A DNA stretch of 64,000 bases. Source: an uncultured Alphaproteobacteria bacterium (lineage in GTDB: Bacteria > Pseudomonadota > Alphaproteobacteria > Rhizobiales > Xanthobacteraceae). The stretch spans positions 30 to 64,029 of the forward strand of contig CAVXOE010000010.1 of the NCBI GenBank assembly GCA_963763365.1. Reading direction: 5' to 3'. The notes beneath the pieces were generated by a model that did no database searches, was not told the origin of the DNA, and saw only the letters and a program-made list of their open reading frames with translations. Numbering within the stretch: the first letter of the stretch is position 1; every line of letters begins with the position of its first letter. Below are positions 1-64,000 of the stretch, piece after piece. Both the position numbers and the translations under genes were made by a program.

Positions 1-4
1 AGCC

Positions 5-90
5 GTCATGCCCGGCCTTGTGCCGGGCATCCACGTCTTTCCGGAGTGAGATGGCGAAGACGTGATGGCCGGGACAAGCCCGGCCATGAC
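5..90. repeat. REP-like composite palindrome, family A (short form)
   Basis: gtcatgcccggccttgtgccgggcatccacgtctt (5-39) faces an imperfect inverted partner, aagacgtgatggccgggacaagcccggccatgac (57-90). The same unit recurs at 20820, 30284 and 54272, and in long form at 4055 and 28183. Confidence 0.85.
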
Positions 91-192
91 GGGATCCCTG
101 CGGCGTTCGCCCCTGTCGACGCAACCGCCCGCGCATGATCCAATAGGCCAAACGACAAGCGGGACAACCGCGACATTCACGGGAGGACGCTC

Positions 193-1182
193 ATGTTCGC
201 CTTCGTCCGATGGTGTTTAGCGGCCGGCGTTGTCCTTTGCGCGCCGAGCCTTGCGCTGGCAGAAAACCCTGCCGCCTATCCGGACCGGCCGATCCGGCTG
301 GTGGTGGCGTTCGTGCCGGGCGGCGCGACCGATACGCTCTCGCGCCAGCTCACCGAGGACCTCAAGGAAGCGCTCGGCCAGCCGGTGATCATCGAGAACC
401 GGCCCGGCGCCAACGGCTATCTCGCCTGGAACTACGTCGCGTCCTCCGACCCCGACGGCTACACCCTGCTGATGGCGGAGAATGCGCTCGGCATCAGCCA
501 GGGGCTGTTCAAGAAATCGGCGTCCTCGTTCGACCCGCTCAAGCAATACGACGCCATCGCGTCGGTGGCGTTTTCGCCGCTCACCTTGGTGGTGGCGAAC
601 AGCGTCAAGGCCAACAGCATGGCCGAGCTGATCGCTCTCTCACGCACCGTGCCGAAGAAGATGAACTATGCATCCGCCGGCGTCGGCAGCGTGTCGCATC
701 TCACCTGGGAGGTGATCCGCGACGGCGCCGGCATCGACACCGTGCATGTGCCCTACAAAGGCGGCGGGCAGGCGATGGGCGACATCATCGCCGGCCATGT
801 CGAGATGAACATGGCGGCGGTGTCGGTGGCGAAGCCTCTGGTCGAGAGCGGAAAGATCAGGGCGCTGGTGGTGACCGGCGATCAGCGTTCGCCGGCGCTG
901 CCCGATGTTCCGACCTTGAAAGAGGCCGGTGTCAAGACCGAGAACGTCGATCTGCGCTTCTGGTATGGATTGTTCGGCCCGAAAGGCATCCCGGATGCGG
1001 TGAAGGCCAAGATCGAAAAGGCGGTCGCGACCGTGATGGCATCGCCGAACGTGCGCGCGCGGCTCGCCAAGCTCGACATCACCCCGGACTTTGCGCCCGG
1101 CCCCGTGATGCGCAGCAAGCTCGAGAACGAGATCACCAACTGGACCAAGTTCATCGACGCGCACGGCATCAAGGCGGAATGA
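193..1182 (+). CDS. Bug/TctC-family periplasmic tripartite tricarboxylate transporter substrate-binding protein
   Basis: 329 aa. Signal peptide MFAFVRWCLAAGVVLCAPSLALA. Family hallmarks RLVVAFVPGGATDTLSRQL, ENRPGANG, PDGYTLL, YKGGGQAMGDIIAGHVEM. gggagga lies 5 nt upstream of the ATG. Confidence 0.9.
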   Translation: MFAFVRWCLAAGVVLCAPSLALAENPAAYPDRPIRLVVAFVPGGATDTLSRQLTEDLKEALGQPVIIENRPGANGYLAWNYVASSDPDGYTLLMAENALGISQGLFKKSASSFDPLKQYDAIASVAFSPLTLVVANSVKANSMAELIALSRTVPKKMNYASAGVGSVSHLTWEVIRDGAGIDTVHVPYKGGGQAMGDIIAGHVEMNMAAVSVAKPLVESGKIRALVVTGDQRSPALPDVPTLKEAGVKTENVDLRFWYGLFGPKGIPDAVKAKIEKAVATVMASPNVRARLAKLDITPDFAPGPVMRSKLENEITNWTKFIDAHGIKAE

Positions 1183-1257
1183 AGCCGCGCTAAGACATCG
1201 ATGACGAACAAAAAATCGGTTAGGAGAGGACCGCACGCGGAGCGGCGGATGCGGTTT

Positions 1258-1358
1258 GCTCCCTCTCCCATAAGGAGAGGGCTGGGGTGAGGGGTTAAGG
1301 TCTATCGATGGAATTGGTCCCCCCTCACCCCAACCCTCTCCCCGTTGGGGAGAGGGAG
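1258..1358. repeat. Palindromic repeat, family C (ccctctcc...ggagaggg type), double hairpin
   Basis: Hairpins ccctctcccataaggagaggg (1261-1281) and ccctctccccgttggggagaggg (1334-1356). They are bracketed by ctggggtgagggg / cccctcaccccaa. Lies 3' of the Bug gene. Confidence 0.8.
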
Positions 1359-1408
1359 TCCACCGAGCTTGCGGTTAGGGCAGACTGGATCATCAGCAGC
1401 GAGTTAAG

Positions 1409-1888
1409 ATGACTGAACGCCACACCTTCATCGTCAACGGCAAGTCTGTTCGCGTCGACACCGACGGCACGAAGCCGCTGCTGGCGGTGCTGCGCGACGA
1501 GCTTGCGCTGCGCGGCAGCCGGTTTGGCTGCGGCACCGAGCAGTGCGGCGCCTGCATGGTGTTGATCGACGGCAAGCCGGAATATTCCTGCGCGCGTGAG
1601 GTGGCCTCGGTCGCCGGCCGCAACATCACGACGGTCGAGGGATTGGCGCAGAACGGAGAGTTGCACCCGTTACAGCAAGCCTTTCTCGACGAGCAGGCCG
1701 GGCAATGCGGCTACTGCCTCGCCGGCATTCTGATCTCGGCTTCGGCACTGCTGGCGCGCAATCCCAAGCCCACGCGCACCGACATCATCACCGCGCTCGA
1801 CCCGCACCTCTGCCGCTGCGGTATGCACAACCGGGTGATCCGCGCGGTTGAGCGCGGCGCCACCGCCATGGCGGGGGCGCCGGCATGA
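1409..1888 (+). CDS. (2Fe-2S)-binding small subunit of a xanthine-dehydrogenase-family molybdenum hydroxylase (IorA/CoxS type)
   Basis: 159 aa. Two [2Fe-2S] cysteine clusters: GCGTEQCGACMV, and GYCLAG...CRCGMH. Confidence 0.9.
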   Translation: MTERHTFIVNGKSVRVDTDGTKPLLAVLRDELALRGSRFGCGTEQCGACMVLIDGKPEYSCAREVASVAGRNITTVEGLAQNGELHPLQQAFLDEQAGQCGYCLAGILISASALLARNPKPTRTDIITALDPHLCRCGMHNRVIRAVERGATAMAGAPA

Positions 1889-4008
1889 TCTCGAATACGC
1901 TGCCGCAGAGCCTGATCGACAATCCGATCCTGTCGCAATGGGTCACGTTCGAGGAGCATGGCCGCGTCCGCGTCGGCAGCGGCAAGGTCGAGATCGGGCA
2001 GGGCATCCTCACCGCGCTCACGCAGATTGCCGCCGAGGAACTCGATCTCGCCTTCGAGCAGGTGCGGCTCGTGTCAGGGGAGACCGACGTCAGCCCGGCG
2101 GAAGGCTTCACCTCGGGCAGCTACTCGGTCGCGGTCGGCGGCGCGTCGATCCGGCTGGTCTGCGCCGAGGTGCGTTCGCTGTTTCTCGATCGCGCCGCCG
2201 GCAAGCTCGGCTGCAAGCCCAGCGAGCTTGCGGTCGCGGACGGAAAATTCCTGCACGCCGGGAAAGAGACCGGGCACGACTACTGGTCGCTCGCCGGCGA
2301 AGTCGTGCTGGAGCGACGGGCGAGCGGCACTGCGCCGGTCAAGCGGCCGTCGAGCTACCGCATCGTCGGGCGCAGCGTGCCGAGGGTCGATCTGCCGGCG
2401 AAGGTCGCGGGTGCTGCCTTCATTCATGACATCGTGCCGGACGGCGTCGTGCATGCCCGGGTGCTGCGGCAGCCATGGCGCCGCGCGCGCCTCGTCACGT
2501 TCGACGAGCAGACGGTGCAGCGCGCCGCCAGGGCGCCGATCGACATTCTGCGCGAGGGTGATTTCGTCGCCTTCACGGCGGAGAGCGAGATCGCGGTGAT
2601 GCGCGCCGCCGAAGCCGCGCGCGTGCATGCCCGGTGGGATGGCGGCGAACCTGCGCCCGACAACATCGGCGAGCCCGACTGGCTCAAGGCGCAGCCGTCG
2701 CGCGATCGCACGGTGGAAACCGGGCATCCGGGCCAGGCCGGAAACGGCCGCGTGGTCGAGGCGACCTACAGCCGGCCATTTCTGACGTACGCATCAATCG
2801 GCCCAGCCTGCGCACTCGCCGAGTTCAAGGACGGCGCGCTGAAGGTCTGGTCGCATACGCAAGGCCCGGCCGTGCAGCGTGACTGGCTCGCCCGCGCGCT
2901 CGGGCTTGCGGCCGCGCAGGTGACGGTGTTCCACCGCCAGGGCGCCGGCGCCTATGGACACAACACCGCGGACGACGCCGCCTTCGACGCGTCCGTCATC
3001 GCGATGCGGATGCCGGGCAAGACCATCCGGGTGCAATGGTCGCGCGAGGATGAATTCACCGGCGCGCCGATCAGCACCGCGATGGCGATCGGACTGCGCG
3101 CGGTACTCGACGCCAACCACAAGCCGGTGGATTGGACCATCGAAATATGGAGCGGCCCGCACGCCCAGCGTCCAGGTATGAACGGCAACTCCAATTTCAT
3201 CGGCGTCGAGGCGCTGCCCAATCCGCCGCGCCAGAACGCGCTCGGCGACGTTCCGGACGACCGTGGCGGCGGCGCGACCCGCAACGCCTATCCGATCTAT
3301 GACCTGCCGCGCCATCGCCTGATCCATCATCTCCTGCCGCAACTGCCGCTACGAACGTCGTCGCTGCGCGGTCTCGGCGCCTGGGCCAACGTGTTCGCGA
3401 TCGAGTCGTTCATCGACGAACTGGCGGAGATCGCGGGCGAGGACCCGGTGAGCTACCGGCTCGCGCTGCTGTCCGATCCGCGTGCGCGGCGTGTGGTCGA
3501 GATGGCGGCCGAGATGAGCGGCTGGTTCGAACAGCCGAAATTCCGCGACGGCGTGGCGCGCGGCTTCGGCTTCGCGCGCTACAAGAACATCGCCTCGTTC
3601 GCCGCCGTGGTGGCGGAGGTCGAGGTCGAGGAGGAAGTGCGGCTCAGGCGCGTGTGGTGTGCCGCCGACGCCGGCCTCGTGATCTCGCCCGATGGAGCGA
3701 GGAATCAACTCGAAGGTGGCATCATCATGGGCGCGAGTTTCGTGATGAAGGAGCGCGTGCGCTTCGAGGGCGGCAAGGTCGCTGCCACCAAATGGGAGGA
3801 CTATCCGATCCTGCGCTTCTCGGAGGTGCCGGAGATCGAGATCAATGTCATCGACCGGCCGGACGAGCCGACGCTCGGCCTGGGCGAGGCCTCGGTCGGG
3901 CCGACCGGGGCGGCGATCGGCAACGCGGTGGCGCGCGCGCTCGGCAAACGCATCCGCCACCTGCCGCTCACGCGCGACCGCATCATGGCGGCGCTGCTGG
4001 AAGAATAA
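1885..4008 (+). CDS. Molybdopterin-binding subunit of an IorB-type aldehyde/isoquinoline oxidoreductase
   Basis: 707 aa. ATGA start/stop overlap with the Fe-S subunit gene. Family-typical segments VEIGQGILTALTQIAAEELD and GLGEASVGPTGAAIGNAV. Confidence 0.85.
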   Translation: MISNTLPQSLIDNPILSQWVTFEEHGRVRVGSGKVEIGQGILTALTQIAAEELDLAFEQVRLVSGETDVSPAEGFTSGSYSVAVGGASIRLVCAEVRSLFLDRAAGKLGCKPSELAVADGKFLHAGKETGHDYWSLAGEVVLERRASGTAPVKRPSSYRIVGRSVPRVDLPAKVAGAAFIHDIVPDGVVHARVLRQPWRRARLVTFDEQTVQRAARAPIDILREGDFVAFTAESEIAVMRAAEAARVHARWDGGEPAPDNIGEPDWLKAQPSRDRTVETGHPGQAGNGRVVEATYSRPFLTYASIGPACALAEFKDGALKVWSHTQGPAVQRDWLARALGLAAAQVTVFHRQGAGAYGHNTADDAAFDASVIAMRMPGKTIRVQWSREDEFTGAPISTAMAIGLRAVLDANHKPVDWTIEIWSGPHAQRPGMNGNSNFIGVEALPNPPRQNALGDVPDDRGGGATRNAYPIYDLPRHRLIHHLLPQLPLRTSSLRGLGAWANVFAIESFIDELAEIAGEDPVSYRLALLSDPRARRVVEMAAEMSGWFEQPKFRDGVARGFGFARYKNIASFAAVVAEVEVEEEVRLRRVWCAADAGLVISPDGARNQLEGGIIMGASFVMKERVRFEGGKVAATKWEDYPILRFSEVPEIEINVIDRPDEPTLGLGEASVGPTGAAIGNAVARALGKRIRHLPLTRDRIMAALLEE

Positions 4009-4054
4009 ATATTCCAAGGGAGGAATTCATGGCACCCATCGTGCACCTCGCTCC

Positions 4055-4180
4055 GTCATGCCCGGCAACGCGGTCAAGCTTGCGCAGACCGCGTAAACTT
4101 GTCTGCGCGTCCCGGGCACCCACGCCTTCCTTCCTTGCGCGGGCAAAGACGTGGATGGCCGGGACAAGCCCGGCCATGAC
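4055..4180. repeat. REP-like composite palindrome, family A (long form with nested insert)
   Basis: The outer arms gtcatgcccgg... and ...gtggatggccgggacaagcccggccatgac enclose caagcttgcgcag-gcgtaaacttg-ctgcgcg. Same architecture as 28183-28303. Confidence 0.85.
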
Positions 4181-4181
4181 G

Positions 4182-5169
4182 ATGGAGAGAGGGCGATGCG
4201 TACGATTGCTCGCAGCAAGCGCAGCATTCGCGCTTGTGACACTGGCCCCGCAGCCATCCGCCGCGCAGGAGCTGCAATCCGGAAAACCGATCCGCGTCAT
4301 CGTCGGGCTGGCGGCGGGTGGCGCTACTGACGTGATGGCGCGCCTGATGGCGCAGAAGATGAGCGAGAACCTTCGCACCACCGTGTTCGTTGAGAACAAG
4401 GCGGGCGGCAATTTCATTCCGGCGCTGCGCGAGCTCACCGGCTCGCCGCCGGACGGCCATACGCTGTTCTTCATCTCGACCAGCACGCTGATCACGCAGC
4501 CGCTGCACCAGGGCTATCCGTTCGATCTCACGGCGCTCACGCCGGTCACCCAGGTCGCGACCGGGCCGCTGATCCTGGTGGTGCGCAACGATCTCGGCGT
4601 GAAGAGCGTGCGCGAACTCATCGACGCGCGCCAAGCAGAATCCCGGCAAGCTTTCGTTCGGTGCCGGCGGCGGCACCGGCAGCTCGCTCTATTTCGCCAC
4701 GGAACTGCTGAAGGCGAAGACCGGCATCAAGCTCACCATCGTCAACTATCGCGGCGCCGGGCCGGCGCTCAACGATCTGCTCGGCGGCCACATCGACGGC
4801 ATGTTCGATGCCATGCCCGTCATGGTCACGCAGGCCAAGGCCGGCAAGGTCACGCCGCTCGCCGTCACCAGCGCCAAGCGCTCCTCCGCGCTGCCCGACG
4901 TGCCGACCATCATGGAATCGGGCGTGCCGAACTACGAGATGCCCGGCTGGTTCGGCATTCTCGCGCCCGCCGGAACGCCGCCCGCCATCGCGCAGCGCTT
5001 GCGTGACGAGGTGGCGAAAGCCGTCGCCGCGCCCGACGTGGTGGCGACGCTCGACCAGCAGGGCATGCTGCCGCTTGCCACCCAGCCCGACGAATGGCGC
5101 GCCTATTTGAAATCGGAACTCGCCACCTATACGCAGATCATCAAGGACGCGAATATCAAGCCGGAGTGA
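4182..5169 (+). pseudogene. Bug/TctC-family substrate-binding protein, reading frame broken once (net +1 near 4629)
   Basis: The N-terminal 149 codons (signal, IRVIVGLAAGGATDVMARL, ENKAGGN, PDGHTLF ... VRELIDA) are in phase 0. The continuation AKQNPGKLSFGAGGGTGSS...NYRGAGPALNDLLGGHIDGMF...IKDANIKPE is in phase 1. Skipping one base at about 4629 restores a full-length protein. Confidence 0.8.
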
Positions 5170-5218
5170 CTTGAGCTGGCGCCTTGTTAAGCAATGGTGT
5201 GCGACGGCGGCGGTCGGC

Positions 5219-5245
5219 TCCCTCTCCCCGAAGGGGAGAGGGAGT
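5219..5245. repeat. Palindromic repeat, family C, single hairpin (terminator-like)
   Basis: ctccctctccccgaaggggagagggag, located 50 nt 3' of the Bug pseudogene stop. Confidence 0.75.
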
Positions 5246-5291
5246 GCACTGCCAACGCTTTACGATCATCGAATCATCGAGGTAGCCCTGC

Positions 5292-6455
5292 ATGCCCAAT
5301 CGCGGCCCTTGGATCGACCACTTCGGCGACAACTTCCTGTGGTCGAATGCCACGCTCATTCTCAAGGGCATGGCGCCCTACGGCGTCGTGTCACTGGAAG
5401 AGATGGACCGCGCCTGCGAAAAGCTGCGTGCACGCGAAGGCGAGGCCGATCGCGGCAAGGCCTGGTTCGAGGAGTGGCGCACGCTCGGCGACCTGATCGA
5501 GAAGCGCGGCGACGAGGCGCTGGCCAAAGGCCGCAAGGTCACGGCTGGCGATTACTACCTGCGCGCCGGCATCTACCACTACAACGCCGAGCGCTTCATC
5601 GTGCCGGGGCCCGAGAAGAAGCAGCAGGGCGCGCACGCCTACAAGGTGTGGCACCAGGGCATCCGCCTGCGCTATCCGGACGTGGAGTTCATCGAGGTGC
5701 CCTACGAGGGCACGACCTTGCCCGCACTCTTGATGAAATCGACCGAGCCCGGCCCGCGCCCGACCGTGGTCGTGCTCAACGGCATGGACAACGCCAAGGA
5801 GATGAGCATCTTCTTCTGCGGCCTCGAGTTCGCGCGCCGCGGATTCAACACGCTCTGCCTCGACGGGCCCGGCATGGGCGAAACGCGCCGCATGCGCGAC
5901 ATGCCGAGCCGGTACGACTACGAAGTGCCGGGCACGGCCGCGCTCGAATATCTGCTGAAGCGGCCGGAGGTCGACGGCAAGCGCGTCGCCATCATGGGCT
6001 ACAGCTTCGGCGGCTATTACTCGTCGCGCGTCGCCGCGTTCGAGAAACGCTACGCCGCCTGCATCGCGCTCTCCGCGCTGCATTGGGACCTCGCGGCGTG
6101 GCAGCAGAAGATCAAGGATGCCAACAAGAACAAGCCCGGCTCGGTGGCACAGTCGAACTTCCAGTGGCGCTGGGTCGCGGGCGCGAAGGATGAGGACGAA
6201 GGTATCGAGATCGCGAAGAAATTCTCGCTCAAGGACGTGGCGAAGAATATCGCCTGTCCGTTTCTGGTCACGCATGCCGGCAACGACCGCGTGGTGCCGG
6301 TCGAGAACGCGCAGAAGCTCTACGACGCGGTCGGCTCGAAGAACAAGACCATCAAGATATTCACGACCGACGAGGGCGGCGCCGAGCACGCGCATGTCGA
6401 CAATCGTCAGGTCGGCATCGATTTCGCCGCGGACTGGCTGCAGGAGAATTTGTAG
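5292..6455 (+). CDS. Alpha/beta hydrolase (2,6-dihydroxypseudooxynicotine-hydrolase-like C-C/ester hydrolase family)
   Basis: 387 aa. Nucleophile elbow IMGYSFGGYY (G-x-S-x-G). The overall layout resembles the DHPON-hydrolase-type alpha/beta fold. Family placement is from memory. Confidence 0.65.
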   Translation: MPNRGPWIDHFGDNFLWSNATLILKGMAPYGVVSLEEMDRACEKLRAREGEADRGKAWFEEWRTLGDLIEKRGDEALAKGRKVTAGDYYLRAGIYHYNAERFIVPGPEKKQQGAHAYKVWHQGIRLRYPDVEFIEVPYEGTTLPALLMKSTEPGPRPTVVVLNGMDNAKEMSIFFCGLEFARRGFNTLCLDGPGMGETRRMRDMPSRYDYEVPGTAALEYLLKRPEVDGKRVAIMGYSFGGYYSSRVAAFEKRYAACIALSALHWDLAAWQQKIKDANKNKPGSVAQSNFQWRWVAGAKDEDEGIEIAKKFSLKDVAKNIACPFLVTHAGNDRVVPVENAQKLYDAVGSKNKTIKIFTTDEGGAEHAHVDNRQVGIDFAADWLQENL

Positions 6456-6491
6456 TTCGATCGGATGCAGCCGCAAGCGGAATGCGGGTGA

Positions 6492-6524
6492 TTGTGCCCT
6501 CTCCCACAAGGGGAGAGGGCACAA
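6492..6524. repeat. Palindromic repeat, family C, single hairpin between convergent genes
   Basis: ttgtgccctctcccacaaggggagagggcacaa. Sits between the stop codons at 6455 (+) and 6545 (-). Confidence 0.8.
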
Positions 6525-6544
6525 TAACGCCATGGCTATGCGTG

Positions 6545-7036
6545 TCACGCGCGCGGATTGCCTAAGGCCTCCAGCAGCAGATCGAGCGCGGCTATCGAGA
6601 ACGCCCGCATGTTGGCGACGCGGTCGGCACTACCGGTCTCCAGCGTGATGACGCGTTCGCTCGCGCCCACAACTGCGATGCAGCTATGGCCGGCGGCATC
6701 GCCATAGCGGTTGCCGGTCGGACCTGTTGCGCCACTTTCGGCTAGGGCCCAGGTCGCGCCGAAGCGCTGACGCGCGGTCTGCGCGAGTAGCCGCGCGTAG
6801 GGCTCGGTCGAGGCGCGCATGCCGAGCGCCGTGATGTCCGGCAGGTCGACGAGCACGCGCCGCGCCACCTGCGTGTAGACGACGGCGCCGCCGAGGAAGT
6901 AGGCCGACGCACCCGGCAGCGCCAGCAGGGCCGCCGAGATCAGCCCGCCGGTCGACGATTCGGCCACCACGATCGTCTCGCGGCGCTCCTTCAAGAGACG
7001 GCCGGCCTGCTCGGCGCGCGGTAACAGATCCTGCAT
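6545..7036 (-). CDS. CinA-family protein (PncC-like nicotinamide-nucleotide amidohydrolase domain)
   Basis: The core AESSTGGLISAALLALPGASAYFLGGAVVY is typical of the CinA C-terminal domain. Start moved to the internal Met (MQDLLPRAEQ) because the longer ORF N-terminus looks non-coding. Confidence 0.75.
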   Translation of the reverse strand: MQDLLPRAEQAGRLLKERRETIVVAESSTGGLISAALLALPGASAYFLGGAVVYTQVARRVLVDLPDITALGMRASTEPYARLLAQTARQRFGATWALAESGATGPTGNRYGDAAGHSCIAVVGASERVITLETGSADRVANMRAFSIAALDLLLEALGNPRA

Positions 7037-7171
7037 CGGCAACCTCACTTTCCTCGTCCGGCGCCAGACGTCCGCAACTTGCTCGCGGCTGCGCGCCCCG
7101 CCTATGATGCCGCGGCGCGCGACACCGGGGAGAACAATGGCAAAGAACACTGCAACACAGAAGCGCGAACG

Positions 7172-8371
7172 ATGACCAATTCAAATAATGGTGCGCTCGA
7201 CGGGATACGCGTCGTCGACCTGACCCGCATCCTGGCGGGACCGCTGTGCACGATGATGCTAGGCGACATGGGCGCCGACGTGATCAAGATCGAGCCGCCG
7301 ACCGGTGACGATACGCGGCGCTGGGGCCCGCCGTTCGCGGGCGACGATGCCGCCTACTTCCTCGGCATCAACCGCAACAAGCGCTCGCTCACGCTCAACA
7401 TGGCGGTGGCGGAGGGCCAGAAGATTCTCTCAGGCCTGATCGAGAAGGCCGACGTGCTGATCGACAACTTCCGCATCGGCACGCTGGAGAAATGGGGCTT
7501 CACGGAAGCCTGGTTCGAGGCTCACGCGCCGCGGCTCGTGCGCTGTTCGATCACCGGCTACGGCACCAGCGGCCCGCGCGCGGCGCTGCCCGGCTACGAC
7601 TTCATCCTGCAGGCCGAGTCGGGTCTCATGAGCATTTGCGGCGAACCCGGCGGCGTGCCGACCAAATACGGCGTCGCGATCGTCGATGTCTGCACCGGCA
7701 TGCTGGCGTCGAACGCGATCCTCGCGGCGATCCTCGCCCGCCACCGCACCGGCAGAGGCCAGAAGGTCGAGCTGTCGCTCTACGAGACGTCGCTGTCGAT
7801 GCTGATCAACGTCGCGCAGAATTATCTCCTCGCCGGCCGTGACGGCGGCCGCTTCGGCAACGGCCATCCCAGCATCGTGCCCTACACCACCTACCAGGCC
7901 GCCGACGCGATGATCGCGATCGGCATCGGCAACGAACGGCAGTTCTCGCGCTGCGCCGAGGTGCTCGGGCATCCCGAATGGGCACAGGATGAGCGCTACA
8001 ACAGCAACCGCGCACGGGTCGAGAATCGCGTCGACATCGACGGCAAGATCAACGCGGCGCTGTCTCACGACACGGCGGACGCCTGGCTCGGTAAGCTCAT
8101 GGCGGTCGGCGTGCCGTGCGGCAAGATCAACACGGTCGCGCAGGCGCTCGACGACCCGCATACCGAAGCCCGGCGCATGATCGAAACTGTCGAGCACCCG
8201 ACCATCGGCGCGCTACGATTGCTCGGCATCCCGTTCAAGTTTTCCGACACCACCTGCTCGGTGCGGCGCCCGCCGCCGACGCTCGGCCAGCACACCGACG
8301 AGGTCCTGACGCAGGAATTGGGGCTCGACGGCGCCGCCATCGCGGAATTGCGCGCGCACAAGATCGTCTAA
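7172..8371 (+). CDS. CaiB/BaiF family (class III) CoA-transferase
   Basis: N-terminus LDGIRVVDLTRILAGPLCTMMLGDMGADVIKIEPP is the family signature. Start taken at MTNSNNG (7172). Confidence 0.88.
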   Translation: MTNSNNGALDGIRVVDLTRILAGPLCTMMLGDMGADVIKIEPPTGDDTRRWGPPFAGDDAAYFLGINRNKRSLTLNMAVAEGQKILSGLIEKADVLIDNFRIGTLEKWGFTEAWFEAHAPRLVRCSITGYGTSGPRAALPGYDFILQAESGLMSICGEPGGVPTKYGVAIVDVCTGMLASNAILAAILARHRTGRGQKVELSLYETSLSMLINVAQNYLLAGRDGGRFGNGHPSIVPYTTYQAADAMIAIGIGNERQFSRCAEVLGHPEWAQDERYNSNRARVENRVDIDGKINAALSHDTADAWLGKLMAVGVPCGKINTVAQALDDPHTEARRMIETVEHPTIGALRLLGIPFKFSDTTCSVRRPPPTLGQHTDEVLTQELGLDGAAIAELRAHKIV

Positions 8372-8393
8372 GCGCTGACCCCCAAGGGTATCC

Positions 8394-9578
8394 ATGCAGC
8401 GCAGCGCAAAACGAATCCTGACGACCCACACCGGCAGCCTGCCGCGGCCCGCCGATCTCGTCGCGCTGCTCAACGCCAAGGAGCTTGGCGACGCGTACGA
8501 CAAGGCGACGTTCGACACGCGCGTTCGGCGTGCCATCATGGAGGTCATGCGCCAGCAGACCGAAACCGGCATCGACGTGGTCGGCGACGGCGAGCACGGC
8601 AAGTTCAACTGGATGGCGTATGCGCGCGGCCGGCTCGACGGCCTCGCGGAGATCGACAGTCCGGTGCGCTTTCGCACCGCGACGCGCGACTCGATCGAAT
8701 TCGCCGGCGCCTACGAGGACCTGAAGGTCATGCACACGGCGCGCTCCGGGGCACTCGTCGCCAAGCGCACCGCGCGGCCGCGCGCGCTCGTCTGCGCCGG
8801 GCCGATCCGTTACGTGGGGCACGATGAAGTCCGCGCCGATATCGCCAATCTGAAAGCCGCGCTTGCGGGGAGCAAGGTCGAGGAAGCCTTCATGACGGCG
8901 ATCTCGCCGTCGAATCTCGAACTCTATTACGAGAACCGGCACTACGCGTCCGACGAAGAATATCTCGCAGCGCTCGGCGAGGCGATGCGCGAGGAATATC
9001 TCGCCATTGTCGAGGCCGGCTTCCTGCTGCAGATCGACGATCCGCGCATGGCGACCCACTACAATCGCGCGCCGAATGCGTCGGTAGAGGACTGCCGGAG
9101 ATTTATCGCGCTGCGCGTCGAGGCCCTCAACCACGCGCTGCGCGGCATCGCGGAAGACCGCGTACGTTTCCACACCTGCTACAGCGTCAACATCGCGCCG
9201 CGCGTGCACGACTTCGAGCTTCGGCATTTCGTCGACCTGATGCTGAAGATTCGCGCCGGCGCCTACGTGATCGAGGCGGCCAATCCGCGGCACGAGCACG
9301 AGTGGCAGGTGTGGCAGGACGTGACGCTGCCGGACGACAAGATTCTCATCCCCGGCGTGGTGTCGCACTGCGTCCATCTGGTCGAACATCCAGAATTGGT
9401 CGCGCAGCGGATCGCGCGCTTTGCCGGCGTGGTGGGACGCGAGCGGGTGATCGCCGGCACGGATTGCGGGTTCGGCACGTCGGGCGCCGGGGACGAGGTG
9501 CACCCGGATGTCGCCTGGGCGAAGTTGCGAGCCATGGTCGAGGGCGCCCGCATTGCAAGCCAAAGGCTCTGGAACTGA
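8394..9578 (+). CDS. Cobalamin-independent methionine-synthase-like (MetE C-terminal/UROD fold) family protein
   Basis: 394 aa. TTHTGSLPRP near the N-terminus and GTDCGFG near the C-terminus, as in MetE-like family II proteins. Confidence 0.75.
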   Translation: MQRSAKRILTTHTGSLPRPADLVALLNAKELGDAYDKATFDTRVRRAIMEVMRQQTETGIDVVGDGEHGKFNWMAYARGRLDGLAEIDSPVRFRTATRDSIEFAGAYEDLKVMHTARSGALVAKRTARPRALVCAGPIRYVGHDEVRADIANLKAALAGSKVEEAFMTAISPSNLELYYENRHYASDEEYLAALGEAMREEYLAIVEAGFLLQIDDPRMATHYNRAPNASVEDCRRFIALRVEALNHALRGIAEDRVRFHTCYSVNIAPRVHDFELRHFVDLMLKIRAGAYVIEAANPRHEHEWQVWQDVTLPDDKILIPGVVSHCVHLVEHPELVAQRIARFAGVVGRERVIAGTDCGFGTSGAGDEVHPDVAWAKLRAMVEGARIASQRLWN

Positions 9579-9812
9579 GCCGATTCCGGCAAAGGCCGCA
9601 AAACCAAGCCATCGCACGGCCCGACCGACATCCTTTTCCGGTCAGTAAGGTATTGAAAAATAAAGCATAACGCTCGAAATCCCCGATTTCCCCTACAACT
9701 CGCAGGTTGCGGGCGCGGGTGCCACTAAAGAGCCACGGGGTTGGTCAATTCTGGCCGCGAGTTCGGCGCCCTTGAGGGGAGCCCGGGGGGCGGCGGGTGG
9801 TTGGGGGACTTC

Positions 9813-10811
9813 ATGGCTCGTTTTGCGACGCTTCCGCGTGCCCGAATTCTGCTGTCCGCGAGTGCGCTGATCTGTGCGCAGGTTATTCCGGTGTTCGGCG
9901 AGCCGGTTGAAACGGGCTCGATCAAGATGACCGGGGCGGCCTCGGCCAGAGTTGAAGCAGCCGCCAAGCCGGCGGCGGCCGCAGCCACCAACGGCGATAC
10001 CGCCAGCAAACCAACCGCGGCCCCCGCCAAGAGCGATACCACGAGCAAGTCGGCCTGCGACCGCGACGCGTTCCGCGTCATCGTGGACGTGGGACATACC
10101 GCCGGCAAGCCGGGCGCCACGAGTGCGCGCGGCGCCTATGAGTATGACTTCAATCTGAAGCTCGCGACCTTGATCGACCACAAGCTGCGCGACGCCGGGT
10201 TCGCCAAGACGGTGCTGCTGATCACCAAGGACACGCCCTATTACGCCGGCCTGTTCAAGCGGGCCGAGCGTGCCTCGGCCTTGAGTGCGGATTTGTTCTT
10301 GTCGATTCACCACGACTCGGTGCCGGATTCCTTCCTGCAGAAATGGGAATACCAGGGCGTGCAGCGCTCCTACAGCGACCGCTTCAAGGGCCATTCCATC
10401 TTCATTTCCAAGGACAACGGCGATTACCGCAGCAGCCTGATGTTCGCCAAGCAGTTGGGGCAGCAGCTCAAGGATCGCGGCATGAAATATACGCCGCACT
10501 ACACCGAGAAGTTCATGGGTCACCGGCAGCGCATCCTGGTCGATGCCGATGTCGGCGTGTACCGGTACGACCAGTTGATCGTGCTGAGAAACAATCGGAC
10601 TCCGGCCGTGCTGCTGGAAGCAGGTTCGATCATCAATCGCGACGAGGAACTGCTGATGGCCTCGCCGGAGCGGCGCGGCGTCATCGGCGCAGCCGCGGTC
10701 GCCGCGGTGGAGAATTATTGCGCGGAGCGATCTTCGGCGACGCGGTCGGTGGAGCGGCCGGCGACGCGGTCGGCGGACCGGCGGACGACGGGCTCCGGCC
10801 GCCGTCGATGA
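9813..10811 (+). CDS. N-acetylmuramoyl-L-alanine amidase (Amidase_3 family), secreted
   Basis: Signal-like N-terminus MARFATLPRARILLSASALICAQV. Amidase_3 motifs VDVGHTAGKPGA...YEYDFNLKLA and ADLFLSIHHDS. The C-terminal tail contains a 24-nt tandem duplication (10736-10783). Confidence 0.8.
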   Translation: MARFATLPRARILLSASALICAQVIPVFGEPVETGSIKMTGAASARVEAAAKPAAAAATNGDTASKPTAAPAKSDTTSKSACDRDAFRVIVDVGHTAGKPGATSARGAYEYDFNLKLATLIDHKLRDAGFAKTVLLITKDTPYYAGLFKRAERASALSADLFLSIHHDSVPDSFLQKWEYQGVQRSYSDRFKGHSIFISKDNGDYRSSLMFAKQLGQQLKDRGMKYTPHYTEKFMGHRQRILVDADVGVYRYDQLIVLRNNRTPAVLLEAGSIINRDEELLMASPERRGVIGAAAVAAVENYCAERSSATRSVERPATRSADRRTTGSGRRR

Positions 10812-11617
10812 CGCTCACGGCGTCGGTCCTGCGCCACGCGCCAACGCGCGTGAGTGGGGCGGTCTTAGCGCTCGCCCTTGTCATCGCAGCCGGCTTGGTC
10901 TCGATCGCGCATTCCGCGCCGCAGGAGGCGCTGCCGCCCGGTTTTGTCTATCTGCGCGACATCGATCCGACGATCGAGCAGGGCATGCGCTACGCGGGGT
11001 ACGACAATTTCGTCGGGCATCCGCTGCCGGGCTACGATGCGCCGGAATGCATTCTGCGGCGTGAAGCCGCGGCGGCGCTCAAGCAGGTGCAGGCGGACCT
11101 CAAGGCCTCCAATCTGAAGCTCAAGGTCTACGACTGCTATCGCCCGACGCGCGCGGTGCGCGCGATGGCGCAATGGGCGGGCGATGGGCGCAACGGCGCG
11201 ACCAAGCGCTATTATCCGAAGCTGCAGAAGCAGAACCTGTTCGCGCTCGGCTATATCGCGAGCCGCTCGGAGCATTCCGCCGGTACGACGGTCGACCTGT
11301 CGATGGTCGAGATCGATCATCCGCCGGTCGCTCCCTTCGACCGCAACGCCAGCTACGGACCCTGCACGGGGCCGGCCGCGCAACGCAGCCCCGACGACAG
11401 CATCGACATGGGAACCGGCTACGATTGCTTCGACGTGGCGAGCCATACGACGAGCCCCGCCATCACGCCCGAGCAGCGGCGCTGGCGCAATCAGCTCGTC
11501 AGCGCGATGGGCAAGCGCGGCTTCCGCAACTATCACCGCGAATGGTGGCACTTCACCTATCGGGGCGGCGGAGCCGGCGGGCAGTACGACTTCCCGATCC
11601 GTCCGCGCGCGAATTGA
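10808..11617 (+). CDS. D-alanyl-D-alanine dipeptidase (VanX/DdpX-like, peptidase M15D), periplasmic
   Basis: ATGA overlap with the amidase gene. N-terminal anchor/signal GAVLALALVIAAGLVSIAHSA. Zinc/catalytic motifs SEHSAGTTVDL and REWWHF. Confidence 0.85.
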   Translation: MTLTASVLRHAPTRVSGAVLALALVIAAGLVSIAHSAPQEALPPGFVYLRDIDPTIEQGMRYAGYDNFVGHPLPGYDAPECILRREAAAALKQVQADLKASNLKLKVYDCYRPTRAVRAMAQWAGDGRNGATKRYYPKLQKQNLFALGYIASRSEHSAGTTVDLSMVEIDHPPVAPFDRNASYGPCTGPAAQRSPDDSIDMGTGYDCFDVASHTTSPAITPEQRRWRNQLVSAMGKRGFRNYHREWWHFTYRGGGAGGQYDFPIRPRAN

Positions 11618-11680
11618 TCGTATCAACGTTCGTTCGGGACCACTCATCGTCTGAGTGAGATCGCGGCCGTGCCACAGCGT

Positions 11681-11783
11681 CCCCTCTCCCGCTTGCGGGG
11701 GAGGGATAGGGAGGGGGCAAGCAACAGGGGCTCGTGCAGGTTCGCCCCCACCCCAACCCTCCCCCGCAAGCGGGAGAGGGAGC
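11681..11783. repeat. Palindromic repeat, family C, composite
   Basis: cccctctcccgcttgcgggggaggg ... ccccaaccctcccccgcaagcgggagaggg. Lies between convergent stops at 11617 and 11827. Confidence 0.75.
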
Positions 11784-11826
11784 GCACCGCGATTGCGGAA
11801 AGATTTTGGGTCACTCCGAGCGAAGT

Positions 11827-12936
11827 CTACTCCCGCCCGGCATCCTCGCGCGTCGGGTAGGCCCAGCAGAGTGCAGGCGGCAGCGCGACCGTGACCTCGC
11901 TGCCGACCGGATAGTGCACGCTGGTGCCGAGCTCGATTGCATCGATGCGGCCGTCGAACATCGCGAGCTCGTACACGGTCTGCGTGCCCTGGTAGCGCTG
12001 GCCGGCGACGCGCGCGGTGAACTGGTTGGGCCCGGCCGTGCCGTTTGCGCCGAGCCGCACGTTCTCCGGGCGCACTGCGATCTTCACCGGTTCGCCCGCC
12101 TTCACACCGGCCGGAAGCCAGGCCGTGAGGCGGTGGCCTCCGCCCGCCTCGACGGTGCCGAACTCGCCGTTGCGGTCGAGCACGCGGCCCTGCAGCAGGT
12201 TCGACGCGCCGGTGAAATTGGCCACGAACAAGTCGGCCGGCCGATTGTAGATCTGATCCGCCGATGCCATCTGCAGCAGCTTGCCGTCGCGCATGACGCC
12301 GATGCGGTCGCCGAGCACGACCGCCTCGGCCTGGTCGTGCGTGACGTAGAGCGCCGTGACACCGGTCTGCTTGATGATGCGGCGCAGATCGTCGCGCAGC
12401 CGCAGCCGAAGCTGCGCGTCGAGATTACTGAGCGGCTCGTCGAGCAGCAGAAGCTGCGGCTGATAGACGAGGCTGCGCGCCAGCGCGACGCGCTGCATCT
12501 GCCCGCCGGAAAGCGCGACCACCGGCCGTTCGGCGAACTCCGACAAGCCGACAAGCTCGAGCGTCTGGTTGACCTTGCGGTCGATGTCGGCGCGCGAAAC
12601 CCGCCGATGGTGCAGCGGGTAGGCCACGTTCTGCCGCACCGTCATGTGCGGCCAGACCGCGTAGGACTGGAACACCATGCCGATATTGCGCTGACGGGCC
12701 GGCACCTGCACGCCCTCCGCCGGAGCCGACACCAGCCGGCCGCCGATGCTGATGTGCCCGGAGGTGGCGTGCTCGAGTCCGGCGACGCAGCGCAAGGTCG
12801 TGGTCTTGCCGCAACCCGACGGGCCGAGCAGCACCACGATCTCGCCCGACGGCACGTGGAAGCTGATGCCGTCCACCGCCGGGCGGCCGGTGGCGAACTG
12901 CTTGCGCAACTCGCGGACGTCAAGCGCGGCGGACAT
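11827..12936 (-). CDS. ABC transporter ATP-binding protein (Fe3+/polyamine-type, with C-terminal TOBE-like extension)
   Basis: 369 aa. Walker A GPSGCGKTT, signature LSGGQMQRVALAR, Walker B LLLLDEPLS. Confidence 0.9.
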   Translation of the reverse strand: MSAALDVRELRKQFATGRPAVDGISFHVPSGEIVVLLGPSGCGKTTTLRCVAGLEHATSGHISIGGRLVSAPAEGVQVPARQRNIGMVFQSYAVWPHMTVRQNVAYPLHHRRVSRADIDRKVNQTLELVGLSEFAERPVVALSGGQMQRVALARSLVYQPQLLLLDEPLSNLDAQLRLRLRDDLRRIIKQTGVTALYVTHDQAEAVVLGDRIGVMRDGKLLQMASADQIYNRPADLFVANFTGASNLLQGRVLDRNGEFGTVEAGGGHRLTAWLPAGVKAGEPVKIAVRPENVRLGANGTAGPNQFTARVAGQRYQGTQTVYELAMFDGRIDAIELGTSVHYPVGSEVTVALPPALCWAYPTREDAGRE

Positions 12937-12971
12937 GCGGCCTCCCGGACGCTACAGCGGCATCGCCCGTT

Positions 12972-13985
12972 TCACTGACGGTAGTTGTAGGCGCGGTTCC
13001 AGTCCTCGACCCAGGTGGCGCGCAGGTCCTGATACTGCTTGAAGTTCGGGAACCAGGACTTCACCTTTTGCGGATCGTAGCCCTTGGCAAGTAGCGGCGA
13101 GACCTTGAGCGAGGTGAGATTGCCCTGCTCCTTGATCATGAAGGTCTGTCCCTCGACCGACAGGCACCAGTTGAGAAAGAGCTTGGCGGCGTTCGGATTT
13201 CTCGATGCTGCCGGAATGCCGGCGGCATACGGGTTCACCGGCATGCCCTCCGGCGCGAACACGATCTCGACCGGCGCGCCGTCGCGCTGCTTGGTGAAGA
13301 CGATGTTGTAGAGCGAGGGCACGATCGAGACTTCGCCGCGCACCAGCGCATCGGCGGCCGGCGCGCCGGAGGGGAACAGCACGACCTCGGTGGCGGCCTG
13401 CTTCTTCCAGTAATCTTCGCCGAGCACTTGGCGCTCGAACATCACGCGCGTCCAGGTGGTGCCACCCGACGGCGCGATGGTCTGGCCGATCTGCTTGCCC
13501 TTGTATTCGGGCTTGGTCAGATCCATCCAGGTCTTCGGCGGGTTCTTCAAGATCGCCGAATTGTACGCGATCGCCCAGCCGAGCGTCGCCTGCGGCCAGA
13601 ATTTTGGCGACGCGAGCGATTCCGGGAGATAGTCAGCGCCATTGGGCGGCGCGTAGTCCATGAACAGATTCTCGATCTCGAGCATGAGGCCGCGATCGGA
13701 ATGGTTGACCACGTCGGCGAGCAGCTTGCCGGCGGCGGCTTCGGTCTTCATGCGCGTGATGAGCTGGCCGCCCGGCGCCCGCACCATCTCGACCTTGATC
13801 TCCGGGAAGCGCTTGTTGAAGGCCTTGATCACCTCCTGCTCCACTTCGGCGAAGTTCGCCGTGTAGAAGACAAGCCTGCCCTCCTTCTTAGCCGCCGCGA
13901 TCAGCTCCGGCGAGCCGAAGTTCTGCGCCGCGGCGGACGTCGCAAGCGCGGCCGACAGACCGAGAGCGATCAGGATCGATTTCAT
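12972..13985 (-). CDS. ABC transporter periplasmic substrate-binding protein (family 1, iron(III)/thiamine-type)
   Basis: 337 aa. Signal peptide MKSILIALGLSAALATSAAAQ. Located between the permease and ATPase genes of one minus-strand operon. Confidence 0.8.
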   Translation of the reverse strand: MKSILIALGLSAALATSAAAQNFGSPELIAAAKKEGRLVFYTANFAEVEQEVIKAFNKRFPEIKVEMVRAPGGQLITRMKTEAAAGKLLADVVNHSDRGLMLEIENLFMDYAPPNGADYLPESLASPKFWPQATLGWAIAYNSAILKNPPKTWMDLTKPEYKGKQIGQTIAPSGGTTWTRVMFERQVLGEDYWKKQAATEVVLFPSGAPAADALVRGEVSIVPSLYNIVFTKQRDGAPVEIVFAPEGMPVNPYAAGIPAASRNPNAAKLFLNWCLSVEGQTFMIKEQGNLTSLKVSPLLAKGYDPQKVKSWFPNFKQYQDLRATWVEDWNRAYNYRQ

Positions 13986-14001
13986 CGTTCGTTCTCCCGT
14001 T

Positions 14002-15780
14002 TCAGGTTCCGGAGCGGCCGACGCTGGTGTTTGCCCGCCCGCTGGAGAGCCAGTTCGCGACGCCGATCAGCACCGCGAGCAGCACGGTCTGCACCAGGCT
14101 GAAGGCGGCAGCTTTCCCGGTATTGCCGCCCTCGTAGTAGTCGAGCAGGAGGACGGCCATCACCATCGTGTCGCTGGTGTAGAGAAACAGCGAAGAGCCG
14201 AGTTCGCGGACCGCCAGGATGAACAAGAGCGTCATGGCCGCGATGGTGCCCGGCCGCGCCAGCGGCAGGATGATGGTGCGGATGGTGCCGATGAGACCCT
14301 TGCCGCAGATCCAGGCGGCTTCTTCGAGCTCGCGATGGATTTGCAGGAACGAGGTCGACAGCGACTTTATGGTGTCGGGCATGAAGCGCGCGATGAAAGC
14401 CAGCGCCAGGATCCAGATCGTGCCGTAGAGTCCGCCGGGGAGCCCGATCCAGGCCCACAGATACGCGACGCCGATGACAAGGCCCGGGATCGCGACCGGC
14501 AGCGTGGAGATCAAGTCGATGCCGCGGCGTCCGGGCGCGCTGCTGCGGTGGATGGTGTAGCCGATCGCGAACGCCAGAATGCCGCCGAACACCGCCGTGA
14601 TCAGGCCGACCTCCATGGTGTTCCAGATCGACCGCAGGGTGAGCGGATTGTCGAAGATGCTCTCGAAGTGGATGAGCGAGTAGTGCCGCATCTCGAACAA
14701 GCTCGCCGCGTTCGGGATGAACAGGAAGCGCCGGAATGCCGCGACGATCAGCGCCAGCAGCGGCAACACGACCACGATGACGAGATAAAGGAGCGCCAGG
14801 CCGAGCGTCAGCCAGCGCCACGGGCCGAGATCGAGGCTGCGCGGCCGGAAGGCTTTGCCGGCGACCGTCGTGTAGCTGCGTCCCGACAGCACGTACTGCT
14901 GCAGGATCACCAGCGCTCCGGTGACGACCATCAGGATGATCGCGACCGCGGCCGCGGTGCTGTAGAGCGGCGGGCTCCAGTTCGTGAGCTTGAAGATGTA
15001 GGTGGTCAGCACCGAGATGTTGGCGGGCGCGCCCAGCACCGCCGGAATGCCGTAGATGCCGAGCATGACGACGAACGACAGCAGCATGCCGGAGATGATC
15101 GCCGGCGCGATCAGCGGGAACGTGATGGTGAAGAGCGTGCGGACCGGGCCGACGCCGGCGATCTCCGCGGCTTCTTCGAGGCTCGGGTCCATGTTGCGCA
15201 GCGCCGACGCGGTGAACATGTAGACATACGGCGCGTAGTAGATGCCGAAGACGACGACCAGCCCGGTCATCGAATAAAGATTGATCCGCCAATCGATGCC
15301 TGCCCATTTGAACATGGTGTTGATCAGGCCGGACTTCGGCGAGCCGAGGATCGACCAGGCGACGCCGGCGACCAGCGGCGGCACGAACAGCGGCAGCAGG
15401 CTCGCCCCTCCGATGAACCGCCGCCACGGCGTGTTGGTCCGCACGACGATCCAGGAGAACGCCAGACCGATCGCCACCGCGAGTGCGGTGCCGCCCGCGC
15501 ACGCGATCAGCGTGTTGCTGACCGCCAGGTGCACATTGGGGTTGGCGAGAACGGTGAGGAAGTTTTTGATCGACAGATCGAAGATGCCAAACCCATCCAC
15601 CACCGGATTGGTGTTGGTCAGCGCGCCCAGCAGCAGCATGGAGACGGGGTAGAGAACGAGAAAGGCGAGCACGGCCATCAGCGCGCTCGACCACAGCCAG
15701 CCGACGAGCACGCGGAACTGCGTCGAACGCTCGGCCTTTCCAATCGGCGCGGCTAATGCGGCGGTCTCTGCCGTCACCAC
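14002..15780 (-). CDS. ABC transporter permease, duplicated two-domain type (FbpB/AfuB-like)
   Basis: 592 aa and strongly hydrophobic throughout, with two tandem MetI-like permease halves. aagggaggg precedes the GTG start. Confidence 0.85.
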   Translation of the reverse strand: MVTAETAALAAPIGKAERSTQFRVLVGWLWSSALMAVLAFLVLYPVSMLLLGALTNTNPVVDGFGIFDLSIKNFLTVLANPNVHLAVSNTLIACAGGTALAVAIGLAFSWIVVRTNTPWRRFIGGASLLPLFVPPLVAGVAWSILGSPKSGLINTMFKWAGIDWRINLYSMTGLVVVFGIYYAPYVYMFTASALRNMDPSLEEAAEIAGVGPVRTLFTITFPLIAPAIISGMLLSFVVMLGIYGIPAVLGAPANISVLTTYIFKLTNWSPPLYSTAAAVAIILMVVTGALVILQQYVLSGRSYTTVAGKAFRPRSLDLGPWRWLTLGLALLYLVIVVVLPLLALIVAAFRRFLFIPNAASLFEMRHYSLIHFESIFDNPLTLRSIWNTMEVGLITAVFGGILAFAIGYTIHRSSAPGRRGIDLISTLPVAIPGLVIGVAYLWAWIGLPGGLYGTIWILALAFIARFMPDTIKSLSTSFLQIHRELEEAAWICGKGLIGTIRTIILPLARPGTIAAMTLLFILAVRELGSSLFLYTSDTMVMAVLLLDYYEGGNTGKAAAFSLVQTVLLAVLIGVANWLSSGRANTSVGRSGT

Positions 15781-15919
15781 CCCTCCCTTGGCGATTTGCG
15801 TCCTGGTTTCCTGGCGGACGCTTTATTGTTGGCGGTATGGGTAACACAGAACGCGTCGGCCCCGTACTGCTTTCCAGTGGTCTGCACGAGCGGCATTGCC
15901 GCACGTCGTCGCCCCGCCA

Positions 15920-16005
15920 TCATTGCGAGGAGCCCGCAGACTTGGGGGCGACGAAGCAATTCAGATTTTCTGCGATTCTGGATTGCTTCGCTGCGCTCGC
16001 AATGA
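15920..16005. repeat. Palindromic repeat, family D (cattgcgag...gaagcaat type)
   Basis: tcattgcgaggagcccgcag...cgacgaagcaattcaga faces tctggattgcttcgctgcgctcgcaatga. Lies immediately 3' of the FAD-protein gene. Confidence 0.75.
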
Positions 16006-16031
16006 CGGGCGTAGACCGGCTCGGAGCCACT

Positions 16032-17666
16032 CTAGTCCTGACGAACCAGGGCGCCTTCGGCGATGCTCAGCGCCACGGCTTCGGCGACCCGAATGCCGTC
16101 GACCCCGGCCGAGAGGATGCCGCCCGCATAGCCGGCGCCTTCGCCCGCCGGGTAGAGCCCGCGGGTGTTTGTGCTCTGGAAGGAACTGTCGCGGCCGATC
16201 CGGATGGGCGATGAGGTCCGTGTCTCGACCCCGGTCATCGTGGCGTCCGCGAGCGTGAAGCCGGCGATCTCCCGCTCGAAGGCGGGCAGGGCCTCGCGGA
16301 TGGCGGCGGTGACGTAGTCCGGCAAGCAGGTCGCAAGATCGGCCGGCGTCACGGCAGGCTTGTACGAGGGCACGACCTCGCCGAGCGCAGTCGATGCCCG
16401 TCCAGCCAAAAAGTCGCCCACACGCTGCGCCGGCGCCGCGTAGTTCGATCCACCGGCCGCGAACGCGCGCTCCTCCCAATGGCGCTGGAACGCGATGCCG
16501 GCCAGCGTATGGCCAGGATAGTCGGCGGGCGTGATGCCGACCACGATGCCCGCATTGGCGTTGCGTTCGGCGCGCGAATACTGGCTCATGCCGTTGGTGA
16601 CCAAGCGGCCCGGTTCCGAGGCCGCCGCCACCACGGTGCCCCCCGGGCACATGCAGAAACTGTAGACCGAGCGGCCGTTGCTGCCGTGATGCACCAGCTT
16701 GTAGTCGGCGGCGCCGAGACGTGGATGGCCGGCGCCGCCGGCGAAACGGCAGCGGTCGATCAGCGACTGCGGGTGCTCGATGCGCACGCCGATCGAAAAC
16801 GGCTTTGCTTCCATGGCGACGCCGCGGTCGTACAGCATCTCGAACGTGTCGCGCGCGCTGTGGCCGACTGCCAGCACGACATGATCCGACGCGATGTGCG
16901 TGCCGTCGGACAACACCACGCCGCGGACGTGCCGGCTGCCGTCGGCGCGTACCTCGATGTCGAAGTCGGCGACCTTGCTCTCGAAGCGATACTCGCCGCC
17001 CAGCGCCTCGATGGTCTGCCGCAGGCTTTCCACGATGGTCACCAGCCGGAACGTGCCGATATGCGGCTTGGCGACGTAGAGGATTTCGGGCGGCGCGCCG
17101 GCCTTGACGAACTCGGTCAGGACCTTGCGGCCGTGATGATGCGGGTCCTTGATCTGGCTGTAGAGCTTGCCGTCGGAGAACGTACCGGCGCCGCCTTCGC
17201 CGAACTGCACGTTCGATTCCGGATTGAGCACCGACTTGCGCCAGAAGTCCCAGGTGTCTTTCGTGCGCTCGCGAATGACCTTGCCGCGTTCGAGGATGAG
17301 CGGACGGAATCCCATTTGCGCGAGGACGAGCGCGGCCAGCAGGCCGCACGGACCCGTGCCGATGACGATGGGTCGCGTACGCGGCGCCTCCGGCGCGCGC
17401 GTCACGAACCGGTAATCGAGATCGGGCGCAGGCGATACGTGACGGTCGCCCGCGAAGCGCTTGAGCAGCGCGGCTTCGTTCCTGACCTCCACGTCGAGCG
17501 TGTAGATCAGCGTGATCGCGCTGCGCTTGCGGGCATCGGCGGCGCGTCGGAACACCGCGTAGCGGACGAGATCCTGCGGCTTGATCTTCAGCCGCTTGAG
17601 GATGGCGCTTTCGATTTCGCCCTCGGCGTGATCGAGCGGCAGCCGCAGTTCGGTCAGGCGCAGCAT
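16032..17666 (-). CDS. NAD(P)/FAD-dependent oxidoreductase (COG2509-type uncharacterised FAD dehydrogenase)
   Basis: 544 aa. Dinucleotide-binding motif IVIGTGPCGLLAALVLAQMG. The N-terminal MLRLTELRLPLDH...ILKRL segment is typical of this family. Confidence 0.8.
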   Translation of the reverse strand: MLRLTELRLPLDHAEGEIESAILKRLKIKPQDLVRYAVFRRAADARKRSAITLIYTLDVEVRNEAALLKRFAGDRHVSPAPDLDYRFVTRAPEAPRTRPIVIGTGPCGLLAALVLAQMGFRPLILERGKVIRERTKDTWDFWRKSVLNPESNVQFGEGGAGTFSDGKLYSQIKDPHHHGRKVLTEFVKAGAPPEILYVAKPHIGTFRLVTIVESLRQTIEALGGEYRFESKVADFDIEVRADGSRHVRGVVLSDGTHIASDHVVLAVGHSARDTFEMLYDRGVAMEAKPFSIGVRIEHPQSLIDRCRFAGGAGHPRLGAADYKLVHHGSNGRSVYSFCMCPGGTVVAAASEPGRLVTNGMSQYSRAERNANAGIVVGITPADYPGHTLAGIAFQRHWEERAFAAGGSNYAAPAQRVGDFLAGRASTALGEVVPSYKPAVTPADLATCLPDYVTAAIREALPAFEREIAGFTLADATMTGVETRTSSPIRIGRDSSFQSTNTRGLYPAGEGAGYAGGILSAGVDGIRVAEAVALSIAEGALVRQD

Positions 17667-17704
17667 GCGAAGGCGCTCATGCGAGGGAATGTCGTGCGCT
17701 CACG

Positions 17705-18512
17705 TCACGCGTCCAGGAATTCGAGCAGGCCGGCGCTGAAGTCCCGCGGCTGCTCCAGGGGGCTCATGTGACCCGAGCCTGCGATCCGCCGGAAGGCCGC
17801 GCCCGGAATGGTGTCGGCGAGCAGACGCGAGGAGTTGCGGCAGAGATAGTCGTGCTGACCGGCCATCACAAGCGTCGGGACCTTGATGGATTTCAGCGTT
17901 TCGGTGACGCGGAACAGCGATTTGCGCTTGCCCAGCACCTCCGACAGCGTGTGGCGCAGCCCGGCGAGCGGCGTCGCGCGAATCAATCCCGCCATGTGCC
18001 GCCGGTATCGCGGGCCGCAGTTTGCGTAGACCTTGAAGAGCTCGCTGCGCAGCATGTCGGCGATCACCTCCTCGGCGCCCTCGCGCTGCGCAAACGCGAT
18101 CCAGCGTTGCGCCAGCCATTGAATTTTCCAGGCGTCGTCCGCGCCGGCGCCCACGTCGGCGAGTACAAGGTGCGATAGTCGCTCCGGTTGGGCCGCTGCG
18201 AGCGCCAGTGCCGGTCCGCCGCCCAGCGAGAAACCGACCACGGCGACCTTGTCGAGCCCGAGCGCGTCCAGGAAGCCGATCAGGTCGCGAACGAGGTGGC
18301 CGGCGGAATAGCGCGTCGCGTCGTCGGGTGCGTCGGTCAGGCCATGTCCGCGACAGGTCGTAGGCGATGACGCGGTATCGCCCGCTCAGCGCGCGGACCT
18401 GGTGAAACCACATGCGCTTGCCGCACGCCAGTCCATGCAGCAGTACGACCGGGCGCCCCTGTCCGACGCTGCGGTAGTCGATGCTGATATCGCCGACCAC
18501 GACTCCGGTCAC
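17705..18512 (-). pseudogene. Alpha/beta hydrolase, reading frame broken once (extra base at about 18353)
   Basis: The upstream part MTGVVVGDISIDYRSVGQGRPVVLLHGLACGKRMWFHQVRALSGRYRVIAYDL ends in the expected RGHG motif only if one base is skipped. The downstream part continues RGHGLTDAP...VVGFSLGGGPA (G-x-S-x-G)...GSGHMSPLEQP in the next phase. Confidence 0.8.
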
Positions 18513-18548
18513 GATCGGCTCACCGGCGGGGAAGCGGGCTGAGCAGCG

Positions 18549-19631
18549 TCACCGCGTGGCCCGCTTGAGATAATCGGAGACGAAGGCCCGCATCTCCGGG
18601 CGCACCGTCAGCACCTTGCGGACTTGGGCATTAATGTCGGGGCCGCCTTCGTAGTCCGGCACAAAGCCCATGACCTTGATGGCGTCGTCCGCATAGGCCT
18701 TGTCGTCGTTCAATCGCCGCACCGCCGCGCGCAAGGCCAGGACGGCGGCGGGCGGGGCGTTCGGCGGCAGCGCGAGCAGCCGTTGCATCGCGCCGTTGAT
18801 CGCGAGGCTGGAGAGATAGACATCCCAGAGCTGGCCCGACGGCGGCACGCCCTTGATCTTCTGATAAAGCTCCTGGAAGGACAGCACCGTCAGGCCCTCG
18901 ACCTGCCGCGGCACGCTCAGCGCCTCACCGTTGAAGTTGGGATCGTAGTAGAGCGGGATCACCAGCCCCGGCTTGGTCATGCTCGGCTCGACCACGCTGC
19001 GGTAGCCGGGCGGCGATTCGGCAAACAGGTTGACTTCGTTGCGCTGCAGCGCGAGGCGGGCGGCCTGGTTGCTGCGATAGCCGGTGACGTGACGGAACGG
19101 CACGCCCAGGATGTCGAGCGTGAGGCGGATCAGCAGGTCCTTCGAATTGTCGGCCGCAAGCCCGCCGGAGATCAGGCCCTGCGCCTTGACGATGTCGGTG
19201 GCGTTTTTCATGCCCGGCGCCACATCGGTGCGGACGTAGTACACCGTGGTACCGGCCTGGTAGCCGAGGAACTCGTAGCTGCGCAGGTCGACGCGATGCT
19301 TTTCGGGGTCGTTGGCGTAGACGCCGGCCGCGCCCGTCAGATAGCCCATCATGGTGCCATCCTTGGGGGCGATCTCGCCCAGATAGGTCGTGCCGATGAG
19401 GCCGCCGGCGCCGTCGATGTTCTGCACCACGATCGAGGGCTGGCCGTCGATCAGCCGGCCGATGTGCCGGGCAAAGAGCCGGCCCTCGATGTCGGTCGGC
19501 CCGCCGGGCGCGTAGTTGATCAGGACCGACAGCCGCTTGCCCTTGTAGTAAGGCTCCTGCGCCAGCGCTTGCGGCGCGCTGCAGAGCAGCGCGGCACATA
19601 GCCCGAGCGTGATGGAGCGCAAGGTCAGCAT
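18549..19631 (-). CDS. Periplasmic solute-binding protein, divergent Bug/TctC-like
   Basis: Signal peptide MLTLRSITLGLCAALLCSAPQALA. The NYAPGGPTDIEGRLFARHI segment resembles the Bug P-G-G-x-T-D motif. Function unknown. Start moved to the second Met. Confidence 0.5.
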   Translation of the reverse strand: MLTLRSITLGLCAALLCSAPQALAQEPYYKGKRLSVLINYAPGGPTDIEGRLFARHIGRLIDGQPSIVVQNIDGAGGLIGTTYLGEIAPKDGTMMGYLTGAAGVYANDPEKHRVDLRSYEFLGYQAGTTVYYVRTDVAPGMKNATDIVKAQGLISGGLAADNSKDLLIRLTLDILGVPFRHVTGYRSNQAARLALQRNEVNLFAESPPGYRSVVEPSMTKPGLVIPLYYDPNFNGEALSVPRQVEGLTVLSFQELYQKIKGVPPSGQLWDVYLSSLAINGAMQRLLALPPNAPPAAVLALRAAVRRLNDDKAYADDAIKVMGFVPDYEGGPDINAQVRKVLTVRPEMRAFVSDYLKRATR

Positions 19632-19793
19632 CGCAGGGTCCAGCGTCGATTTCGGCAATTCTAGAGCGAGTCCGCTTCGCTTGGAATTGCTCATTCACTT
19701 TCCCCGCTAGGTTGATCCGCGGCGTGAATTTCTCCTACCCTGTGGGCGCCGGTTCACGCGCCCCTCATCCCTCCCGACAACTCAAGGCCCGAC

Positions 19794-20780
19794 ATGTCGC
19801 GACGAATCCCCCTGACGTTCGCCTGCGGCGACTACGAGATCATGCGCGCCTTGAAGGAGGGCATCGTACGGCCGGAGGGGATCGAGCTCACCGTGCTCAC
19901 CGACATGGCGCCGTCGCCGCGGCACTGGCGCTTCCTGCGCCACCGCGAGTTCGATATCGCCGAAGTGTCGGGCTCCGGCTACGTCGCGGCGCGCGACCGC
20001 GACTTGCCGTTCCGCGCCATCCCGGTGTTCCCGCATCGGCGTTTCCGCCACGGCTTCATCTTCGTCAACACGTCGAAAGGCATCAGCAAGCCAACCGACC
20101 TGATCGGCCGCACGGTCGGCACCAAGGGCTTCATGTTCACCGCGGGTTTGTGGATGCGCGGCATCCTGGAGCACGACTACGGCGTGCCGCACAAATCGAT
20201 CAAATGGCTGAGCGAGACCGACGAAGACGTCGACTTCACGCCGCCGCCCGGCCTCGACATCACGCAGGTGCCGGAGGACGTCTCGCTCGAAGAGATGCTG
20301 GTCAAGGGCGAGATCGATGCGCTGCTCTCGCCCGATCTCCCCAAGCCGCTGATGGCCGGCGACAAGCGGGTCGGGCGGCTCTTTCCGAACTACAAGCAGG
20401 AGGAGATGGCGTTCTACGGCAGGACCGGAATTTTTCCGATCATGCATGTCGTCGGCATCAAGCAGGAGATCGTCGAGCGCCATCCCTGGGTGGCGATCAA
20501 CATGTACAAGGCATTCGAGGAAGCAAAGACGCTCGCCATGCGGCGGATGGAGAATCCGCGCATCGTGCCGCTCGCCTGGTACCGCGAGACCTGGGAGGAG
20601 CAGGAGCAGATTCTCGGCAAGGACCCGTGGCAATACGGCCTGGGCGAGCGCAACGCGCGAAACTTCGAGCGGCTCGTCGCCTATTCGCACGAGCAGGGGC
20701 TGATCCGGCAGCCGCTCTCGCTCGACGAATTGTTCCTCAACGTTTCCGAGGGCAAGAAGCGCAACGAGTTCAGGATTTAG
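19794..20780 (+). CDS. 4,5-dihydroxyphthalate-decarboxylase-like (PhtD family, SBP-fold) protein
   Basis: 328 aa, cytoplasmic (no signal). N-terminus IPLTFACGDYEIMRALKEG..IRPEGIEL and overall length match the PhtD-like family as I remember it. Confidence 0.6.
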   Translation: MSRRIPLTFACGDYEIMRALKEGIVRPEGIELTVLTDMAPSPRHWRFLRHREFDIAEVSGSGYVAARDRDLPFRAIPVFPHRRFRHGFIFVNTSKGISKPTDLIGRTVGTKGFMFTAGLWMRGILEHDYGVPHKSIKWLSETDEDVDFTPPPGLDITQVPEDVSLEEMLVKGEIDALLSPDLPKPLMAGDKRVGRLFPNYKQEEMAFYGRTGIFPIMHVVGIKQEIVERHPWVAINMYKAFEEAKTLAMRRMENPRIVPLAWYRETWEEQEQILGKDPWQYGLGERNARNFERLVAYSHEQGLIRQPLSLDELFLNVSEGKKRNEFRI

Positions 20781-20819
20781 CGGCGCAGCTCTGAGTTACT
20801 GGTCGCACAGTTTCTCAAC

Positions 20820-20910
20820 GTCATGGCCGGGCTTGTCCCGGCCATCCACGTCTTAGAGAGATGACGCGACAAAGGAAGACGTGGATGCCCGGCACAAGGC
20901 CGGGCATGAC
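20820..20910. repeat. REP-like composite palindrome, family A (short form, inverted orientation)
   Basis: gtcatggccgggcttgtcccggccatccacgtctt ... aagacgtggatgcccggcacaaggccgggcatgac. Lies between convergent stops at 20780 and 20935. Confidence 0.85.
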
Positions 20911-20934
20911 GAAGAAATCCTTACCGCCTTGATG

Positions 20935-22104
20935 TCACTCCGCGGCCTGCCGGCTGGCGCCCTGTGGCAGGCGGTCGCGGAAGTGCGGCAGGATCTCCTG
21001 CGCGATCGCCGTCATGTTGGCGCGCGCCATGTCGTCGGGCAGCGTGCCGAACTGCGTCTTGGTGAGCGAGGTGTTGAAGCCCGCGAGGTCCTGATACTCG
21101 GCCAGTTTCTCGCGTACCGTCGCGGGACTGCCGATGATGACCACGCCGGTCTTGACCAGGTCCTCGATCGTGGCCGGCTTGCCGCTGACCGTGACCTTGG
21201 CGGCGCGCACGCGCTTCATCGAAGCCGTATCCGTATAGCCCGGCGGCAGCAGCATCTCGGTCGGCATCTTGAGGAAGGAGTTCACCAAAGCCTCAAGGTG
21301 CGGCTTCGCCTCGCGCATCGCCTTCTCGTCGGTGTCGGCGATATAGATCGTGTTCGACCACGCGAGCTGGTCGGGCGAGGCCTGGTAGCCGAGCTTGTCG
21401 GCCTCCTCGCGATACATCTGGAAGAATCTTGCCACCGTCGCGATCGGGCTGAGCGTCTGGCAATAGGTGTAGCGCATCTTCGCCGCCCAGCGGATCGTCG
21501 AGCCGGAGCCCTGCGAGGGAATCCAGACCGGCGGATGCGGCGTCTGATAGGGACGCGGCCAGGTGTTCACGTATTTGAACTGATAGTGCTTGCCGACGTA
21601 CGGAAAGGGGCCGGGCTCCGTCCACGCCCGGATGATCAGGTCGTGCGCCTCCGCGTAGCGCTCCTGCGAATACGCCGGGTTGATGCCCATGGCGTGATAC
21701 TCGGCGCCGATGCCGCGCACGAAGCCCGCGATCAGCCGTCCGCGCGTGATGTTGTCGAGCATCGCGTATTCCTCGGCAACCATCAGCGGATTGTTCAACA
21801 GCGGAATGGCGCGGCCGAGGATCGCAATCTTCGCGCGCTTGACGCTGCGCGCGAGCGCGCCGGCGAGCACGCCGGGGATCGGCATCATGCCGTAGGCGGT
21901 CTGATGATGCTCGTTGAGACAGACGCCGTCGAAGCCAAGCTGGTCGGCCAGCTCCATCTGGTCGAGATACTCATGATAGAGCTCGGCACCCTTCTGCGGG
22001 TCGTAGTGGCTGTTCGAGAAGGTGACCCAGGCCGAACCGTTCTTCGCGATCGCCGCGAGGTCGGCGTGACGGTAGGGCATAAGATGGAAATTGAAGATTT
22101 TCAT
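20935..22104 (-). CDS. LLM-class (luciferase-like) flavin-dependent monooxygenase
   Basis: 389 aa. MKIFNFHLMPY...GFDGVCLNEHHQTAYGMMP... is typical of LLM/LimB-type oxidoreductases. Confidence 0.85.
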   Translation of the reverse strand: MKIFNFHLMPYRHADLAAIAKNGSAWVTFSNSHYDPQKGAELYHEYLDQMELADQLGFDGVCLNEHHQTAYGMMPIPGVLAGALARSVKRAKIAILGRAIPLLNNPLMVAEEYAMLDNITRGRLIAGFVRGIGAEYHAMGINPAYSQERYAEAHDLIIRAWTEPGPFPYVGKHYQFKYVNTWPRPYQTPHPPVWIPSQGSGSTIRWAAKMRYTYCQTLSPIATVARFFQMYREEADKLGYQASPDQLAWSNTIYIADTDEKAMREAKPHLEALVNSFLKMPTEMLLPPGYTDTASMKRVRAAKVTVSGKPATIEDLVKTGVVIIGSPATVREKLAEYQDLAGFNTSLTKTQFGTLPDDMARANMTAIAQEILPHFRDRLPQGASRQAAE

Positions 22105-22892
22105 GCTGCGGCTCTCTGTTCGCCGATGAAAGCTTCAAGCTCGGAGACGAATGCCTCGCCCTTCTCGACGTGCGGCAGATGACCGCAATCGGGAAGGATG
22201 ATGGCCTTCGATCCCGGGATCAGCCGGTGAAATGCAAAGGCGTATTCGCGGGGAACGAGCTTGTCGTCGCCGCCCCACAGCAGCAGCGTCGGTACGCTGA
22301 TGCGGTGCAGCCATTTACGCAAATTCGGATCGTGGCTGCGCGGCTGCCAGAGCAGCTTGGCACTGGTCGTCCGGTTCTTCAGGTTGGCATCCTCGAATTC
22401 CGGCCGCTCGGACGAGGCGATCACCGCCTCGGCGAGGTCCTGATCGAAGAACAGGTCGCGGATGCGCTGCTCGTCGGTGCACAGGAACGTGTCGACCTGC
22501 TCGACCCCGTCGACATAGATGCCGGCCGAGCCGATGAGCGTGAGCGACGCGAGGCGGGTCGAGTTGCGCACCGCGAGTTCCGCCGCGATCCAGCCGCCGA
22601 GCGAACTGCCAACGAGATGCACGCCGCGCAGATCGAGCTGTTCGAGGAAGTCGAGATAGAAATTGGCGAGGTCGGCGACATTATCGAGCCACGGCGGCGT
22701 GTCGGATACGCCGAAGCCGGGATGCTCGGGCGCCAGCACGTCGAATTTCTTCGCCAGCGCGGCCATCGACGGCAGCCAGATGCCGGCGCCGCCGCCGCCG
22801 TGCAGGAAAAGCAGGGGGGCTCCGGTTCCACCGCGCATCAGGCGGATGCGGCAGTCGCGGATCGAGATCATCTCGTCTGTGTGATCGGCCAT
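22101..22892 (-). CDS. Alpha/beta hydrolase
   Basis: 263 aa. HGGGGAG oxyanion region, nucleophile elbow VGSSLGGW, C-terminal CGHLPHVE. ATGA overlap with the LLM gene. The 1013-aa ORF in the track is a spurious upstream extension. Confidence 0.85.
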   Translation of the reverse strand: MADHTDEMISIRDCRIRLMRGGTGAPLLFLHGGGGAGIWLPSMAALAKKFDVLAPEHPGFGVSDTPPWLDNVADLANFYLDFLEQLDLRGVHLVGSSLGGWIAAELAVRNSTRLASLTLIGSAGIYVDGVEQVDTFLCTDEQRIRDLFFDQDLAEAVIASSERPEFEDANLKNRTTSAKLLWQPRSHDPNLRKWLHRISVPTLLLWGGDDKLVPREYAFAFHRLIPGSKAIILPDCGHLPHVEKGEAFVSELEAFIGEQRAAA

Positions 22893-22973
22893 TCGTCCGG
22901 GCTTCTTTGAAATTGCTTCTGAGGGCTCCCGCGTCATGTTAGCATAGGAAACGTCCGCAAAAAGGAGTCGTTG

Positions 22974-24140
22974 ATGTACGCGCCGACCGGAGTGAAGACC
23001 AGCAAGGATTACCCGATCCCGGACGCGATGAAGGCCTGGGTGCTGGGCGATCCCGGCCAGCTTTCGCTCACCGAAAAGCCCGTGCCGGTGCCGAAGAAGG
23101 CCGAGGTGCTGGTGCGCATCGACGCGGTGGCGATCTGCGCGACCGACATCGAGAATATCTATCACGGGCCGCCGGCGATGATCCAAGGCGGGCTGCCGTT
23201 CAACAAGAACTGGACGCCCGGTCATGAATACATGGGCACCGTGGTGGCGCTCGGTCCCGGCGTCGACGAGTACAAGCTCGGCGAGCGCATCACGGTGGAG
23301 ATCCACGCCGGCTGCGGGCAGTGCAAGCGCTGCCGCGAGGGCATGTACACCGCCTGTCACAACTACGGTCTGAACTACGGCGACGTCGACAAGGGCCACC
23401 GCGCCAACGGCTTCACCACCGACGGCGGCTTCTGCGAGTACCAGGTCAACCACATCAACACGCTGGTCGCGATTCCCGATGACATGTCGGACGAGGAGGC
23501 GACGCTGGTCGTCACGGCCGGCACCGCCATGTACGGCCTCACCGAACTCGGCGGGATCGTCGCGGGCGAGAGCGTCGTGGTCACCGGCCCCGGCCCGATC
23601 GGGCTCCTGGGCGTCGCGGTCGCCAAGGCCATGGGCGCGCATCCGGTGATCCTGACCGGCACGCGCGACAACCGGCTCAAGATCGGGCTCGAACTCGGCG
23701 CCGACCACGTCGTCAACATCCGCAAGGTGAACGATGTCGTGCAGGCCGTGAAGGACTTCAACGGCGGCAAGGGCGTCGACTACGTGGTCGAATGCTCGGC
23801 CGCGCCGAGCGCGCTCAACGACGCGATCAAGATGGTCAACCGCGGCGGCAAGGTCTGCCTCGCCGCCTTTCCGCACGGCGAGGCGCCGGTCGACATCGCG
23901 CATATCGTGCGCAACAACATCTACATCTACGGCATCCGCGGCGAGGGGAAGACCGCGACGCACCGCGCCGAGGCGTTCATGCGGCAGAAGCGCTTCGACG
24001 CCACGAAAATTCACACCCACACCTTCGCGCTCGACGATCTGCCGACCGCGATCCGCTACGCCAAGGACCGCGTCGAGGATGCCATCAAGGTGGTGGTGAA
24101 GGCGCGCGGGGTCGCGGCGCACAAGGTCGCGGCGGAGTAG
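22974..24140 (+). CDS. Zinc-dependent alcohol dehydrogenase family protein (MDR superfamily)
   Basis: GHEYMGTVV catalytic-zinc motif, structural-zinc cluster CGQCKRCREGMYTAC, Rossmann VVVTGPGPIG. aaaggag lies 6 nt upstream of the ATG at 22974. Confidence 0.88.
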   Translation: MYAPTGVKTSKDYPIPDAMKAWVLGDPGQLSLTEKPVPVPKKAEVLVRIDAVAICATDIENIYHGPPAMIQGGLPFNKNWTPGHEYMGTVVALGPGVDEYKLGERITVEIHAGCGQCKRCREGMYTACHNYGLNYGDVDKGHRANGFTTDGGFCEYQVNHINTLVAIPDDMSDEEATLVVTAGTAMYGLTELGGIVAGESVVVTGPGPIGLLGVAVAKAMGAHPVILTGTRDNRLKIGLELGADHVVNIRKVNDVVQAVKDFNGGKGVDYVVECSAAPSALNDAIKMVNRGGKVCLAAFPHGEAPVDIAHIVRNNIYIYGIRGEGKTATHRAEAFMRQKRFDATKIHTHTFALDDLPTAIRYAKDRVEDAIKVVVKARGVAAHKVAAE

Positions 24141-24183
24141 TGGAAGTAATGAGCGCCTCGCTTCGCGAGGCGAAGGCGGTGCG

Positions 24184-24208
24184 ACCCTCTCCCACAAGGG
24201 GAGAGGGT
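24184..24208. repeat. Palindromic repeat, family C, single hairpin
   Basis: accctctcccacaaggggagagggt, 44 nt 3' of the ADH stop. Confidence 0.75.
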
Positions 24209-24266
24209 GCCGGAGCAGGTGGCGAGTGTTGCGAGCCAACTGAAGAGCGAGAGCAGAGCACAAGCT

Positions 24267-25127
24267 ATGGACGCACCGCTGCAACGCACGCAGGCAAACG
24301 AAAAACCGTTCGACGTCGACCTTGCGGTGATCCGGCGCATGGCGACGGTGCTGCCCGGCGCGTTGCCGGTCGCCGTCAACGGCGTGCGGGTCGCGGCCTC
24401 GATCCGGCCGAAGAAGTTCGTGATCGCGGGCGGCGACGATACGCCGGTGACCATGCCGCGCACCGCGTTCCAGGTGGTCTATCCCGATTGCACCCTGATG
24501 CTCGATTCCGGGTTCGACAAGGCGACGCACGACAGTTTCAGCCCGGATAAGCCTGAGCCCTATTTCCCGGAGCAGTTCGTCAAGCTCGAGCGCGCGCTCA
24601 ACGCCGCGCGGCTCATCGTGCTGACCCATCACCACGCCGACCACGTCGGCGGCGTGGTGACGGCGTCGAACTTCACGACGCTCGCGGGCAAGACCGTCAT
24701 CACGATGGACGTGGCCGACTGCCTGATGAACACGCCGCATCGGCCGCACCTCAAGCTCACGCAGGCGGCGATCGAGCGGTTCATCGTCCTCGACTATCCG
24801 AGATATTACCCGGTCGCACCCGGCATGGTGCTGATCCGCTCGCCCGGTCACTCGACCGATTCGCAGATGGTCTACATGCGCCTGCAATCCGGCCGCGAAA
24901 TCCTGCACAGCGTCGATTCGGCCTGGAACCTGGAGAACGTGCTGCAGGTCAAGGGCAAGGCCGCGCCGTGGGTCAAGGAAGACGTGCCGGCGGTGATCGG
25001 CCAGTTGCGCTGGCTCAAGAACGTCCATGAGACGGAGAGCAATCTCACAGTCCTGATCACGCACGACGACGACTTGTTCGCGCGTGTGACAACGAGCGGC
25101 GTTGTCGGGGCGGAACTGGCGGTTTAG
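24267..25127 (+). CDS. MBL-fold metallo-hydrolase
   Basis: HxHxDH motif LTHHHADHVGG. Start placed at MDAPLQ (24267) because the longer ORF starts inside the family C hairpin. Confidence 0.8.
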   Translation: MDAPLQRTQANEKPFDVDLAVIRRMATVLPGALPVAVNGVRVAASIRPKKFVIAGGDDTPVTMPRTAFQVVYPDCTLMLDSGFDKATHDSFSPDKPEPYFPEQFVKLERALNAARLIVLTHHHADHVGGVVTASNFTTLAGKTVITMDVADCLMNTPHRPHLKLTQAAIERFIVLDYPRYYPVAPGMVLIRSPGHSTDSQMVYMRLQSGREILHSVDSAWNLENVLQVKGKAAPWVKEDVPAVIGQLRWLKNVHETESNLTVLITHDDDLFARVTTSGVVGAELAV

Positions 25128-25143
25128 ATCGCGCGCACTCACT

Positions 25144-25228
25144 CCGTTCGTCCCCGCGCAAGCGGGGACCCAGAATCACAAGCGCCGAGTGTGCGGTCCT
25201 GGGTTTCCGCTTGCGCGGGAACGAACGG
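25144..25228. repeat. Palindromic repeat, family B (gtccccgcg.aagcgggga.cc type)
   Basis: ccgttcgtccccgcgcaagcggggacccag ... cctgggtttccgcttgcgcgggaacgaacgg. Lies 3' of the MBL gene. Related copies at 29354 and 34097. Confidence 0.8.
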
Positions 25229-25273
25229 GGATAGGATGTGCCAAAAAGCGGAAGATGAGCGGGAGGAATTCGC

Positions 25274-26263
25274 ATGCGACCTTCGATCGCGCTGAAGGGA
25301 TTGCTCTGCATCACGGCGCTGAGCCTGGGCGCGGCGCCATGGAGCGCGCGCGCGCAGAGTTACCCCACGCACGCCATCACGGTGGTCGTGCCGTTCCCGG
25401 CCGGCGGCCCGAGCGACGTGGTGGCGCGCATCGTCACCGAGGCGATGAGCAAGGCGCTCGGCCAGTCGATGGTGATCGAGAATGTCGGCGGCGCCGGCGG
25501 CACGATCGGCAGCGCGCGGGTCGCGGCCGCGGCGCCGGACGGTTACACGCTGCTCGCCGGCAGCATGGGATCGCACGTCGCGGCGCCGGTGCTCACGCCG
25601 AACGTCAAATACGATTCCGAGCGCGATTTCGTGCCGATCGGTTTCACCGCGCATGCGCCGGCCGTCGTGGTCGCGCGCAAGGACTTTCCGGCCAACGACC
25701 TGCGTGAGTTCGTCGACTATCTGAAGAAGAACGGCGAGAAAGTGAAGCAGGCGCACGGCGGCATCGGCTCGTCGTCGCATATGGCCTGCCTGCTGTTCAA
25801 CACGGCGGCCGGCACGGCGCCGACTTCGGTCGCCTATCGCGGCACCGGGCCGGCGATGAACGATCTCGTCGGCGGGCATGTCGATTTCTTCTGCGAGCAG
25901 GCGGTCAGCGTCGCCGCGCAGATCAACGGTGGATCGATCAAGGCGTTCGCGGTGTCCTCCAGCGAGCGGCTCGCGGCGCTGCCGAATGTTGCCACCGCGA
26001 AAGAGCGGGGGCTCGACTACCAGATGAGCATCTGGGCCGGCATTTTCGCCCCGAAGGGGACACCGGGCGATGTCATCGACCGGCTCGCGGCGGCACTCGA
26101 CAAGGCCTTGGACGATCCGGAGGTGAAGAAGCGGCTGGCCGAACTCGGCGGCTCGATACCCGGCAAGGACGAGCGTTCGCCGGCCAAGTTCGGCGGCTTC
26201 GTGAAGGCGGAGATCGCGCGCTGGTCGCCGATCCTGAAGGCGGCGGATGCCGGCGCGAAGTGA
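25274..26263 (+). CDS. Bug/TctC-family periplasmic substrate-binding protein
   Basis: 329 aa. Signal peptide ...ITALSLGAAPWSARA. Family motifs ITVVVPFPAGGPSDVVARI, ENVGGAGG, PDGYTLL, YRGTGPAMNDLVGGHVDF. Confidence 0.9.
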   Translation: MRPSIALKGLLCITALSLGAAPWSARAQSYPTHAITVVVPFPAGGPSDVVARIVTEAMSKALGQSMVIENVGGAGGTIGSARVAAAAPDGYTLLAGSMGSHVAAPVLTPNVKYDSERDFVPIGFTAHAPAVVVARKDFPANDLREFVDYLKKNGEKVKQAHGGIGSSSHMACLLFNTAAGTAPTSVAYRGTGPAMNDLVGGHVDFFCEQAVSVAAQINGGSIKAFAVSSSERLAALPNVATAKERGLDYQMSIWAGIFAPKGTPGDVIDRLAAALDKALDDPEVKKRLAELGGSIPGKDERSPAKFGGFVKAEIARWSPILKAADAGAK

Positions 26264-26451
26264 TCAGAGGCGCGGACCGAGTCCCGCCAAAAGATTGAGC
26301 ATCGCGGGTAATCCGTGGTCACAAGGTCGCCGGCCGAGCCAAAGCCGGCCAATACCGGAGCAACCAAGCCGCATGGTCGCTGGCACGTTTTTTGTAATAT
26401 AGTTCGCGGGGATGGGGAACTCCGTGCCGAGGCACGGCCGATGGAGCGCGC

Positions 26452-27257
26452 ATGTCCCTGGAAGCGCAACCCGCTTCGAAGCTCGTTGTCGACCATGTCA
26501 GCATGGCATTCAAGACGCCGAAGGGCGTATTCCAGGCGCTCGCGCCGGTCACGCTGTCGATCCCGCAGGGCCGTTTCGTCAGCCTGATCGGACCGTCGGG
26601 CTGCGGCAAGAGCACGATCTTCAACATCATCGCCGGCCTGCTTGAGCCCAGCGCGGGGCGCGTGCGGATCGACGGCGTCGATGCGACCGGCACGATCGGA
26701 CGCGTCGGCTACATGCTGCAGAAGGACCTGCTGCTGCCCTGGCGCACGCGTGCTCGACAACGTCATCCTCGGCATGGAGATCCAGGGCGTGCCGCTGCGC
26801 GAGGCGCGCGCACGCGCGCTGCCGCTGCTGCAACGTTACGGGCTGTCGGGCTTCGAGCATCTCTATCCGAATTCGCTGTCGGGCGGCATGCGCCAGCGCG
26901 CGGCGCTCTTGCGTACGCTCCTCTTCGACACCGACATGATCCTGCTCGACGAGCCGTTCGGCGCCCTCGATGCGCAGACCAAGCTGCACATGCAGGAGTG
27001 GCTGATGCAGCTCTGGAGCGATTTCGGCAAAACCGTGCTGTTCGTCACGCACGATGTCGAGGAGGCGATCTACCTGTCGGACGAACTCCACGTCATGGGC
27101 ACGCGTCCGGGCCGCGTCATCGAGACGATTCCGGTGACACTGCGCACGGCCGCGCCTGCGCACCAGCGCGCTGACGCCGGAGTTCCTGGCGATCAAGGAG
27201 CGCTGTCTCGAACTTCTGACGGCCAATCACATCGCGTCCGAACCGATGGCGGCTTGA
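26452..27257 (+). pseudogene. NitT/TauT-family ABC transporter ATP-binding protein, frame broken twice (about 26749 and 27138-27149)
   Basis: Phase 1: ...GPSGCGKST (Walker A)...LLLPWRT. Phase 2: VLDNVILGMEIQG...LSGGMRQRAAL...ILLDEPFGALD...GRVIETIPV. Phase 0: RPRLRTSALTPEFLAIKERCLELLTANHIASEPMAA-stop. Each join is net +1. Confidence 0.8.
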
Positions 27258-27272
27258 CGTGGGGAGCGCCCG

Positions 27273-28148
27273 ATGACCGTGCAGGACGCGCCCGCAGTCG
27301 GTTCCATTGCCGGCCTCGCTGCGGCGCCGCCGCGGGAGGAACTGAAAGTCCCGGCGCGAAAGCGGGGCGCCGCCTGCCGGTGCAGAAGGACTGGCCGACC
27401 TGGGCGCTCATCGTGACGCAGGTCGCCATCCTGGTCGGCGGCATCGCGTTCTGGGAGATCGGCGCGCGCGCCGGCTGGATCAACGCATTCTTCTGGTCGC
27501 AGCCGAGCGCCATCGCCAGTACGATGGGGATATTCTTCACGACCGGCGATGCCTGGACCGACATCAGCTTCACGTTCCGCTCGACCATCTTCGGCTTTCT
27601 GCTTGGGAACGGCGGCGGGCTCGCTGATCGGCCTGTCGTTCTGGTGGTCGCGCAACTACGCGGCGATCGTGCAGCCCTACATCATCTGCCTGGAATCGAT
27701 TCCGAAGCTCGCGCTCGCGCCGCTGATCATCCTGGTGTTCGGCATCGGGCTCGCCTCCAAGGTGGCGGTCGCGACCGCACTTACGCTCGTGGTCTCGACC
27801 TTGACCGCCTATGCGGGCGTGAAGGCGCTCGATCCCGACAGCGAGAAGTTGTTCTACTCGCTCGGCGCCTCGCGCATGCAGGTGTTCCGCAAGCTGGTCG
27901 TGCCGTTCTGCCTGCCGTGGATCATCTCGGTGCTGCGCGTCAATATCGGGCTCGCGCTTACCGGCGCGATCGTCGGCGAATTCATCGCCTCGCAGCACGG
28001 CCTCGGCCGGCAGATCCTCTATGCCGGCCAGACTTACGACATCGCGCTGGTCTGGGTGGCGGTGCTGGTGCTCTCGACGCTCGCGATCATCATGTACGCG
28101 ACGGTGTCGTGGCTGGAGAGCGTGCTGCGCAAGGGCGTCAAGCAATGA
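27273..28148 (+). pseudogene. NitT/TauT-family ABC transporter permease, frame broken at 27608 (possibly also near 27365)
   Basis: ...WALIVTQVAILVGGIAFWEIGA...RSTIFGFLLG (phase 2) joins TAAGSLIGLSFWWSRNYAAIVQPY...ESIPKLALAPLIILVFG...VSWLESVLRKGVKQ (phase 0) if one a of gggaac is skipped. The 5' end is either ATG 27273 (needs a second, -1 shift) or GTG 27379 (no second shift). Confidence 0.75.
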
Positions 28149-28182
28149 TGCAAGTGCCTTTGATATTCCGCGATATTCCGCC

Positions 28183-28303
28183 GTCATGCCCGGGCTCGCA
28201 GCCAAGCTTGCGCAGGCTGCGTAAACTTGCCTGCGCGGGCATCCACGTCTTGCTTTCTGGCTGCATGAAAGTCGTGGATGGCCGGGACAAGCCCGGCCAT
28301 GAC
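28183..28303. repeat. REP-like composite palindrome, family A (long form)
   Basis: gtcatgcccgggctcgcagccaagcttgcgcaggctgcgtaaacttgcctgcgcgggcatccacgtctt ... gtcgtggatggccgggacaagcccggccatgac. Lies 3' of the permease gene. Confidence 0.85.
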
Positions 28304-28339
28304 GGGGAGCGGACTTAACAACGAACCGAAGAGGACATC

Positions 28340-29338
28340 ATGGATAGGCGCAAGTTTCTGAAATCGACCGCGACCGTCGGCCTGGCGCTCGCGGCGCCGC
28401 CCATCATCGCGCGCGCCGCCACCAAGGAGCTGCTGGTGGCGGAGCCGGTGCACTCGACCGGCTATCTGCCGATGTATATCGCGATGGCCAACGGCTATTT
28501 CGCCGAGTCCGACATCGTCGTGAAGATCGTGACGATCGAGACCGGCGGCGGCCACACCAACGCGGTGTTGTCCGGCCAGGCCTTCGCGTTCATCGGCGGC
28601 CCGGAGCACAACGCTTTCGCCAAGGCCAAGGGCGCCGAATTGCGCGCGGTGGTGCACTGCGTGGACCGTGGCAACGTTTATATCTGCGCCGCCAAGGGCA
28701 GCGAACCGAAGGATGCCAACTGGCCGGCCTACTTCAAGGACAAGAAGGTTGCGCTCGGTCCTTACGGCGGCACGCCGAACTCGATCATGCGCTACCTGCT
28801 CACCAAGTGGAAGCTCGACGCCAAGAAGGACGTGACGCTGATCGAGGTGCCGAACTCGGCCGTGCCGGCTGCCATCAAGGCCGGGCAGGCGACGGTCGGC
28901 GTCGTCACCGAGCCGATGATCACGCAGGGTATCAAACAGAACCTGTGGGGTGAGCCGTTCTACAACGTTCCGAAGGAGCTTGGCCCCTACGCCTACTCCA
29001 CCATCAACGTGCGTCTGGAATCCATCCAGAAGGAACCCGAGACCGTGAAGGGCTTCGTCAAGGGCATGGTGAAGGGCCTGAAGTTCCTCTACGCCGACCC
29101 GAACGGCGCCGCCGAGATCGCCAAGAAGCAGTTCCCCACCATGCCGCTCGAAGACCTCAAGGCGACGCTCGACCGCTCCTTCGCCGACCAGATGTGGAGC
29201 AAGGACGGCATGATCAGCAAGGAAGCCTGGGTCACCGGCAGTTCGGTCGTGCGCGAGGCCGGCATCCTCAAGAGCGACGTCAAGTACGAAGAGATCATCG
29301 ACATGAGCTTCGTCGAGAGCGTGCGCGCGAGCTTGTAG
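28340..29338 (+). CDS. ABC transporter substrate-binding protein (NMT1/THI5-like, NitT/TauT family) with Tat-type signal
   Basis: 332 aa. N-terminus MDRRKFLKSTATVGLALAAPPIIARA (RRxFLK twin-arginine motif). Follows the matching ATPase and permease genes. Confidence 0.85.
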   Translation: MDRRKFLKSTATVGLALAAPPIIARAATKELLVAEPVHSTGYLPMYIAMANGYFAESDIVVKIVTIETGGGHTNAVLSGQAFAFIGGPEHNAFAKAKGAELRAVVHCVDRGNVYICAAKGSEPKDANWPAYFKDKKVALGPYGGTPNSIMRYLLTKWKLDAKKDVTLIEVPNSAVPAAIKAGQATVGVVTEPMITQGIKQNLWGEPFYNVPKELGPYAYSTINVRLESIQKEPETVKGFVKGMVKGLKFLYADPNGAAEIAKKQFPTMPLEDLKATLDRSFADQMWSKDGMISKEAWVTGSSVVREAGILKSDVKYEEIIDMSFVESVRASL

Positions 29339-29353
29339 TGCCGCGCGTTCGTT

Positions 29354-29429
29354 GCTGTCGTCCCCGCGAAAGCGGGAACCCATATTTCGGCGACCAGGAT
29401 GGATTCCCCGCTTTCGCGGGGATGACAGC
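29354..29429. repeat. Palindromic repeat, family B
   Basis: gctgtcgtccccgcgaaagcgggaaccca ... tggattccccgctttcgcggggatgacagc. Lies 3' of the SBP gene. Confidence 0.8.
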
Positions 29430-29485
29430 GGAGAGTCGACGAAGCGCTAACAGAACAGCAAGCAAACAGAGAAAGTCACACACCA

Positions 29486-30262
29486 ATGTCAGAGCCCATC
29501 TGGAACAAGTTTCTCACCGACCGCGACAAGGCGGTGTTCGGCACCTCCGGCTATGGCGCGCGCGGCGGCTTCGGCAAGCGGCCGGCCCTCCTCATCATCG
29601 ACGTGAACTATGCGTTCTGCGACGAACGCCCGATGCCGATCCTCGAGTCGATCAAGCGCTGGCGCAATTCCTGCGGCGAGGATGCGTGGGTCGCGATGCC
29701 GTATCTCAAGCAGCTCATCGACAAGGCGCACGAGAAGGGCATCCCGGTGATCTACACCACCGGCGTTCGGCGCGAGGACAACTGGGACAACGGCAGCTGG
29801 AGCTGGAAGAACAACCGCTCCGGCGAAGACACGGCGAGCCGGCCCGCCACCAACATCGACGGCAACGAGATCGTCGCCGAGATCGCGCCGTCCCAGCAGG
29901 ACATCGTGGTGCTCAAGCAGAAGCCGTCGGGCTTCTTCGGCACCAACATGGCGAGCTACCTCACGTTGCTCGGCTGCGACAGCATGATCGTCACCGGCAC
30001 GACCACGTCGGGCTGCGTGCGCGCGACCGTGCTCGATGCCTTCAGCCTGAACTATCGCATCGCGCTCGCGGAGGAAGGCTGCTTCGACCGCTCGCAGGCG
30101 AGCCACGCCATCAACCTGTGCGACATGAACGCCAAGTACGCCGACGTGGTGAAGACCGCGGAGGTGCTGGAGTTCTTCGACACGCTGCCGAGCGGCATGT
30201 TCGACCTGCCGAAGGGCGCGCCGCAGGCGGCGCCCAAGCCCAAGCTCGCGGCGAATTTCTGA
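29486..30262 (+). CDS. Isochorismatase-family cysteine hydrolase (nicotinamidase / N-carbamoylsarcosine-amidase-like)
   Basis: 258 aa. Catalytic-triad context: LLIIDVNYAF (Asp), KQKPSGFFGT (Lys), MIVTGTTTSGCVRATVLDA (Cys). Confidence 0.85.
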   Translation: MSEPIWNKFLTDRDKAVFGTSGYGARGGFGKRPALLIIDVNYAFCDERPMPILESIKRWRNSCGEDAWVAMPYLKQLIDKAHEKGIPVIYTTGVRREDNWDNGSWSWKNNRSGEDTASRPATNIDGNEIVAEIAPSQQDIVVLKQKPSGFFGTNMASYLTLLGCDSMIVTGTTTSGCVRATVLDAFSLNYRIALAEEGCFDRSQASHAINLCDMNAKYADVVKTAEVLEFFDTLPSGMFDLPKGAPQAAPKPKLAANF

Positions 30263-30283
30263 TCTGAACAGATTTCTCTCCGC

Positions 30284-30371
30284 GTCATGGCCGGGCTTGT
30301 CCCGGCCATCCACGTCTTTAGTCACGTCAACACGACAAGACGTGGATGCCCGGCCCAAGGCCGGGCATGAC
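30284..30371. repeat. REP-like composite palindrome, family A (short form)
   Basis: gtcatggccgggcttgtcccggccatccacgtcttt ... aagacgtggatgcccggcccaaggccgggcatgac. Lies between convergent stops at 30262 and 30404. Confidence 0.85.
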
Positions 30372-30403
30372 GAATAGCGGAAGTCGTTGAGCAGCACTTC
30401 TGT

Positions 30404-31651
30404 TCAAATCAGCTTCGAGCCCGGCGGCAGGCCGAGCAGCACCTGCCCGACCAGTTCGAAATTGTGGAACTGGCCCTGCACCTGCTGGATCACGGTGTGC
30501 AGGTCGCGGAAGCGGCGCTCGTAGGCATTGTCCTCGAAGATCGCCGTCGCTCCGGCCGCGTGATAGACCGCATCGACGACATCCTTGGACTGGTGGGCGG
30601 CATAGACGCTCGCCAGCCGCAGCGCGGCGCGCTGCTCGAGCGAAATCTCGTCGCCGTTCGATACCGTCGCCCACAGTTCCCGCAACGTCTGCAACAACAG
30701 GGCGCGCGAGGAATTGAGCTTGGCCTCGGCGATCGCGACCTGCGATTGGATCACCGCGTTCTCGCGCAATACCTTGGTCTGCCGGTACGCGGTCTTGCCG
30801 ACGGCGAGCCCGACGAAATGATCGAGCATCGAGCGCGCGATGCCGAGCGCGATGCCGGCAAATCCCACCCCGTAAAGCTGAAACGTCGTGAAGCGGTAGA
30901 GCGGACCGAATTCGCGGCGGTCAGCGTCCGACTCGCGGGTCAGCGTATAGGCCTCCGGCACGAACACGTCGGCGCACGAGAAGGTGTTGCTGCCGGTGCC
31001 CTTCAGGCCCACCACGTGCCAGACGTCCGTCACCGTGACGCTCGATTTCGGGATCACCATGGTACGGTCGAGCGGTTTACCGTCTGGCCCGGGCCGCAGG
31101 CTGCCGTCGCGCTCGACGATGACGCAGTGGCCGCCGACCCAGGTGGCGTGCATGAGCCCGCTGGCGAAGGTCCAGGTTCCGGTGACCCGGTAGCCGCCGT
31201 CGGCCACGACTGCGCGCGGCTTGCCGTCGGTCGGGCCCCAGCACAGTACGGCGCGCGGATCGCCGAACACGTCGCGCGCGACGTTCGGCGCCAGGAAGGC
31301 CGCCGCGATCGAGCAGCCCGAGCCCTGCACGACGCACCAGGCGGTACTGGCATCGGCCTTGGCGATCTCCTCGATCACCTGCACGTAGGTCGCGGGTTCC
31401 AGCTCCATCCCGTCGCACGAGCGCGGCATGAGCATGCGGAACAGCCGCGCGTCATGCAGTGCCGCCAGCACGTCCGGTGCGAGGCGGCGCCCGGCCTCGG
31501 TCTCGGCGGCATGCGCTTCGATCAGGGGCGCAAGCTCGCGCGCCCGCGCGATGCAGTCGCCGGCGGCGATCGGCTCCTCGCCCGGATCCTCGGAAAATGC
31601 CCGCTTCAGCATTGGCTGGTTCGTTTCCTCGCTGCCGGCATTCTGGCGCAT
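30404..31651 (-). CDS. Acyl-CoA-dehydrogenase-fold flavoprotein (group D flavin monooxygenase-like)
   Basis: 415 aa with ACAD N/middle/C-terminal layout (…TAWCVVQGS…, …GTWTFASG…, …VYHAAGATAIF…). The start is uncertain; the alternative Met at 31612 is equally plausible. Confidence 0.7.
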   Translation of the reverse strand: MRQNAGSEETNQPMLKRAFSEDPGEEPIAAGDCIARARELAPLIEAHAAETEAGRRLAPDVLAALHDARLFRMLMPRSCDGMELEPATYVQVIEEIAKADASTAWCVVQGSGCSIAAAFLAPNVARDVFGDPRAVLCWGPTDGKPRAVVADGGYRVTGTWTFASGLMHATWVGGHCVIVERDGSLRPGPDGKPLDRTMVIPKSSVTVTDVWHVVGLKGTGSNTFSCADVFVPEAYTLTRESDADRREFGPLYRFTTFQLYGVGFAGIALGIARSMLDHFVGLAVGKTAYRQTKVLRENAVIQSQVAIAEAKLNSSRALLLQTLRELWATVSNGDEISLEQRAALRLASVYAAHQSKDVVDAVYHAAGATAIFEDNAYERRFRDLHTVIQQVQGQFHNFELVGQVLLGLPPGSKLI

Positions 31652-31757
31652 TCGCTAGGCCGGTCAATGCCGCCCACGGGCGCGCGCGGAGCCGTAGCCA
31701 TCGGCCGCAAGCTTTGCGATAAAGCGCCACGATCGATGGTCAGCGCCGAGGGTTGAG

Positions 31758-34073
31758 ATGGGTGAATTTGCGATAGGTCAGTCGGTTTCGCGTTTCGAGG
31801 ACCCGAGGCTGCTCAAGGGGGGCGGCCGCTATGTCGGCGACATGGTGTTGCCCGGCATGGCATTCGGATACGTGCTGCGCTCGCCGCACGCGCATGCGCG
31901 CATCCGCAAGATCGATACCGCCAAGGCCAAGGCCGCGCCGGGCGTGCTCGCGGTGCTGACCGGCGCCGACTGGCAGGCCTCCGGCTGGGGCGACCTGCCG
32001 GTGCCGGGCGGATTGACGCGCCGCGACGGCAGCGTGTTCAAGCCGCCCTATCCGGCACTGGTGAAGGATCACGTGCGGTGGGTCGGCGACTACGTCGCCT
32101 TCGTGGTGGCGGAGACCTACCACCAGGCGCTCGATGCCGCCGAGCGGATCGAGGTGGACTACGAGCCGCTACCGGCGGTGATCTCGACCGCCGATGCCGC
32201 AAAGCCGGGCGCGGCGCGCGTCTGGGACGGCTGCGCCGACAACATCGGCTTCGTGCAGCTCTTCGGCGACAAGGCCGCGACCGACGCGGCGATCGCCAAG
32301 GCGGCGCATGTGGTCAAGCATCGCTTCGTGATCAATCGCGTCACCGCGGCCACCATGGAGCCGCGCGCCTGCATGGGCGACTACAATTCGACCGACGGGC
32401 GCTACACCGTCTATACGACATTGCAGCGCGTGCATCCCTTCCGTTCCGATCTGTCGCCCATCCTGAAGGTTCCCGAGAGCCAGATCCGCGTCGTTGCCGG
32501 CGACATTGGCGGCAGCTTCGGGATGAAGTCGGCGGTCTACAACGAGGTCGCGCTCGTCTTGCTCGCCTCGAAGGTCGTGCGACGCCCGGTGAAGTGGGTG
32601 AGCACGCGCTCGGAGGCCTTTCTCGGCGATGCGCAGGCGCGCGACAATGTCACCGAGGCCGAGCTTGCGCTCGACAAGGACGGCAAGTTCCTCGCGCTGC
32701 GCGTCAACGTCGTGGCGGCGATCGGCGCCTATCTGCAGACCGGCATGAATGCCTTCACGGGCAATATCGGCTCGCTCAACGGCGTCTATAGCTTTCCAGC
32801 CGCGCACGCCGACGTGACCGCGGTGTTCACGCACACCAATCCGGTCCGGCCTTATCGCGGCAACGGCCGACCCGAGGCCGCCTATGTGATCGAGCGGATC
32901 GTCGATCTCGCGGCCGACGAGTTGAAGATCGATCCGGCCGAGCTTCGCCGCCGGAACTACATCACGCCCGAGGCGATGCCGTTCAAGACCGCGCTCACGT
33001 TCACGTACGATAACGGTGAGTTCGAGAAGAGCATGGACATGGCGCTCAAGCTCGCCGACGCGGCAGGCTTCGAGAAGCGCCGCGCCGCGGCGAAGAAGCG
33101 CGGCAAACTCGCCGGCATCGGCTTGTCCAACACCATCGAGCGCGCAGCCGCAGCGGGCTTCGAGGGCGCGGAAATCCGCTTCGACAAATCGGGGGCCGTC
33201 ACGCTGTTCTCAGGCAGCGTCACGCAGGGGCAGGGGCACGAGACCATCTACAAGCAGATCGTGTGCGACCGGCTCGGCATCAATCCGGACCATGTGCACT
33301 ACATTCAGGGCGACACCGATCAGGTGTTTCTCGGCGAAGGCACCGGCGGCTCGCGCTCGGCGACCATCGGCGGATCGGCTTGCCATGTGGCGGCGGAAAA
33401 GATCGTTACCAAGGCGAAGCAGATCGCCGCCCATCTGCTCAAAGTCGACCTCGCCGACGTGAAGTTCGAGGAAGGCATTCTCTCCAGCCCCAAGACCAAT
33501 CGCACGCTCACCATCCAGGAGGTCGCGGCGGCGGCGATCGACCCGGCCAAGATGCCGAAGGAGATGGAGCTCGGGCTGATCGCAACGGCTACCTATACGG
33601 CGCCGGTGCAGAATTTCCCGAACGGCTGCCACATCTGCGAGATCGAGATCGACCCGGATACCGGCGTCTCCGAGATCACGCGCTACAGCGTGGTGGACGA
33701 CGTCGGCACCGTGATCAACCCGCTGCTGCTCAAAGGGCAGATCGTCGGCGGTGTCGCGCAGGGCGTCGGCCAGATCCTGATGGAGGACATCCATTTCGAC
33801 GGCGACGGCCAGCTCATCACCGGCTCGTTCATGGACTACGCCATGCCGCGCGCGACCGACATGAGCGCGGTCGAGGTGAAGAGCAATCCGGTGCCGACCA
33901 AGACCAACCCGCTCGGGGTCAAAGGCGCGGGCGAGGCGGGCTGCGTCGGCGCCATGCCGGCGGTCGCCAATGCGCTGGTCGACGCGCTCGCGCATCTCGG
34001 TGTGCGGCACGTCGAGATGCCCGCAACGCCGGAACGGATCTGGCGCACGATCCGGCAGGCAAACGGGGCGTAG
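31758..34073 (+). CDS. Xanthine-dehydrogenase-family molybdopterin-binding large subunit (CoxL-like, not form I)
   Basis: 771 aa. N-terminus IGQSVSRFEDPRLLKGGGRYVGD. Active-site-loop region NPVRPYRGNGRPEAAYV lacks the form-I CODH VAYRCSFR signature. No adjacent FAD or Fe-S subunit genes. Confidence 0.85.
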   Translation: MGEFAIGQSVSRFEDPRLLKGGGRYVGDMVLPGMAFGYVLRSPHAHARIRKIDTAKAKAAPGVLAVLTGADWQASGWGDLPVPGGLTRRDGSVFKPPYPALVKDHVRWVGDYVAFVVAETYHQALDAAERIEVDYEPLPAVISTADAAKPGAARVWDGCADNIGFVQLFGDKAATDAAIAKAAHVVKHRFVINRVTAATMEPRACMGDYNSTDGRYTVYTTLQRVHPFRSDLSPILKVPESQIRVVAGDIGGSFGMKSAVYNEVALVLLASKVVRRPVKWVSTRSEAFLGDAQARDNVTEAELALDKDGKFLALRVNVVAAIGAYLQTGMNAFTGNIGSLNGVYSFPAAHADVTAVFTHTNPVRPYRGNGRPEAAYVIERIVDLAADELKIDPAELRRRNYITPEAMPFKTALTFTYDNGEFEKSMDMALKLADAAGFEKRRAAAKKRGKLAGIGLSNTIERAAAAGFEGAEIRFDKSGAVTLFSGSVTQGQGHETIYKQIVCDRLGINPDHVHYIQGDTDQVFLGEGTGGSRSATIGGSACHVAAEKIVTKAKQIAAHLLKVDLADVKFEEGILSSPKTNRTLTIQEVAAAAIDPAKMPKEMELGLIATATYTAPVQNFPNGCHICEIEIDPDTGVSEITRYSVVDDVGTVINPLLLKGQIVGGVAQGVGQILMEDIHFDGDGQLITGSFMDYAMPRATDMSAVEVKSNPVPTKTNPLGVKGAGEAGCVGAMPAVANALVDALAHLGVRHVEMPATPERIWRTIRQANGA

Positions 34074-34096
34074 CGCTCCTTCGCAGCGTCGCTATT

Positions 34097-34159
34097 CGTC
34101 GTCCCCGCGTGCGGGACCCAGCCTCTTCGTGCTCAGACGGTCCGCTTGGGGAACGACGG
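34097..34159. repeat. Palindromic repeat, family B (degenerate)
   Basis: cgtcgtccccgcgtgcgggacccag ... ggtccgcttggggaacgacgg. Lies between convergent stops at 34073 and 34191. Confidence 0.65.
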
Positions 34160-34190
34160 GGACAGTATGCGCCATGCGAAGGGCTGCCCG

Positions 34191-35363
34191 CTATTTCCGC
34201 CGCAGCAGATCGCGCAGCTTCTTCGCGCTCGCGAACGCCGCGCGGCGGCCGGTCTCGAGCGCGCACGCGAGACGGAATGCCGTGTTGCTGTCGGGGCCGA
34301 CGCTCACCAGGCGGTCGGCAAGCACCAGCCGCTCGCGCCAGATATGATCGATCATCGGGTGGTTCTCGTCCGCGCACGAATCCGCGCGGATGATGCTCGG
34401 GTCGTCGAGCAACTCCCGTGTCACGTCGAGCAGCAGCTCGACGCCCGGCGAGAAGCGAGCGAAGCGCTCGTCGTAAGCGATCTTCCAGCACCAGGCGGTC
34501 GTGCCGCTTCGGAGTACGATGATGGCGGCGATCGGCCGCGCATCGAGCAGCAATCGGGCGACTCGCGCCTTGCCTTCGCTCGCGAGGTCGGTGACGGCGG
34601 TCTGCAGGAATTTGCGGATATCTTCGTTCTCGCGCGCGGCGGTCCCGGCGCGGCCCTTCCAGCCGCTGGCTTCGAGCGCGAAGAAGTCGTCGACCGCGCG
34701 GAAAACGGGGGCGGATTCGCTGGTGCTTGCCGACATCAGCAAGCCCCGATCGGCCAGCCGCTTGCGCTGGCGGCGCAACTCCTTGCGCTTCTTTCCGCCG
34801 ATCGAGTGCTCCAAATAATCGGCGCGCGCGTCGCCCGGCGCCAGCATCGCGCGGGCGTGTCGGCCAAACGACTTCATACGGCCGCTGCGCCGGTCGATGA
34901 CGTTGCCGAAGGCCCGCGCCCAGGCGCCGTCCTCCGGAACGTACGGCAGCAGCATGAGCTTCGGCAGGTGCGCATCGCGGGCGACATGATCGAGCCACGC
35001 CGCGATCACGGGCTCGCTCAAATCGCGCTCGACCAGCGGCGTGCCGAGCGGTCCGAACGGATGCGTCCAGCCGGTCATGACCGGCAGCGGAATGCCGTAG
35101 CGCCGTCGCGTGATGCGCGCCGGGAAGAAGCCGAGGAGGCGCGGCGGCGCACCGCGCGACCAGACGAGTCCGGCGCCGACGTCCTGTCCGAACACCCGCG
35201 CGGCGGCTCGCGCGAACGCCGGTTCGTAGAACACGTTGGGCTCGAGCGCGCGCGCCGCCAGCGCCCACCATTCGGCCGCGACGGCGCCAAGCTCGGTGAG
35301 GGGCCGCCACTCCACGCGAAAGGACTGCTCAATCGTGCCGTGCACGTGCTCAGCGCTCCGCAC
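34191..35363 (-). CDS. GNAT-family acetyltransferase (CelD/BioF2-like, Acetyltransf_6)
   Basis: 390 aa. The N-terminal W..L...W..L......NVFYEPAF pattern is typical of CelD-like proteins. Its start overlaps the flippase stop by 14 nt. Confidence 0.65.
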   Translation of the reverse strand: MRSAEHVHGTIEQSFRVEWRPLTELGAVAAEWWALAARALEPNVFYEPAFARAAARVFGQDVGAGLVWSRGAPPRLLGFFPARITRRRYGIPLPVMTGWTHPFGPLGTPLVERDLSEPVIAAWLDHVARDAHLPKLMLLPYVPEDGAWARAFGNVIDRRSGRMKSFGRHARAMLAPGDARADYLEHSIGGKKRKELRRQRKRLADRGLLMSASTSESAPVFRAVDDFFALEASGWKGRAGTAARENEDIRKFLQTAVTDLASEGKARVARLLLDARPIAAIIVLRSGTTAWCWKIAYDERFARFSPGVELLLDVTRELLDDPSIIRADSCADENHPMIDHIWRERLVLADRLVSVGPDSNTAFRLACALETGRRAAFASAKKLRDLLRRK

Positions 35364-36756
35364 CGCGCCAGATGAAGACGTGGAGACCGAGCCGGCGTTT
35401 GGTCACCGCGAACAGCGCGATCGATTCGAACACCAGCGCGGAGGCGGTGGCGATGGCGGCGCCGCCGGGGCCGAAGTGCGGGATCAGGATCATGCAGAGG
35501 CAGAAGTTGACCCCGAAAGCGCCGGCATGCACCAGCGCGCAGACGCGCTGCTCGCCCAGCATGTTGAGCAGCCGCTCGATCGGGCCGATGGCGGCGCGCG
35601 CCAGGAGCCCGATCGCCAGGATGAACATCAGGTAGTAGCCACCGGTGAACTCGGGCCCGAACAGGCTGAGGATCGGCCGGCCGAACGCGAGCAACAGCAA
35701 GGTCGCGGCCAGCGACGGCCAGAACGTCCATTTGATCGACTGCGCGAGAAAGGCTGCCAGGCCCGCGCGGTCGCCGGCGACGTGGAAGGTCGAGAAGCGG
35801 TGCGCCGTGGTGGCGGCGATCGAGTAATGGATGAAGGCGACGAGCGCGAGCGTCTTGGCCGCCGCATAGTAGACGGCGACCTCATTGGGCGGCCGGAACT
35901 GCTGCAGCAGCAGTATGTCGGCGTACATCAGCAGCGCGTAGAAGCCCTCCACCAGCAGGATCGGCAGCGCGGTCATGATCCAGATTTTGAAGTCGTAGGC
36001 CTTGGGCCCGGGTTCGACGCGCGCGTCGAGCCTGCGGTTCAGCAGCAGCGTCTGGCCGATCACCGGCAGCCAGACCGAGAGGCCCGCCGCGATCATCGCG
36101 GTCACCGCATCCATCGGCAGATGCGCGAAGTAGGCGGCCGCCATCAGGACGGTCAGCAGAAGCTGCCGGACGACATAGGCCGGCATCATCGAGAGGCCGA
36201 TCCAGTCGTAGCTGCGCGAGATGCCCTCCTGCACGTTGTTCAACGCATAGGCGGGAAACGCGATGCAGGCGAGATAGAGCGGGATCAGCATGTAGTGATC
36301 GAGCCACGGCGCGAGCAGCCAGACGCCGCCGGCGCACAGGAGCGCGACGCCGAGCGCGACAAGGATCGCGAGCCAGCGGCTGCCGGCGTGGAAGCCGCGC
36401 AGCAGCGCGAACAGGCCGCGCTCGCGATATTCCGGGATGAAGCGTTGTGCGGCGGTGCCGAGCCCAAGATCGATCAGTTGGCCGAACAGCAGCACCCAGG
36501 TCCAGACGTAGACATAGATGCCGAACTCGAAGCTGCCCATCCAGCGTGCCAGCAGCACCTGCGAGCCGAACGCCATCACGGCGCTGGCGACCCGGATCAG
36601 GAACACGGTGCCGGAGAGGCGCTGCACCATCAGGTGCTCGGCGTCGAGCAGGCGCGCCTTGAGCCGCGACCAGGACTCATAGAGCGACGAGCGCGCCAGA
36701 ACGCGGGCCTGCTCGGAACCGGTCGCTGCCACACGAGCCTCCCTCGCGGCGGCCAC
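35350..36756 (-). CDS. Polysaccharide/oligosaccharide flippase (MOP superfamily, Wzx/PST-like)
   Basis: 468 aa, about 12-14 predicted hydrophobic helices, and a basic N-terminal region. Typical lipopolysaccharide-biosynthesis-protein architecture. Confidence 0.7.
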   Translation of the reverse strand: MAAAREARVAATGSEQARVLARSSLYESWSRLKARLLDAEHLMVQRLSGTVFLIRVASAVMAFGSQVLLARWMGSFEFGIYVYVWTWVLLFGQLIDLGLGTAAQRFIPEYRERGLFALLRGFHAGSRWLAILVALGVALLCAGGVWLLAPWLDHYMLIPLYLACIAFPAYALNNVQEGISRSYDWIGLSMMPAYVVRQLLLTVLMAAAYFAHLPMDAVTAMIAAGLSVWLPVIGQTLLLNRRLDARVEPGPKAYDFKIWIMTALPILLVEGFYALLMYADILLLQQFRPPNEVAVYYAAAKTLALVAFIHYSIAATTAHRFSTFHVAGDRAGLAAFLAQSIKWTFWPSLAATLLLLAFGRPILSLFGPEFTGGYYLMFILAIGLLARAAIGPIERLLNMLGEQRVCALVHAGAFGVNFCLCMILIPHFGPGGAAIATASALVFESIALFAVTKRRLGLHVFIWRGAER

Positions 36757-37006
36757 GACTACACGTTCACGGCCGCCCGAGCAGGGCTAGCAAGGAAGCG
36801 TTAACATTCGGTTGGGCACCGGACGGCGGGCGAGGGGCTCCCCGCGCCGCGCATGCCAGCACGGCGGGCGGACAGGCAAAACGCGCGGTCGGGGCTCTTG
36901 GAGGCGGCGGCGGCAGTGATAGTCTGTCGCCATCGGCGGCGTGAGGACGCGTCCGCCGGTATCCCAACGGCAAGGCAACAAGACCGGGCACGGGGAGGAG
37001 GATTCC

Positions 37007-38887
37007 ATGAAGGATCTGATCAAGCGGTATCTCGACGACGGCATGTCCCGCCGGCAGCTGGTGACAGGCCTGAGCGCGCTCGGCATGAGCAGCGTTGCGG
37101 CGAATTCGGTCGCACAGTCGCTCGAAACCTTCGGCCAGGGCGCACCGGCGGCCGCCGTACGCCAGGTCAAGGGCACGGGCGGCGCGTTGTTCGTGGCGCA
37201 GCTCAAGGCCGCGGGCGTCGAATTCGTCTTCTTCAACCCGTCGACCGGCGACTACCCGATCTTCGATGCGCTCGTCGACGAGCCCGGCATCCAGCTCATC
37301 AAGGGCATCCACGAGGGTGCCGTGGTCGCGATGGCGGACGGCTACGCGCGCGCGTCGGGCAAGCCCGGCGTGGTGATCGTCGCGAATATCGGCCTGCCCA
37401 ACGCGATGACCCAGATGGTCAACAGCTGGAAGGACCAGATCCCGGTCCTGGTCGCGGCGGCTTCGGTCGAGCAGGAGACGCTCGGGCGCGATCTCATGCA
37501 GGAGACCGACTACGTCGAGACCATGACGTCGCCGATCACCAAGTGGCACTGGGCGGCGAAGACGACGGCGGGAATTCCCGAGACGCTTCGCCGCGGCATG
37601 AAGTTCGCCTCAACGCCGCCGTCCGGTCCGGTCTATCTCACGCTCCCGACCAACAACCTGCGCGAGGAAGCGACCGCTGCGGTCTGGGACAAGGCCAAGT
37701 TCGACGTGCCGATGCGCATCCGTCCCGACAAGGACGACATCGAGAAAGCGGCACGCATCATCCTTGAAGCCAGGAACCCGCTGATGGTGGTGGGCGACGA
37801 AGTCACCTCGTGCCGCGCCGGCAAGGAGGTGGTGGAGCTCGCCGAACTGCTGGGCCTCCCGGTCGCCGCCCAGCCGGGCGGGCTGGGCGCCTGGTCGAAG
37901 CCGTTCCCGACCCGGCATCCGCTGTTCGTCGGGGCGTTCCTGCGGGATATGCGCTATCCGGGCAAGCCCGACGTGCTGATCAACATGGGTCATCGCCATG
38001 GCGAGCGCGCTTCGCCGGGCACAACGCTGATCTCGATCCGGCTGGACGCGGCGAGCCTTGCTCGCGTCGCACCCGTCGACCTGGGCATGGTGGCGGACAT
38101 CAGGCTCGCGGCCGCCGACCTGATCGCAGCGATCCGCGGCATGGCGACGGCGGCGCGCCTCAAGGATATTGCCGCCGCGCGCACCGAAAAGACCCGCGCC
38201 TATACCGCCGAGATGTGGGAGTTCCGCCAAAAGATCGCTCGCGAGAACGCGGGGCGCACGCCGGTCTCGATCGAACGCATCGGGCTCGAGCTCGAAGCCT
38301 CACTCGACAAAGACACCTGCTTCGTCTCCGACTGCGACTCGGGCAGAAACATGGACCAGCTGATGTCGTTCGGCGGCGCCGATAAGCAGTATTTCGGGAC
38401 CGGTCCGAGCGTGCTGGGCTGGGGTACGGCGGCCGCCTTCGGCGTCAAGCTGGCGCGGCCGGACCTGCCGGTGGTTTCGGTGGTGGGCGACGGCAGCTTC
38501 TGCTTCGGCGGCCCGCAGCCGCTGTGGTCGCAGGCGCGCTACAAGGTGCCGGTGCTCAACATCGTGCTGAACAATCACAGCTACAACAACGAGCGCAATC
38601 GCATCTGGCACTACGGTGGCCGCCAGTTCAAGACCGGCCGCGACATGACCTGCTACATCGGAAGCCCCGATGTCGACTACGCCAAGGCATCGGAAGCCTT
38701 CGGCGTGGAAGGCGTGGTGGTGAAGGAGCCGGGAGAGTTCAAGCCCGCGCTCGATCGCGCCAAGCGCGCGGTGGCCGAGGGACGGCCCTATCTGCTGGAT
38801 GTGCACACCTGGCGCGACGGCATCGGCGCCGCGTCAACGTGGCATCCGCCCTACTCGGTCGCCGACATCCGCCAGCGGAAGGTATGA
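37007..38887 (+). CDS. Thiamine-diphosphate-dependent enzyme (ALS/PoxB/BFD superfamily) with twin-arginine export signal
   Basis: 626 aa. ggaggagga precedes the ATG. N-terminus MKDLIKRYLDDGMSRRQLVTGLSALGMSSVAANSVA/QS. Pyr-domain Glu in IHEGAVVAMADGYA. PP-domain motif VVGDGSFCFGG...NIVLNNHSYNNE. Confidence 0.85.
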   Translation: MKDLIKRYLDDGMSRRQLVTGLSALGMSSVAANSVAQSLETFGQGAPAAAVRQVKGTGGALFVAQLKAAGVEFVFFNPSTGDYPIFDALVDEPGIQLIKGIHEGAVVAMADGYARASGKPGVVIVANIGLPNAMTQMVNSWKDQIPVLVAAASVEQETLGRDLMQETDYVETMTSPITKWHWAAKTTAGIPETLRRGMKFASTPPSGPVYLTLPTNNLREEATAAVWDKAKFDVPMRIRPDKDDIEKAARIILEARNPLMVVGDEVTSCRAGKEVVELAELLGLPVAAQPGGLGAWSKPFPTRHPLFVGAFLRDMRYPGKPDVLINMGHRHGERASPGTTLISIRLDAASLARVAPVDLGMVADIRLAAADLIAAIRGMATAARLKDIAAARTEKTRAYTAEMWEFRQKIARENAGRTPVSIERIGLELEASLDKDTCFVSDCDSGRNMDQLMSFGGADKQYFGTGPSVLGWGTAAAFGVKLARPDLPVVSVVGDGSFCFGGPQPLWSQARYKVPVLNIVLNNHSYNNERNRIWHYGGRQFKTGRDMTCYIGSPDVDYAKASEAFGVEGVVVKEPGEFKPALDRAKRAVAEGRPYLLDVHTWRDGIGAASTWHPPYSVADIRQRKV

Positions 38888-39396
38888 CCATGTCCCGCCT
38901 TTGCTGGTTGAGCGGGCTTGCGGCGCTGTTCGTCGCCGCCGCCGGGCCGCTTCACGCGCAGACCGCATTGCCGCCGGGCGAGGGCCGCGACATCGTCGCG
39001 GTCGCCTGCACGCAGTGCCATACGCTCAATCCGCTCACGGCCTCGCGCGATGGGCCGGTCGGATGGAAGCGCCATGTCTACAACATGGTGCTGCGCGGGG
39101 CGCAGTTGAGCCCGCGCGAGGCCGACACCGTTATTGCGTATCTCGTCACGAATTTCGGCCCCGGCCAGCCGCTTGCCGCCGCCAAGCCCATCGTTCTGCA
39201 GAACGGACCCGGCAAGGAACTGGTCGAGACCCGCTGCGCGGTCTGCCACGACCTCGAACGGGTCACGGCCGTCAAGCGGGAGAAGAAAGACTGGGAGGGG
39301 ATCGTCGCCAGCATGTTCGAGCGCTGGGGGATGTCGGCGCCCGACGAAACGCGAACCATCTCCGGTTATCTGGCTGACCGGTACGGCAGCGACTGA
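38884..39396 (+). CDS. Dihaem c-type cytochrome, periplasmic
   Basis: 170 aa. ATGA overlap with the upstream ThDP gene. Signal peptide MTMSRLCWLSGLAALFVAAAGPLHA. Two CxxCH motifs (CTQCH at about 39007, CAVCH at about 39235) lie in two internally duplicated halves. Confidence 0.85.
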   Translation: MTMSRLCWLSGLAALFVAAAGPLHAQTALPPGEGRDIVAVACTQCHTLNPLTASRDGPVGWKRHVYNMVLRGAQLSPREADTVIAYLVTNFGPGQPLAAAKPIVLQNGPGKELVETRCAVCHDLERVTAVKREKKDWEGIVASMFERWGMSAPDETRTISGYLADRYGSD

Positions 39397-39459
39397 ACGC
39401 CCGAAAATCTCGATCCTCGTTTAACCTCACAAGCGCCTCGCGCCAAAGACGGACGCCTC

Positions 39460-41205
39460 ATGAACGTTGTCCCGCGACAGAAGACCAACGAGCCGAATTT
39501 CTCCACCGCGTACTTCTTCCTGGAAGGGCTGAACGAGATCGGCATCGACTACTTGTTCTGCAATTTCGGTACCGACCACGCGCCGATCATCGAGGAGATC
39601 GCGCACCGGCGCAGCCGCGGCGAGGCGCTGCCGGCGATCGTGCGCTGTCCGCACGAGAACACGGCCGCCCACATGGCGGCCGGCTATGCGTTCGTGACCG
39701 GGCGCGGGCAGGGCGTGCTCGTTCATGTCGATGTCGGCACGGCGAACACCGCGACCGCCATGCACAACCTGTTCCGCAGCCGCATTCCGGTGCTGCTGAT
39801 GGCCGGCAAGGCGCCGTTCACCACCGGCGGCGAGCTCACCGGCACGCGCGACACCTACGTGCACTTCGTGCAGGAGCCGTTCGACCAGGGCAGCCTGGTG
39901 CGGCCCTACGTCAAATGGGAATGGACGCTGCCGTCCGGCATCGTCGTGAAGGAGGCGCTGCGGCGCGCGCACTCGATCATGCAGAGCGAGCCGCGCGGCC
40001 CGGTCTATCTGATGATGCAGCGCGAGACGCTGACGCAATCGTGGAACGCCGACGACGTGCGCCGGTTCTCGGCCGAGCAGTACGGCAGCACGGCGGGCGG
40101 CGGCGCCGATCCCGCGCTGATCGATCAGCTTGCCGACCGGCTCCTCAAGGCCGAGTATCCGATCCTGATCACCGGTTACGCCGGACGCAACGCGCGCGCC
40201 TCGCAGCTCATCCTGGAGCTGGCCGACTTCGCCGGCATCGCGCTGTTCGAAGGCAACGCCACCACCAACATCTCGCACGACAGCCCGTGCTTCCTCGGCT
40301 TTCAGCCCGGCAAGCACCTGCCCAAGGCGGATGTCGGATTGCTGGTCGATGTCGATGTGCCGTGGTTCCCGAGCGACGTGCAGGCCAACCCGGATACGTT
40401 CTGGGCGCATATCGATGTCGATATTCTCAAGCCGGCGTCGCCGATGTGGACCTTCCCGGGCAATCTGCGCATGCCGGGCGAAGCCGCGCAGATTCTCGCA
40501 CAGCTACTCGCCGCGCTGAAAGCGAAGGCGACGCCGGAGTTCAAGGCGAAGGCCGCCGCGCGCGTGGCGCAATGGCGTGCCGAGAGCGAGGCGAACGCCG
40601 AGCGCGCGAAGAAACTCGCGGCCGAGAAAGGCAAGCCCGGTGCGATCGGACTCCACTATCTGTTCGCCGAGCTCAACAAGGTGATCGGGCCCGACGACAT
40701 CGTGTTCAACGAGGCGATCGTGAGCGCACCGGCATTGATGACGCAGGTCGACCGGCCCAAGCCCGGCACCATCATGCGGGTCGGCGGCGGCGGGCTCGGG
40801 TCGTCCGGCGGCATGGCGCTCGGCGCCAAGCTCGCGAAGCCGGACCGGATGATGGTGCAGGTGGTGGGCGACGGCAGCTTCTACTTCAACAGTCCGTGCT
40901 CGGTGTTCGCGGTGGCACAGCAATACAAGCTGCCGTTCCTCTCGATCGTGGTCGACAATACCGGCTGGTCGGCGGTCAAGCACTCGACCTTGCGGGTCTA
41001 TCCGGACGGCGAGGCGAAGGGCGCGGACGAGTACGAGGCCGAACTCAATCCGGATGCGGATTTCAGCAAGGTCGGCGAAGCGTTCGGCGCCTATGGCGAG
41101 ATGGTCACCGATCCGGCCGCCGTGCCGGCCGCGATCGCACGCGCCGTCAAGGAGGTGCGCGGCGGGCGGACTGCGGTGCTGCATGTGCGCGTGACGAAGA
41201 TGTAG
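39460..41205 (+). CDS. Thiamine-diphosphate-dependent enzyme (acetolactate-synthase-like), no signal peptide
   Basis: 581 aa. Catalytic Glu context CPHENTAAHMAAGYA. ThDP-binding motif VVGDGSFYFNS...LSIVVDNTGW. Confidence 0.85.
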   Translation: MNVVPRQKTNEPNFSTAYFFLEGLNEIGIDYLFCNFGTDHAPIIEEIAHRRSRGEALPAIVRCPHENTAAHMAAGYAFVTGRGQGVLVHVDVGTANTATAMHNLFRSRIPVLLMAGKAPFTTGGELTGTRDTYVHFVQEPFDQGSLVRPYVKWEWTLPSGIVVKEALRRAHSIMQSEPRGPVYLMMQRETLTQSWNADDVRRFSAEQYGSTAGGGADPALIDQLADRLLKAEYPILITGYAGRNARASQLILELADFAGIALFEGNATTNISHDSPCFLGFQPGKHLPKADVGLLVDVDVPWFPSDVQANPDTFWAHIDVDILKPASPMWTFPGNLRMPGEAAQILAQLLAALKAKATPEFKAKAAARVAQWRAESEANAERAKKLAAEKGKPGAIGLHYLFAELNKVIGPDDIVFNEAIVSAPALMTQVDRPKPGTIMRVGGGGLGSSGGMALGAKLAKPDRMMVQVVGDGSFYFNSPCSVFAVAQQYKLPFLSIVVDNTGWSAVKHSTLRVYPDGEAKGADEYEAELNPDADFSKVGEAFGAYGEMVTDPAAVPAAIARAVKEVRGGRTAVLHVRVTKM

Positions 41206-41228
41206 CGGCTTGCACCGGTCTCTCCGCT

Positions 41229-41373
41229 CCCCTCCCCCCGCGAGCGCAGCGAGTGGTGGGGAGGGGTTGGGGGTGGGGGGTGCTTTTTCGGATAGTGGTT
41301 CAAAGCCCCCCACCCCGGCGAGCTTCGCCCGCCGACCCTCCCCACCACTCGCTGCGCTCGCGGGAGGAGGGTA
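41229..41373. repeat. Palindromic repeat, family C variant (cctcccc..cgagcgcagcgagtggtgggga type), inverted pair
   Basis: cctccccccgcgagcgcagcgagtggtggggagggg (41231-41266) faces ccctccccaccactcgctgcgctcgcgggaggaggg (41336-41371). A half-copy occurs at 48617. Confidence 0.8.
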
Positions 41374-41437
41374 GGCTGCGGCACGAGCCGCGATCCTATT
41401 GAACGACCGAGAAGAGCGGAGCGGGAGGGGAAACGAA

Positions 41438-42397
41438 ATGTTCAAGATGGCATGCCGCATGTTGCTTGTTGGCGCGGCTTTGAGTGCCGCAACCAGCGGC
41501 GCACGCGCAAAAATATCCCAGCCGCACGGTCGAGATGATCGTGGCCTACGGTCCGGGCGGCTCGACCGATCTGGTGGCGCGCGCGCTGGCGCAGAAATTC
41601 CAGGAGCGGCTCGGCCAGTCGTTCGTGGTGCTGAACAAGGCCGGCGGCAGCGGCACGATCGGCGCGACCTGGCGGCGCGCGCGGCGCCCGACGGCTACAC
41701 GCTCTACGAAGGCTACACGTCCGAACTGGTCGTGGTGCCGCAGATTTCCAAGAGCGCCAAATATTCGGTGGACGACTTCGAGCCGATCGCCGTCACCGGA
41801 TTGGTGCCGCTCGTGCTCATCACGTCGAAGAACGTGCGCGCCAACACGGTGCCGGAGTTCATCGCCGAGATGCGCGCCGCGCCCGGCAAGTACACCTATG
41901 GCGGCGGCATCGGCGCGCCGCCGCATGTCATGGGCGCGTGGTTCAACCGCGTCAACAACCTCAACGTCACGCACGTGCCCTATCGCGGCGGCGGGCAGGC
42001 GGTGGCCGACGTGGTTGGCGGGCATATCGACATGTTCTACGCCGGGCTCGCGGCCGCCAAGGGCGCGATCAATTCCGGATCGGTGAAGGCGCTGGCGGTG
42101 ACGGGCGACGTGCGTTCCTCGGCGTTGCCGAACGTGCCGACCTTCAAGGAAACGGGCGTCAAGGATTTCGAGCTCGCGAGCTGGAACGTGCTGCTGGCGC
42201 CCAAGGGGACGCCGGCCGACATCATCTCGCTGCTGCGCAAGGAGACCGCGCTCGCGCTCGCCGATCCGAAAGTGCGCGAGATCTACAGCTCGCAGGGCGT
42301 CGAGCCGAGCCAGACGCAGGACGTGAAGGCTTTTCTCGCGCACGAGCGCGACGCGTTCGGCCGCGTGGTACGCGAGATCGGCATCTCGATGGATTAG
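41438..42397 (+). pseudogene. Bug/TctC-family substrate-binding protein with two compensating frame shifts (about 41501 and 41666)
   Basis: Signal MFKMACRMLLVGAALSAATSG is in phase 2. The conserved HAQKYPSRTVEMIVAYGPGGSTDLVARALA...LNKAGGSGTIGA is in phase 0. (D)LAARAAPDGYTLY...YRGGGQAVADVVGGHIDMF...IGISMD is back in phase 2. Confidence 0.8.
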
Positions 42398-42528
42398 CGG
42401 GTGCCGGCCGGTCATTTCTCCGCCCACCGAGCAACACGTCGTTGCGCCGAGAGCGCAGGCGTCATGCTCGGCGGGCTTCGCACGCTTGCGCAACCGTCGG
42501 AGAGCAAGCGAATTTCAACTGGCGCCCG

Positions 42529-42744
42529 TTATTTGTGATGCTCGGCGTGATGCTTTGCGGCCTCATGGCCATGATGGGTCGCATGCAGACCGTGCGCGTG
42601 CGCGACATGCGCATGATGTCCGGCCTTCTCGTGATCGCCGGATGTATAATGCTTGGCCGCCTCGCGGTGATGATGGGCCGCGTTCTCATGGTGCTCGGCT
42701 GCGGTATGATGGTGGTCGCCGCCTTTGTGCATCTTCGTGCTCAT
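42529..42744 (-). CDS. Small histidine-rich protein (24 His in 71 aa), function unknown
   Basis: MSTKMHKGGDHHHTAAEHHENAAHHHREAAKHYTSGDHEKAGHHAHVAHAHGLHATHHGHEAAKHHAEHHK. A strong SD (caggaggag) lies about 7 nt upstream of the ATG. No signal peptide. Confidence 0.75.
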   Translation of the reverse strand: MSTKMHKGGDHHHTAAEHHENAAHHHREAAKHYTSGDHEKAGHHAHVAHAHGLHATHHGHEAAKHHAEHHK

Positions 42745-42840
42745 GTTTGATCTCCTCCTGTGCGTGTTCGGTCGCGTCCACCAGGATGCTGCCGAAATCT
42801 GACACGCGTGTGAATTCAGGCGCGGGCCGGTGAATTGAAA

Positions 42841-44445
42841 CTAGGCGGCGGATTTTATCTTCGTCATCGGAAAGAAGCTTTGCGCATCGGCGAGCGCCCA
42901 TTGCTGTGCGTAGTATGTGTGCGCCGAATGTGTCAGTAATTCGCGATGCGTCAAAAACGTATAAACCGCCGCGAAACTCTTCACCTCACTCGGTGAAACC
43001 CGCTTGAGAATGTGCTCCGGACGAAGTTCGCCCGGGTGAGTGAGCCCGGCGGCGCCCACCAGATCTCCCAGAGCGGCGACGGAGTTCCGGTGAAACTGCC
43101 GCACGCGGACGGTTTTGTCGCCGACCACCAGGGCGCGTTGGCGCCAGGGATTTTGCGTCGCGACTCCGGTCGGGCAGCGGTCGGTGTGACAGGACTGCGC
43201 CTGGATGCAGCCCAATGCGAACATGAAGCCGCGCGCCACATTGCACCAATCGGCTCCGAGCGCCAGCAGGCGCGCGATGTCGAATCCGGTCACCACCCGC
43301 CCGCTCGCGCCGAGGCGGATCGATTGCCGCAATCCCGTACCCACGAGGCAGTTGTGAGCGAGGACTAAGCCTTCGCGCAGCGGCGTGCCGACATGATCGA
43401 CGAATTCGAGCGGGGCTGCGCCGGTGCCGCCCTCCGAACCGTCGATGACGATGAAGTCCGGTCGGATGCCGGTCTCCAGCATGGCCTTGCAGAGCGCCAT
43501 GAATTCCCAGGCGTGCCCAACGCAGAGCTTGAAGCCGACCGGTTTGCCGCCCGACAATTCGCGCAGTTGCGCGATAAATCTCATCATTTCGACCGGCGTA
43601 TTGAACGCCGAATGGCGCGCGGGGGAGATGCAGTCGATGCCGATCGGTACGCCGCGTGCCTCCGAGATTTCCGCCGTCACCTTAGCTCCCGGTAGCACGC
43701 CGCCGTGACCGGGCTTGGCGCCTTGTGAGAGCTTGATCTCGATCATCTTGATTTGCGGCTCGCGGGCCTGCTCGGCGAACCGTTCGGCGCAGAATGCGCC
43801 GTCCGCCGTGCGGCAACCGAAATAGCCGCTGCCGATCTCCCAGATCAGGTCGCCGCCGAACTCGCGGTGATAGCGGCTGATGCCACCCTCACCAGTATCA
43901 TGGGCGAAGCGCCCAAGCTTGGCGCCATGGTTGAGTGCGCGAATGGCGTTGGCGCTCAACGCGCCGAAGCTCATGGCGGAGATGTTGAGCAGCGAGAGCG
44001 AATACGGCGCCCGGCAGTCGGGCCCACCCACCGTGATGCGAAAGTCCGAGTCGTCGATGTGCTGCGGCGCGATCGAATGGTTGATCCATTCGAAGTTGTC
44101 GCCGTAGATATCCTGCTGGGTGCCGAACGGCCGTTTGTCGAGCGCGCCCTTTGCGCGCTGGTAGGCAACCGCTCGCTTCGAGCGGTTGAATGGCGTGCCG
44201 TCCGTCTCGCTTTCCAAAAAGTACTGCCGGATTTCCGGCCGAATTCGTTCCAGACCGAAGCGAATGTGCGCGAGTATGGGATAGTTTCGGCGAATGCTAT
44301 GGCTGGATTGGAGAAGATCCCATACGCCGATGACACACAGGACGACACACGGCACAGCCAACATGGCGAAGATGATGTGATAGGGGGTTAGTAAGGCAAG
44401 GGCGATAGCGCCAATCGCACTCGCGGCCAATGCGACAAATCTCAT
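42841..44445 (-). CDS. FMN-binding glutamate-synthase-family protein (GltB domain-2-like), membrane anchored
   Basis: 534 aa. N-terminal hydrophobic helices (…LLTPYHIIFAMLAVPCVVLCVIGVW…). FMN-domain motifs HDTGEGGIS and VIDGSEGGTGAAPLEF. Confidence 0.85.
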   Translation of the reverse strand: MRFVALAASAIGAIALALLTPYHIIFAMLAVPCVVLCVIGVWDLLQSSHSIRRNYPILAHIRFGLERIRPEIRQYFLESETDGTPFNRSKRAVAYQRAKGALDKRPFGTQQDIYGDNFEWINHSIAPQHIDDSDFRITVGGPDCRAPYSLSLLNISAMSFGALSANAIRALNHGAKLGRFAHDTGEGGISRYHREFGGDLIWEIGSGYFGCRTADGAFCAERFAEQAREPQIKMIEIKLSQGAKPGHGGVLPGAKVTAEISEARGVPIGIDCISPARHSAFNTPVEMMRFIAQLRELSGGKPVGFKLCVGHAWEFMALCKAMLETGIRPDFIVIDGSEGGTGAAPLEFVDHVGTPLREGLVLAHNCLVGTGLRQSIRLGASGRVVTGFDIARLLALGADWCNVARGFMFALGCIQAQSCHTDRCPTGVATQNPWRQRALVVGDKTVRVRQFHRNSVAALGDLVGAAGLTHPGELRPEHILKRVSPSEVKSFAAVYTFLTHRELLTHSAHTYYAQQWALADAQSFFPMTKIKSAA

Positions 44446-44669
44446 AGCACTCCCCTGCGCCGCAATTCAGCTCGCGGTCGAAATCTTTGGTCGTTCTGGA
44501 ACGCAGTCTTTAACGGCACTCGGCCACCGCAGGCGCCGGCCCCACATGGCACATCCGCCAGATGGTACGTCCGCCACATGACGGCTCCGTGTCACTCCAG
44601 ACTGACTCGTTGCGGACTAACGCGCGGCGTCATTCCGGCGGCGCAAATTTGCTTGTGAATCCGAGCGGG

Positions 44670-44903
44670 CTAAAAGTCGAAGAACTTGAGGCGCAGCGCG
44701 TCCTCATATTCCCTCTTCGCAGCTTTGACTCGGGTGCGGACTTCGTCCTCTCGGAAGTGCGCCGCCTCCCATTTGTCGACTTCAGCGACCGAGTGATTGG
44801 CGGAGGCGAACGCCTCCTCCTCCTTGATCGCGCTGATCCATTCCTCGACGGCCGACTTGTACGCGCCCTGTAGCCGGTCGAGGTCCTGCAATTCGACTGT
44901 CAT
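44670..44903 (-). CDS. Small conserved-looking hypothetical protein (77 aa, helical, acidic)
   Basis: The ORF lies 18 nt downstream of pitA on the same strand with coding-like composition. I recognise no family. Confidence 0.45.
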   Translation of the reverse strand: MTVELQDLDRLQGAYKSAVEEWISAIKEEEAFASANHSVAEVDKWEAAHFREDEVRTRVKAAKREYEDALRLKFFDF

Positions 44904-44921
44904 GAAAGTCCCCGTTGGATA

Positions 44922-46544
44922 TCAGAAGATGTTGACGAACAGTACGAAGAGACAGGCCGAAAGCGTGATGGATGCCGGCAAGGTCAGCACCCACGCCATC
45001 AGCAAATTGCGAACGGTCGCCATTTGCAGACCTGAACCATTCGCCGCCATGGTTCCGGCGACGCCGGAGGACAGAACGTGGGTTGTTGACACTGGCAAAC
45101 CGTAGACGTCGGCAGCCGCGATCGTTCCGGCCGCGACGAGCTCGGCGGCAGCCCCTTGTGCATAGGTAAGGTGCGTCTTGCCGATCTTCTCGCCGACGGT
45201 GACGACGATGCGTTTCCAGCCGACCATCGTGCCCAATCCCAGCGCAACGGCGACTAAGACCTTCACCCAAAGCGGAATGAACTTGGTCGCGTCATCGAGC
45301 GACCTCTTGTACGCCGTCAGTTTCGCGACCTCTTCCTTATTGAGCTCGTTTTCCTTGTCCTTCATCAGGAACCGGAGAGCCTCCGAAACGACATACATGT
45401 CGTTTCGGGTGTTACCGACGGCGGCGGCCGGTACCTTGGCGAAAGAGCCGTATTCGGTGATCTGCTTGGAGATATCGTCGATCAACACGGCCAGCGACGG
45501 ATAGGTGCCCTCACTGATCTTCCGCTTGGACACGAATTGCTGAACTGTCGGGCGCGGATCGCCGATGATGTTGTAACCGGCGGCCTTCTGCCGGACGATC
45601 GCCGAGGCCGCGGCGGAGTTCGCCTGAAATGCTGCCATTTGGCTCGCCGGCAGCGAGCGGTTGAGCGCGTAGGCGGTCGGGACCGTGCCGATGAGGATGA
45701 GCATGATCAACCCCATCCCCTTTTGACCGTCGTTCGAGCCGTGCGCAAACGACACGCCGGTGCATGTCGCAATGAGAGTGGCGCGGATCCACCACGGCGG
45801 CGGCTGATTGCCTTTCGGCTCGCGATAGAGCTCGGGGTTGCGGATCACGAACTTGCACGCGAGCAGCAGCAGGGCGGCGGCAAAGAAGCCGAAGAGCGGG
45901 GACAGCAGCAGCGACCATCCGATCTCAGACGCCTTCGTCCAATCCACGCCGGAGGTGCCGTCCTGGCCGTTCATCAGCGCATTGGCGACACCGACGCCGA
46001 TGATCGAGCCAATCAGCGTGTGGGAGCTCGATGCCGGAAGGCCAAGATACCAGGTGCCGAGGTTCCAGATGATCGCTGCGAACAGCAGCGCAAAGACCAT
46101 GGCAAAGCCGGCCCCACTGCCGACCTGGAGGATGAGTTCGACCGGCAGCAGCGAGATGATCCCAAACGCTACCGCTCCGCTGGATAGAACGACGCCGAGG
46201 AAGTTGAAGAAGCCGGACCAGACGACCGCGAGGTTCGCCGGCATGGAGTGAGTGTAGATGACGGTCGCAACGGCGTTCGCCGTGTCGTGGAAACCGTTTA
46301 CAAATTCGAAGCCAAGCGCGATCAGCAGCGCCACGAACAGCAAGATATAAGGAAGATACGTGGTGGTGGTCTTCACGCCGGTGGCGGAAACGTCATCGTA
46401 CAGGCTGTACGCCATGAACAGAAGCCCGGCCGCAAGAGCGCCAAAGAAGAGGATAAGGGTCAACGGACTTGAGGGGTGGTCGAGTTTCGGCTTCTCAACG
46501 GCCGTGTGGAGCGGGGTGTGCAGCGACGCGGTTATGTCTGTCAT
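44922..46544 (-). CDS. pitA: Low-affinity inorganic phosphate transporter (PiT family)
   Basis: Strong resemblance to E. coli PitA as recalled: FEFVNGFHDTANAVATVIYT, WNLGTWYLGLPASSSHTLIGSIIG, AHGSNDGQKGMG, PVSTTHVLSSGVAGTM. Start placed at MTDITAS (46544). Confidence 0.9.
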   Translation of the reverse strand: MTDITASLHTPLHTAVEKPKLDHPSSPLTLILFFGALAAGLLFMAYSLYDDVSATGVKTTTTYLPYILLFVALLIALGFEFVNGFHDTANAVATVIYTHSMPANLAVVWSGFFNFLGVVLSSGAVAFGIISLLPVELILQVGSGAGFAMVFALLFAAIIWNLGTWYLGLPASSSHTLIGSIIGVGVANALMNGQDGTSGVDWTKASEIGWSLLLSPLFGFFAAALLLLACKFVIRNPELYREPKGNQPPPWWIRATLIATCTGVSFAHGSNDGQKGMGLIMLILIGTVPTAYALNRSLPASQMAAFQANSAAASAIVRQKAAGYNIIGDPRPTVQQFVSKRKISEGTYPSLAVLIDDISKQITEYGSFAKVPAAAVGNTRNDMYVVSEALRFLMKDKENELNKEEVAKLTAYKRSLDDATKFIPLWVKVLVAVALGLGTMVGWKRIVVTVGEKIGKTHLTYAQGAAAELVAAGTIAAADVYGLPVSTTHVLSSGVAGTMAANGSGLQMATVRNLLMAWVLTLPASITLSACLFVLFVNIF

Positions 46545-46781
46545 GACTGTCCCAGGCTGAAGCGAAGCCAAAAGCAAAGAGCACTCGCATGACAAGCGAG
46601 TGACTGATTTGTGTAGCGCCTCCGATCCGCGCATAGCTTTCGGAAATTGCATGCGCCAACAGGCTTCGATTGATTGGCGCCGTTTGCCAGGCGATCGACT
46701 CGGCCGCCGTGCATATCCCGGGGTTGACCACCGGCTTTCCGCGCGGCGTCACCGACCAGGGCCCCACCGGACTCGCGCGCG

Positions 46782-47296
46782 CTAGACTAGCCGCAAGATA
46801 CCCAACTCGATCTCCGCGGGATTCCGAATCTGCGCGTCGATGACCTCCAGCGAGAATCTTTCGGCCGCAGTTTGTGCCGATTGCAGGGCCACCTTTGCAC
46901 CGAGCGCTGGCTCCAGATTAGAGAACCCCGTTACGGCTCCGCCCGGACGCGCGATGCTCGCCACGAAACCCTGCGCCACGGGCTCCGCGATGAATACGAT
47001 CGGCACCTTGGGCACGGCCGATTCGATCGCCCGCAAGCCGATGCTGCTGTGATGGTGCGTGTCCACTCGCTGTCGAGCACACCCCAGAGATAATCGACAT
47101 TGACATTGCGACCCGCCACCCATCCGGCCTTTTCCAATCCCTCGCAGAACGCGGTGACGCGCGGTTGTCCTTGCGGATTATTCTACGCAGATTGCATCAC
47201 CACCACCGCGATCCGCCGCAGCCGATTACGCTGCTGCGCACGCGCCGACACCGGCCACGCCGCCCATCAACGAGACAAAGTCGCGCCGCCCGATCA
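46782..47296 (-). pseudogene. Decayed paralogue of the adjacent ABC-type substrate-binding protein gene
   Basis: Recognisable pieces: GRRDFVSLMGGVA.WPVSARAQQ (Tat-like signal), RIAVVVMQSA-TAG-NNPQGQPRVTAFCEGLEKAGWVAGRNVNVDY, and PIVFIAEPVAQGFVASIARPGGAVTGFS. They sit in different frames, with an in-frame stop and an internal deletion relative to 47294-48307. Confidence 0.75.
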
Positions 47297-48307
47297 CTCG
47301 ATCACCCTGTCCGCGCGAGCGAGAAGCATCGGGGGAACGGTGAGACCAAGCGCCTTGGCGGTTTTGAGATTGACAGTAAGTTCGGATTTGGTGGGCTCCT
47401 GGATGGGCAAGCCTGCCGGTTTCTCGCCTTTGAGGATCCGATCGATGTAGCTTGCCGCGCGCCGAAATTGATCGATCTGAATTGGCCCGTAGGAGATCAA
47501 ACCACCCCCTACGACGAACAGATTACGGGGATAGACCGCGGGCAGTCCATAGCGAGCGGCAAGTGCAATGATCAGCTCGCGATGCACTGTTGCGATCGCG
47601 CTCGTAGTCACGACTAGGCCACCATTAGGGGAGCGCGCGAACGCAGCAACGGCGCGCTCAAACTCCGCTACCTCGTCAAAATCCGCCCGTATGACCTCCA
47701 CTCGAAGGGATGGCGCCAGCGCTTGAATTGCGTCCCACTGTCCGACTCCAACGGCAGTCGCTCGATCCAGAATGACGGCCGCGCGCGTCACACCCGGCGC
47801 AACCTCTTTCAGCAGCTCAAGCCACTTACCGGCGATGCCGTATCCAAAATTGGTGAAGCCAGTGGCATTGCCGCCAGGCCGCGTTAGGCTCGCGGCAAAA
47901 CCGGAGCCCACCGGGTCGGTAACGTTCATGAATACGATTGGCACCGTGCGGGATGCTTGCAATATCGCTGCCGTTGCTACGGTGCCGTCGGTCAGAACGA
48001 CCTCCGGGACAAGGGCAATCAATGCTCGCGCAAGCGTGGCAAGTTCCACAGCATATTCATGAAAGTTATCGGGACTACCTACTGCCGAAAGAGAAACGAT
48101 CTGTAGGTTGCGGCCCTCGGTCCAGCCAAACTGCTGAAGCCCTTCAAGGAAGGCAGCTGTGCTGCCTTGGGTTTCGGACACGTCCGCGGATGCGTAGCCG
48201 ATAAGTATGCCGACGCGCCGCATCCGCTCGCCCGGCTGTCCCCGCGCCGCAATCGGCCACGCCGCCGCTGCGCCGCCGATTAGGGCGATGAACTCGCGGC
48301 GCTTCAT
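47294..48307 (-). CDS. ABC transporter substrate-binding protein (COG2984-type) with Tat-like signal
   Basis: MKRREFIALIGGAAAAWPIAARGQ, then RVGILIGY...PIVFMNVTDPVGSGFAASLTRPGGNATGFT...LTVNLKTAKALGLTVPPMLLARADRVIE, typical of this expanded family. No cognate permease or ATPase genes nearby. Confidence 0.8.
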   Translation of the reverse strand: MKRREFIALIGGAAAAWPIAARGQPGERMRRVGILIGYASADVSETQGSTAAFLEGLQQFGWTEGRNLQIVSLSAVGSPDNFHEYAVELATLARALIALVPEVVLTDGTVATAAILQASRTVPIVFMNVTDPVGSGFAASLTRPGGNATGFTNFGYGIAGKWLELLKEVAPGVTRAAVILDRATAVGVGQWDAIQALAPSLRVEVIRADFDEVAEFERAVAAFARSPNGGLVVTTSAIATVHRELIIALAARYGLPAVYPRNLFVVGGGLISYGPIQIDQFRRAASYIDRILKGEKPAGLPIQEPTKSELTVNLKTAKALGLTVPPMLLARADRVIE

Positions 48308-48616
48308 GTCCCCTGCGGGTTCACGAGGATGCATTGCAGTGAACTATAGCATTCTCGGCGGCCATCGTGGCTTGCCTCACCGCATAAAATGACGCAACGG
48401 GTCAATTTCGACCGAGACAGCCGGTTTTGCCGCCCGAGCGAATTCCGCTTCGCCCCGGAAGCGGGCTCTCGGGGCCGGAACTGGCGACAAGCGGCATACC
48501 GGCCGGGCTGAGGTCGGCAGTGGGGCCGTGATCAAGCTTCCAAACTGGGAGCCTCAAACCGTATTGGGCAATTGGAATTCGCAGACTGAGAAGTTGACCC
48601 GAAGTGCCATGAACTG

Positions 48617-48687
48617 CCCGCCACCCCGGCGAGCGTCAGTCGTCGACCCTCCCCACCGCTCGCTACGCTCGCGTGGGGGAGGGTAGG
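48617..48687. repeat. Palindromic repeat, family C variant (half copy of the 41229 element)
   Basis: cccgccaccccggcgagcgtcagtcgtcgaccctccccaccgctcgctacgctcgcgtgggggagggtagg closely parallels 41306-41378. Lies 3' of the 48740 gene. Confidence 0.75.
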
Positions 48688-48739
48688 TGCGGCGTGACTG
48701 GCTGATACCGCGAGTAAGTTCGCGGCCGGTGCCGCTATT

Positions 48740-49549
48740 TCAGCGGCTGCCGTCGAAGGTCTTGGCGGCTTCGCTTGGACCTCTCGCAGCGGTGCCCGCC
48801 TGACCGAGCGCGCTGTCGCGCGAGATGATCTGCTTGGGCTGCTCGGACGCCTGGCCGTTGCGCAAGGTCTTCGCGCGGGCGGCGGCCTCGGCGTCCCGCT
48901 GCTGATTGATCTTCGCCTGCTGCGCGCGCACGGCGTCAACGTCGCCGTTGCGCTGTTGCGTGTTCTGCTGCGTCTTGGCGCGCGCGGCTGCGATTGCGGC
49001 ATCCTCGCGCGCGCGGGCTGACACCGCTGCGGGCTGCGCCGGGGTCGACGTTGCCGAGGCAGGCTTGTAGCCCGCTGCAGCGGCCGGCTTCGCGGCCGCC
49101 GTCGTGGCGGGCTTGGTGGATGCTGTGGTCGCGGGCTTGATGGCCGCTGTCGTGGCCGGCTTGGTCGACGCCGTCGTCAGTGGTTTAGTGGACGCAGTCG
49201 AGGTCGGCTTCGCGGGTGTTGGCGGTTTGGCCGCAGCGACGGTCGCCGGCTTCGAAATCGTCGGAGGTTTGGGGGCTGCGGTCGCGGTCGGTCGAGAGGG
49301 TGCCGCCGGTGCGGGCCGGGCCGCCGCCGTCGCTGCAGGCCGTGGTGCCGCGGGTCGCGCGGCTGCGGCCGGTGCGGGTCGCGCGGCGGGAGCCGCGGGC
49401 GCAGGCCGCGCAGCAGGTGCCGGGGCGGGTCTGGAAACCGGTGCCGGAGAACTGCTGCTCTTGCTGTCGGCCGCCCGTCCGGGCTGCGATGCTCCGGCGA
49501 GAATGACGATGAATCCGGCAAGTAATGCCGATGCTTGGTAAAGCTTCAT
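48740..49549 (-). CDS. Secreted Ala/Pro/Thr-rich low-complexity repeat protein
   Basis: 269 aa. Signal peptide MKLYQASALLAGFIVILAGASQPGRA. Long APT-rich region containing 8-aa repeats. Gln/Arg/Ala-rich C-terminal part. Confidence 0.7.
   Translation of the reverse strand: MKLYQASALLAGFIVILAGASQPGRAADSKSSSSPAPVSRPAPAPAARPAPAAPAARPAPAAAARPAAPRPAATAAARPAPAAPSRPTATAAPKPPTISKPATVAAAKPPTPAKPTSTASTKPLTTASTKPATTAAIKPATTASTKPATTAAAKPAAAAGYKPASATSTPAQPAAVSARAREDAAIAAARAKTQQNTQQRNGDVDAVRAQQAKINQQRDAEAAARAKTLRNGQASEQPKQIISRDSALGQAGTAARGPSEAAKTFDGSR
49086..49229. repeat. Six imperfect 24-nt tandem repeats inside the APT-rich gene (coding)
   Basis: Units start at 49086, 49110, 49134, 49158, 49182 and 49206 (ggcttggtggatgctgtggtcgcg-like). 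They encode the 8-aa period TKP-x-TTA-x on the minus strand. Confidence 0.85.
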
Positions 49550-49916
49550 GACCCCGTCCCCCTGATCACAGCCGCCCCGGCCGTCGAGTCGATACGTTAA
49601 AAATTCCCCAATAATCGAGTACCAGTGGTTTCAGCTTTCCGCCTGATTACCGGCAAGAGTGTGTCACCCGGCGCGCGCGGTCGCGTTTCATGGTTGACTG
49701 AGGCAGAATTGCAACAAGTCATGGGATCGCTACGACCGCAAAACATGAGATTTGGCACCAAAGCTTAGCTGCTCGTTATGATTAATAATCGTTGATGCAA
49801 CGTCATCGATCCCAATAATCAATTCTTGAAATATCTTCTGTAACTTAAGCTTTGTTCGTTCAAAGCGGTGCGTTCGTCAATCGCACCCTCAGTCAAAGCA
49901 AATAAATGGGGCGCCC
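49550..49916. promoter_or_regulatory. AT-rich divergent intergenic control region
   Basis: 367 bp between divergent starts at 49549 (-) and 49917 (+). Hand counts give 22/60 G+C for 49741-49800 and 20/60 for 49801-49860, against roughly two-thirds elsewhere. cccaataatc occurs twice (49607, 49811). Hairpin ggtgcg-n9-cgcacc at 49867-49887. Confidence 0.5.
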
Positions 49917-50615
49917 ATGATTGACCGCATGAAGACGTATGCGCTGCTTCTGCTGATGCCGCTCGTCGGTTTTGGCGCCGGATCGCAAGCATTCGCGCAG
50001 GACGCGGCTTGGCGCGTCAGCAAGGTCTCCGGCGAAGTTTCGGTCATCTCCTCGGTGACCCCGGTCGCGCTCACGGACGGAGCGAGCCTGAAGCCCGGCG
50101 AGAGTATCCGCACCGGCAAGAACGGCCGTGTCCTTCTGACGCGCGGCCAGGAAACCATCATGGTCTCGCCGAACTCCGCGGTCGGCATTCCGCGCGACAA
50201 GACCGCCGGCATGGCCACGACCATCGTTCAGCAGGCCGGTTCGATCCTGCTCAATGTCGAAAAGCGCAACGTCAGACATTTCGAGGTCGAGACGCCCTAT
50301 CTCGCCGCCGTGGTGAAGGGCACGCAGTTCCGCGTCACGGTCAACGACAATGGCGCGAACGTCGACGTGCTCAGGGGCCAGGTCGAAGTGATGGATTTCA
50401 AGTCGGGCCAATACGCGCTGGTCCAGCAGAACCAGGTTGCGAGAGTCTCGACGCAAGGTCCGGCCGGCCTTTCGCTGAGCGGTCCGGGCACCTTGAACCC
50501 GATCCAGCAGGGCTCGCCCCGCGCGCCGTCGTTCTCTCCAACCATGTCTCCGACGATATGCTCCGGCGCCGGCCACCGGAGAGGCCCTCGCCGCCCCGCA
50601 GAGCGCCCCGAATGA
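49917..50615 (+). CDS. FecR-domain protein, periplasmic (possibly truncated by a frameshift, see 50680-50883)
   Basis: Signal peptide MIDRMKTYALLLLMPLVGFGAGSQAFA. FecR-domain-like core ...LKPGESIRTGKNGRVLLTRGQETIMVSPNS...FEVETPYLAAVVKGTQFRV. The last ~25 codons are Arg-rich and look non-native. Confidence 0.7.
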   Translation: MIDRMKTYALLLLMPLVGFGAGSQAFAQDAAWRVSKVSGEVSVISSVTPVALTDGASLKPGESIRTGKNGRVLLTRGQETIMVSPNSAVGIPRDKTAGMATTIVQQAGSILLNVEKRNVRHFEVETPYLAAVVKGTQFRVTVNDNGANVDVLRGQVEVMDFKSGQYALVQQNQVARVSTQGPAGLSLSGPGTLNPIQQGSPRAPSFSPTMSPTICSGAGHRRGPRRPAERPE

Positions 50616-50679
50616 GCGGCCATCCGGTGAACAGCAGGTACGCGTAGCAGCGTCGCAGCCAGCCGCCGCGACCGAGTAC

Positions 50680-50883
50680 GTGCCCGCTCCGCCGCCCGGC
50701 AGCACCAGCGTCGAGAGCGTGTGGAATTCCACGATGACCTCGCTCCGCAGCTTCCTCGGCTTGGGCACCGCCCGGCGGGATCGCAATGAAGACATTACGC
50801 TCGCATTCGCGCTTGCCGGCGCCGTCGGCGTGGCAGTTTCGGTTGGCGTCTCGGCCCAGCGACGACGGCGAAGGAACAAGTAA
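50680..50883 (+). other. Open frame encoding a Pro/Ala-rich linker plus a C-terminal TM anchor; probable displaced 3' end of the FecR gene or a separate small ORF
   Basis: Phase 1 is open from 50497 to 50883. It encodes ...APAPATGEALAAPQSAPNERPSGEQQVRVAASQPAAATEYVPAPPPGS...ITLAFALAGAVGVAVSVGVSAQRRRRRNK. The first possible start is GTG 50680. Confidence 0.35.
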
Positions 50884-50952
50884 GCGTCGCGGCCTTGCCA
50901 CCGTGGGGCGCCGGTAGGTTTGTGATCCGGTAGAGGGGAACTGGCGGCGGGC

Positions 50953-53745
50953 GTGAAACGGTATCGACCGCATATCCTTGTCACGTGCGTCCTGGTCATC
51001 TTCCTGCTGACCGGGACGCACGGCGTCTTGCAAGACGCCCTGACCGACATGCGGTTTCGCTGGTTTCCGCGCGAAGCCAGCGGCGACATCGTCCTGGTCG
51101 CAATCGATCCACCGTCGATCGAGAAGATCGGAGTCTGGCCCTGGCCCCGGCAGAACCATGCGGACTTGATCCGCAGGCTGGATGATGCAGGCGCCGCCGA
51201 CATCGTATTCGATGTCGACTTCAGTTCGCCGTCGACACCCGCCGGCGATCAGGCATTCGTCGATGCGCTGCGGGAGGCCGGGGGATCGGTGGTCCTGCCG
51301 GCATTCCAGCAATCGGTGAGAGATCGCGGAAACGGCAAGACGGTCCATGTGAACAGGCCGTTGCCGCAATTCGAGAAGCACGCCTGGCTGGCGGTGGTCA
51401 ACGTCGCGGTCGAACCGGACGGCCTGGTCCGGCGTTATTCGTTCGGCGAAACGCTCGACGGCCAGTTCCTGCCGTCGCTCGGCGCCGTGCTCGCCGGCAA
51501 GCACGAAACCGAAGGATCGCTGCTGCGGATCGATTTCAGCATCCGGCCCGGATCATTGCCGGCGGTATCCTTCGTGGACGTCCTGCGCGGCGATCCGGAT
51601 GCCGTCGGCCGGCTCAAGGGCAAGAAGGTGATCGTCGGCTCGACGGCGATCGAGCTCGGCGACCAGTTCAGCGTGCCGAACGGCCGCGTCGTGCCGGGTC
51701 CCCAGCTTCAGATGCTGGCGGCCGAGTTGATTCTGCAGGGTCGCGTGCTGCGCAACGTCTCGCCGGTCGTGACGTGGGGCGGCCTGTTCATCCTGGCGCT
51801 GCTCATGTTGGCACTCTGGCGCCGTTGCTCGGCCGGCGCGCGCGTCGCGGTGCTGTTGGCGCTGGCAGCGGGCGGGGAGCTTGGTGCCATGCTGCTGCAG
51901 GCGAAGTACGCCATCGTCCTCGACACCTCGCTCTGGATGATGGCGATCGCCGCCTATCTCGTCGCCGTCGCACTCGATGAGATCGACTTCCGCAGCCTGC
52001 TGGGCGGCATCGCGGAACGGCGGTTCCAGCGGATCGCCATGTCGCTCGGCGATGGCCTCGTATGCGCCGACCAGAACGGCACGGTCACGGTGTGGAATCC
52101 GGGAGCCGTGGCGATCTTCGGCTACCAGCCCGACGAGATGATCGGCCAGCGGCTCGGTCGAGTCTGCGCGCTCGGCGCCGGCAAGGGAAAAAGGTCGGTC
52201 CCGCTCTCGGCGTCCGTGCTGTCGTCGAGCGGCCTGCAGTCGCCGGGCGGCAAGGTGATGGAGCTCGAAGGACGGCGGAAGGACGGCGAGACGTTCCCGC
52301 TCGAAGCCTGTTTCTCGGCGTGGCAGGGCGTCGACGGGATCCAGTATGGCGCCGTGATGCGCGACATCTCGGTCCGCAAGCGCGAGGCGGAAAGGATACG
52401 TTATCTCGCCGAGTACGACACGCTGACCGGCCTGGCCAATCGCAATTCGCTCTCCGAGAAGCTGCGCGCATGGCTCGCCGGTTCACCCGACGGACGGGGA
52501 CAGCGCAAGGTCGCCCTGCTGGTCCTGAACCTCGACCGGTTCAAGCAGATCAACGATTCGCTCGGCCACACGTTCGGGGATCGCTTGCTCTGCGCCGTTG
52601 CGGAACGGCTGCTCGGCTCCGCCGGCGGCGCCGGTCTGGTCGCGCGCTTGAGCGGCGACGAGTTCGCCATCGTCATCACCGGTGACGACGCGGCGGAGCG
52701 CGCCCATGCGCTGGCCGAGCGGATGGCGCGCGTCTTCAGCAAATCGCCCATCGTCATCGGTGACCGGCATGTTCGCGTCAGCCTCAGCATCGGCATCGCG
52801 ATTTATCCGGATCATTGCGCCACTGCCGACGAGCTTCTCGGCAATGCCGACCTCGCGCTCTATCGGGCCAAGGCTGCGGGCCGCGGCCGGCACGTCTTCT
52901 TCGAGCGCGCGATCCGTGACGAGCTCGAGGCGCGGCTTACGCTCGAGGCGGAACTCGGACGGGCCGCGGAGCGCGAAGAACTCGAACTGTTTTACCAGCC
53001 GCAGATGAATCTCAAGGACGGCCGGCTGGTGGGCGCCGAGACCTTGATCCGCTGGCGGCATCCCGAACGTGGCCTGATCTCGCCCATCGAATTCATGCCG
53101 CTGGTCAACGCGTCGCCGATCTCCGACCGCGTCGCGCTGTGGGTGCTGGAGACCGCCTGCCGGCAAGGCCGGCAATGGCAGCAGATGGGGCACGAGATTC
53201 GTCTTGGCGTGAATCTCGCACCCTCGCAGCTTCAATCCGGCGATCTCGCGACGACAATCGCGGGCGTGCTGAAGCGCACGGGCTTTGCGCCGCGGCTGCT
53301 CGAACTCGAAGTCACCGAAGATATCCTGCTGGAGGATGACGAAAGCGCGCTGATGACGTTCCGGCGGATTCAGGGGCAGGGCGTGCACATCGCATTCGAC
53401 GATTTCGGCACCGGTTATGCCAGCCTGACCTACCTGAAGAAATTCCCGCTCGACCGATTGAAGATCGACCAGTCCTTCGTGCGCGAGGCGCGCTCGGATG
53501 CCAGCGATGCTGCGATCGTCGGCTGCACGATCGGCCTGGGCAAGTCGCTCGGCCTGTCGGCCATTGCCGAGGGCATCGAGGATGCCGCGACGGCCGAACT
53601 GCTGGCGCGGATGGGGTGCGAGGAAGGGCAGGGCTATTATTTCGGTGCACCGATGCCGGCTGCCGAATTCGAACGGCGGTTTTTGACGAACACTGGCGCG
53701 CTTAGCGCCGGTGCGTCGGCGACGGCTGCCGCCACCGCGGCATGA
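50953..53745 (+). CDS. CHASE2-TM-PAS-GGDEF-EAL signalling protein (c-di-GMP turnover)
   Basis: 930 aa, GTG start. CHASE2-like N-terminus (...IVLVAIDPPSIEKIGVWPWPRQNHADLIRRL...). Hydrophobic segments at about residues 285-350. PAS (...LVCADQNGTVTVWNPGAVAIFGY...). GGDEF domain with SGDEF motif. EAL domain with ETL, DDFGTGYASL, LKIDQSF, EGIED, QGYYF. Confidence 0.9.
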   Translation: MKRYRPHILVTCVLVIFLLTGTHGVLQDALTDMRFRWFPREASGDIVLVAIDPPSIEKIGVWPWPRQNHADLIRRLDDAGAADIVFDVDFSSPSTPAGDQAFVDALREAGGSVVLPAFQQSVRDRGNGKTVHVNRPLPQFEKHAWLAVVNVAVEPDGLVRRYSFGETLDGQFLPSLGAVLAGKHETEGSLLRIDFSIRPGSLPAVSFVDVLRGDPDAVGRLKGKKVIVGSTAIELGDQFSVPNGRVVPGPQLQMLAAELILQGRVLRNVSPVVTWGGLFILALLMLALWRRCSAGARVAVLLALAAGGELGAMLLQAKYAIVLDTSLWMMAIAAYLVAVALDEIDFRSLLGGIAERRFQRIAMSLGDGLVCADQNGTVTVWNPGAVAIFGYQPDEMIGQRLGRVCALGAGKGKRSVPLSASVLSSSGLQSPGGKVMELEGRRKDGETFPLEACFSAWQGVDGIQYGAVMRDISVRKREAERIRYLAEYDTLTGLANRNSLSEKLRAWLAGSPDGRGQRKVALLVLNLDRFKQINDSLGHTFGDRLLCAVAERLLGSAGGAGLVARLSGDEFAIVITGDDAAERAHALAERMARVFSKSPIVIGDRHVRVSLSIGIAIYPDHCATADELLGNADLALYRAKAAGRGRHVFFERAIRDELEARLTLEAELGRAAEREELELFYQPQMNLKDGRLVGAETLIRWRHPERGLISPIEFMPLVNASPISDRVALWVLETACRQGRQWQQMGHEIRLGVNLAPSQLQSGDLATTIAGVLKRTGFAPRLLELEVTEDILLEDDESALMTFRRIQGQGVHIAFDDFGTGYASLTYLKKFPLDRLKIDQSFVREARSDASDAAIVGCTIGLGKSLGLSAIAEGIEDAATAELLARMGCEEGQGYYFGAPMPAAEFERRFLTNTGALSAGASATAAATAA

Positions 53746-53766
53746 ACGGTGACGACGGACGACGCT

Positions 53767-54174
53767 TCAGGCGTCGTGCGGCTTGCTGCCCTTCCACGGA
53801 TGCCCGGCGATGTCGAACACCGTGCCGTCCGGCCCCTTGAACTTGATCTCGAAGAAGCCTTTGCCGTGGCCGTTTTCCTTGCCCATGAAACACTCGGCGC
53901 CCAGCGATTCCAGATGCGCGGTCGCTTTTTCGGTGTCGTCGACCAGGACGCCGAAATGATGCACGCCGGTGAAATCGACGCCCTTGCCGAGCTGGTCGGT
54001 CTTGAACTTCAGCACCGCGATGTTGAGCGTGCCGTCGCTCAGGAAATAGCCGGTGGCGAGCGGACTGGTCGGGCTGGTTTCGCCGACTTGCTCGAAGCCG
54101 AACGCGTTCTTGTAGAATTCGGCGGTCGCTTTGGGATCGTTGGTCGCAATCGCGATGTGGCGCAGCTTGGGCAT
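53767..54174 (-). CDS. VOC-family protein (glyoxalase/bleomycin-resistance/dioxygenase fold)
   Basis: 135 aa. MPKLRHIAIATNDPKATAEFYKNAFGFE... and ...GVHHFGVLVDD are typical VOC beta-alpha-beta-beta-beta modules. Confidence 0.8.
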   Translation of the reverse strand: MPKLRHIAIATNDPKATAEFYKNAFGFEQVGETSPTSPLATGYFLSDGTLNIAVLKFKTDQLGKGVDFTGVHHFGVLVDDTEKATAHLESLGAECFMGKENGHGKGFFEIKFKGPDGTVFDIAGHPWKGSKPHDA

Positions 54175-54271
54175 GGTCGTTCGTCCTCGGGGGAACTCGT
54201 GGATTGTGGCGTCTCAGGGCGCTCGCCCGCAGACTATACCAGATACCGGCAAAGCGCGACCTGTCCGCGCC

Positions 54272-54359
54272 GTCATGCCCGGCCTTGTGCCGGGCATCCA
54301 CGTCTTTGGCGCAATCCCTGTCAGAAGACGTGGATGGCCGGGACAAGCCCGGCCATGAC
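54272..54359. repeat. REP-like composite palindrome, family A (short form)
   Basis: gtcatgcccggccttgtgccgggcatccacgtcttt ... agaagacgtggatggccgggacaagcccggccatgac. Starts 4 nt 3' of the Qor stop. Confidence 0.85.
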
Positions 54360-54362
54360 AAG

Positions 54363-55364
54363 TTACGGCAGCAGCACCACCGAGCCGGCGAATTTTCGCT
54401 GCTCGATGTCGCGGTGTGCCTCGGCGGCGTCACGCAACGGGTAGGTCCGGCTGATCTCGACCTTGAGAACGCCGCGGGCGACCAGGTCGAACAGCTCGGC
54501 CGCGGCCTTGCGCATGCGCTCGACGTTGCCGGTGACGCTGCTCAACGCCGGACGGCAGACCGAGAGCGAGCCGCCCTTGGCGAGAAGAAGAAGATCAAGC
54601 GGTGGCGGGTGGCCCGAGGCGTTGCCGTAGTTCACCAGCATCCCGAACGGCCGCACGCAACGCAGCGATGCCATGAAGGTGTCCTTGCCGACCCCGTCGA
54701 ACACCGCCGAAACGCCTTGCGGGACGATCTGCTTCACGGCGTCGGCGAAATCGGTTTCGCGATAGAGGATGGTGTGGTCGCAGCCATGTGTCTGCGCAAC
54801 TCGCGCCTTCTCAGAAGAGCCGACGGTGCCGATGACGGTCGCGCCGAGATGCTTCGCCCATTGCGTGAGAATGAGGCCGACGCCGCTCGCGGCCGCGTGG
54901 ATCAGGATCGTGTCGCCGGGCTTCGGCCTGTAGACATGATTGACGATGAGCGAGGCGGTGAGGCCCTTGACCATCATGCCGGCGGCCTGCTGTTCGGTGA
55001 CGCCCGCCGGCAGTTTGAGCAGGCGCTCCACCGGCACGTTGCGTTCCTCCGCATAGGCGCCGGTCTGCTCGAAGAACTCCGCGCTCATTCCCGCATAGCC
55101 GACGCGGTCGCCCGCCTTCACATCGGTGACGCCCGGCCCCACGCTCGCGATCACGCCGGCAGCCTCGTTGCCGAGGATCACCGGAAATTTGAGCGGGCGC
55201 GCGATATAAAAGCCGCCCTGGCGTACGTTGATGTCCGAATAGTTGATTCCAATCGCGGTCTGGCGCACGCGCGCTTCGCCGGCGGCCGGCGGCGGAATGT
55301 CGTGGTCCTCGAAGCGCAGCACGTCCGGGCCGCCGTTGGCGTGGATGCGGATGGCTTTGATCAT
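54363..55364 (-). CDS. NADPH:quinone oxidoreductase (zeta-crystallin-like MDR)
   Basis: 333 aa. MIKAIRIHANGGPDVLRFED..., ...AIGINYSDINVRQG..., Rossmann ILIHAAASGVGLIL. Confidence 0.85.
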   Translation of the reverse strand: MIKAIRIHANGGPDVLRFEDHDIPPPAAGEARVRQTAIGINYSDINVRQGGFYIARPLKFPVILGNEAAGVIASVGPGVTDVKAGDRVGYAGMSAEFFEQTGAYAEERNVPVERLLKLPAGVTEQQAAGMMVKGLTASLIVNHVYRPKPGDTILIHAAASGVGLILTQWAKHLGATVIGTVGSSEKARVAQTHGCDHTILYRETDFADAVKQIVPQGVSAVFDGVGKDTFMASLRCVRPFGMLVNYGNASGHPPPLDLLLLAKGGSLSVCRPALSSVTGNVERMRKAAAELFDLVARGVLKVEISRTYPLRDAAEAHRDIEQRKFAGSVVLLP

Positions 55365-55403
55365 GCTCGATCCTTGTTCGCGCGCGGATATGCGCCGGAC
55401 AGG

Positions 55404-55955
55404 TCAACCGGCAAATCCTCCGCCGTCAAGGAAGGCCTGTTCCTCCGGCGTCGTGGCGCGGCCCAGCATCGGGTTGCGATGCGGGAAGCGGCCGTAGCGG
55501 CGGATGATGTCGGCGTGGATCACGGCATACTTGGCGAACTCGCTGTCGTCATATTGCCGCGACAGCGCGAGGCAGCGCTCCTGGTCCGCCAGCGTCTCGG
55601 AATGCATGAATGGCAGGTAGAAAAATTGCCGCTCGGAATCGGGAACAAGCCGGTCGAAGCCGTGCGCGATGGCACGATCCGCGACCTCGCACGCAAGCGC
55701 GTCGGCCGCAAAGATGCGCGCCTGCCCGCGGAACATGTTGCGCGGGAACTGGTCGAGTACGATCAGCAGCGCGAGCGCGCCGTCCGCCGTCGCCTCCCAG
55801 GCGGACAGCCGGCCGGCGGTCGCCGCCTCGTAGGTCGGCAGAAAGCGCGCGCTGATCTCGGCGTCGAGGGCCGGATCCTTCTCGAACCACTTGTCGGGTC
55901 CGGCCGCACGCCAGAGTGCGAGGACATCCTGCGGTCCGGTTTCTGCTGTCGTCAC
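55404..55955 (-). CDS. DUF924-family protein
   Basis: 183 aa from a GTG start. ...VLALWRAAGPDKWFEKDPALDAEI...LLIVLDQFPRNMFRG...YLPFMHSE...IIRRYGRFPHRN is the DUF924 pattern as I recall it. The longer ORF upstream overlaps the ligase gene in another frame. Confidence 0.7.
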   Translation of the reverse strand: MTTAETGPQDVLALWRAAGPDKWFEKDPALDAEISARFLPTYEAATAGRLSAWEATADGALALLIVLDQFPRNMFRGQARIFAADALACEVADRAIAHGFDRLVPDSERQFFYLPFMHSETLADQERCLALSRQYDDSEFAKYAVIHADIIRRYGRFPHRNPMLGRATTPEEQAFLDGGGFAG

Positions 55956-55965
55956 GATCGAGCGG

Positions 55966-57765
55966 TCACAGCCGCACGCCTCCGCTATTGATCCACGCGT
56001 AGAGCTGGGGATCGACCCGCACGAAGGCCCCGCGCTGCAGGTCGTTGAAATAGATCGGGTCCTTGACGGTAGCTGGGTCGAAGCCCTGCTGCACCAGGTC
56101 GGTCTTCTTCTGCTTGAAGGTGGTGGTGACGTCGATCTCCTCGCGAATGCGCAGGAAGACCGGCCGGGCATATTCGGGCAGATTGCGCGTGAGATAGTCG
56201 TGCAGTGCGGTGAGGTTGAGGGTCTCGCGCGCAACGACCGCGGCCATGCCGGCGCGGCCGTCGCGGCCGGGGACCGCGACGCCGTAGACGTTCGCCTCCA
56301 GCACGCCGTCGAACTGGCCCAAGACCTCCTCGACCTCGGTGGTCGATACGTTCTCGCCCTTCCAGCGGAAGGTGTCGCCGATACGGTCGATGAAATAGAA
56401 ATAGCCGTTCGCATCCTTGCGCATCAGGTCGCCGGTGCGGAACCAGGTGTCGCCTTTCTCGAAAACATTTCGCAGGACCTTCTTGTCGGTTTCGCTTTCG
56501 GCCGCGTAGCCCTCGAACCGCTGCCCGGGTTTCGAGGCTTCCTTCATGATCTTGCCGATCACTTCACCCGACTCGTCCGGCCCGCATTCGATGCAGAAGC
56601 CGTTTGCGTCGCGCACCGGCTGCTGGTGCTCCACGTCGAACCGCACGACCTTGGTCGGAAACCGCATCGCGATCCACCACGGCAGGCGCCCGACCGCGCC
56701 TTCCTTGTCCTCGAAGTTGAACAGCGAGACGTTGCCTTCGGTCGCCGCGTAGAACTCGATGATTTTGGGAATCTTGAAGCGGCGCTTGAACTGCCCCCAG
56801 ATTTCCGGCCGCAGGCCGTTGCCGCATGCAAGCCGCAGCCGGTGCGTCCGCTCCCTGGGATTGGGCGGCGAGTTGAGGAGATAGCGGCAGAGTTCGCCGA
56901 TATACTGAAACAGCGTGCAGTCCCAGCGCACGATGTCGTCCCAGAATTCACGCGCGGAGAACCGTTCGCGGATCACCACGGCGCCGCCCTTGATCAGCAC
57001 CGCGCCGGGCGCCACCACGCCGCCCGCCGTGTGGTACATCGGCAGGCAGTCGTACATGCGGTCGGTCGACCGGGTGTCCATGACACCCGCGAAGGCATGG
57101 CTCGCCAGCATCAGCCGGTAGTGATTGATATTGGCGGCCTTGGGCAGGCCGGTCGTGCCCGAGGTGAAGATGAAGAGCGCGCGATCCTCGATGGTGAGCG
57201 GGCAGCGCTCCGCCTCGGTCAATTCGTCGCCCGACAGGCCATCGACCTCGCGGTCGATGCGGGGATGGTCGGCCTTGGCGCCGCCGTGCAGCCAGACCTT
57301 CGCCTCGCCCGTGAGATGGAAGCGCGCCGTCTCGAAGGCCTCGAACAATTCGCCCGCCACCACGATATGCCGCGGCCTGACCGCGTTGATGCAGTGCGCG
57401 AGCGTCGTTCCGGTCAGGTTGGTGTTGAGCAGCGCCACGACGCCACCGATCCGGGTGACGCCGAGCCAGATCGCCATGAACTCCGGCCGGTTCGGCATCA
57501 GGAGGCAGATGGTGTCGCCCTTGCGGATGCCCTGCGCGAGCGCCCAGCGCGCATAGCGGTTCGCGCGCGCCGCAAGCTCCCGGTAGCTGAAGCTCTCGCG
57601 GTCGGACAGGAGCGCCGGCGCATCGCCGTACTTCTCGGCGAGTTCCGCAATGACCTGCGGGAAGATACGGGTGGGGTGGCGTGCAATCGGGGTCGTCATC
57701 CGCAAGGTGCGCAAGGCACCCCGCAAGCAGGTCGCGTCGGCCTTGAGCCGCTCGATCAGTCCCAT
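55966..57765 (-). CDS. Long-chain acyl-CoA synthetase (FATP/FadD6-like AMP-binding enzyme)
   Basis: 599 aa. AMP-binding motif LFIFTSGTTGLPKAA. FATP-like YFYFIDRIGDTFRWKGENVSTTEVE. Confidence 0.88.
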   Translation of the reverse strand: MGLIERLKADATCLRGALRTLRMTTPIARHPTRIFPQVIAELAEKYGDAPALLSDRESFSYRELAARANRYARWALAQGIRKGDTICLLMPNRPEFMAIWLGVTRIGGVVALLNTNLTGTTLAHCINAVRPRHIVVAGELFEAFETARFHLTGEAKVWLHGGAKADHPRIDREVDGLSGDELTEAERCPLTIEDRALFIFTSGTTGLPKAANINHYRLMLASHAFAGVMDTRSTDRMYDCLPMYHTAGGVVAPGAVLIKGGAVVIRERFSAREFWDDIVRWDCTLFQYIGELCRYLLNSPPNPRERTHRLRLACGNGLRPEIWGQFKRRFKIPKIIEFYAATEGNVSLFNFEDKEGAVGRLPWWIAMRFPTKVVRFDVEHQQPVRDANGFCIECGPDESGEVIGKIMKEASKPGQRFEGYAAESETDKKVLRNVFEKGDTWFRTGDLMRKDANGYFYFIDRIGDTFRWKGENVSTTEVEEVLGQFDGVLEANVYGVAVPGRDGRAGMAAVVARETLNLTALHDYLTRNLPEYARPVFLRIREEIDVTTTFKQKKTDLVQQGFDPATVKDPIYFNDLQRGAFVRVDPQLYAWINSGGVRL

Positions 57766-57853
57766 GGCAACTCCCGGCAGGGCCGACGTCGCGACTCACC
57801 GCCCCGGTGCCGCGAAGCATCGGGCAGCGGACCGGGGGTGGCAAGATGGCACC

Positions 57854-58994
57854 TCAGCGGTCGAGGCCGCCGAACGGGACGAGCGGGTTGTCGGTCATCG
57901 CCGCCTGGTCGGGCTGATCTATCCGGGGCGTGCCGAGGAACGCGTCGAACAGCGCGCGGACCGTCTGCGGGTCGAGGTCGCGGGTAATCAACACGATGCG
58001 GGTGCGCTGGTCCTCATCGGGCCAGGACGGCAGCCGCACCGGCGGATGGAACACGTGCTGTACGCCGTGGATCACCAGCGGGCGCTGCGGTTCTTCGGCG
58101 AGCTTCACGATGCCCTTGAGCCGCAGCAGGTTCGGCCCGTGCAGCGAGCGCAAGCAGGTCGAGGAACATTTCGAAGGTGGCGGCCGGCACGGCCGTCTCG
58201 GTCACGAGCGAAAACGCGCGGATGCGCTCGTCATGCCGGTTCACGTCGTGATGGTGGTGGTGATCGTGCCCGCCGCCTTCCTGCGTGTACGCTTCGAGTG
58301 CGAGCCAGCGTGCCACGTCGGGGATCTTGCGCTCGGGGTCATACAGACCGCAGGCGAGAAGCCGCGCGGGCGTCGCCTCGCCCGCAGCCGCGTCGAGGAT
58401 CGGTGCCGCGGGGTTGAGCGCGCGCAGACGCGCGAGCAACGCTTGATATGCGTCCCGGCGCTCGGGCGTATCGACGAGATCGGTCTTGCTCAGCACGATG
58501 CGGTCGGCCATCGCGGCTTGCTTGACGGCTTCCAGGTGCGTGTCGAGCGTGGCGGCGCCGTTCACCGCGTCGACCACCGCGATGACGCCGTCGAGCCGGT
58601 AGCGCATCGCCAGATAGGGATGCGCCATCGTGGTCTGCAGCACGGGGGCCGGATCGGCGAGGCCGGTGGTTTCCAGCACTACGCGGCGAAAACTCGCGCG
58701 GCCATTGTCGAGATCGCGCAGAAGTTGCTCCAGCGCATCGACGAGGTCGCCGCGCAGCGTGCAGCACAGGCAGCCGCTCTGCAGCAGCACGACGCCGTCC
58801 CTGATCTCGCGGACCAGCAGGTGATCGAGGCCGACTTCGCCGAATTCATTGATGATGACGGCGGTCTCGGCGAGTGCCGGGTCGCCGATCAGTCGATTGA
58901 GCAGCGACGTCTTGCCGGCGCCGAGAAAGCCGGTCAGCACGGTCAACGGAATGGGCTCGGCCGGGCCTAGCGTGCGCGCGGCGCCGCCGGTCAT
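57854..58994 (-). pseudogene. COG0523-family GTPase metallochaperone (CobW/ZigA-like), frame broken once (extra base at about 58154)
   Basis: P-loop LTGFLGAGKTSLLN, CxCC motif SGCLCCT, His run GGGHDHHHHHD. ...ATFEMFLDL is in one phase and LRSLHGPNLLRLKGIVKLAEEPQRPLVIHGVQHVFHPP... is in the next. ATGA overlap with the upstream dacA-like gene. Confidence 0.8.
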
Positions 58995-60358
58995 CGCGTC
59001 TGGGCGGCCTGCGGAGGGGCTTGCGTCGATTCAGTCGTCTTGGGCGCCGGGGGCTTCTTGGGTTTCGGTTTGGCGACTGGTGCGCTGTCGGACTGCGCTG
59101 CCGCCTTGGGGGCGCCATCGGCATCCTTCGCCGCCGCCGGCTTGGCAGGCTTGGTCGCGGCGGTCTTTGTGTCGGTTGACTTCGCCTTGGCGGCGGCCGG
59201 CTTGGCAGGCTTCTTCGGCTTCAGGTCGGCGGCTTCAGGTGGAATCGGCTCGCCTGGCTTGCGCGCGGGTCCGGTGTAAACGACGACCGGTGGCTCGCGG
59301 CCGCCGGCATCCTCGACCGGACCTTCGCCCTTGGCCCTCGGGCGCAGGCTGGCGAGAAACACGCCATAGGGAGAATCGGGATTCTGGGTGACGCCGAGCG
59401 CCTCGTCTTCGTCCTCGGTCGCCTTGCGCTTGCGATGGGCACCGCACATCTCCTCGCGCAGATTCGGCGGCTCCTCGCTGATCGGTGTGAGCGCGTCGAC
59501 CGTACCGAGCGAAGGCGTCAGCCAGCCAAGCGCATTGCTGCTGCTGCTGCTGTTGAAGCCGCGCTCGAGAAGTTGCGCCGCCTTCATGGCGCGCGCCTGC
59601 GACGACGAAGCTCCCAGCACGACCGCGATCATGCGCTTGCCATTGCGGCTCGCCGAGGCGACGAGATTGAAGCCGGAGGCGCAGATGAAGCCGGTCTTCA
59701 TACCGTCGGCGCCCGGGTAGCGGCCGATCAGCGAGTTGTAGTTGCGCATCACGGTCTTGCCGAACTTGATCGCCGGGATGTGCCAGAAATGATCGTATTC
59801 CGGGAACTCGCGGATGAGCGCGCGGGCGAGAATGCCAAGATCGCGCGCCGAGGTGATCTGGTCGTCGGCCGGCAAGCCATTCGGATTGACGAAGCTCGAC
59901 GACACCATGCCGAGGCGGCGCGCATTCTCGTTCATCAGGCCGGCGAAACTCTCGATCGAGCCGCCGACGCCCTCGGCCAGCACCACCGCCATGTCGTTCG
60001 AGGATCGCACCAGCATCATCTTGAGCGCGTTTTCGACGGTGACGACGGTGCCGACCGGGAACCCCATCTTGACCGGCTGCTGCGCGGCGGCGTTCGCCGA
60101 GACTTTCACCGCGGTGTCGAGCGTGATGCGGCCTTCCTTGATGGCGCGCAACGTCACATAGGTCGTCATCAGCTTGGTGACGGAGGCCGGATACCACGGG
60201 TGGCCGGCATTCTCGGCGTGGATGACCTTGCCGGAATCAGCCTCGATCACCAGCAACGCTTCCGACGACGCAGGCGCTGTCGCAAGCGTCATGGCGGCGA
60301 GCGCGGCGGCCGCGCTCAACAGGAGCCGTGGGAAGCTTGCTCGAACGAAATGTCGCAA
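58991..60358 (-). CDS. D-alanyl-D-alanine carboxypeptidase (peptidase S11, PBP5/6-like) with Lys/Ala/Pro-rich C-terminal tail
   Basis: Signal peptide ...LLLSAAAALAAMTLATAPASS. Motifs SVTK (SxxK), SSND (SxN), KTGF (KTG). The ~110-aa tail is ...KPKKPAKPAAAKAKSTDTKTAATKPAKPAAAK... Confidence 0.88.
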   Translation of the reverse strand: MRHFVRASFPRLLLSAAAALAAMTLATAPASSEALLVIEADSGKVIHAENAGHPWYPASVTKLMTTYVTLRAIKEGRITLDTAVKVSANAAAQQPVKMGFPVGTVVTVENALKMMLVRSSNDMAVVLAEGVGGSIESFAGLMNENARRLGMVSSSFVNPNGLPADDQITSARDLGILARALIREFPEYDHFWHIPAIKFGKTVMRNYNSLIGRYPGADGMKTGFICASGFNLVASASRNGKRMIAVVLGASSSQARAMKAAQLLERGFNSSSSSNALGWLTPSLGTVDALTPISEEPPNLREEMCGAHRKRKATEDEDEALGVTQNPDSPYGVFLASLRPRAKGEGPVEDAGGREPPVVVYTGPARKPGEPIPPEAADLKPKKPAKPAAAKAKSTDTKTAATKPAKPAAAKDADGAPKAAAQSDSAPVAKPKPKKPPAPKTTESTQAPPQAAQTR

Positions 60359-60623
60359 CAGTCGCGGTCCGTTTCGTGGGTCGGGCCTCGGAAACGCCTG
60401 ACGAACGGTCAGCGTGATGGTGTGTAAGCCGGTGGCGCATGATTGGCAAAAGCACCGCGCCCGGTTCCCCAGCGCCCCTGCCGCTCAAGGAGCGAGTGTG
60501 CTAAGGGAAAACGTCTAAAATTCGGCAAGTTAGCGCCATAAAGACCGCTTTCGACCGAGCTTATCGGTTGCGATCGCGGCACAACCGCGCCAATCGCGCG
60601 CGGAACAATGATGGGAGAGCGCC

Positions 60624-61790
60624 ATGACGGCTTGTATCGTCGGATGGGCCCACACCAAGTTCGGGCGGCTTGAGGGGGAAACCGTCGAGAGCCTGATCGT
60701 GCGGGTTGCGGGCGAGGCGCTGGCGGACGCCGGGATCGGGCCGGGCGATGTCGACGAGATCGTGCTCGGGCATTTCAACGCCGGTTTCTCGGCGCAGGAT
60801 TTTACCGCTTCCCTCGTCCTGCAGGCCTCGCCGGAACTCCGCTTCAAGCGCGCGCTCCGGGTCGAGAATGCCTGCGCCACCGGTTCGGCCGCCGTGCACC
60901 AGGGCCTCAAGGCGATCGAGGCGAAGGCCGCACGCATCGTCTTGGTGGTCGGCGCCGAGCAGATGACCACGACGCCCGCGGCCGATATCGGCAAGAACCT
61001 GCTCAAGGCTTCCTACGTGCGCGAGGAGGCCGACATCGAGGGCGGCTTCGCGGGCATCTTCGGCCAGATCGCGGGACTCTACTTCCAGCGCTGGGGCGAC
61101 CAGTCGGACGCGCTTGCTCGCATCGCCGCCAAGAACCACCGCAACGGCGTCGGCAATCCTTACGCCCAGATCCGCAAGGACCTCGGCTACGACTTCTGCC
61201 GCACCGAGAGCGAGAAGAATCCGCGCGTTGCGGGCCCCCTCAAGCGCACCGACTGCTCGCTCGTCTCCGACGGCGCCGCCGCGGTTGTGCTGGCGGATGT
61301 CGGCACCGCGCTCAGGCTCGGCAAGGCGGTCGCGTTCCGGGCCGCCGAACACGTGCAGGACTTCCTGCCGATGTCGAAGCGCGACGTGCTCAAGTTCGAA
61401 GGCTGCACGCAGGCCTGGCAGCGGGCGCTCGCGAGCGCCGGCCTCGCGCTCACCGATCTCTCGTTCGTCGAAACGCATGACTGCTTCACCATCGCCGAGC
61501 TGATCGAGTACGAGGCGATGGGTTTGGCGCCGGAAGGGCAGGGCGCACGCGTGATCGCGGAGGGCCTCACCGAAAAGACCGGCAAGCTGCCGGTCAATCC
61601 GTCCGGCGGGCTCAAGGCCAAGGGCCATCCGATCGGCGCCACCGGCGTGTCGATGCACGCGATCACCGCGATGCAGCTCACCGGGACGGCGGGCGACATG
61701 CAGGTGCCGGATGCCCGCCTCGGCGGCATCTTCAACATGGGCGGCACGGCGGTCGCCAACTACGTGAGCATCCTGGAACGGATCAGGTAG
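60624..61790 (+). CDS. Thiolase-domain protein (SCP-x/lipid-transfer-type acetyl-CoA acetyltransferase-like)
   Basis: 388 aa. Active-site Cys context [14 protein letters not shown]-terminal [14 protein letters not shown] and FNMGG. Confidence 0.85.
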
Positions 61791-63600
61791 GGCCGACGCC
61801 GCCTTCGGCGAGCGCCAGGGCTTCGGTCTCCGCCTTGATCGCCTTCGTCTCCGCCATCAGGAACTGCGTCTTGGCAAGCTCGGCGAAATGCCCGCCGAGG
61901 TGCACCAGCTCGTCGAACGTTCCGCTCTCGATGATCCGGGCATTCTCGAACACCAGAATCTTGCTGGCGTTGCGGATGGTGGCGAGCCGATGCGCGATCA
62001 CGAACGTGGTGCGGCCCTTCATGACTTCGGCGAGCGCCGTCTGCACCTTGGCCTCGGTCAGTGCGTCGAGCGCGCTTGTTGCCTCGTCGAGGATGAGGAT
62101 CGGCGGGTCCTTGAGCAGCGCACGCGCGATCGACAGCCGCTGGCGCTCGCCGCCCGAGAACAGCCGTCCGCGTTCACCGGCCGGCATCTCGAAGCCTTGC
62201 GGCTGGCGCTCGATCACGTCCATGACCTGCGCACGCTCGCAGGCCGCGCGCATCTCCTCCTCGGTGGCATCGGGCTTGCCGACGCGCAGGTTCTCCGCGA
62301 CCGAACGGTTGAACAGCAGCACCTCCTGGAAGACGACGCCGATGTTGCGCCGCAGCCCCAATAGCGTGATCGAGCGAATGTCCATGCCGTCGATCTTCAC
62401 CGCGCCGGACTGCGGGTCGAACACGCGGTGGAGCAGCGCGAGCGCCGTCGACTTGCCGGCTCCGGTAGCGCCGACCAGCGCGACGGTCTGGCCGGGCAGC
62501 GCGGTGAAGTTCAGGTCGGCGACCGCCGGACGCTTGCCGTCGTAGGAGAACGAGACATCCTTGAACTCGACCAGTCCGCGCATGCGGCCCGGGTCGACCG
62601 CATCGGGGCGGTCGCGTACCGCCGGTACAGTGTCGAGCACCTCGAAAAATTCCTGCAATCGCGGCGATTCCGTCACCATGACGTTGGCGAAGTGCACCGC
62701 CTGATCGAGCTTGCCGACGAGCAGCGTCGCATAGCTCATGAACATCACGATCTCGCCGACTGTGGTCTCGCCGCGGATGTAGAAATAGATCCCGAGGATC
62801 AGGATCGCCAGCATGGTGAGCGTGGTTGCGGCGCGCGTGATCACGCTCGCGAGCGCCCACCAGGCGAGCACCGGCAGTTGGGCGCCCAGCGCAGCGTCGC
62901 CCACCTTCTTCATGCTGGCCACTTCGGATTCGATGCGCGCGAAGCTCTGAATCAGCGCAATGTTGCCCAGCGTGTCGGTGGTGCGTTCGGCGATATCGCT
63001 GTAGTGGCTCTCGACCTTGCCTTGCAGCGTCTGGCTGCGGTTGACGACCAATGCGATCAGCATGGTGAACACGACGCACAATCCGATCAGCAACAGGCCG
63101 TAGCGCCAGTTGATGAACAGCGTGAGCGGCAACAGCACGATCAGCGACACAAAGCTTGCGAAATGCTCGCGGAAGAACGACAGCCACAGCCCCCACAGCG
63201 TGTTGGTGCCGGTCATCATCACCTTCACCAGCCGCCCGGAATGCGCGCCGGTGTAGTAGCTCTGCGGAAGCTGCAGCACGTGCTCGAAGAACATGGCGCG
63301 CACGACCTGGTATTGGCGGTGGGCGAGGCGGTCGGCGTGCAGTGCGACCAGCGTGCTGCAGACGATCGAGAACAGCGCGAAGCCGACCCAAGCTCCGACC
63401 AGCACCATCAATTCATGCCAGTTCAAGGTGGCGATGCGGCCTTGCGAATTTGCCAGCGTGTCGATGATGCGGCCGAACAAAATCGGCTCGACGAACATCA
63501 CCGATGCGATGGCGAGGTTCGCGATCGCCAGCACCCAGCCGAGACGGGCTTCGCGCCCGAGCATTTCGAGCACGCGGATGTAGAGGCGGATGAATTTCAT
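61783..63600 (-). CDS. ABC exporter, fused permease/ATPase, ChvA/NdvA (cyclic beta-1,2-glucan exporter)-like
   Basis: 605 aa from MKFIRLY. The N-terminal [14 protein letters not shown] resembles ChvA/NdvA as recalled. Walker [10 protein letters not shown], signature [15 protein letters not shown], Walker [13 protein letters not shown]. The 3' end overlaps the thiolase 3' end by 8 nt (convergent). Confidence 0.75.
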
Positions 63601-63804
63601 GATGCCGACTTCAGACGACGCACGATAAAAACTCCCCGGACGTTCGGTTTGTTCGATCAAAATTCAGCACATTAATTGCCGATTCCGACCGTGCCGACAA
63701 CGTTTATTGCGCAGCCGGTGCAATCTGAAATTGACCGGCGGCATTGTGAGACAGAGAATAAACAACGAGGCTAATGTTGCAAAGGAACCAAGTCAGGGGC
63801 GCAA

Positions 63805-64000
63805 ATGATGATGATGAATATTCCGACCGATCTTCTGCGGACCCTGGTTGCGGTCGTGGATTTGCGGAGCTTTACCAAGGCAGCCCAATCGTTCGGGGTG
63901 ACCCAGCCTGCGGTCAGCGCGCAGATCAAGCGGTTGCAGTTTCTCCTCGGGTTCGAGCTCCTGGACAAGAGCGCGCCGGGTGTGAGCCTGACGGCGCGCG
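63805..64000 (+). CDS. LysR-family transcriptional regulator, N-terminal part (runs off the window)
   Basis: MMMMNIPTDLLRTLVAVVDLRSFTKAAQSFGVTQPAVSAQIKRLQFLLGFELLDKS is the canonical LysR wHTH. Absent from the ORF track because no stop is reached. Divergent from the exporter gene. Confidence 0.85.
   Translation, partial: MMMMNIPTDLLRTLVAVVDLRSFTKAAQSFGVTQPAVSAQIKRLQFLLGFELLDKSAPGVSLTAR

Follow-up and report, generated by a model that had tools for sequence, protein, structure and literature searches.

Within the window, by which we mean the whole 64,000-nucleotide stretch of DNA that was analysed, two genes for thiamine-diphosphate (ThDP) enzymes flank a gene for a small c-type cytochrome; all three, and the features described within them, lie on the plus strand. 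The first gene (ThDP1; 37007 to 38887, 626 aa) runs from an ATG at 37007 to a TGA at 38885-38887 and is preceded by a Shine-Dalgarno-like GGAGGAGG (36994 to 37001), read directly from the sequence, 6 nt before the start. Because the gene upstream (35350-36756) runs divergently, ThDP1 is the first gene of its transcription unit. The cytochrome gene (38884 to 39396, 170 aa) starts inside the ThDP1 stop region, so that the ATGA at 38884-38887 is common to both genes, an overlap that reads as translational coupling of the two. The second ThDP enzyme (ThDP2; 39460 to 41205, 581 aa) begins 63 nt past the cytochrome stop, and no terminator-like structure was found when the interval was scanned. It has no earlier in-frame start, since the start codon that opens its ORF is the first to follow a stop. 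Its score against the NCBIfam model NF006203 (PRK08327) is 629.7 bits, for a cut-off of 456, which places it in a widespread family different from that of ThDP1.

ThDP1 contains the domains TPP_enzyme_N, TPP_enzyme_M and TPP_enzyme_C, each above its Pfam gathering score; it thus has all three domains of a ThDP enzyme and falls in the decarboxylase-like (ALS/BFDC/POX) superfamily, as the predicted catalytic subunit of the module. A family alignment of 28 Tat-ThDP sequences (27-74% identity) has 16 invariant columns. These include Glu103 (codon at 37313 to 37315), the cofactor-activating Glu of the PYR domain (IHEGAVV), which stands opposite Glu47 of benzoylformate decarboxylase (BFDC) in an alignment read by eye, and D495, G496, N522 and N523 of the ThDP/Mg2+ binding motif GDG(494-496)...NN(522-523), encoded at 38486 to 38575. 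Beyond the BFDC-aligned region, which stops at residue 601, lies a C-terminal tail, STWHPPYSVADIRQRKV (38834 to 38884; consensus STWxPxxSxAxxRxxxV), that is specific to the Tat-ThDP family and kept across it; cytochrome docking and an active-site lid are possibilities for its role. The best Foldseek matches of the AlphaFold model (pLDDT 89, pTM 0.88) are 4-hydroxybenzoylformate decarboxylase, HKA synthase, glyoxylate carboligase, BFDC and benzaldehyde lyase. In sequence and structure together the nearest relatives are BFDC, 4-hydroxybenzoylformate decarboxylase, the HKA synthase BbmA and benzaldehyde lyase (E 1e-51 to 1e-47, 24-28% identity, TM 0.84-0.87 on target), which are signal-less, cytoplasmic and non-redox, whereas ThDP1 bears a signal. 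ThDP1 falls below every NCBIfam cut-off (best 240 bits against 456). Its score against the BFDC model is 238.9 for a cut-off of 493, and the BFDC catalytic residues are not retained, His70 lying opposite a gap, Ser26 opposite Thr80 and His281 opposite His329 (again read by eye), the last of which is not conserved in the family alignment.

The cytochrome carries a Sec signal (aa 1-25, ending LHA/QT) and two haem sites, CTQCH at residues 42-46 and CAVCH at residues 118-122, in halves that align to one another (self-alignment score 93). Both halves are class-I-like, and each has LPxGxG, CxxCH and a conserved Met, with conservation judged over 74 orthologues; these Met residues, M68 and M144, are the likely sixth haem ligands. 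The protein matches PF09098 (49.4 bits against a Pfam gathering score of 25.2), the alpha subunit of QH-amine dehydrogenase in the PDB (1jju, E 4e-5) and, in two stretches and below the cut-off, the SorB model NF052246 (E 2e-13). These characterised matches, the QHNDH alpha haem domain and SorB, are dedicated acceptors within periplasmic dehydrogenases, and the cytochrome is predicted to be the electron-accepting subunit here. To this extent our reading of the DNA bears out the initial annotation, which had described a 626-aa ThDP enzyme with intact Glu and GDG...NN motifs, an ATGA overlap with a 170-aa Sec-signal protein with two CxxCH sites in duplicated halves, and, 63 nt on, a 581-aa signal-less ThDP enzyme with intact motifs. 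In ThDP2 these motifs are the Glu of PHENT and GDGS...DN.

The same annotation had proposed a twin-arginine signal on ThDP1, and this proposal is upheld by the wider family. The predicted signal peptide (aa 1-36; 37007 to 37114) lies in the N-terminal sequence MKDLIKRYLDDGMSRRQLVTGLSALGMSSVAANSVAQS and consists of a conserved n-region, MKDLIKRYLDDGM, the motif S14-R15-R16-Q-L-V, a weakly hydrophobic h-region and a candidate cleavage site SVA/QS, followed by a variable Ala/Pro/Gly-rich linker to about aa 55. R15 and R16 are among the 16 invariant columns of the alignment, the F18 position is nearly invariant, and distant members carry the canonical SRRxF[LVI]K. All 86 ThDP1-family genes of the examined loci have [ST]RRx[LF], no orthologue checked begins downstream of the arginine pair, and the motif is kept in 118 of 120 close homologues. 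Among the 28 family N-termini, 15 match TIGR01409 (best E 4.9e-6), 11 match PF10518 and 10 match the formate dehydrogenase Tat model. The h-region is far less hydrophobic than the Sec signals of the partner cytochromes (family median hydropathy 1.33 versus 2.40; 1.32 for ThDP1 versus 2.18 for its own cytochrome). Outside the family, the superfamily relatives that score next best (540-570 aa) begin at about ThDP1 residue 57 and lack an N-terminal extension; in the AlphaFold model residues 1-50 are of low confidence (pLDDT 51-76) and the remainder is high. Moreover, this N-terminal module of about 45 aa is also found on cupin, DUF6081 and dienelactone hydrolase proteins encoded near ThDP1 genes, and its occurrence on unrelated passengers implies a portable targeting unit outside the ThDP fold. 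That ThDP1 leaves the cytoplasm via the Tat pathway is thus strongly indicated on sequence grounds.

The adjacency of ThDP enzyme and cytochrome, noted at first in this window only, was followed into other genomes. The best 80 genome matches of ThDP1 are all MAGs, and in each of the 78 informative loci, that is, those among the 80 whose DNA continues past the ThDP1 gene, a cytochrome c of the same family lies directly downstream, a recurrence that makes a chance pairing untenable. Of 79 loci, 44 share the 4-nt ATGA overlap and 32 more have gaps of 1-5 nt; the cytochrome is the sole neighbour conserved across loci. The genomes bear the labels Alphaproteobacteria, Acidobacteriota, Eremiobacterota and Binataceae, and the locus records Xanthobacteraceae, Stellaceae, Reyranella, Hyphomicrobiales, Acidobacteriota, Eremiobacterota and Binataceae. 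Among distant clades the adjacent cytochrome is dihaem (P0121), trihaem (P0127) or monohaem (P0130), and in P0128 a dihaem cytochrome gene adjoins upstream. In three further distant Tat-ThDP clades (P0124, P0145, P0152) no cytochrome gene is adjacent, which implies that export of such enzymes is not always bound to a cytochrome. Gene neighbourhoods of the ThDP1 loci gave no consistent hint of the substrate. The reading that we favour, with some reserve, is that ThDP1 and the cytochrome form a Tat-exported, SorAB-like periplasmic pair of ThDP-dependent dehydrogenase and cytochrome c, for which these two genes suffice; the flavin content, substrate and electron transfer of the pair are what we infer.

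The exported ThDP1 might instead carry out non-redox periplasmic chemistry, such as decarboxylation, C-C lyase action or carboligation, with the cytochrome co-encoded for another reason. This would sit comfortably with its nearest relatives in sequence and fold, which are non-redox and also flavin-free, and with the cytochrome-free clades. The constant synteny across phyla, with its stop/start overlap, speaks against it, as do the persistence of the adjacency though haem number varies, the want of a third conserved gene as an alternative redox partner and the fact that the characterised matches of the cytochrome family are dedicated dehydrogenase subunits; we consider it unlikely. The cytochrome might then, for example, act together with another enzyme to oxidise the aldehyde product, or have a structural role.

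A variant retains the chemistry of the favoured reading and leaves the signal uncleaved, the N-terminal helix tethering ThDP1 to the outer face of the inner membrane, Rieske-like, in a membrane-bound complex. The h-region and the amphipathic stretch that follows (A-x-S-V-x-x-S-L) are conserved, and the cleavage sites are merely AxA-like and vary in position between clades, as such a tether would allow. However, the hydropathy of the h-region is low for a stable anchor, with a family median of 1.33 over 12 aa, and most members have a small-x-small site and then a flexible linker, so that we hold a tether to be quite improbable.

Still less credible is a cytoplasmic ThDP1 whose extension, perhaps a 'YqhI-like' helix, is a structural or regulatory element that resembles a Tat signal, the cytochrome being an unrelated neighbour. 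The n-region is indeed unusually conserved for a signal peptide, 5 of the 28 family N-termini match Pfam PF23678 'YqhI-like' in part of it, and ThDP1's own N-terminus (SRRQLV, with Leu for the consensus Phe) matches neither TIGR01409 nor PF10518. Set against this are the full S-R-R-x-F-[LVI]-K consensus with its invariant arginines, the TIGR01409 matches of over half the N-termini, the succession of hydrophobic stretch, AxA-like sites and variable linker, the module's presence on unrelated passengers, and a partner that is obligatorily periplasmic and kept at every informative locus. As for the earlier suggestion that ThDP2 forms a hetero-oligomer with ThDP1 and hitchhikes on its Tat signal, the closeness of the two genes, the location of active sites in ThDP1's superfamily at dimer interfaces and the tandem ThDP1-family copies at loci L058 and L088 lend it next to no credence, as those copies are ThDP1 paralogues and not ThDP2, which is only about 27% identical to ThDP1, belongs to the separate curated family NF006203 and has an orthologue detected beside the pair at 1 of 80 genome loci, that of the closest relative (L002). 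ThDP2 is a lineage-specific neighbour outside the conserved module, and is probably located in the cytoplasm.

Known systems offer partial parallels to the exported pair. SorAB, the sulfite:cytochrome c oxidoreductase of the Starkeya novella type that also occurs in Campylobacter jejuni, likewise combines a Tat-exported, cofactor-loaded catalytic subunit with a Sec-exported small c-type cytochrome, and both halves of the window cytochrome are homologous to SorB. The SorAB catalytic subunit, however, is a molybdenum enzyme, and SorB is monohaem; at 50 bits against a SorB cut-off of 93, the window cytochrome falls outside the SorB family. Tat is needed for SorAB activity (PMC4148689). In both Pfam and the PDB the cytochrome best matches the N-terminal dihaem domain of quinohaemoprotein amine dehydrogenase alpha (PF09098; 1jju, 1jmx). 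That domain is dihaem as here and serves a periplasmic dehydrogenase as its built-in acceptor, but it is fused in a subunit of about 500 aa and receives electrons from a quinone cofactor (CTQ), unlike the window cytochrome, which is free-standing, 145 aa when mature and encoded beside a ThDP enzyme. TIGR03908 scores 41.7 against the window cytochrome, for a cut-off of 274. In gluconate 2-dehydrogenase and glucoside 3-dehydrogenase, organic substrates undergo periplasmic 'incomplete oxidation' by a catalytic part that depends on Tat, together with a subunit that is a c-type cytochrome; fructose dehydrogenase is described in the same terms (PMC8601194). These flavoprotein-cytochrome c dehydrogenases resemble the proposed pair in that arrangement and differ from it in their FAD cofactor, their membrane-bound trihaem cytochrome and the placing of the Tat signal on a small subunit.

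For the chemistry, the precedents are cytoplasmic. The pyruvate:quinone oxidoreductase PoxB, or pyruvate oxidase POX (ThDP + FAD), formerly named 'pyruvate dehydrogenase (cytochrome)', oxidises the hydroxyethyl-ThDP enamine, hydrolyses acetyl-ThDP to the carboxylate and feeds the respiratory chain. It has the ThDP superfamily and three-domain fold in common with ThDP1; yet PoxB works at the cytoplasmic face, requires FAD and reduces quinone, and what sets ThDP1 apart is its Tat signal and its haem-bearing partner. The 25 NCBIfam families listed for ThDP1 include no PoxB model, nor do the 60 listed PDB matches include a chain of pyruvate oxidase. A second precedent, the pyruvate:ferredoxin oxidoreductase (PFOR) family, oxidises its ThDP adduct without flavin, one electron at a time, with a radical intermediate passing electrons to metal centres, but its domain organisation is unrelated, its centres are Fe-S clusters and not haem, and it is CoA-using, cytoplasmic and oxygen-sensitive.

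On the favoured reading, ThDP1 would fold, dimerise and load ThDP and Mg2+ in the cytoplasm, and as a folded, cofactor-loaded protein would take the Tat route out by its twin-arginine signal. The cytochrome, as is general for c-type cytochromes, would be exported unfolded by Sec and have its two haems attached in the periplasm, where the partners may meet in the manner of Tat-exported SorA and Sec-exported SorB. There ThDP1 could react with a 2-oxoacid, which would lose CO2, or with an aldehyde or alpha-dicarbonyl, to give the customary carbanion/enamine adduct, and the two haems might oxidise this adduct in two one-electron steps, directly or via a flavin if one is bound. Because CoA is absent outside the cytoplasm, the acyl-ThDP would be hydrolysed to a carboxylic acid, and the reduced cytochrome would presumably feed its electrons into the respiratory chain at the level of cytochrome c.

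We know of no characterised ThDP enzyme that reduces c-type haem, and a literature search found no paper on an exported ThDP-cytochrome c enzyme of this type. The pairing of a Tat-signalled ThDP enzyme with a dihaem cytochrome across several phyla of uncultured soil bacteria points to an undescribed extracytoplasmic oxidising enzyme.

Three genes run in one direction along the + strand of the window. The first, ThDP1, extends from an ATG at 37007, with GGAGGAGG ahead of the start, to a TGA ending at 38887 and encodes a 626-aa thiamine-diphosphate (ThDP) enzyme; the second begins within the ThDP1 stop, the two genes having ATGA in common, and encodes a c-type cytochrome of 170 aa (38884-39396); the third, ThDP2, follows 63 nt later (39460-41205) and encodes a further ThDP enzyme of 581 aa. 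The gene upstream of ThDP1 (35350-36756) lies on the opposite strand, which puts ThDP1 first in its transcription unit. Pfam recognises three ThDP-enzyme domains in ThDP1 and three in ThDP2, and a re-reading of coordinates, domains, signals, haem sites and motifs bore out all that the initial annotation had stated of the sequence. A search for Rfam-type riboswitches and small RNAs upstream of and inside the operon returned only sub-threshold chance matches, with no TPP riboswitch, and a scan of the region for promoters and terminators gave nothing informative. By reading of their translations, the upstream neighbours in 29486-36756 appear to be an acyl-CoA dehydrogenase-like protein, a hydrolase resembling isochorismatase, a GNAT-like protein, a 771-aa molybdopterin subunit of the xanthine dehydrogenase family and a polysaccharide flippase-like membrane protein; none of them recurs beside ThDP1 in other genomes.

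ThDP1 has the PYR, middle and PP domains of the decarboxylase-like superfamily, which includes acetolactate synthase, pyruvate oxidase and benzoylformate decarboxylase (BFDC), and all three score above the Pfam gathering score (PF02776, 100.4 bits; PF00205, 62.2 bits; PF02775, 93.1 bits). An AlphaFold model built on an alignment of 28 family sequences reached a pLDDT of 89 and a pTM of 0.88, with residues 1-50 at only 51-76, and agrees with the superfamily fold at TM 0.80-0.87 on the target. In this superfamily, active sites are built where the two subunits of a dimer meet, and ThDP-Mg2+ is tightly bound; in the 28 sequences E103, D495, G496, N522 and N523 are invariant, and thus both the cofactor glutamate and the GDG-X(24-27)-NN motif are kept. 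A tail of the form STWxPxxSxAxxRxxxV is conserved at the C-terminus.

The question of which enzyme within the superfamily ThDP1 might be is best approached through its nearest relatives. The closest solved structures, at 24-28% identity, are the HKA synthase BbmA (8x3x), 4-hydroxybenzoylformate decarboxylase, BFDC, benzaldehyde lyase and glyoxylate carboligase, and ThDP1 falls below every curated NCBIfam cut-off, its top score being 240 bits against 456 for PRK08327. Enzymes of the PoxB/pyruvate oxidase type are marked by FAD in the middle domain, a C-terminal membrane-binding segment and a quinone or O2 acceptor. The FAD-binding glyoxylate carboligase fits the cofactor-free ThDP1 model about as well as flavin-free relatives do; the nearest relatives of ThDP1 are themselves flavin-free, there is no PoxB model among the 25 NCBIfam families listed for it, and no pyruvate oxidase among the 60 PDB matches listed. 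Assignment as a BFDC (NF005485) was rejected on a score of 238.9 bits against a cut-off of 493 and on the loss of the catalytic residues. These are Ser26, His70 and His281 in BFDC; in the alignment, read by eye, His70 falls on a gap, Ser26 on Thr80 and His281 on His329 of ThDP1, a column that is variable across the 28 sequences. An acetolactate synthase large subunit (TIGR00118 and related models) can be dismissed at 220.7 bits against 538. Judged by its sequence, ThDP1 is a member of the superfamily, yet in none of its characterised families.

What sets ThDP1 apart is its N-terminus, for which the initial annotation had claimed a twin-arginine (Tat) signal. Of the 120 closest homologues, which have 74-100% identity and come mostly from soil metagenomes and Xanthobacteraceae MAGs, 118 keep the SRR motif; a shorter gene call (P0002) and a Cys substitution (P0118) account for the other two. 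A full HMMER search for remote relatives over 1.84 billion cluster representatives added about 25 clusters at roughly 30-50% identity, 606-659 aa long, which align from within the first ~25 residues of the query and begin with M[RK]ELVxxYLxxx[IL]SRRxF[VLI]K, a textbook Tat consensus; the next-best matches are proteins of 540-570 aa without the extension, their alignments beginning at query residue ~57. Only 16 columns of the 28-sequence alignment are invariant, with R15 and R16 among them as well as the catalytic Glu and the GDG/NN ligands, and [ST]RRx[LF] is present in 86 of 86 family genes of the loci examined. The second position after the arginines is a near-invariant Phe, replaced by Leu in the subclade of the window, where the motif reads S-R-R-Q-L-V; distant members have SRRGFLK, SRRDFVK or SRRGFIK. 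The N-terminus of ThDP1 from the window itself matches neither of the Tat models TIGR01409 (NCBIfam) and PF10518 (Pfam); among the 28 aligned family N-termini, 15 match TIGR01409 (best E 4.9e-6), 11 match PF10518 and 10 match the formate dehydrogenase Tat model. Tat h-regions are known to be less hydrophobic than those of Sec signals, and that of ThDP1 is weakly hydrophobic (maximum 1.32, family median 1.33, over a 12-aa Kyte-Doolittle window); on the same measure the cytochrome's Sec signal reaches 2.18 (median 2.40). A candidate small-x-small cleavage site, SVA/QS, follows residues 34-36, and an Ala/Pro/Gly-rich linker of variable length joins the signal to the first domain. With the invariant arginines, the 15 matches to TIGR01409 and the weak h-region, the claim of a Tat signal holds, and we regard Tat export of ThDP1, as predicted from these features, as very likely.

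The region preceding the arginines is conserved far above what is usual for signal peptides and partially matches Pfam PF23678 ('YqhI-like'), a model matched by 5 of the 28 ThDP1 N-termini and by the N-terminus of a dienelactone hydrolase. In an HMM search, the same N-terminal module of ~45 aa, including the conserved n-region, was found at the head of three unrelated proteins encoded near ThDP1 genes: a cupin protein (L087, 1952-3235), a DUF6081 protein (L052, ~4984-5913) and the dienelactone hydrolase (L068, 4221-5063). Its presence on unrelated passengers indicates that the module acts as a movable targeting unit, separate from the ThDP fold, and it may represent a distinct subclass of Tat signal.

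The partner cytochrome has a hydrophobic signal ending LHA/QT, haem motifs CTQCH at residues 42-46 and CAVCH at 118-122, and a match to PF09098, the haem-binding domain of the quinohaemoprotein amine dehydrogenase alpha subunit, of 49.4 bits, where the gathering score is 25.2. The protein has two mutually homologous halves, and both keep an LPxGxG motif, CxxCH, one Trp and one Met, an arrangement that fits His/Met-ligated haems; M68 and M144 are conserved in at least 90% of the cytochrome orthologues. Export signal, paired haem motifs, distal Met and Pfam score agree in identifying a dihaem c-cytochrome of the PF09098 type. Two CxxCH motifs are found in 70 of 75 complete cytochrome genes; four of the remaining five combine CxxCH with CGTACH, and the fifth (L026) is frameshifted. 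The CGTACH form, a CX3CH second haem site, occurs in L064, L067, L071 (labelled Hyphomicrobiales) and L072 (labelled Rhizobiales), in genes just downstream of ThDP1. A hydrophobic, Sec-like signal begins every cytochrome copy except the frameshifted one. An AlphaFold prediction from the cytochrome sequence alone reached a pLDDT of only 44 and was unusable. Identity with SorB, the Sec-exported cytochrome of the SorAB system (NF052246), was rejected: the protein scores 50.2 bits where the cut-off stands at 93, carries two haem sites where SorB is monohaem, and has no adjoining gene for a molybdoenzyme such as the SorA partner. In one database protein of 684 aa (P0157), the cytochrome signal and first haem site run into the ThDP1 N-terminus (…GRDGPVGQYLDHGMSRRQLMTGL…); this is probably a chimera of assembly or gene calling and not a natural fusion.

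The linkage of the two genes was followed in a scan of one genome per species across 185,579 species, with a profile from 7 sequences. The scan recovered 210 relatives, of which the best 80 loci, all from MAGs, have 59-82% identity and are labelled Xanthobacteraceae, Stellaceae, Reyranella, Hyphomicrobiales, Rhodospirillales, Acidobacteriota, Eremiobacterota and Binataceae. A cytochrome homologue lies directly downstream of ThDP1 in 78 of these 80, the other two reaching a contig edge, and the proposed linkage of the ThDP enzyme and cytochrome c genes is thereby upheld. Stop and start overlap by 4 nt in 44 of 79 loci (L001 included), and gaps of 1-5 nt separate the genes in another 32. Soil and peat MAGs commonly carry the module, and the cultured organisms sampled lack it; 72,556 plasmid records from cultured strains yielded no ThDP1 orthologue, the best match having ~30% identity.

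Among remoter relatives, the partner takes several forms. An adjacent dihaem cytochrome, after a 4-nt gap, accompanies P0121 (51% identity), and the more distant homologues have a trihaem partner of three repeats (P0127, 40%; this form in L083, 6956-7873, is 305 aa), a dihaem partner encoded upstream (P0128, 41%; the upstream two-repeat form in L087 is at 3251-3946) or a monohaem partner (P0130, 38%; the one-repeat form in L088, 3729-4034, is 101 aa). No adjacent cytochrome gene was found in the clades of P0124, P0145 and P0152, and the contig of P0135 ends too early to tell. The absence of the cytochrome from some distant clades places the cytochrome-linked enzymes, as a large subfamily, within a broader family of ThDP enzymes with Tat signals. 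Tandem duplicates of ThDP1-family genes were also encountered (L058, 3955-5850 and 6001-7899; L088, 1-1635 and 1714-3630), the upstream copy in L088 retaining the family's C-terminal tail, and in such genomes two ThDP1 paralogues might conceivably assemble into hetero-oligomers.

When all ORFs of the 80 genome loci were clustered, no third conserved gene such as a chaperone, flavoprotein or transporter emerged, and apart from the cytochrome no real gene family is present in more than 20 of the 80. The surroundings of the pair vary, and recurring neighbour families include a transglutaminase-like and ATP-grasp pair (named by reading of sequences), an NMT1-type binding protein, a 2OG oxygenase, an FAD monooxygenase and TctC. 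In one subclade, the alpha and beta subunits of a Rieske ring-hydroxylating dioxygenase come after the module in 14 loci, L017, L020 and L021 among them (for example L021, 4712-6067, and L020, 10677-11243), with an NMT1-type binding protein bearing a Tat-like signal in 12 loci and the FAD monooxygenase in 8; UbiD decarboxylases and a family III CoA-transferase are found near the distant members L086 and L087. The Rieske, UbiD and CoA-transferase neighbours are hints of aromatic-acid catabolism that are not consistent across loci. A PF06439 protein (3-keto-disaccharide hydrolase/DUF1080) follows the cytochrome in L001 (10507-11103), with homologues at 76% identity in the alphaproteobacterial MAGs L010 and L014; this neighbour is present in L001 and three genome loci, one of which (L011) is the same contig as L001.

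The third gene of the window is not part of this conserved arrangement. ThDP2 is a clear member of NF006203/PRK08327, 'thiamine pyrophosphate-requiring protein' (629.7 bits against a cut-off of 456, over model positions 6-570 of 571), and, since no start codon lies between its own and the nearest in-frame stop upstream, it cannot carry a hidden signal. Among the best 80 of the 210 genome loci an orthologue (77% identity) is present only in L002, the closest relative; the tblastn matches to ThDP2 in the other 79 are the ThDP1 gene itself, at ~27% identity. With an orthologue in 1 of 80 loci, ThDP2 was rejected as a conserved partner in the module, and the earlier suggestion that it forms a hetero-oligomer with ThDP1 and hitchhikes through the membrane with it is not supported. 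No terminator-like structure was found between the cytochrome gene and ThDP2 in the window, where ThDP2 may be co-transcribed with the pair.

ThDP2 and a TctC gene stand beside the pair in the window and, of the 80 genome loci, in L002 only. Between the two in the window is a near-perfect hairpin of ~140 nt (41229-41372; arms at about 41230-41266 and 41335-41372), with an RNA fold of -141 kcal/mol (z -9.2) and sub-threshold matches to miRNA precursors in Rfam. One arm is repeated 7 kb away at 48646-48672 with 3 mismatches, and the hairpin thus looks like a REP-like palindromic intergenic element. The Bug/TctC-family solute-binding gene (41399-42397) is split between frames, the signal peptide and C-terminal 230 aa (PF03401, E 6e-44) lying in one and PQPAAHAQKYPSRTVEMIVAYGPGG...GSGTIGAT in another; two compensating frameshifts ~200 nt apart imply a pseudogene or an assembly error.

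All characterised ThDP enzymes of which we are aware function in the cytoplasm or an organelle matrix, and we know of no ThDP oxidoreductase that hands its electrons to anything other than FAD, lipoamide or Fe-S clusters. Searches in the full texts of about 8 million open-access papers and preprints (the open literature, as distinct from subscription journals) turned up no Tat-exported or periplasmic ThDP enzyme and none with a cytochrome c partner, and no ThDP enzyme is listed in the Tat-substrate surveys examined. The lack of the module in the cultured organisms sampled helps to account for its having been overlooked. The cytochrome's characterised matches, SorB and the quinohaemoprotein amine dehydrogenase haem domain, both serve as dedicated acceptors inside periplasmic dehydrogenases. 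SorAB activity depends on Tat (PMC4148689), and this dependence, together with the match to a SorB-type acceptor, makes SorAB the best architectural analogue. Both periplasmic dehydrogenase:cytochrome c pairs and ThDP-dependent oxidoreductases are thus familiar; new would be the catalytic cofactor in the first, and the compartment and acceptor in the second.

ThDP1 has an intact ThDP active-site framework, a Tat-type signal and a dihaem partner, obligatorily periplasmic, to which it is coupled in translation and with which it is co-inherited across phyla. The Tat system carries folded, cofactor-loaded and oligomeric proteins, c-type cytochromes mature outside the cytoplasm, and the enamine of hydroxyalkyl-ThDP, a strong reductant, gives up its electrons to FAD in PoxB and POX, to Fe-S clusters in PFOR and to artificial one-electron acceptors. 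The explanation that we somewhat favour, at slightly better than even probability, is a Tat-exported periplasmic ThDP dehydrogenase paired with cytochrome c. ThDP1 would be loaded with its cofactor, exported by Tat and docked with the Sec-exported cytochrome; its adduct with a 2-oxoacid, an aldehyde or a dicarbonyl, the candidate substrates, would be oxidised by handing two electrons singly to the two haems, either directly or through a flavin, the acyl-ThDP product would be hydrolysed to a carboxylate, and the electrons would join respiration at the level of cytochrome c. The chemistry in this scheme, adduct oxidation and electron transfer to haem, is inferred.

A more far-reaching joint reading is offered tentatively, and we consider it rather doubtful as a whole. 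It would make ThDP1 the first extracytoplasmic ThDP enzyme and the founder of a new class, a flavin-free ThDP-dependent substrate:cytochrome c oxidoreductase in which the haems of a cytochrome dedicated to the enzyme would take electrons singly and directly from the ThDP enamine, with a ThDP radical as intermediate; 2-oxoacids or aldehydes would serve uncultured soil Alphaproteobacteria, Acidobacteriota and Eremiobacterota as respiratory substrates outside the cell membrane; and the unusually conserved Tat n-region of ThDP1, which the cupin, DUF6081 and dienelactone hydrolase proteins also carry, would mark off a Tat subclass with its own proofreading or chaperone step.

If a Tat-exported ThDP holoenzyme is indeed wired to c-type haem, ThDP would join the short list of cofactors carried by Tat, and a new catalytic module would be added to the periplasmic dehydrogenase:cytochrome c pairs. 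Such a compact two-gene system, possibly tolerant of oxygen, would also lend itself to research on the one-electron oxidation of ThDP intermediates and to bioelectrocatalysis. For the soil bacteria that carry the module, it would mean that oxoacids or aldehydes are oxidised outside the cytoplasm, with their electrons passing into respiration.
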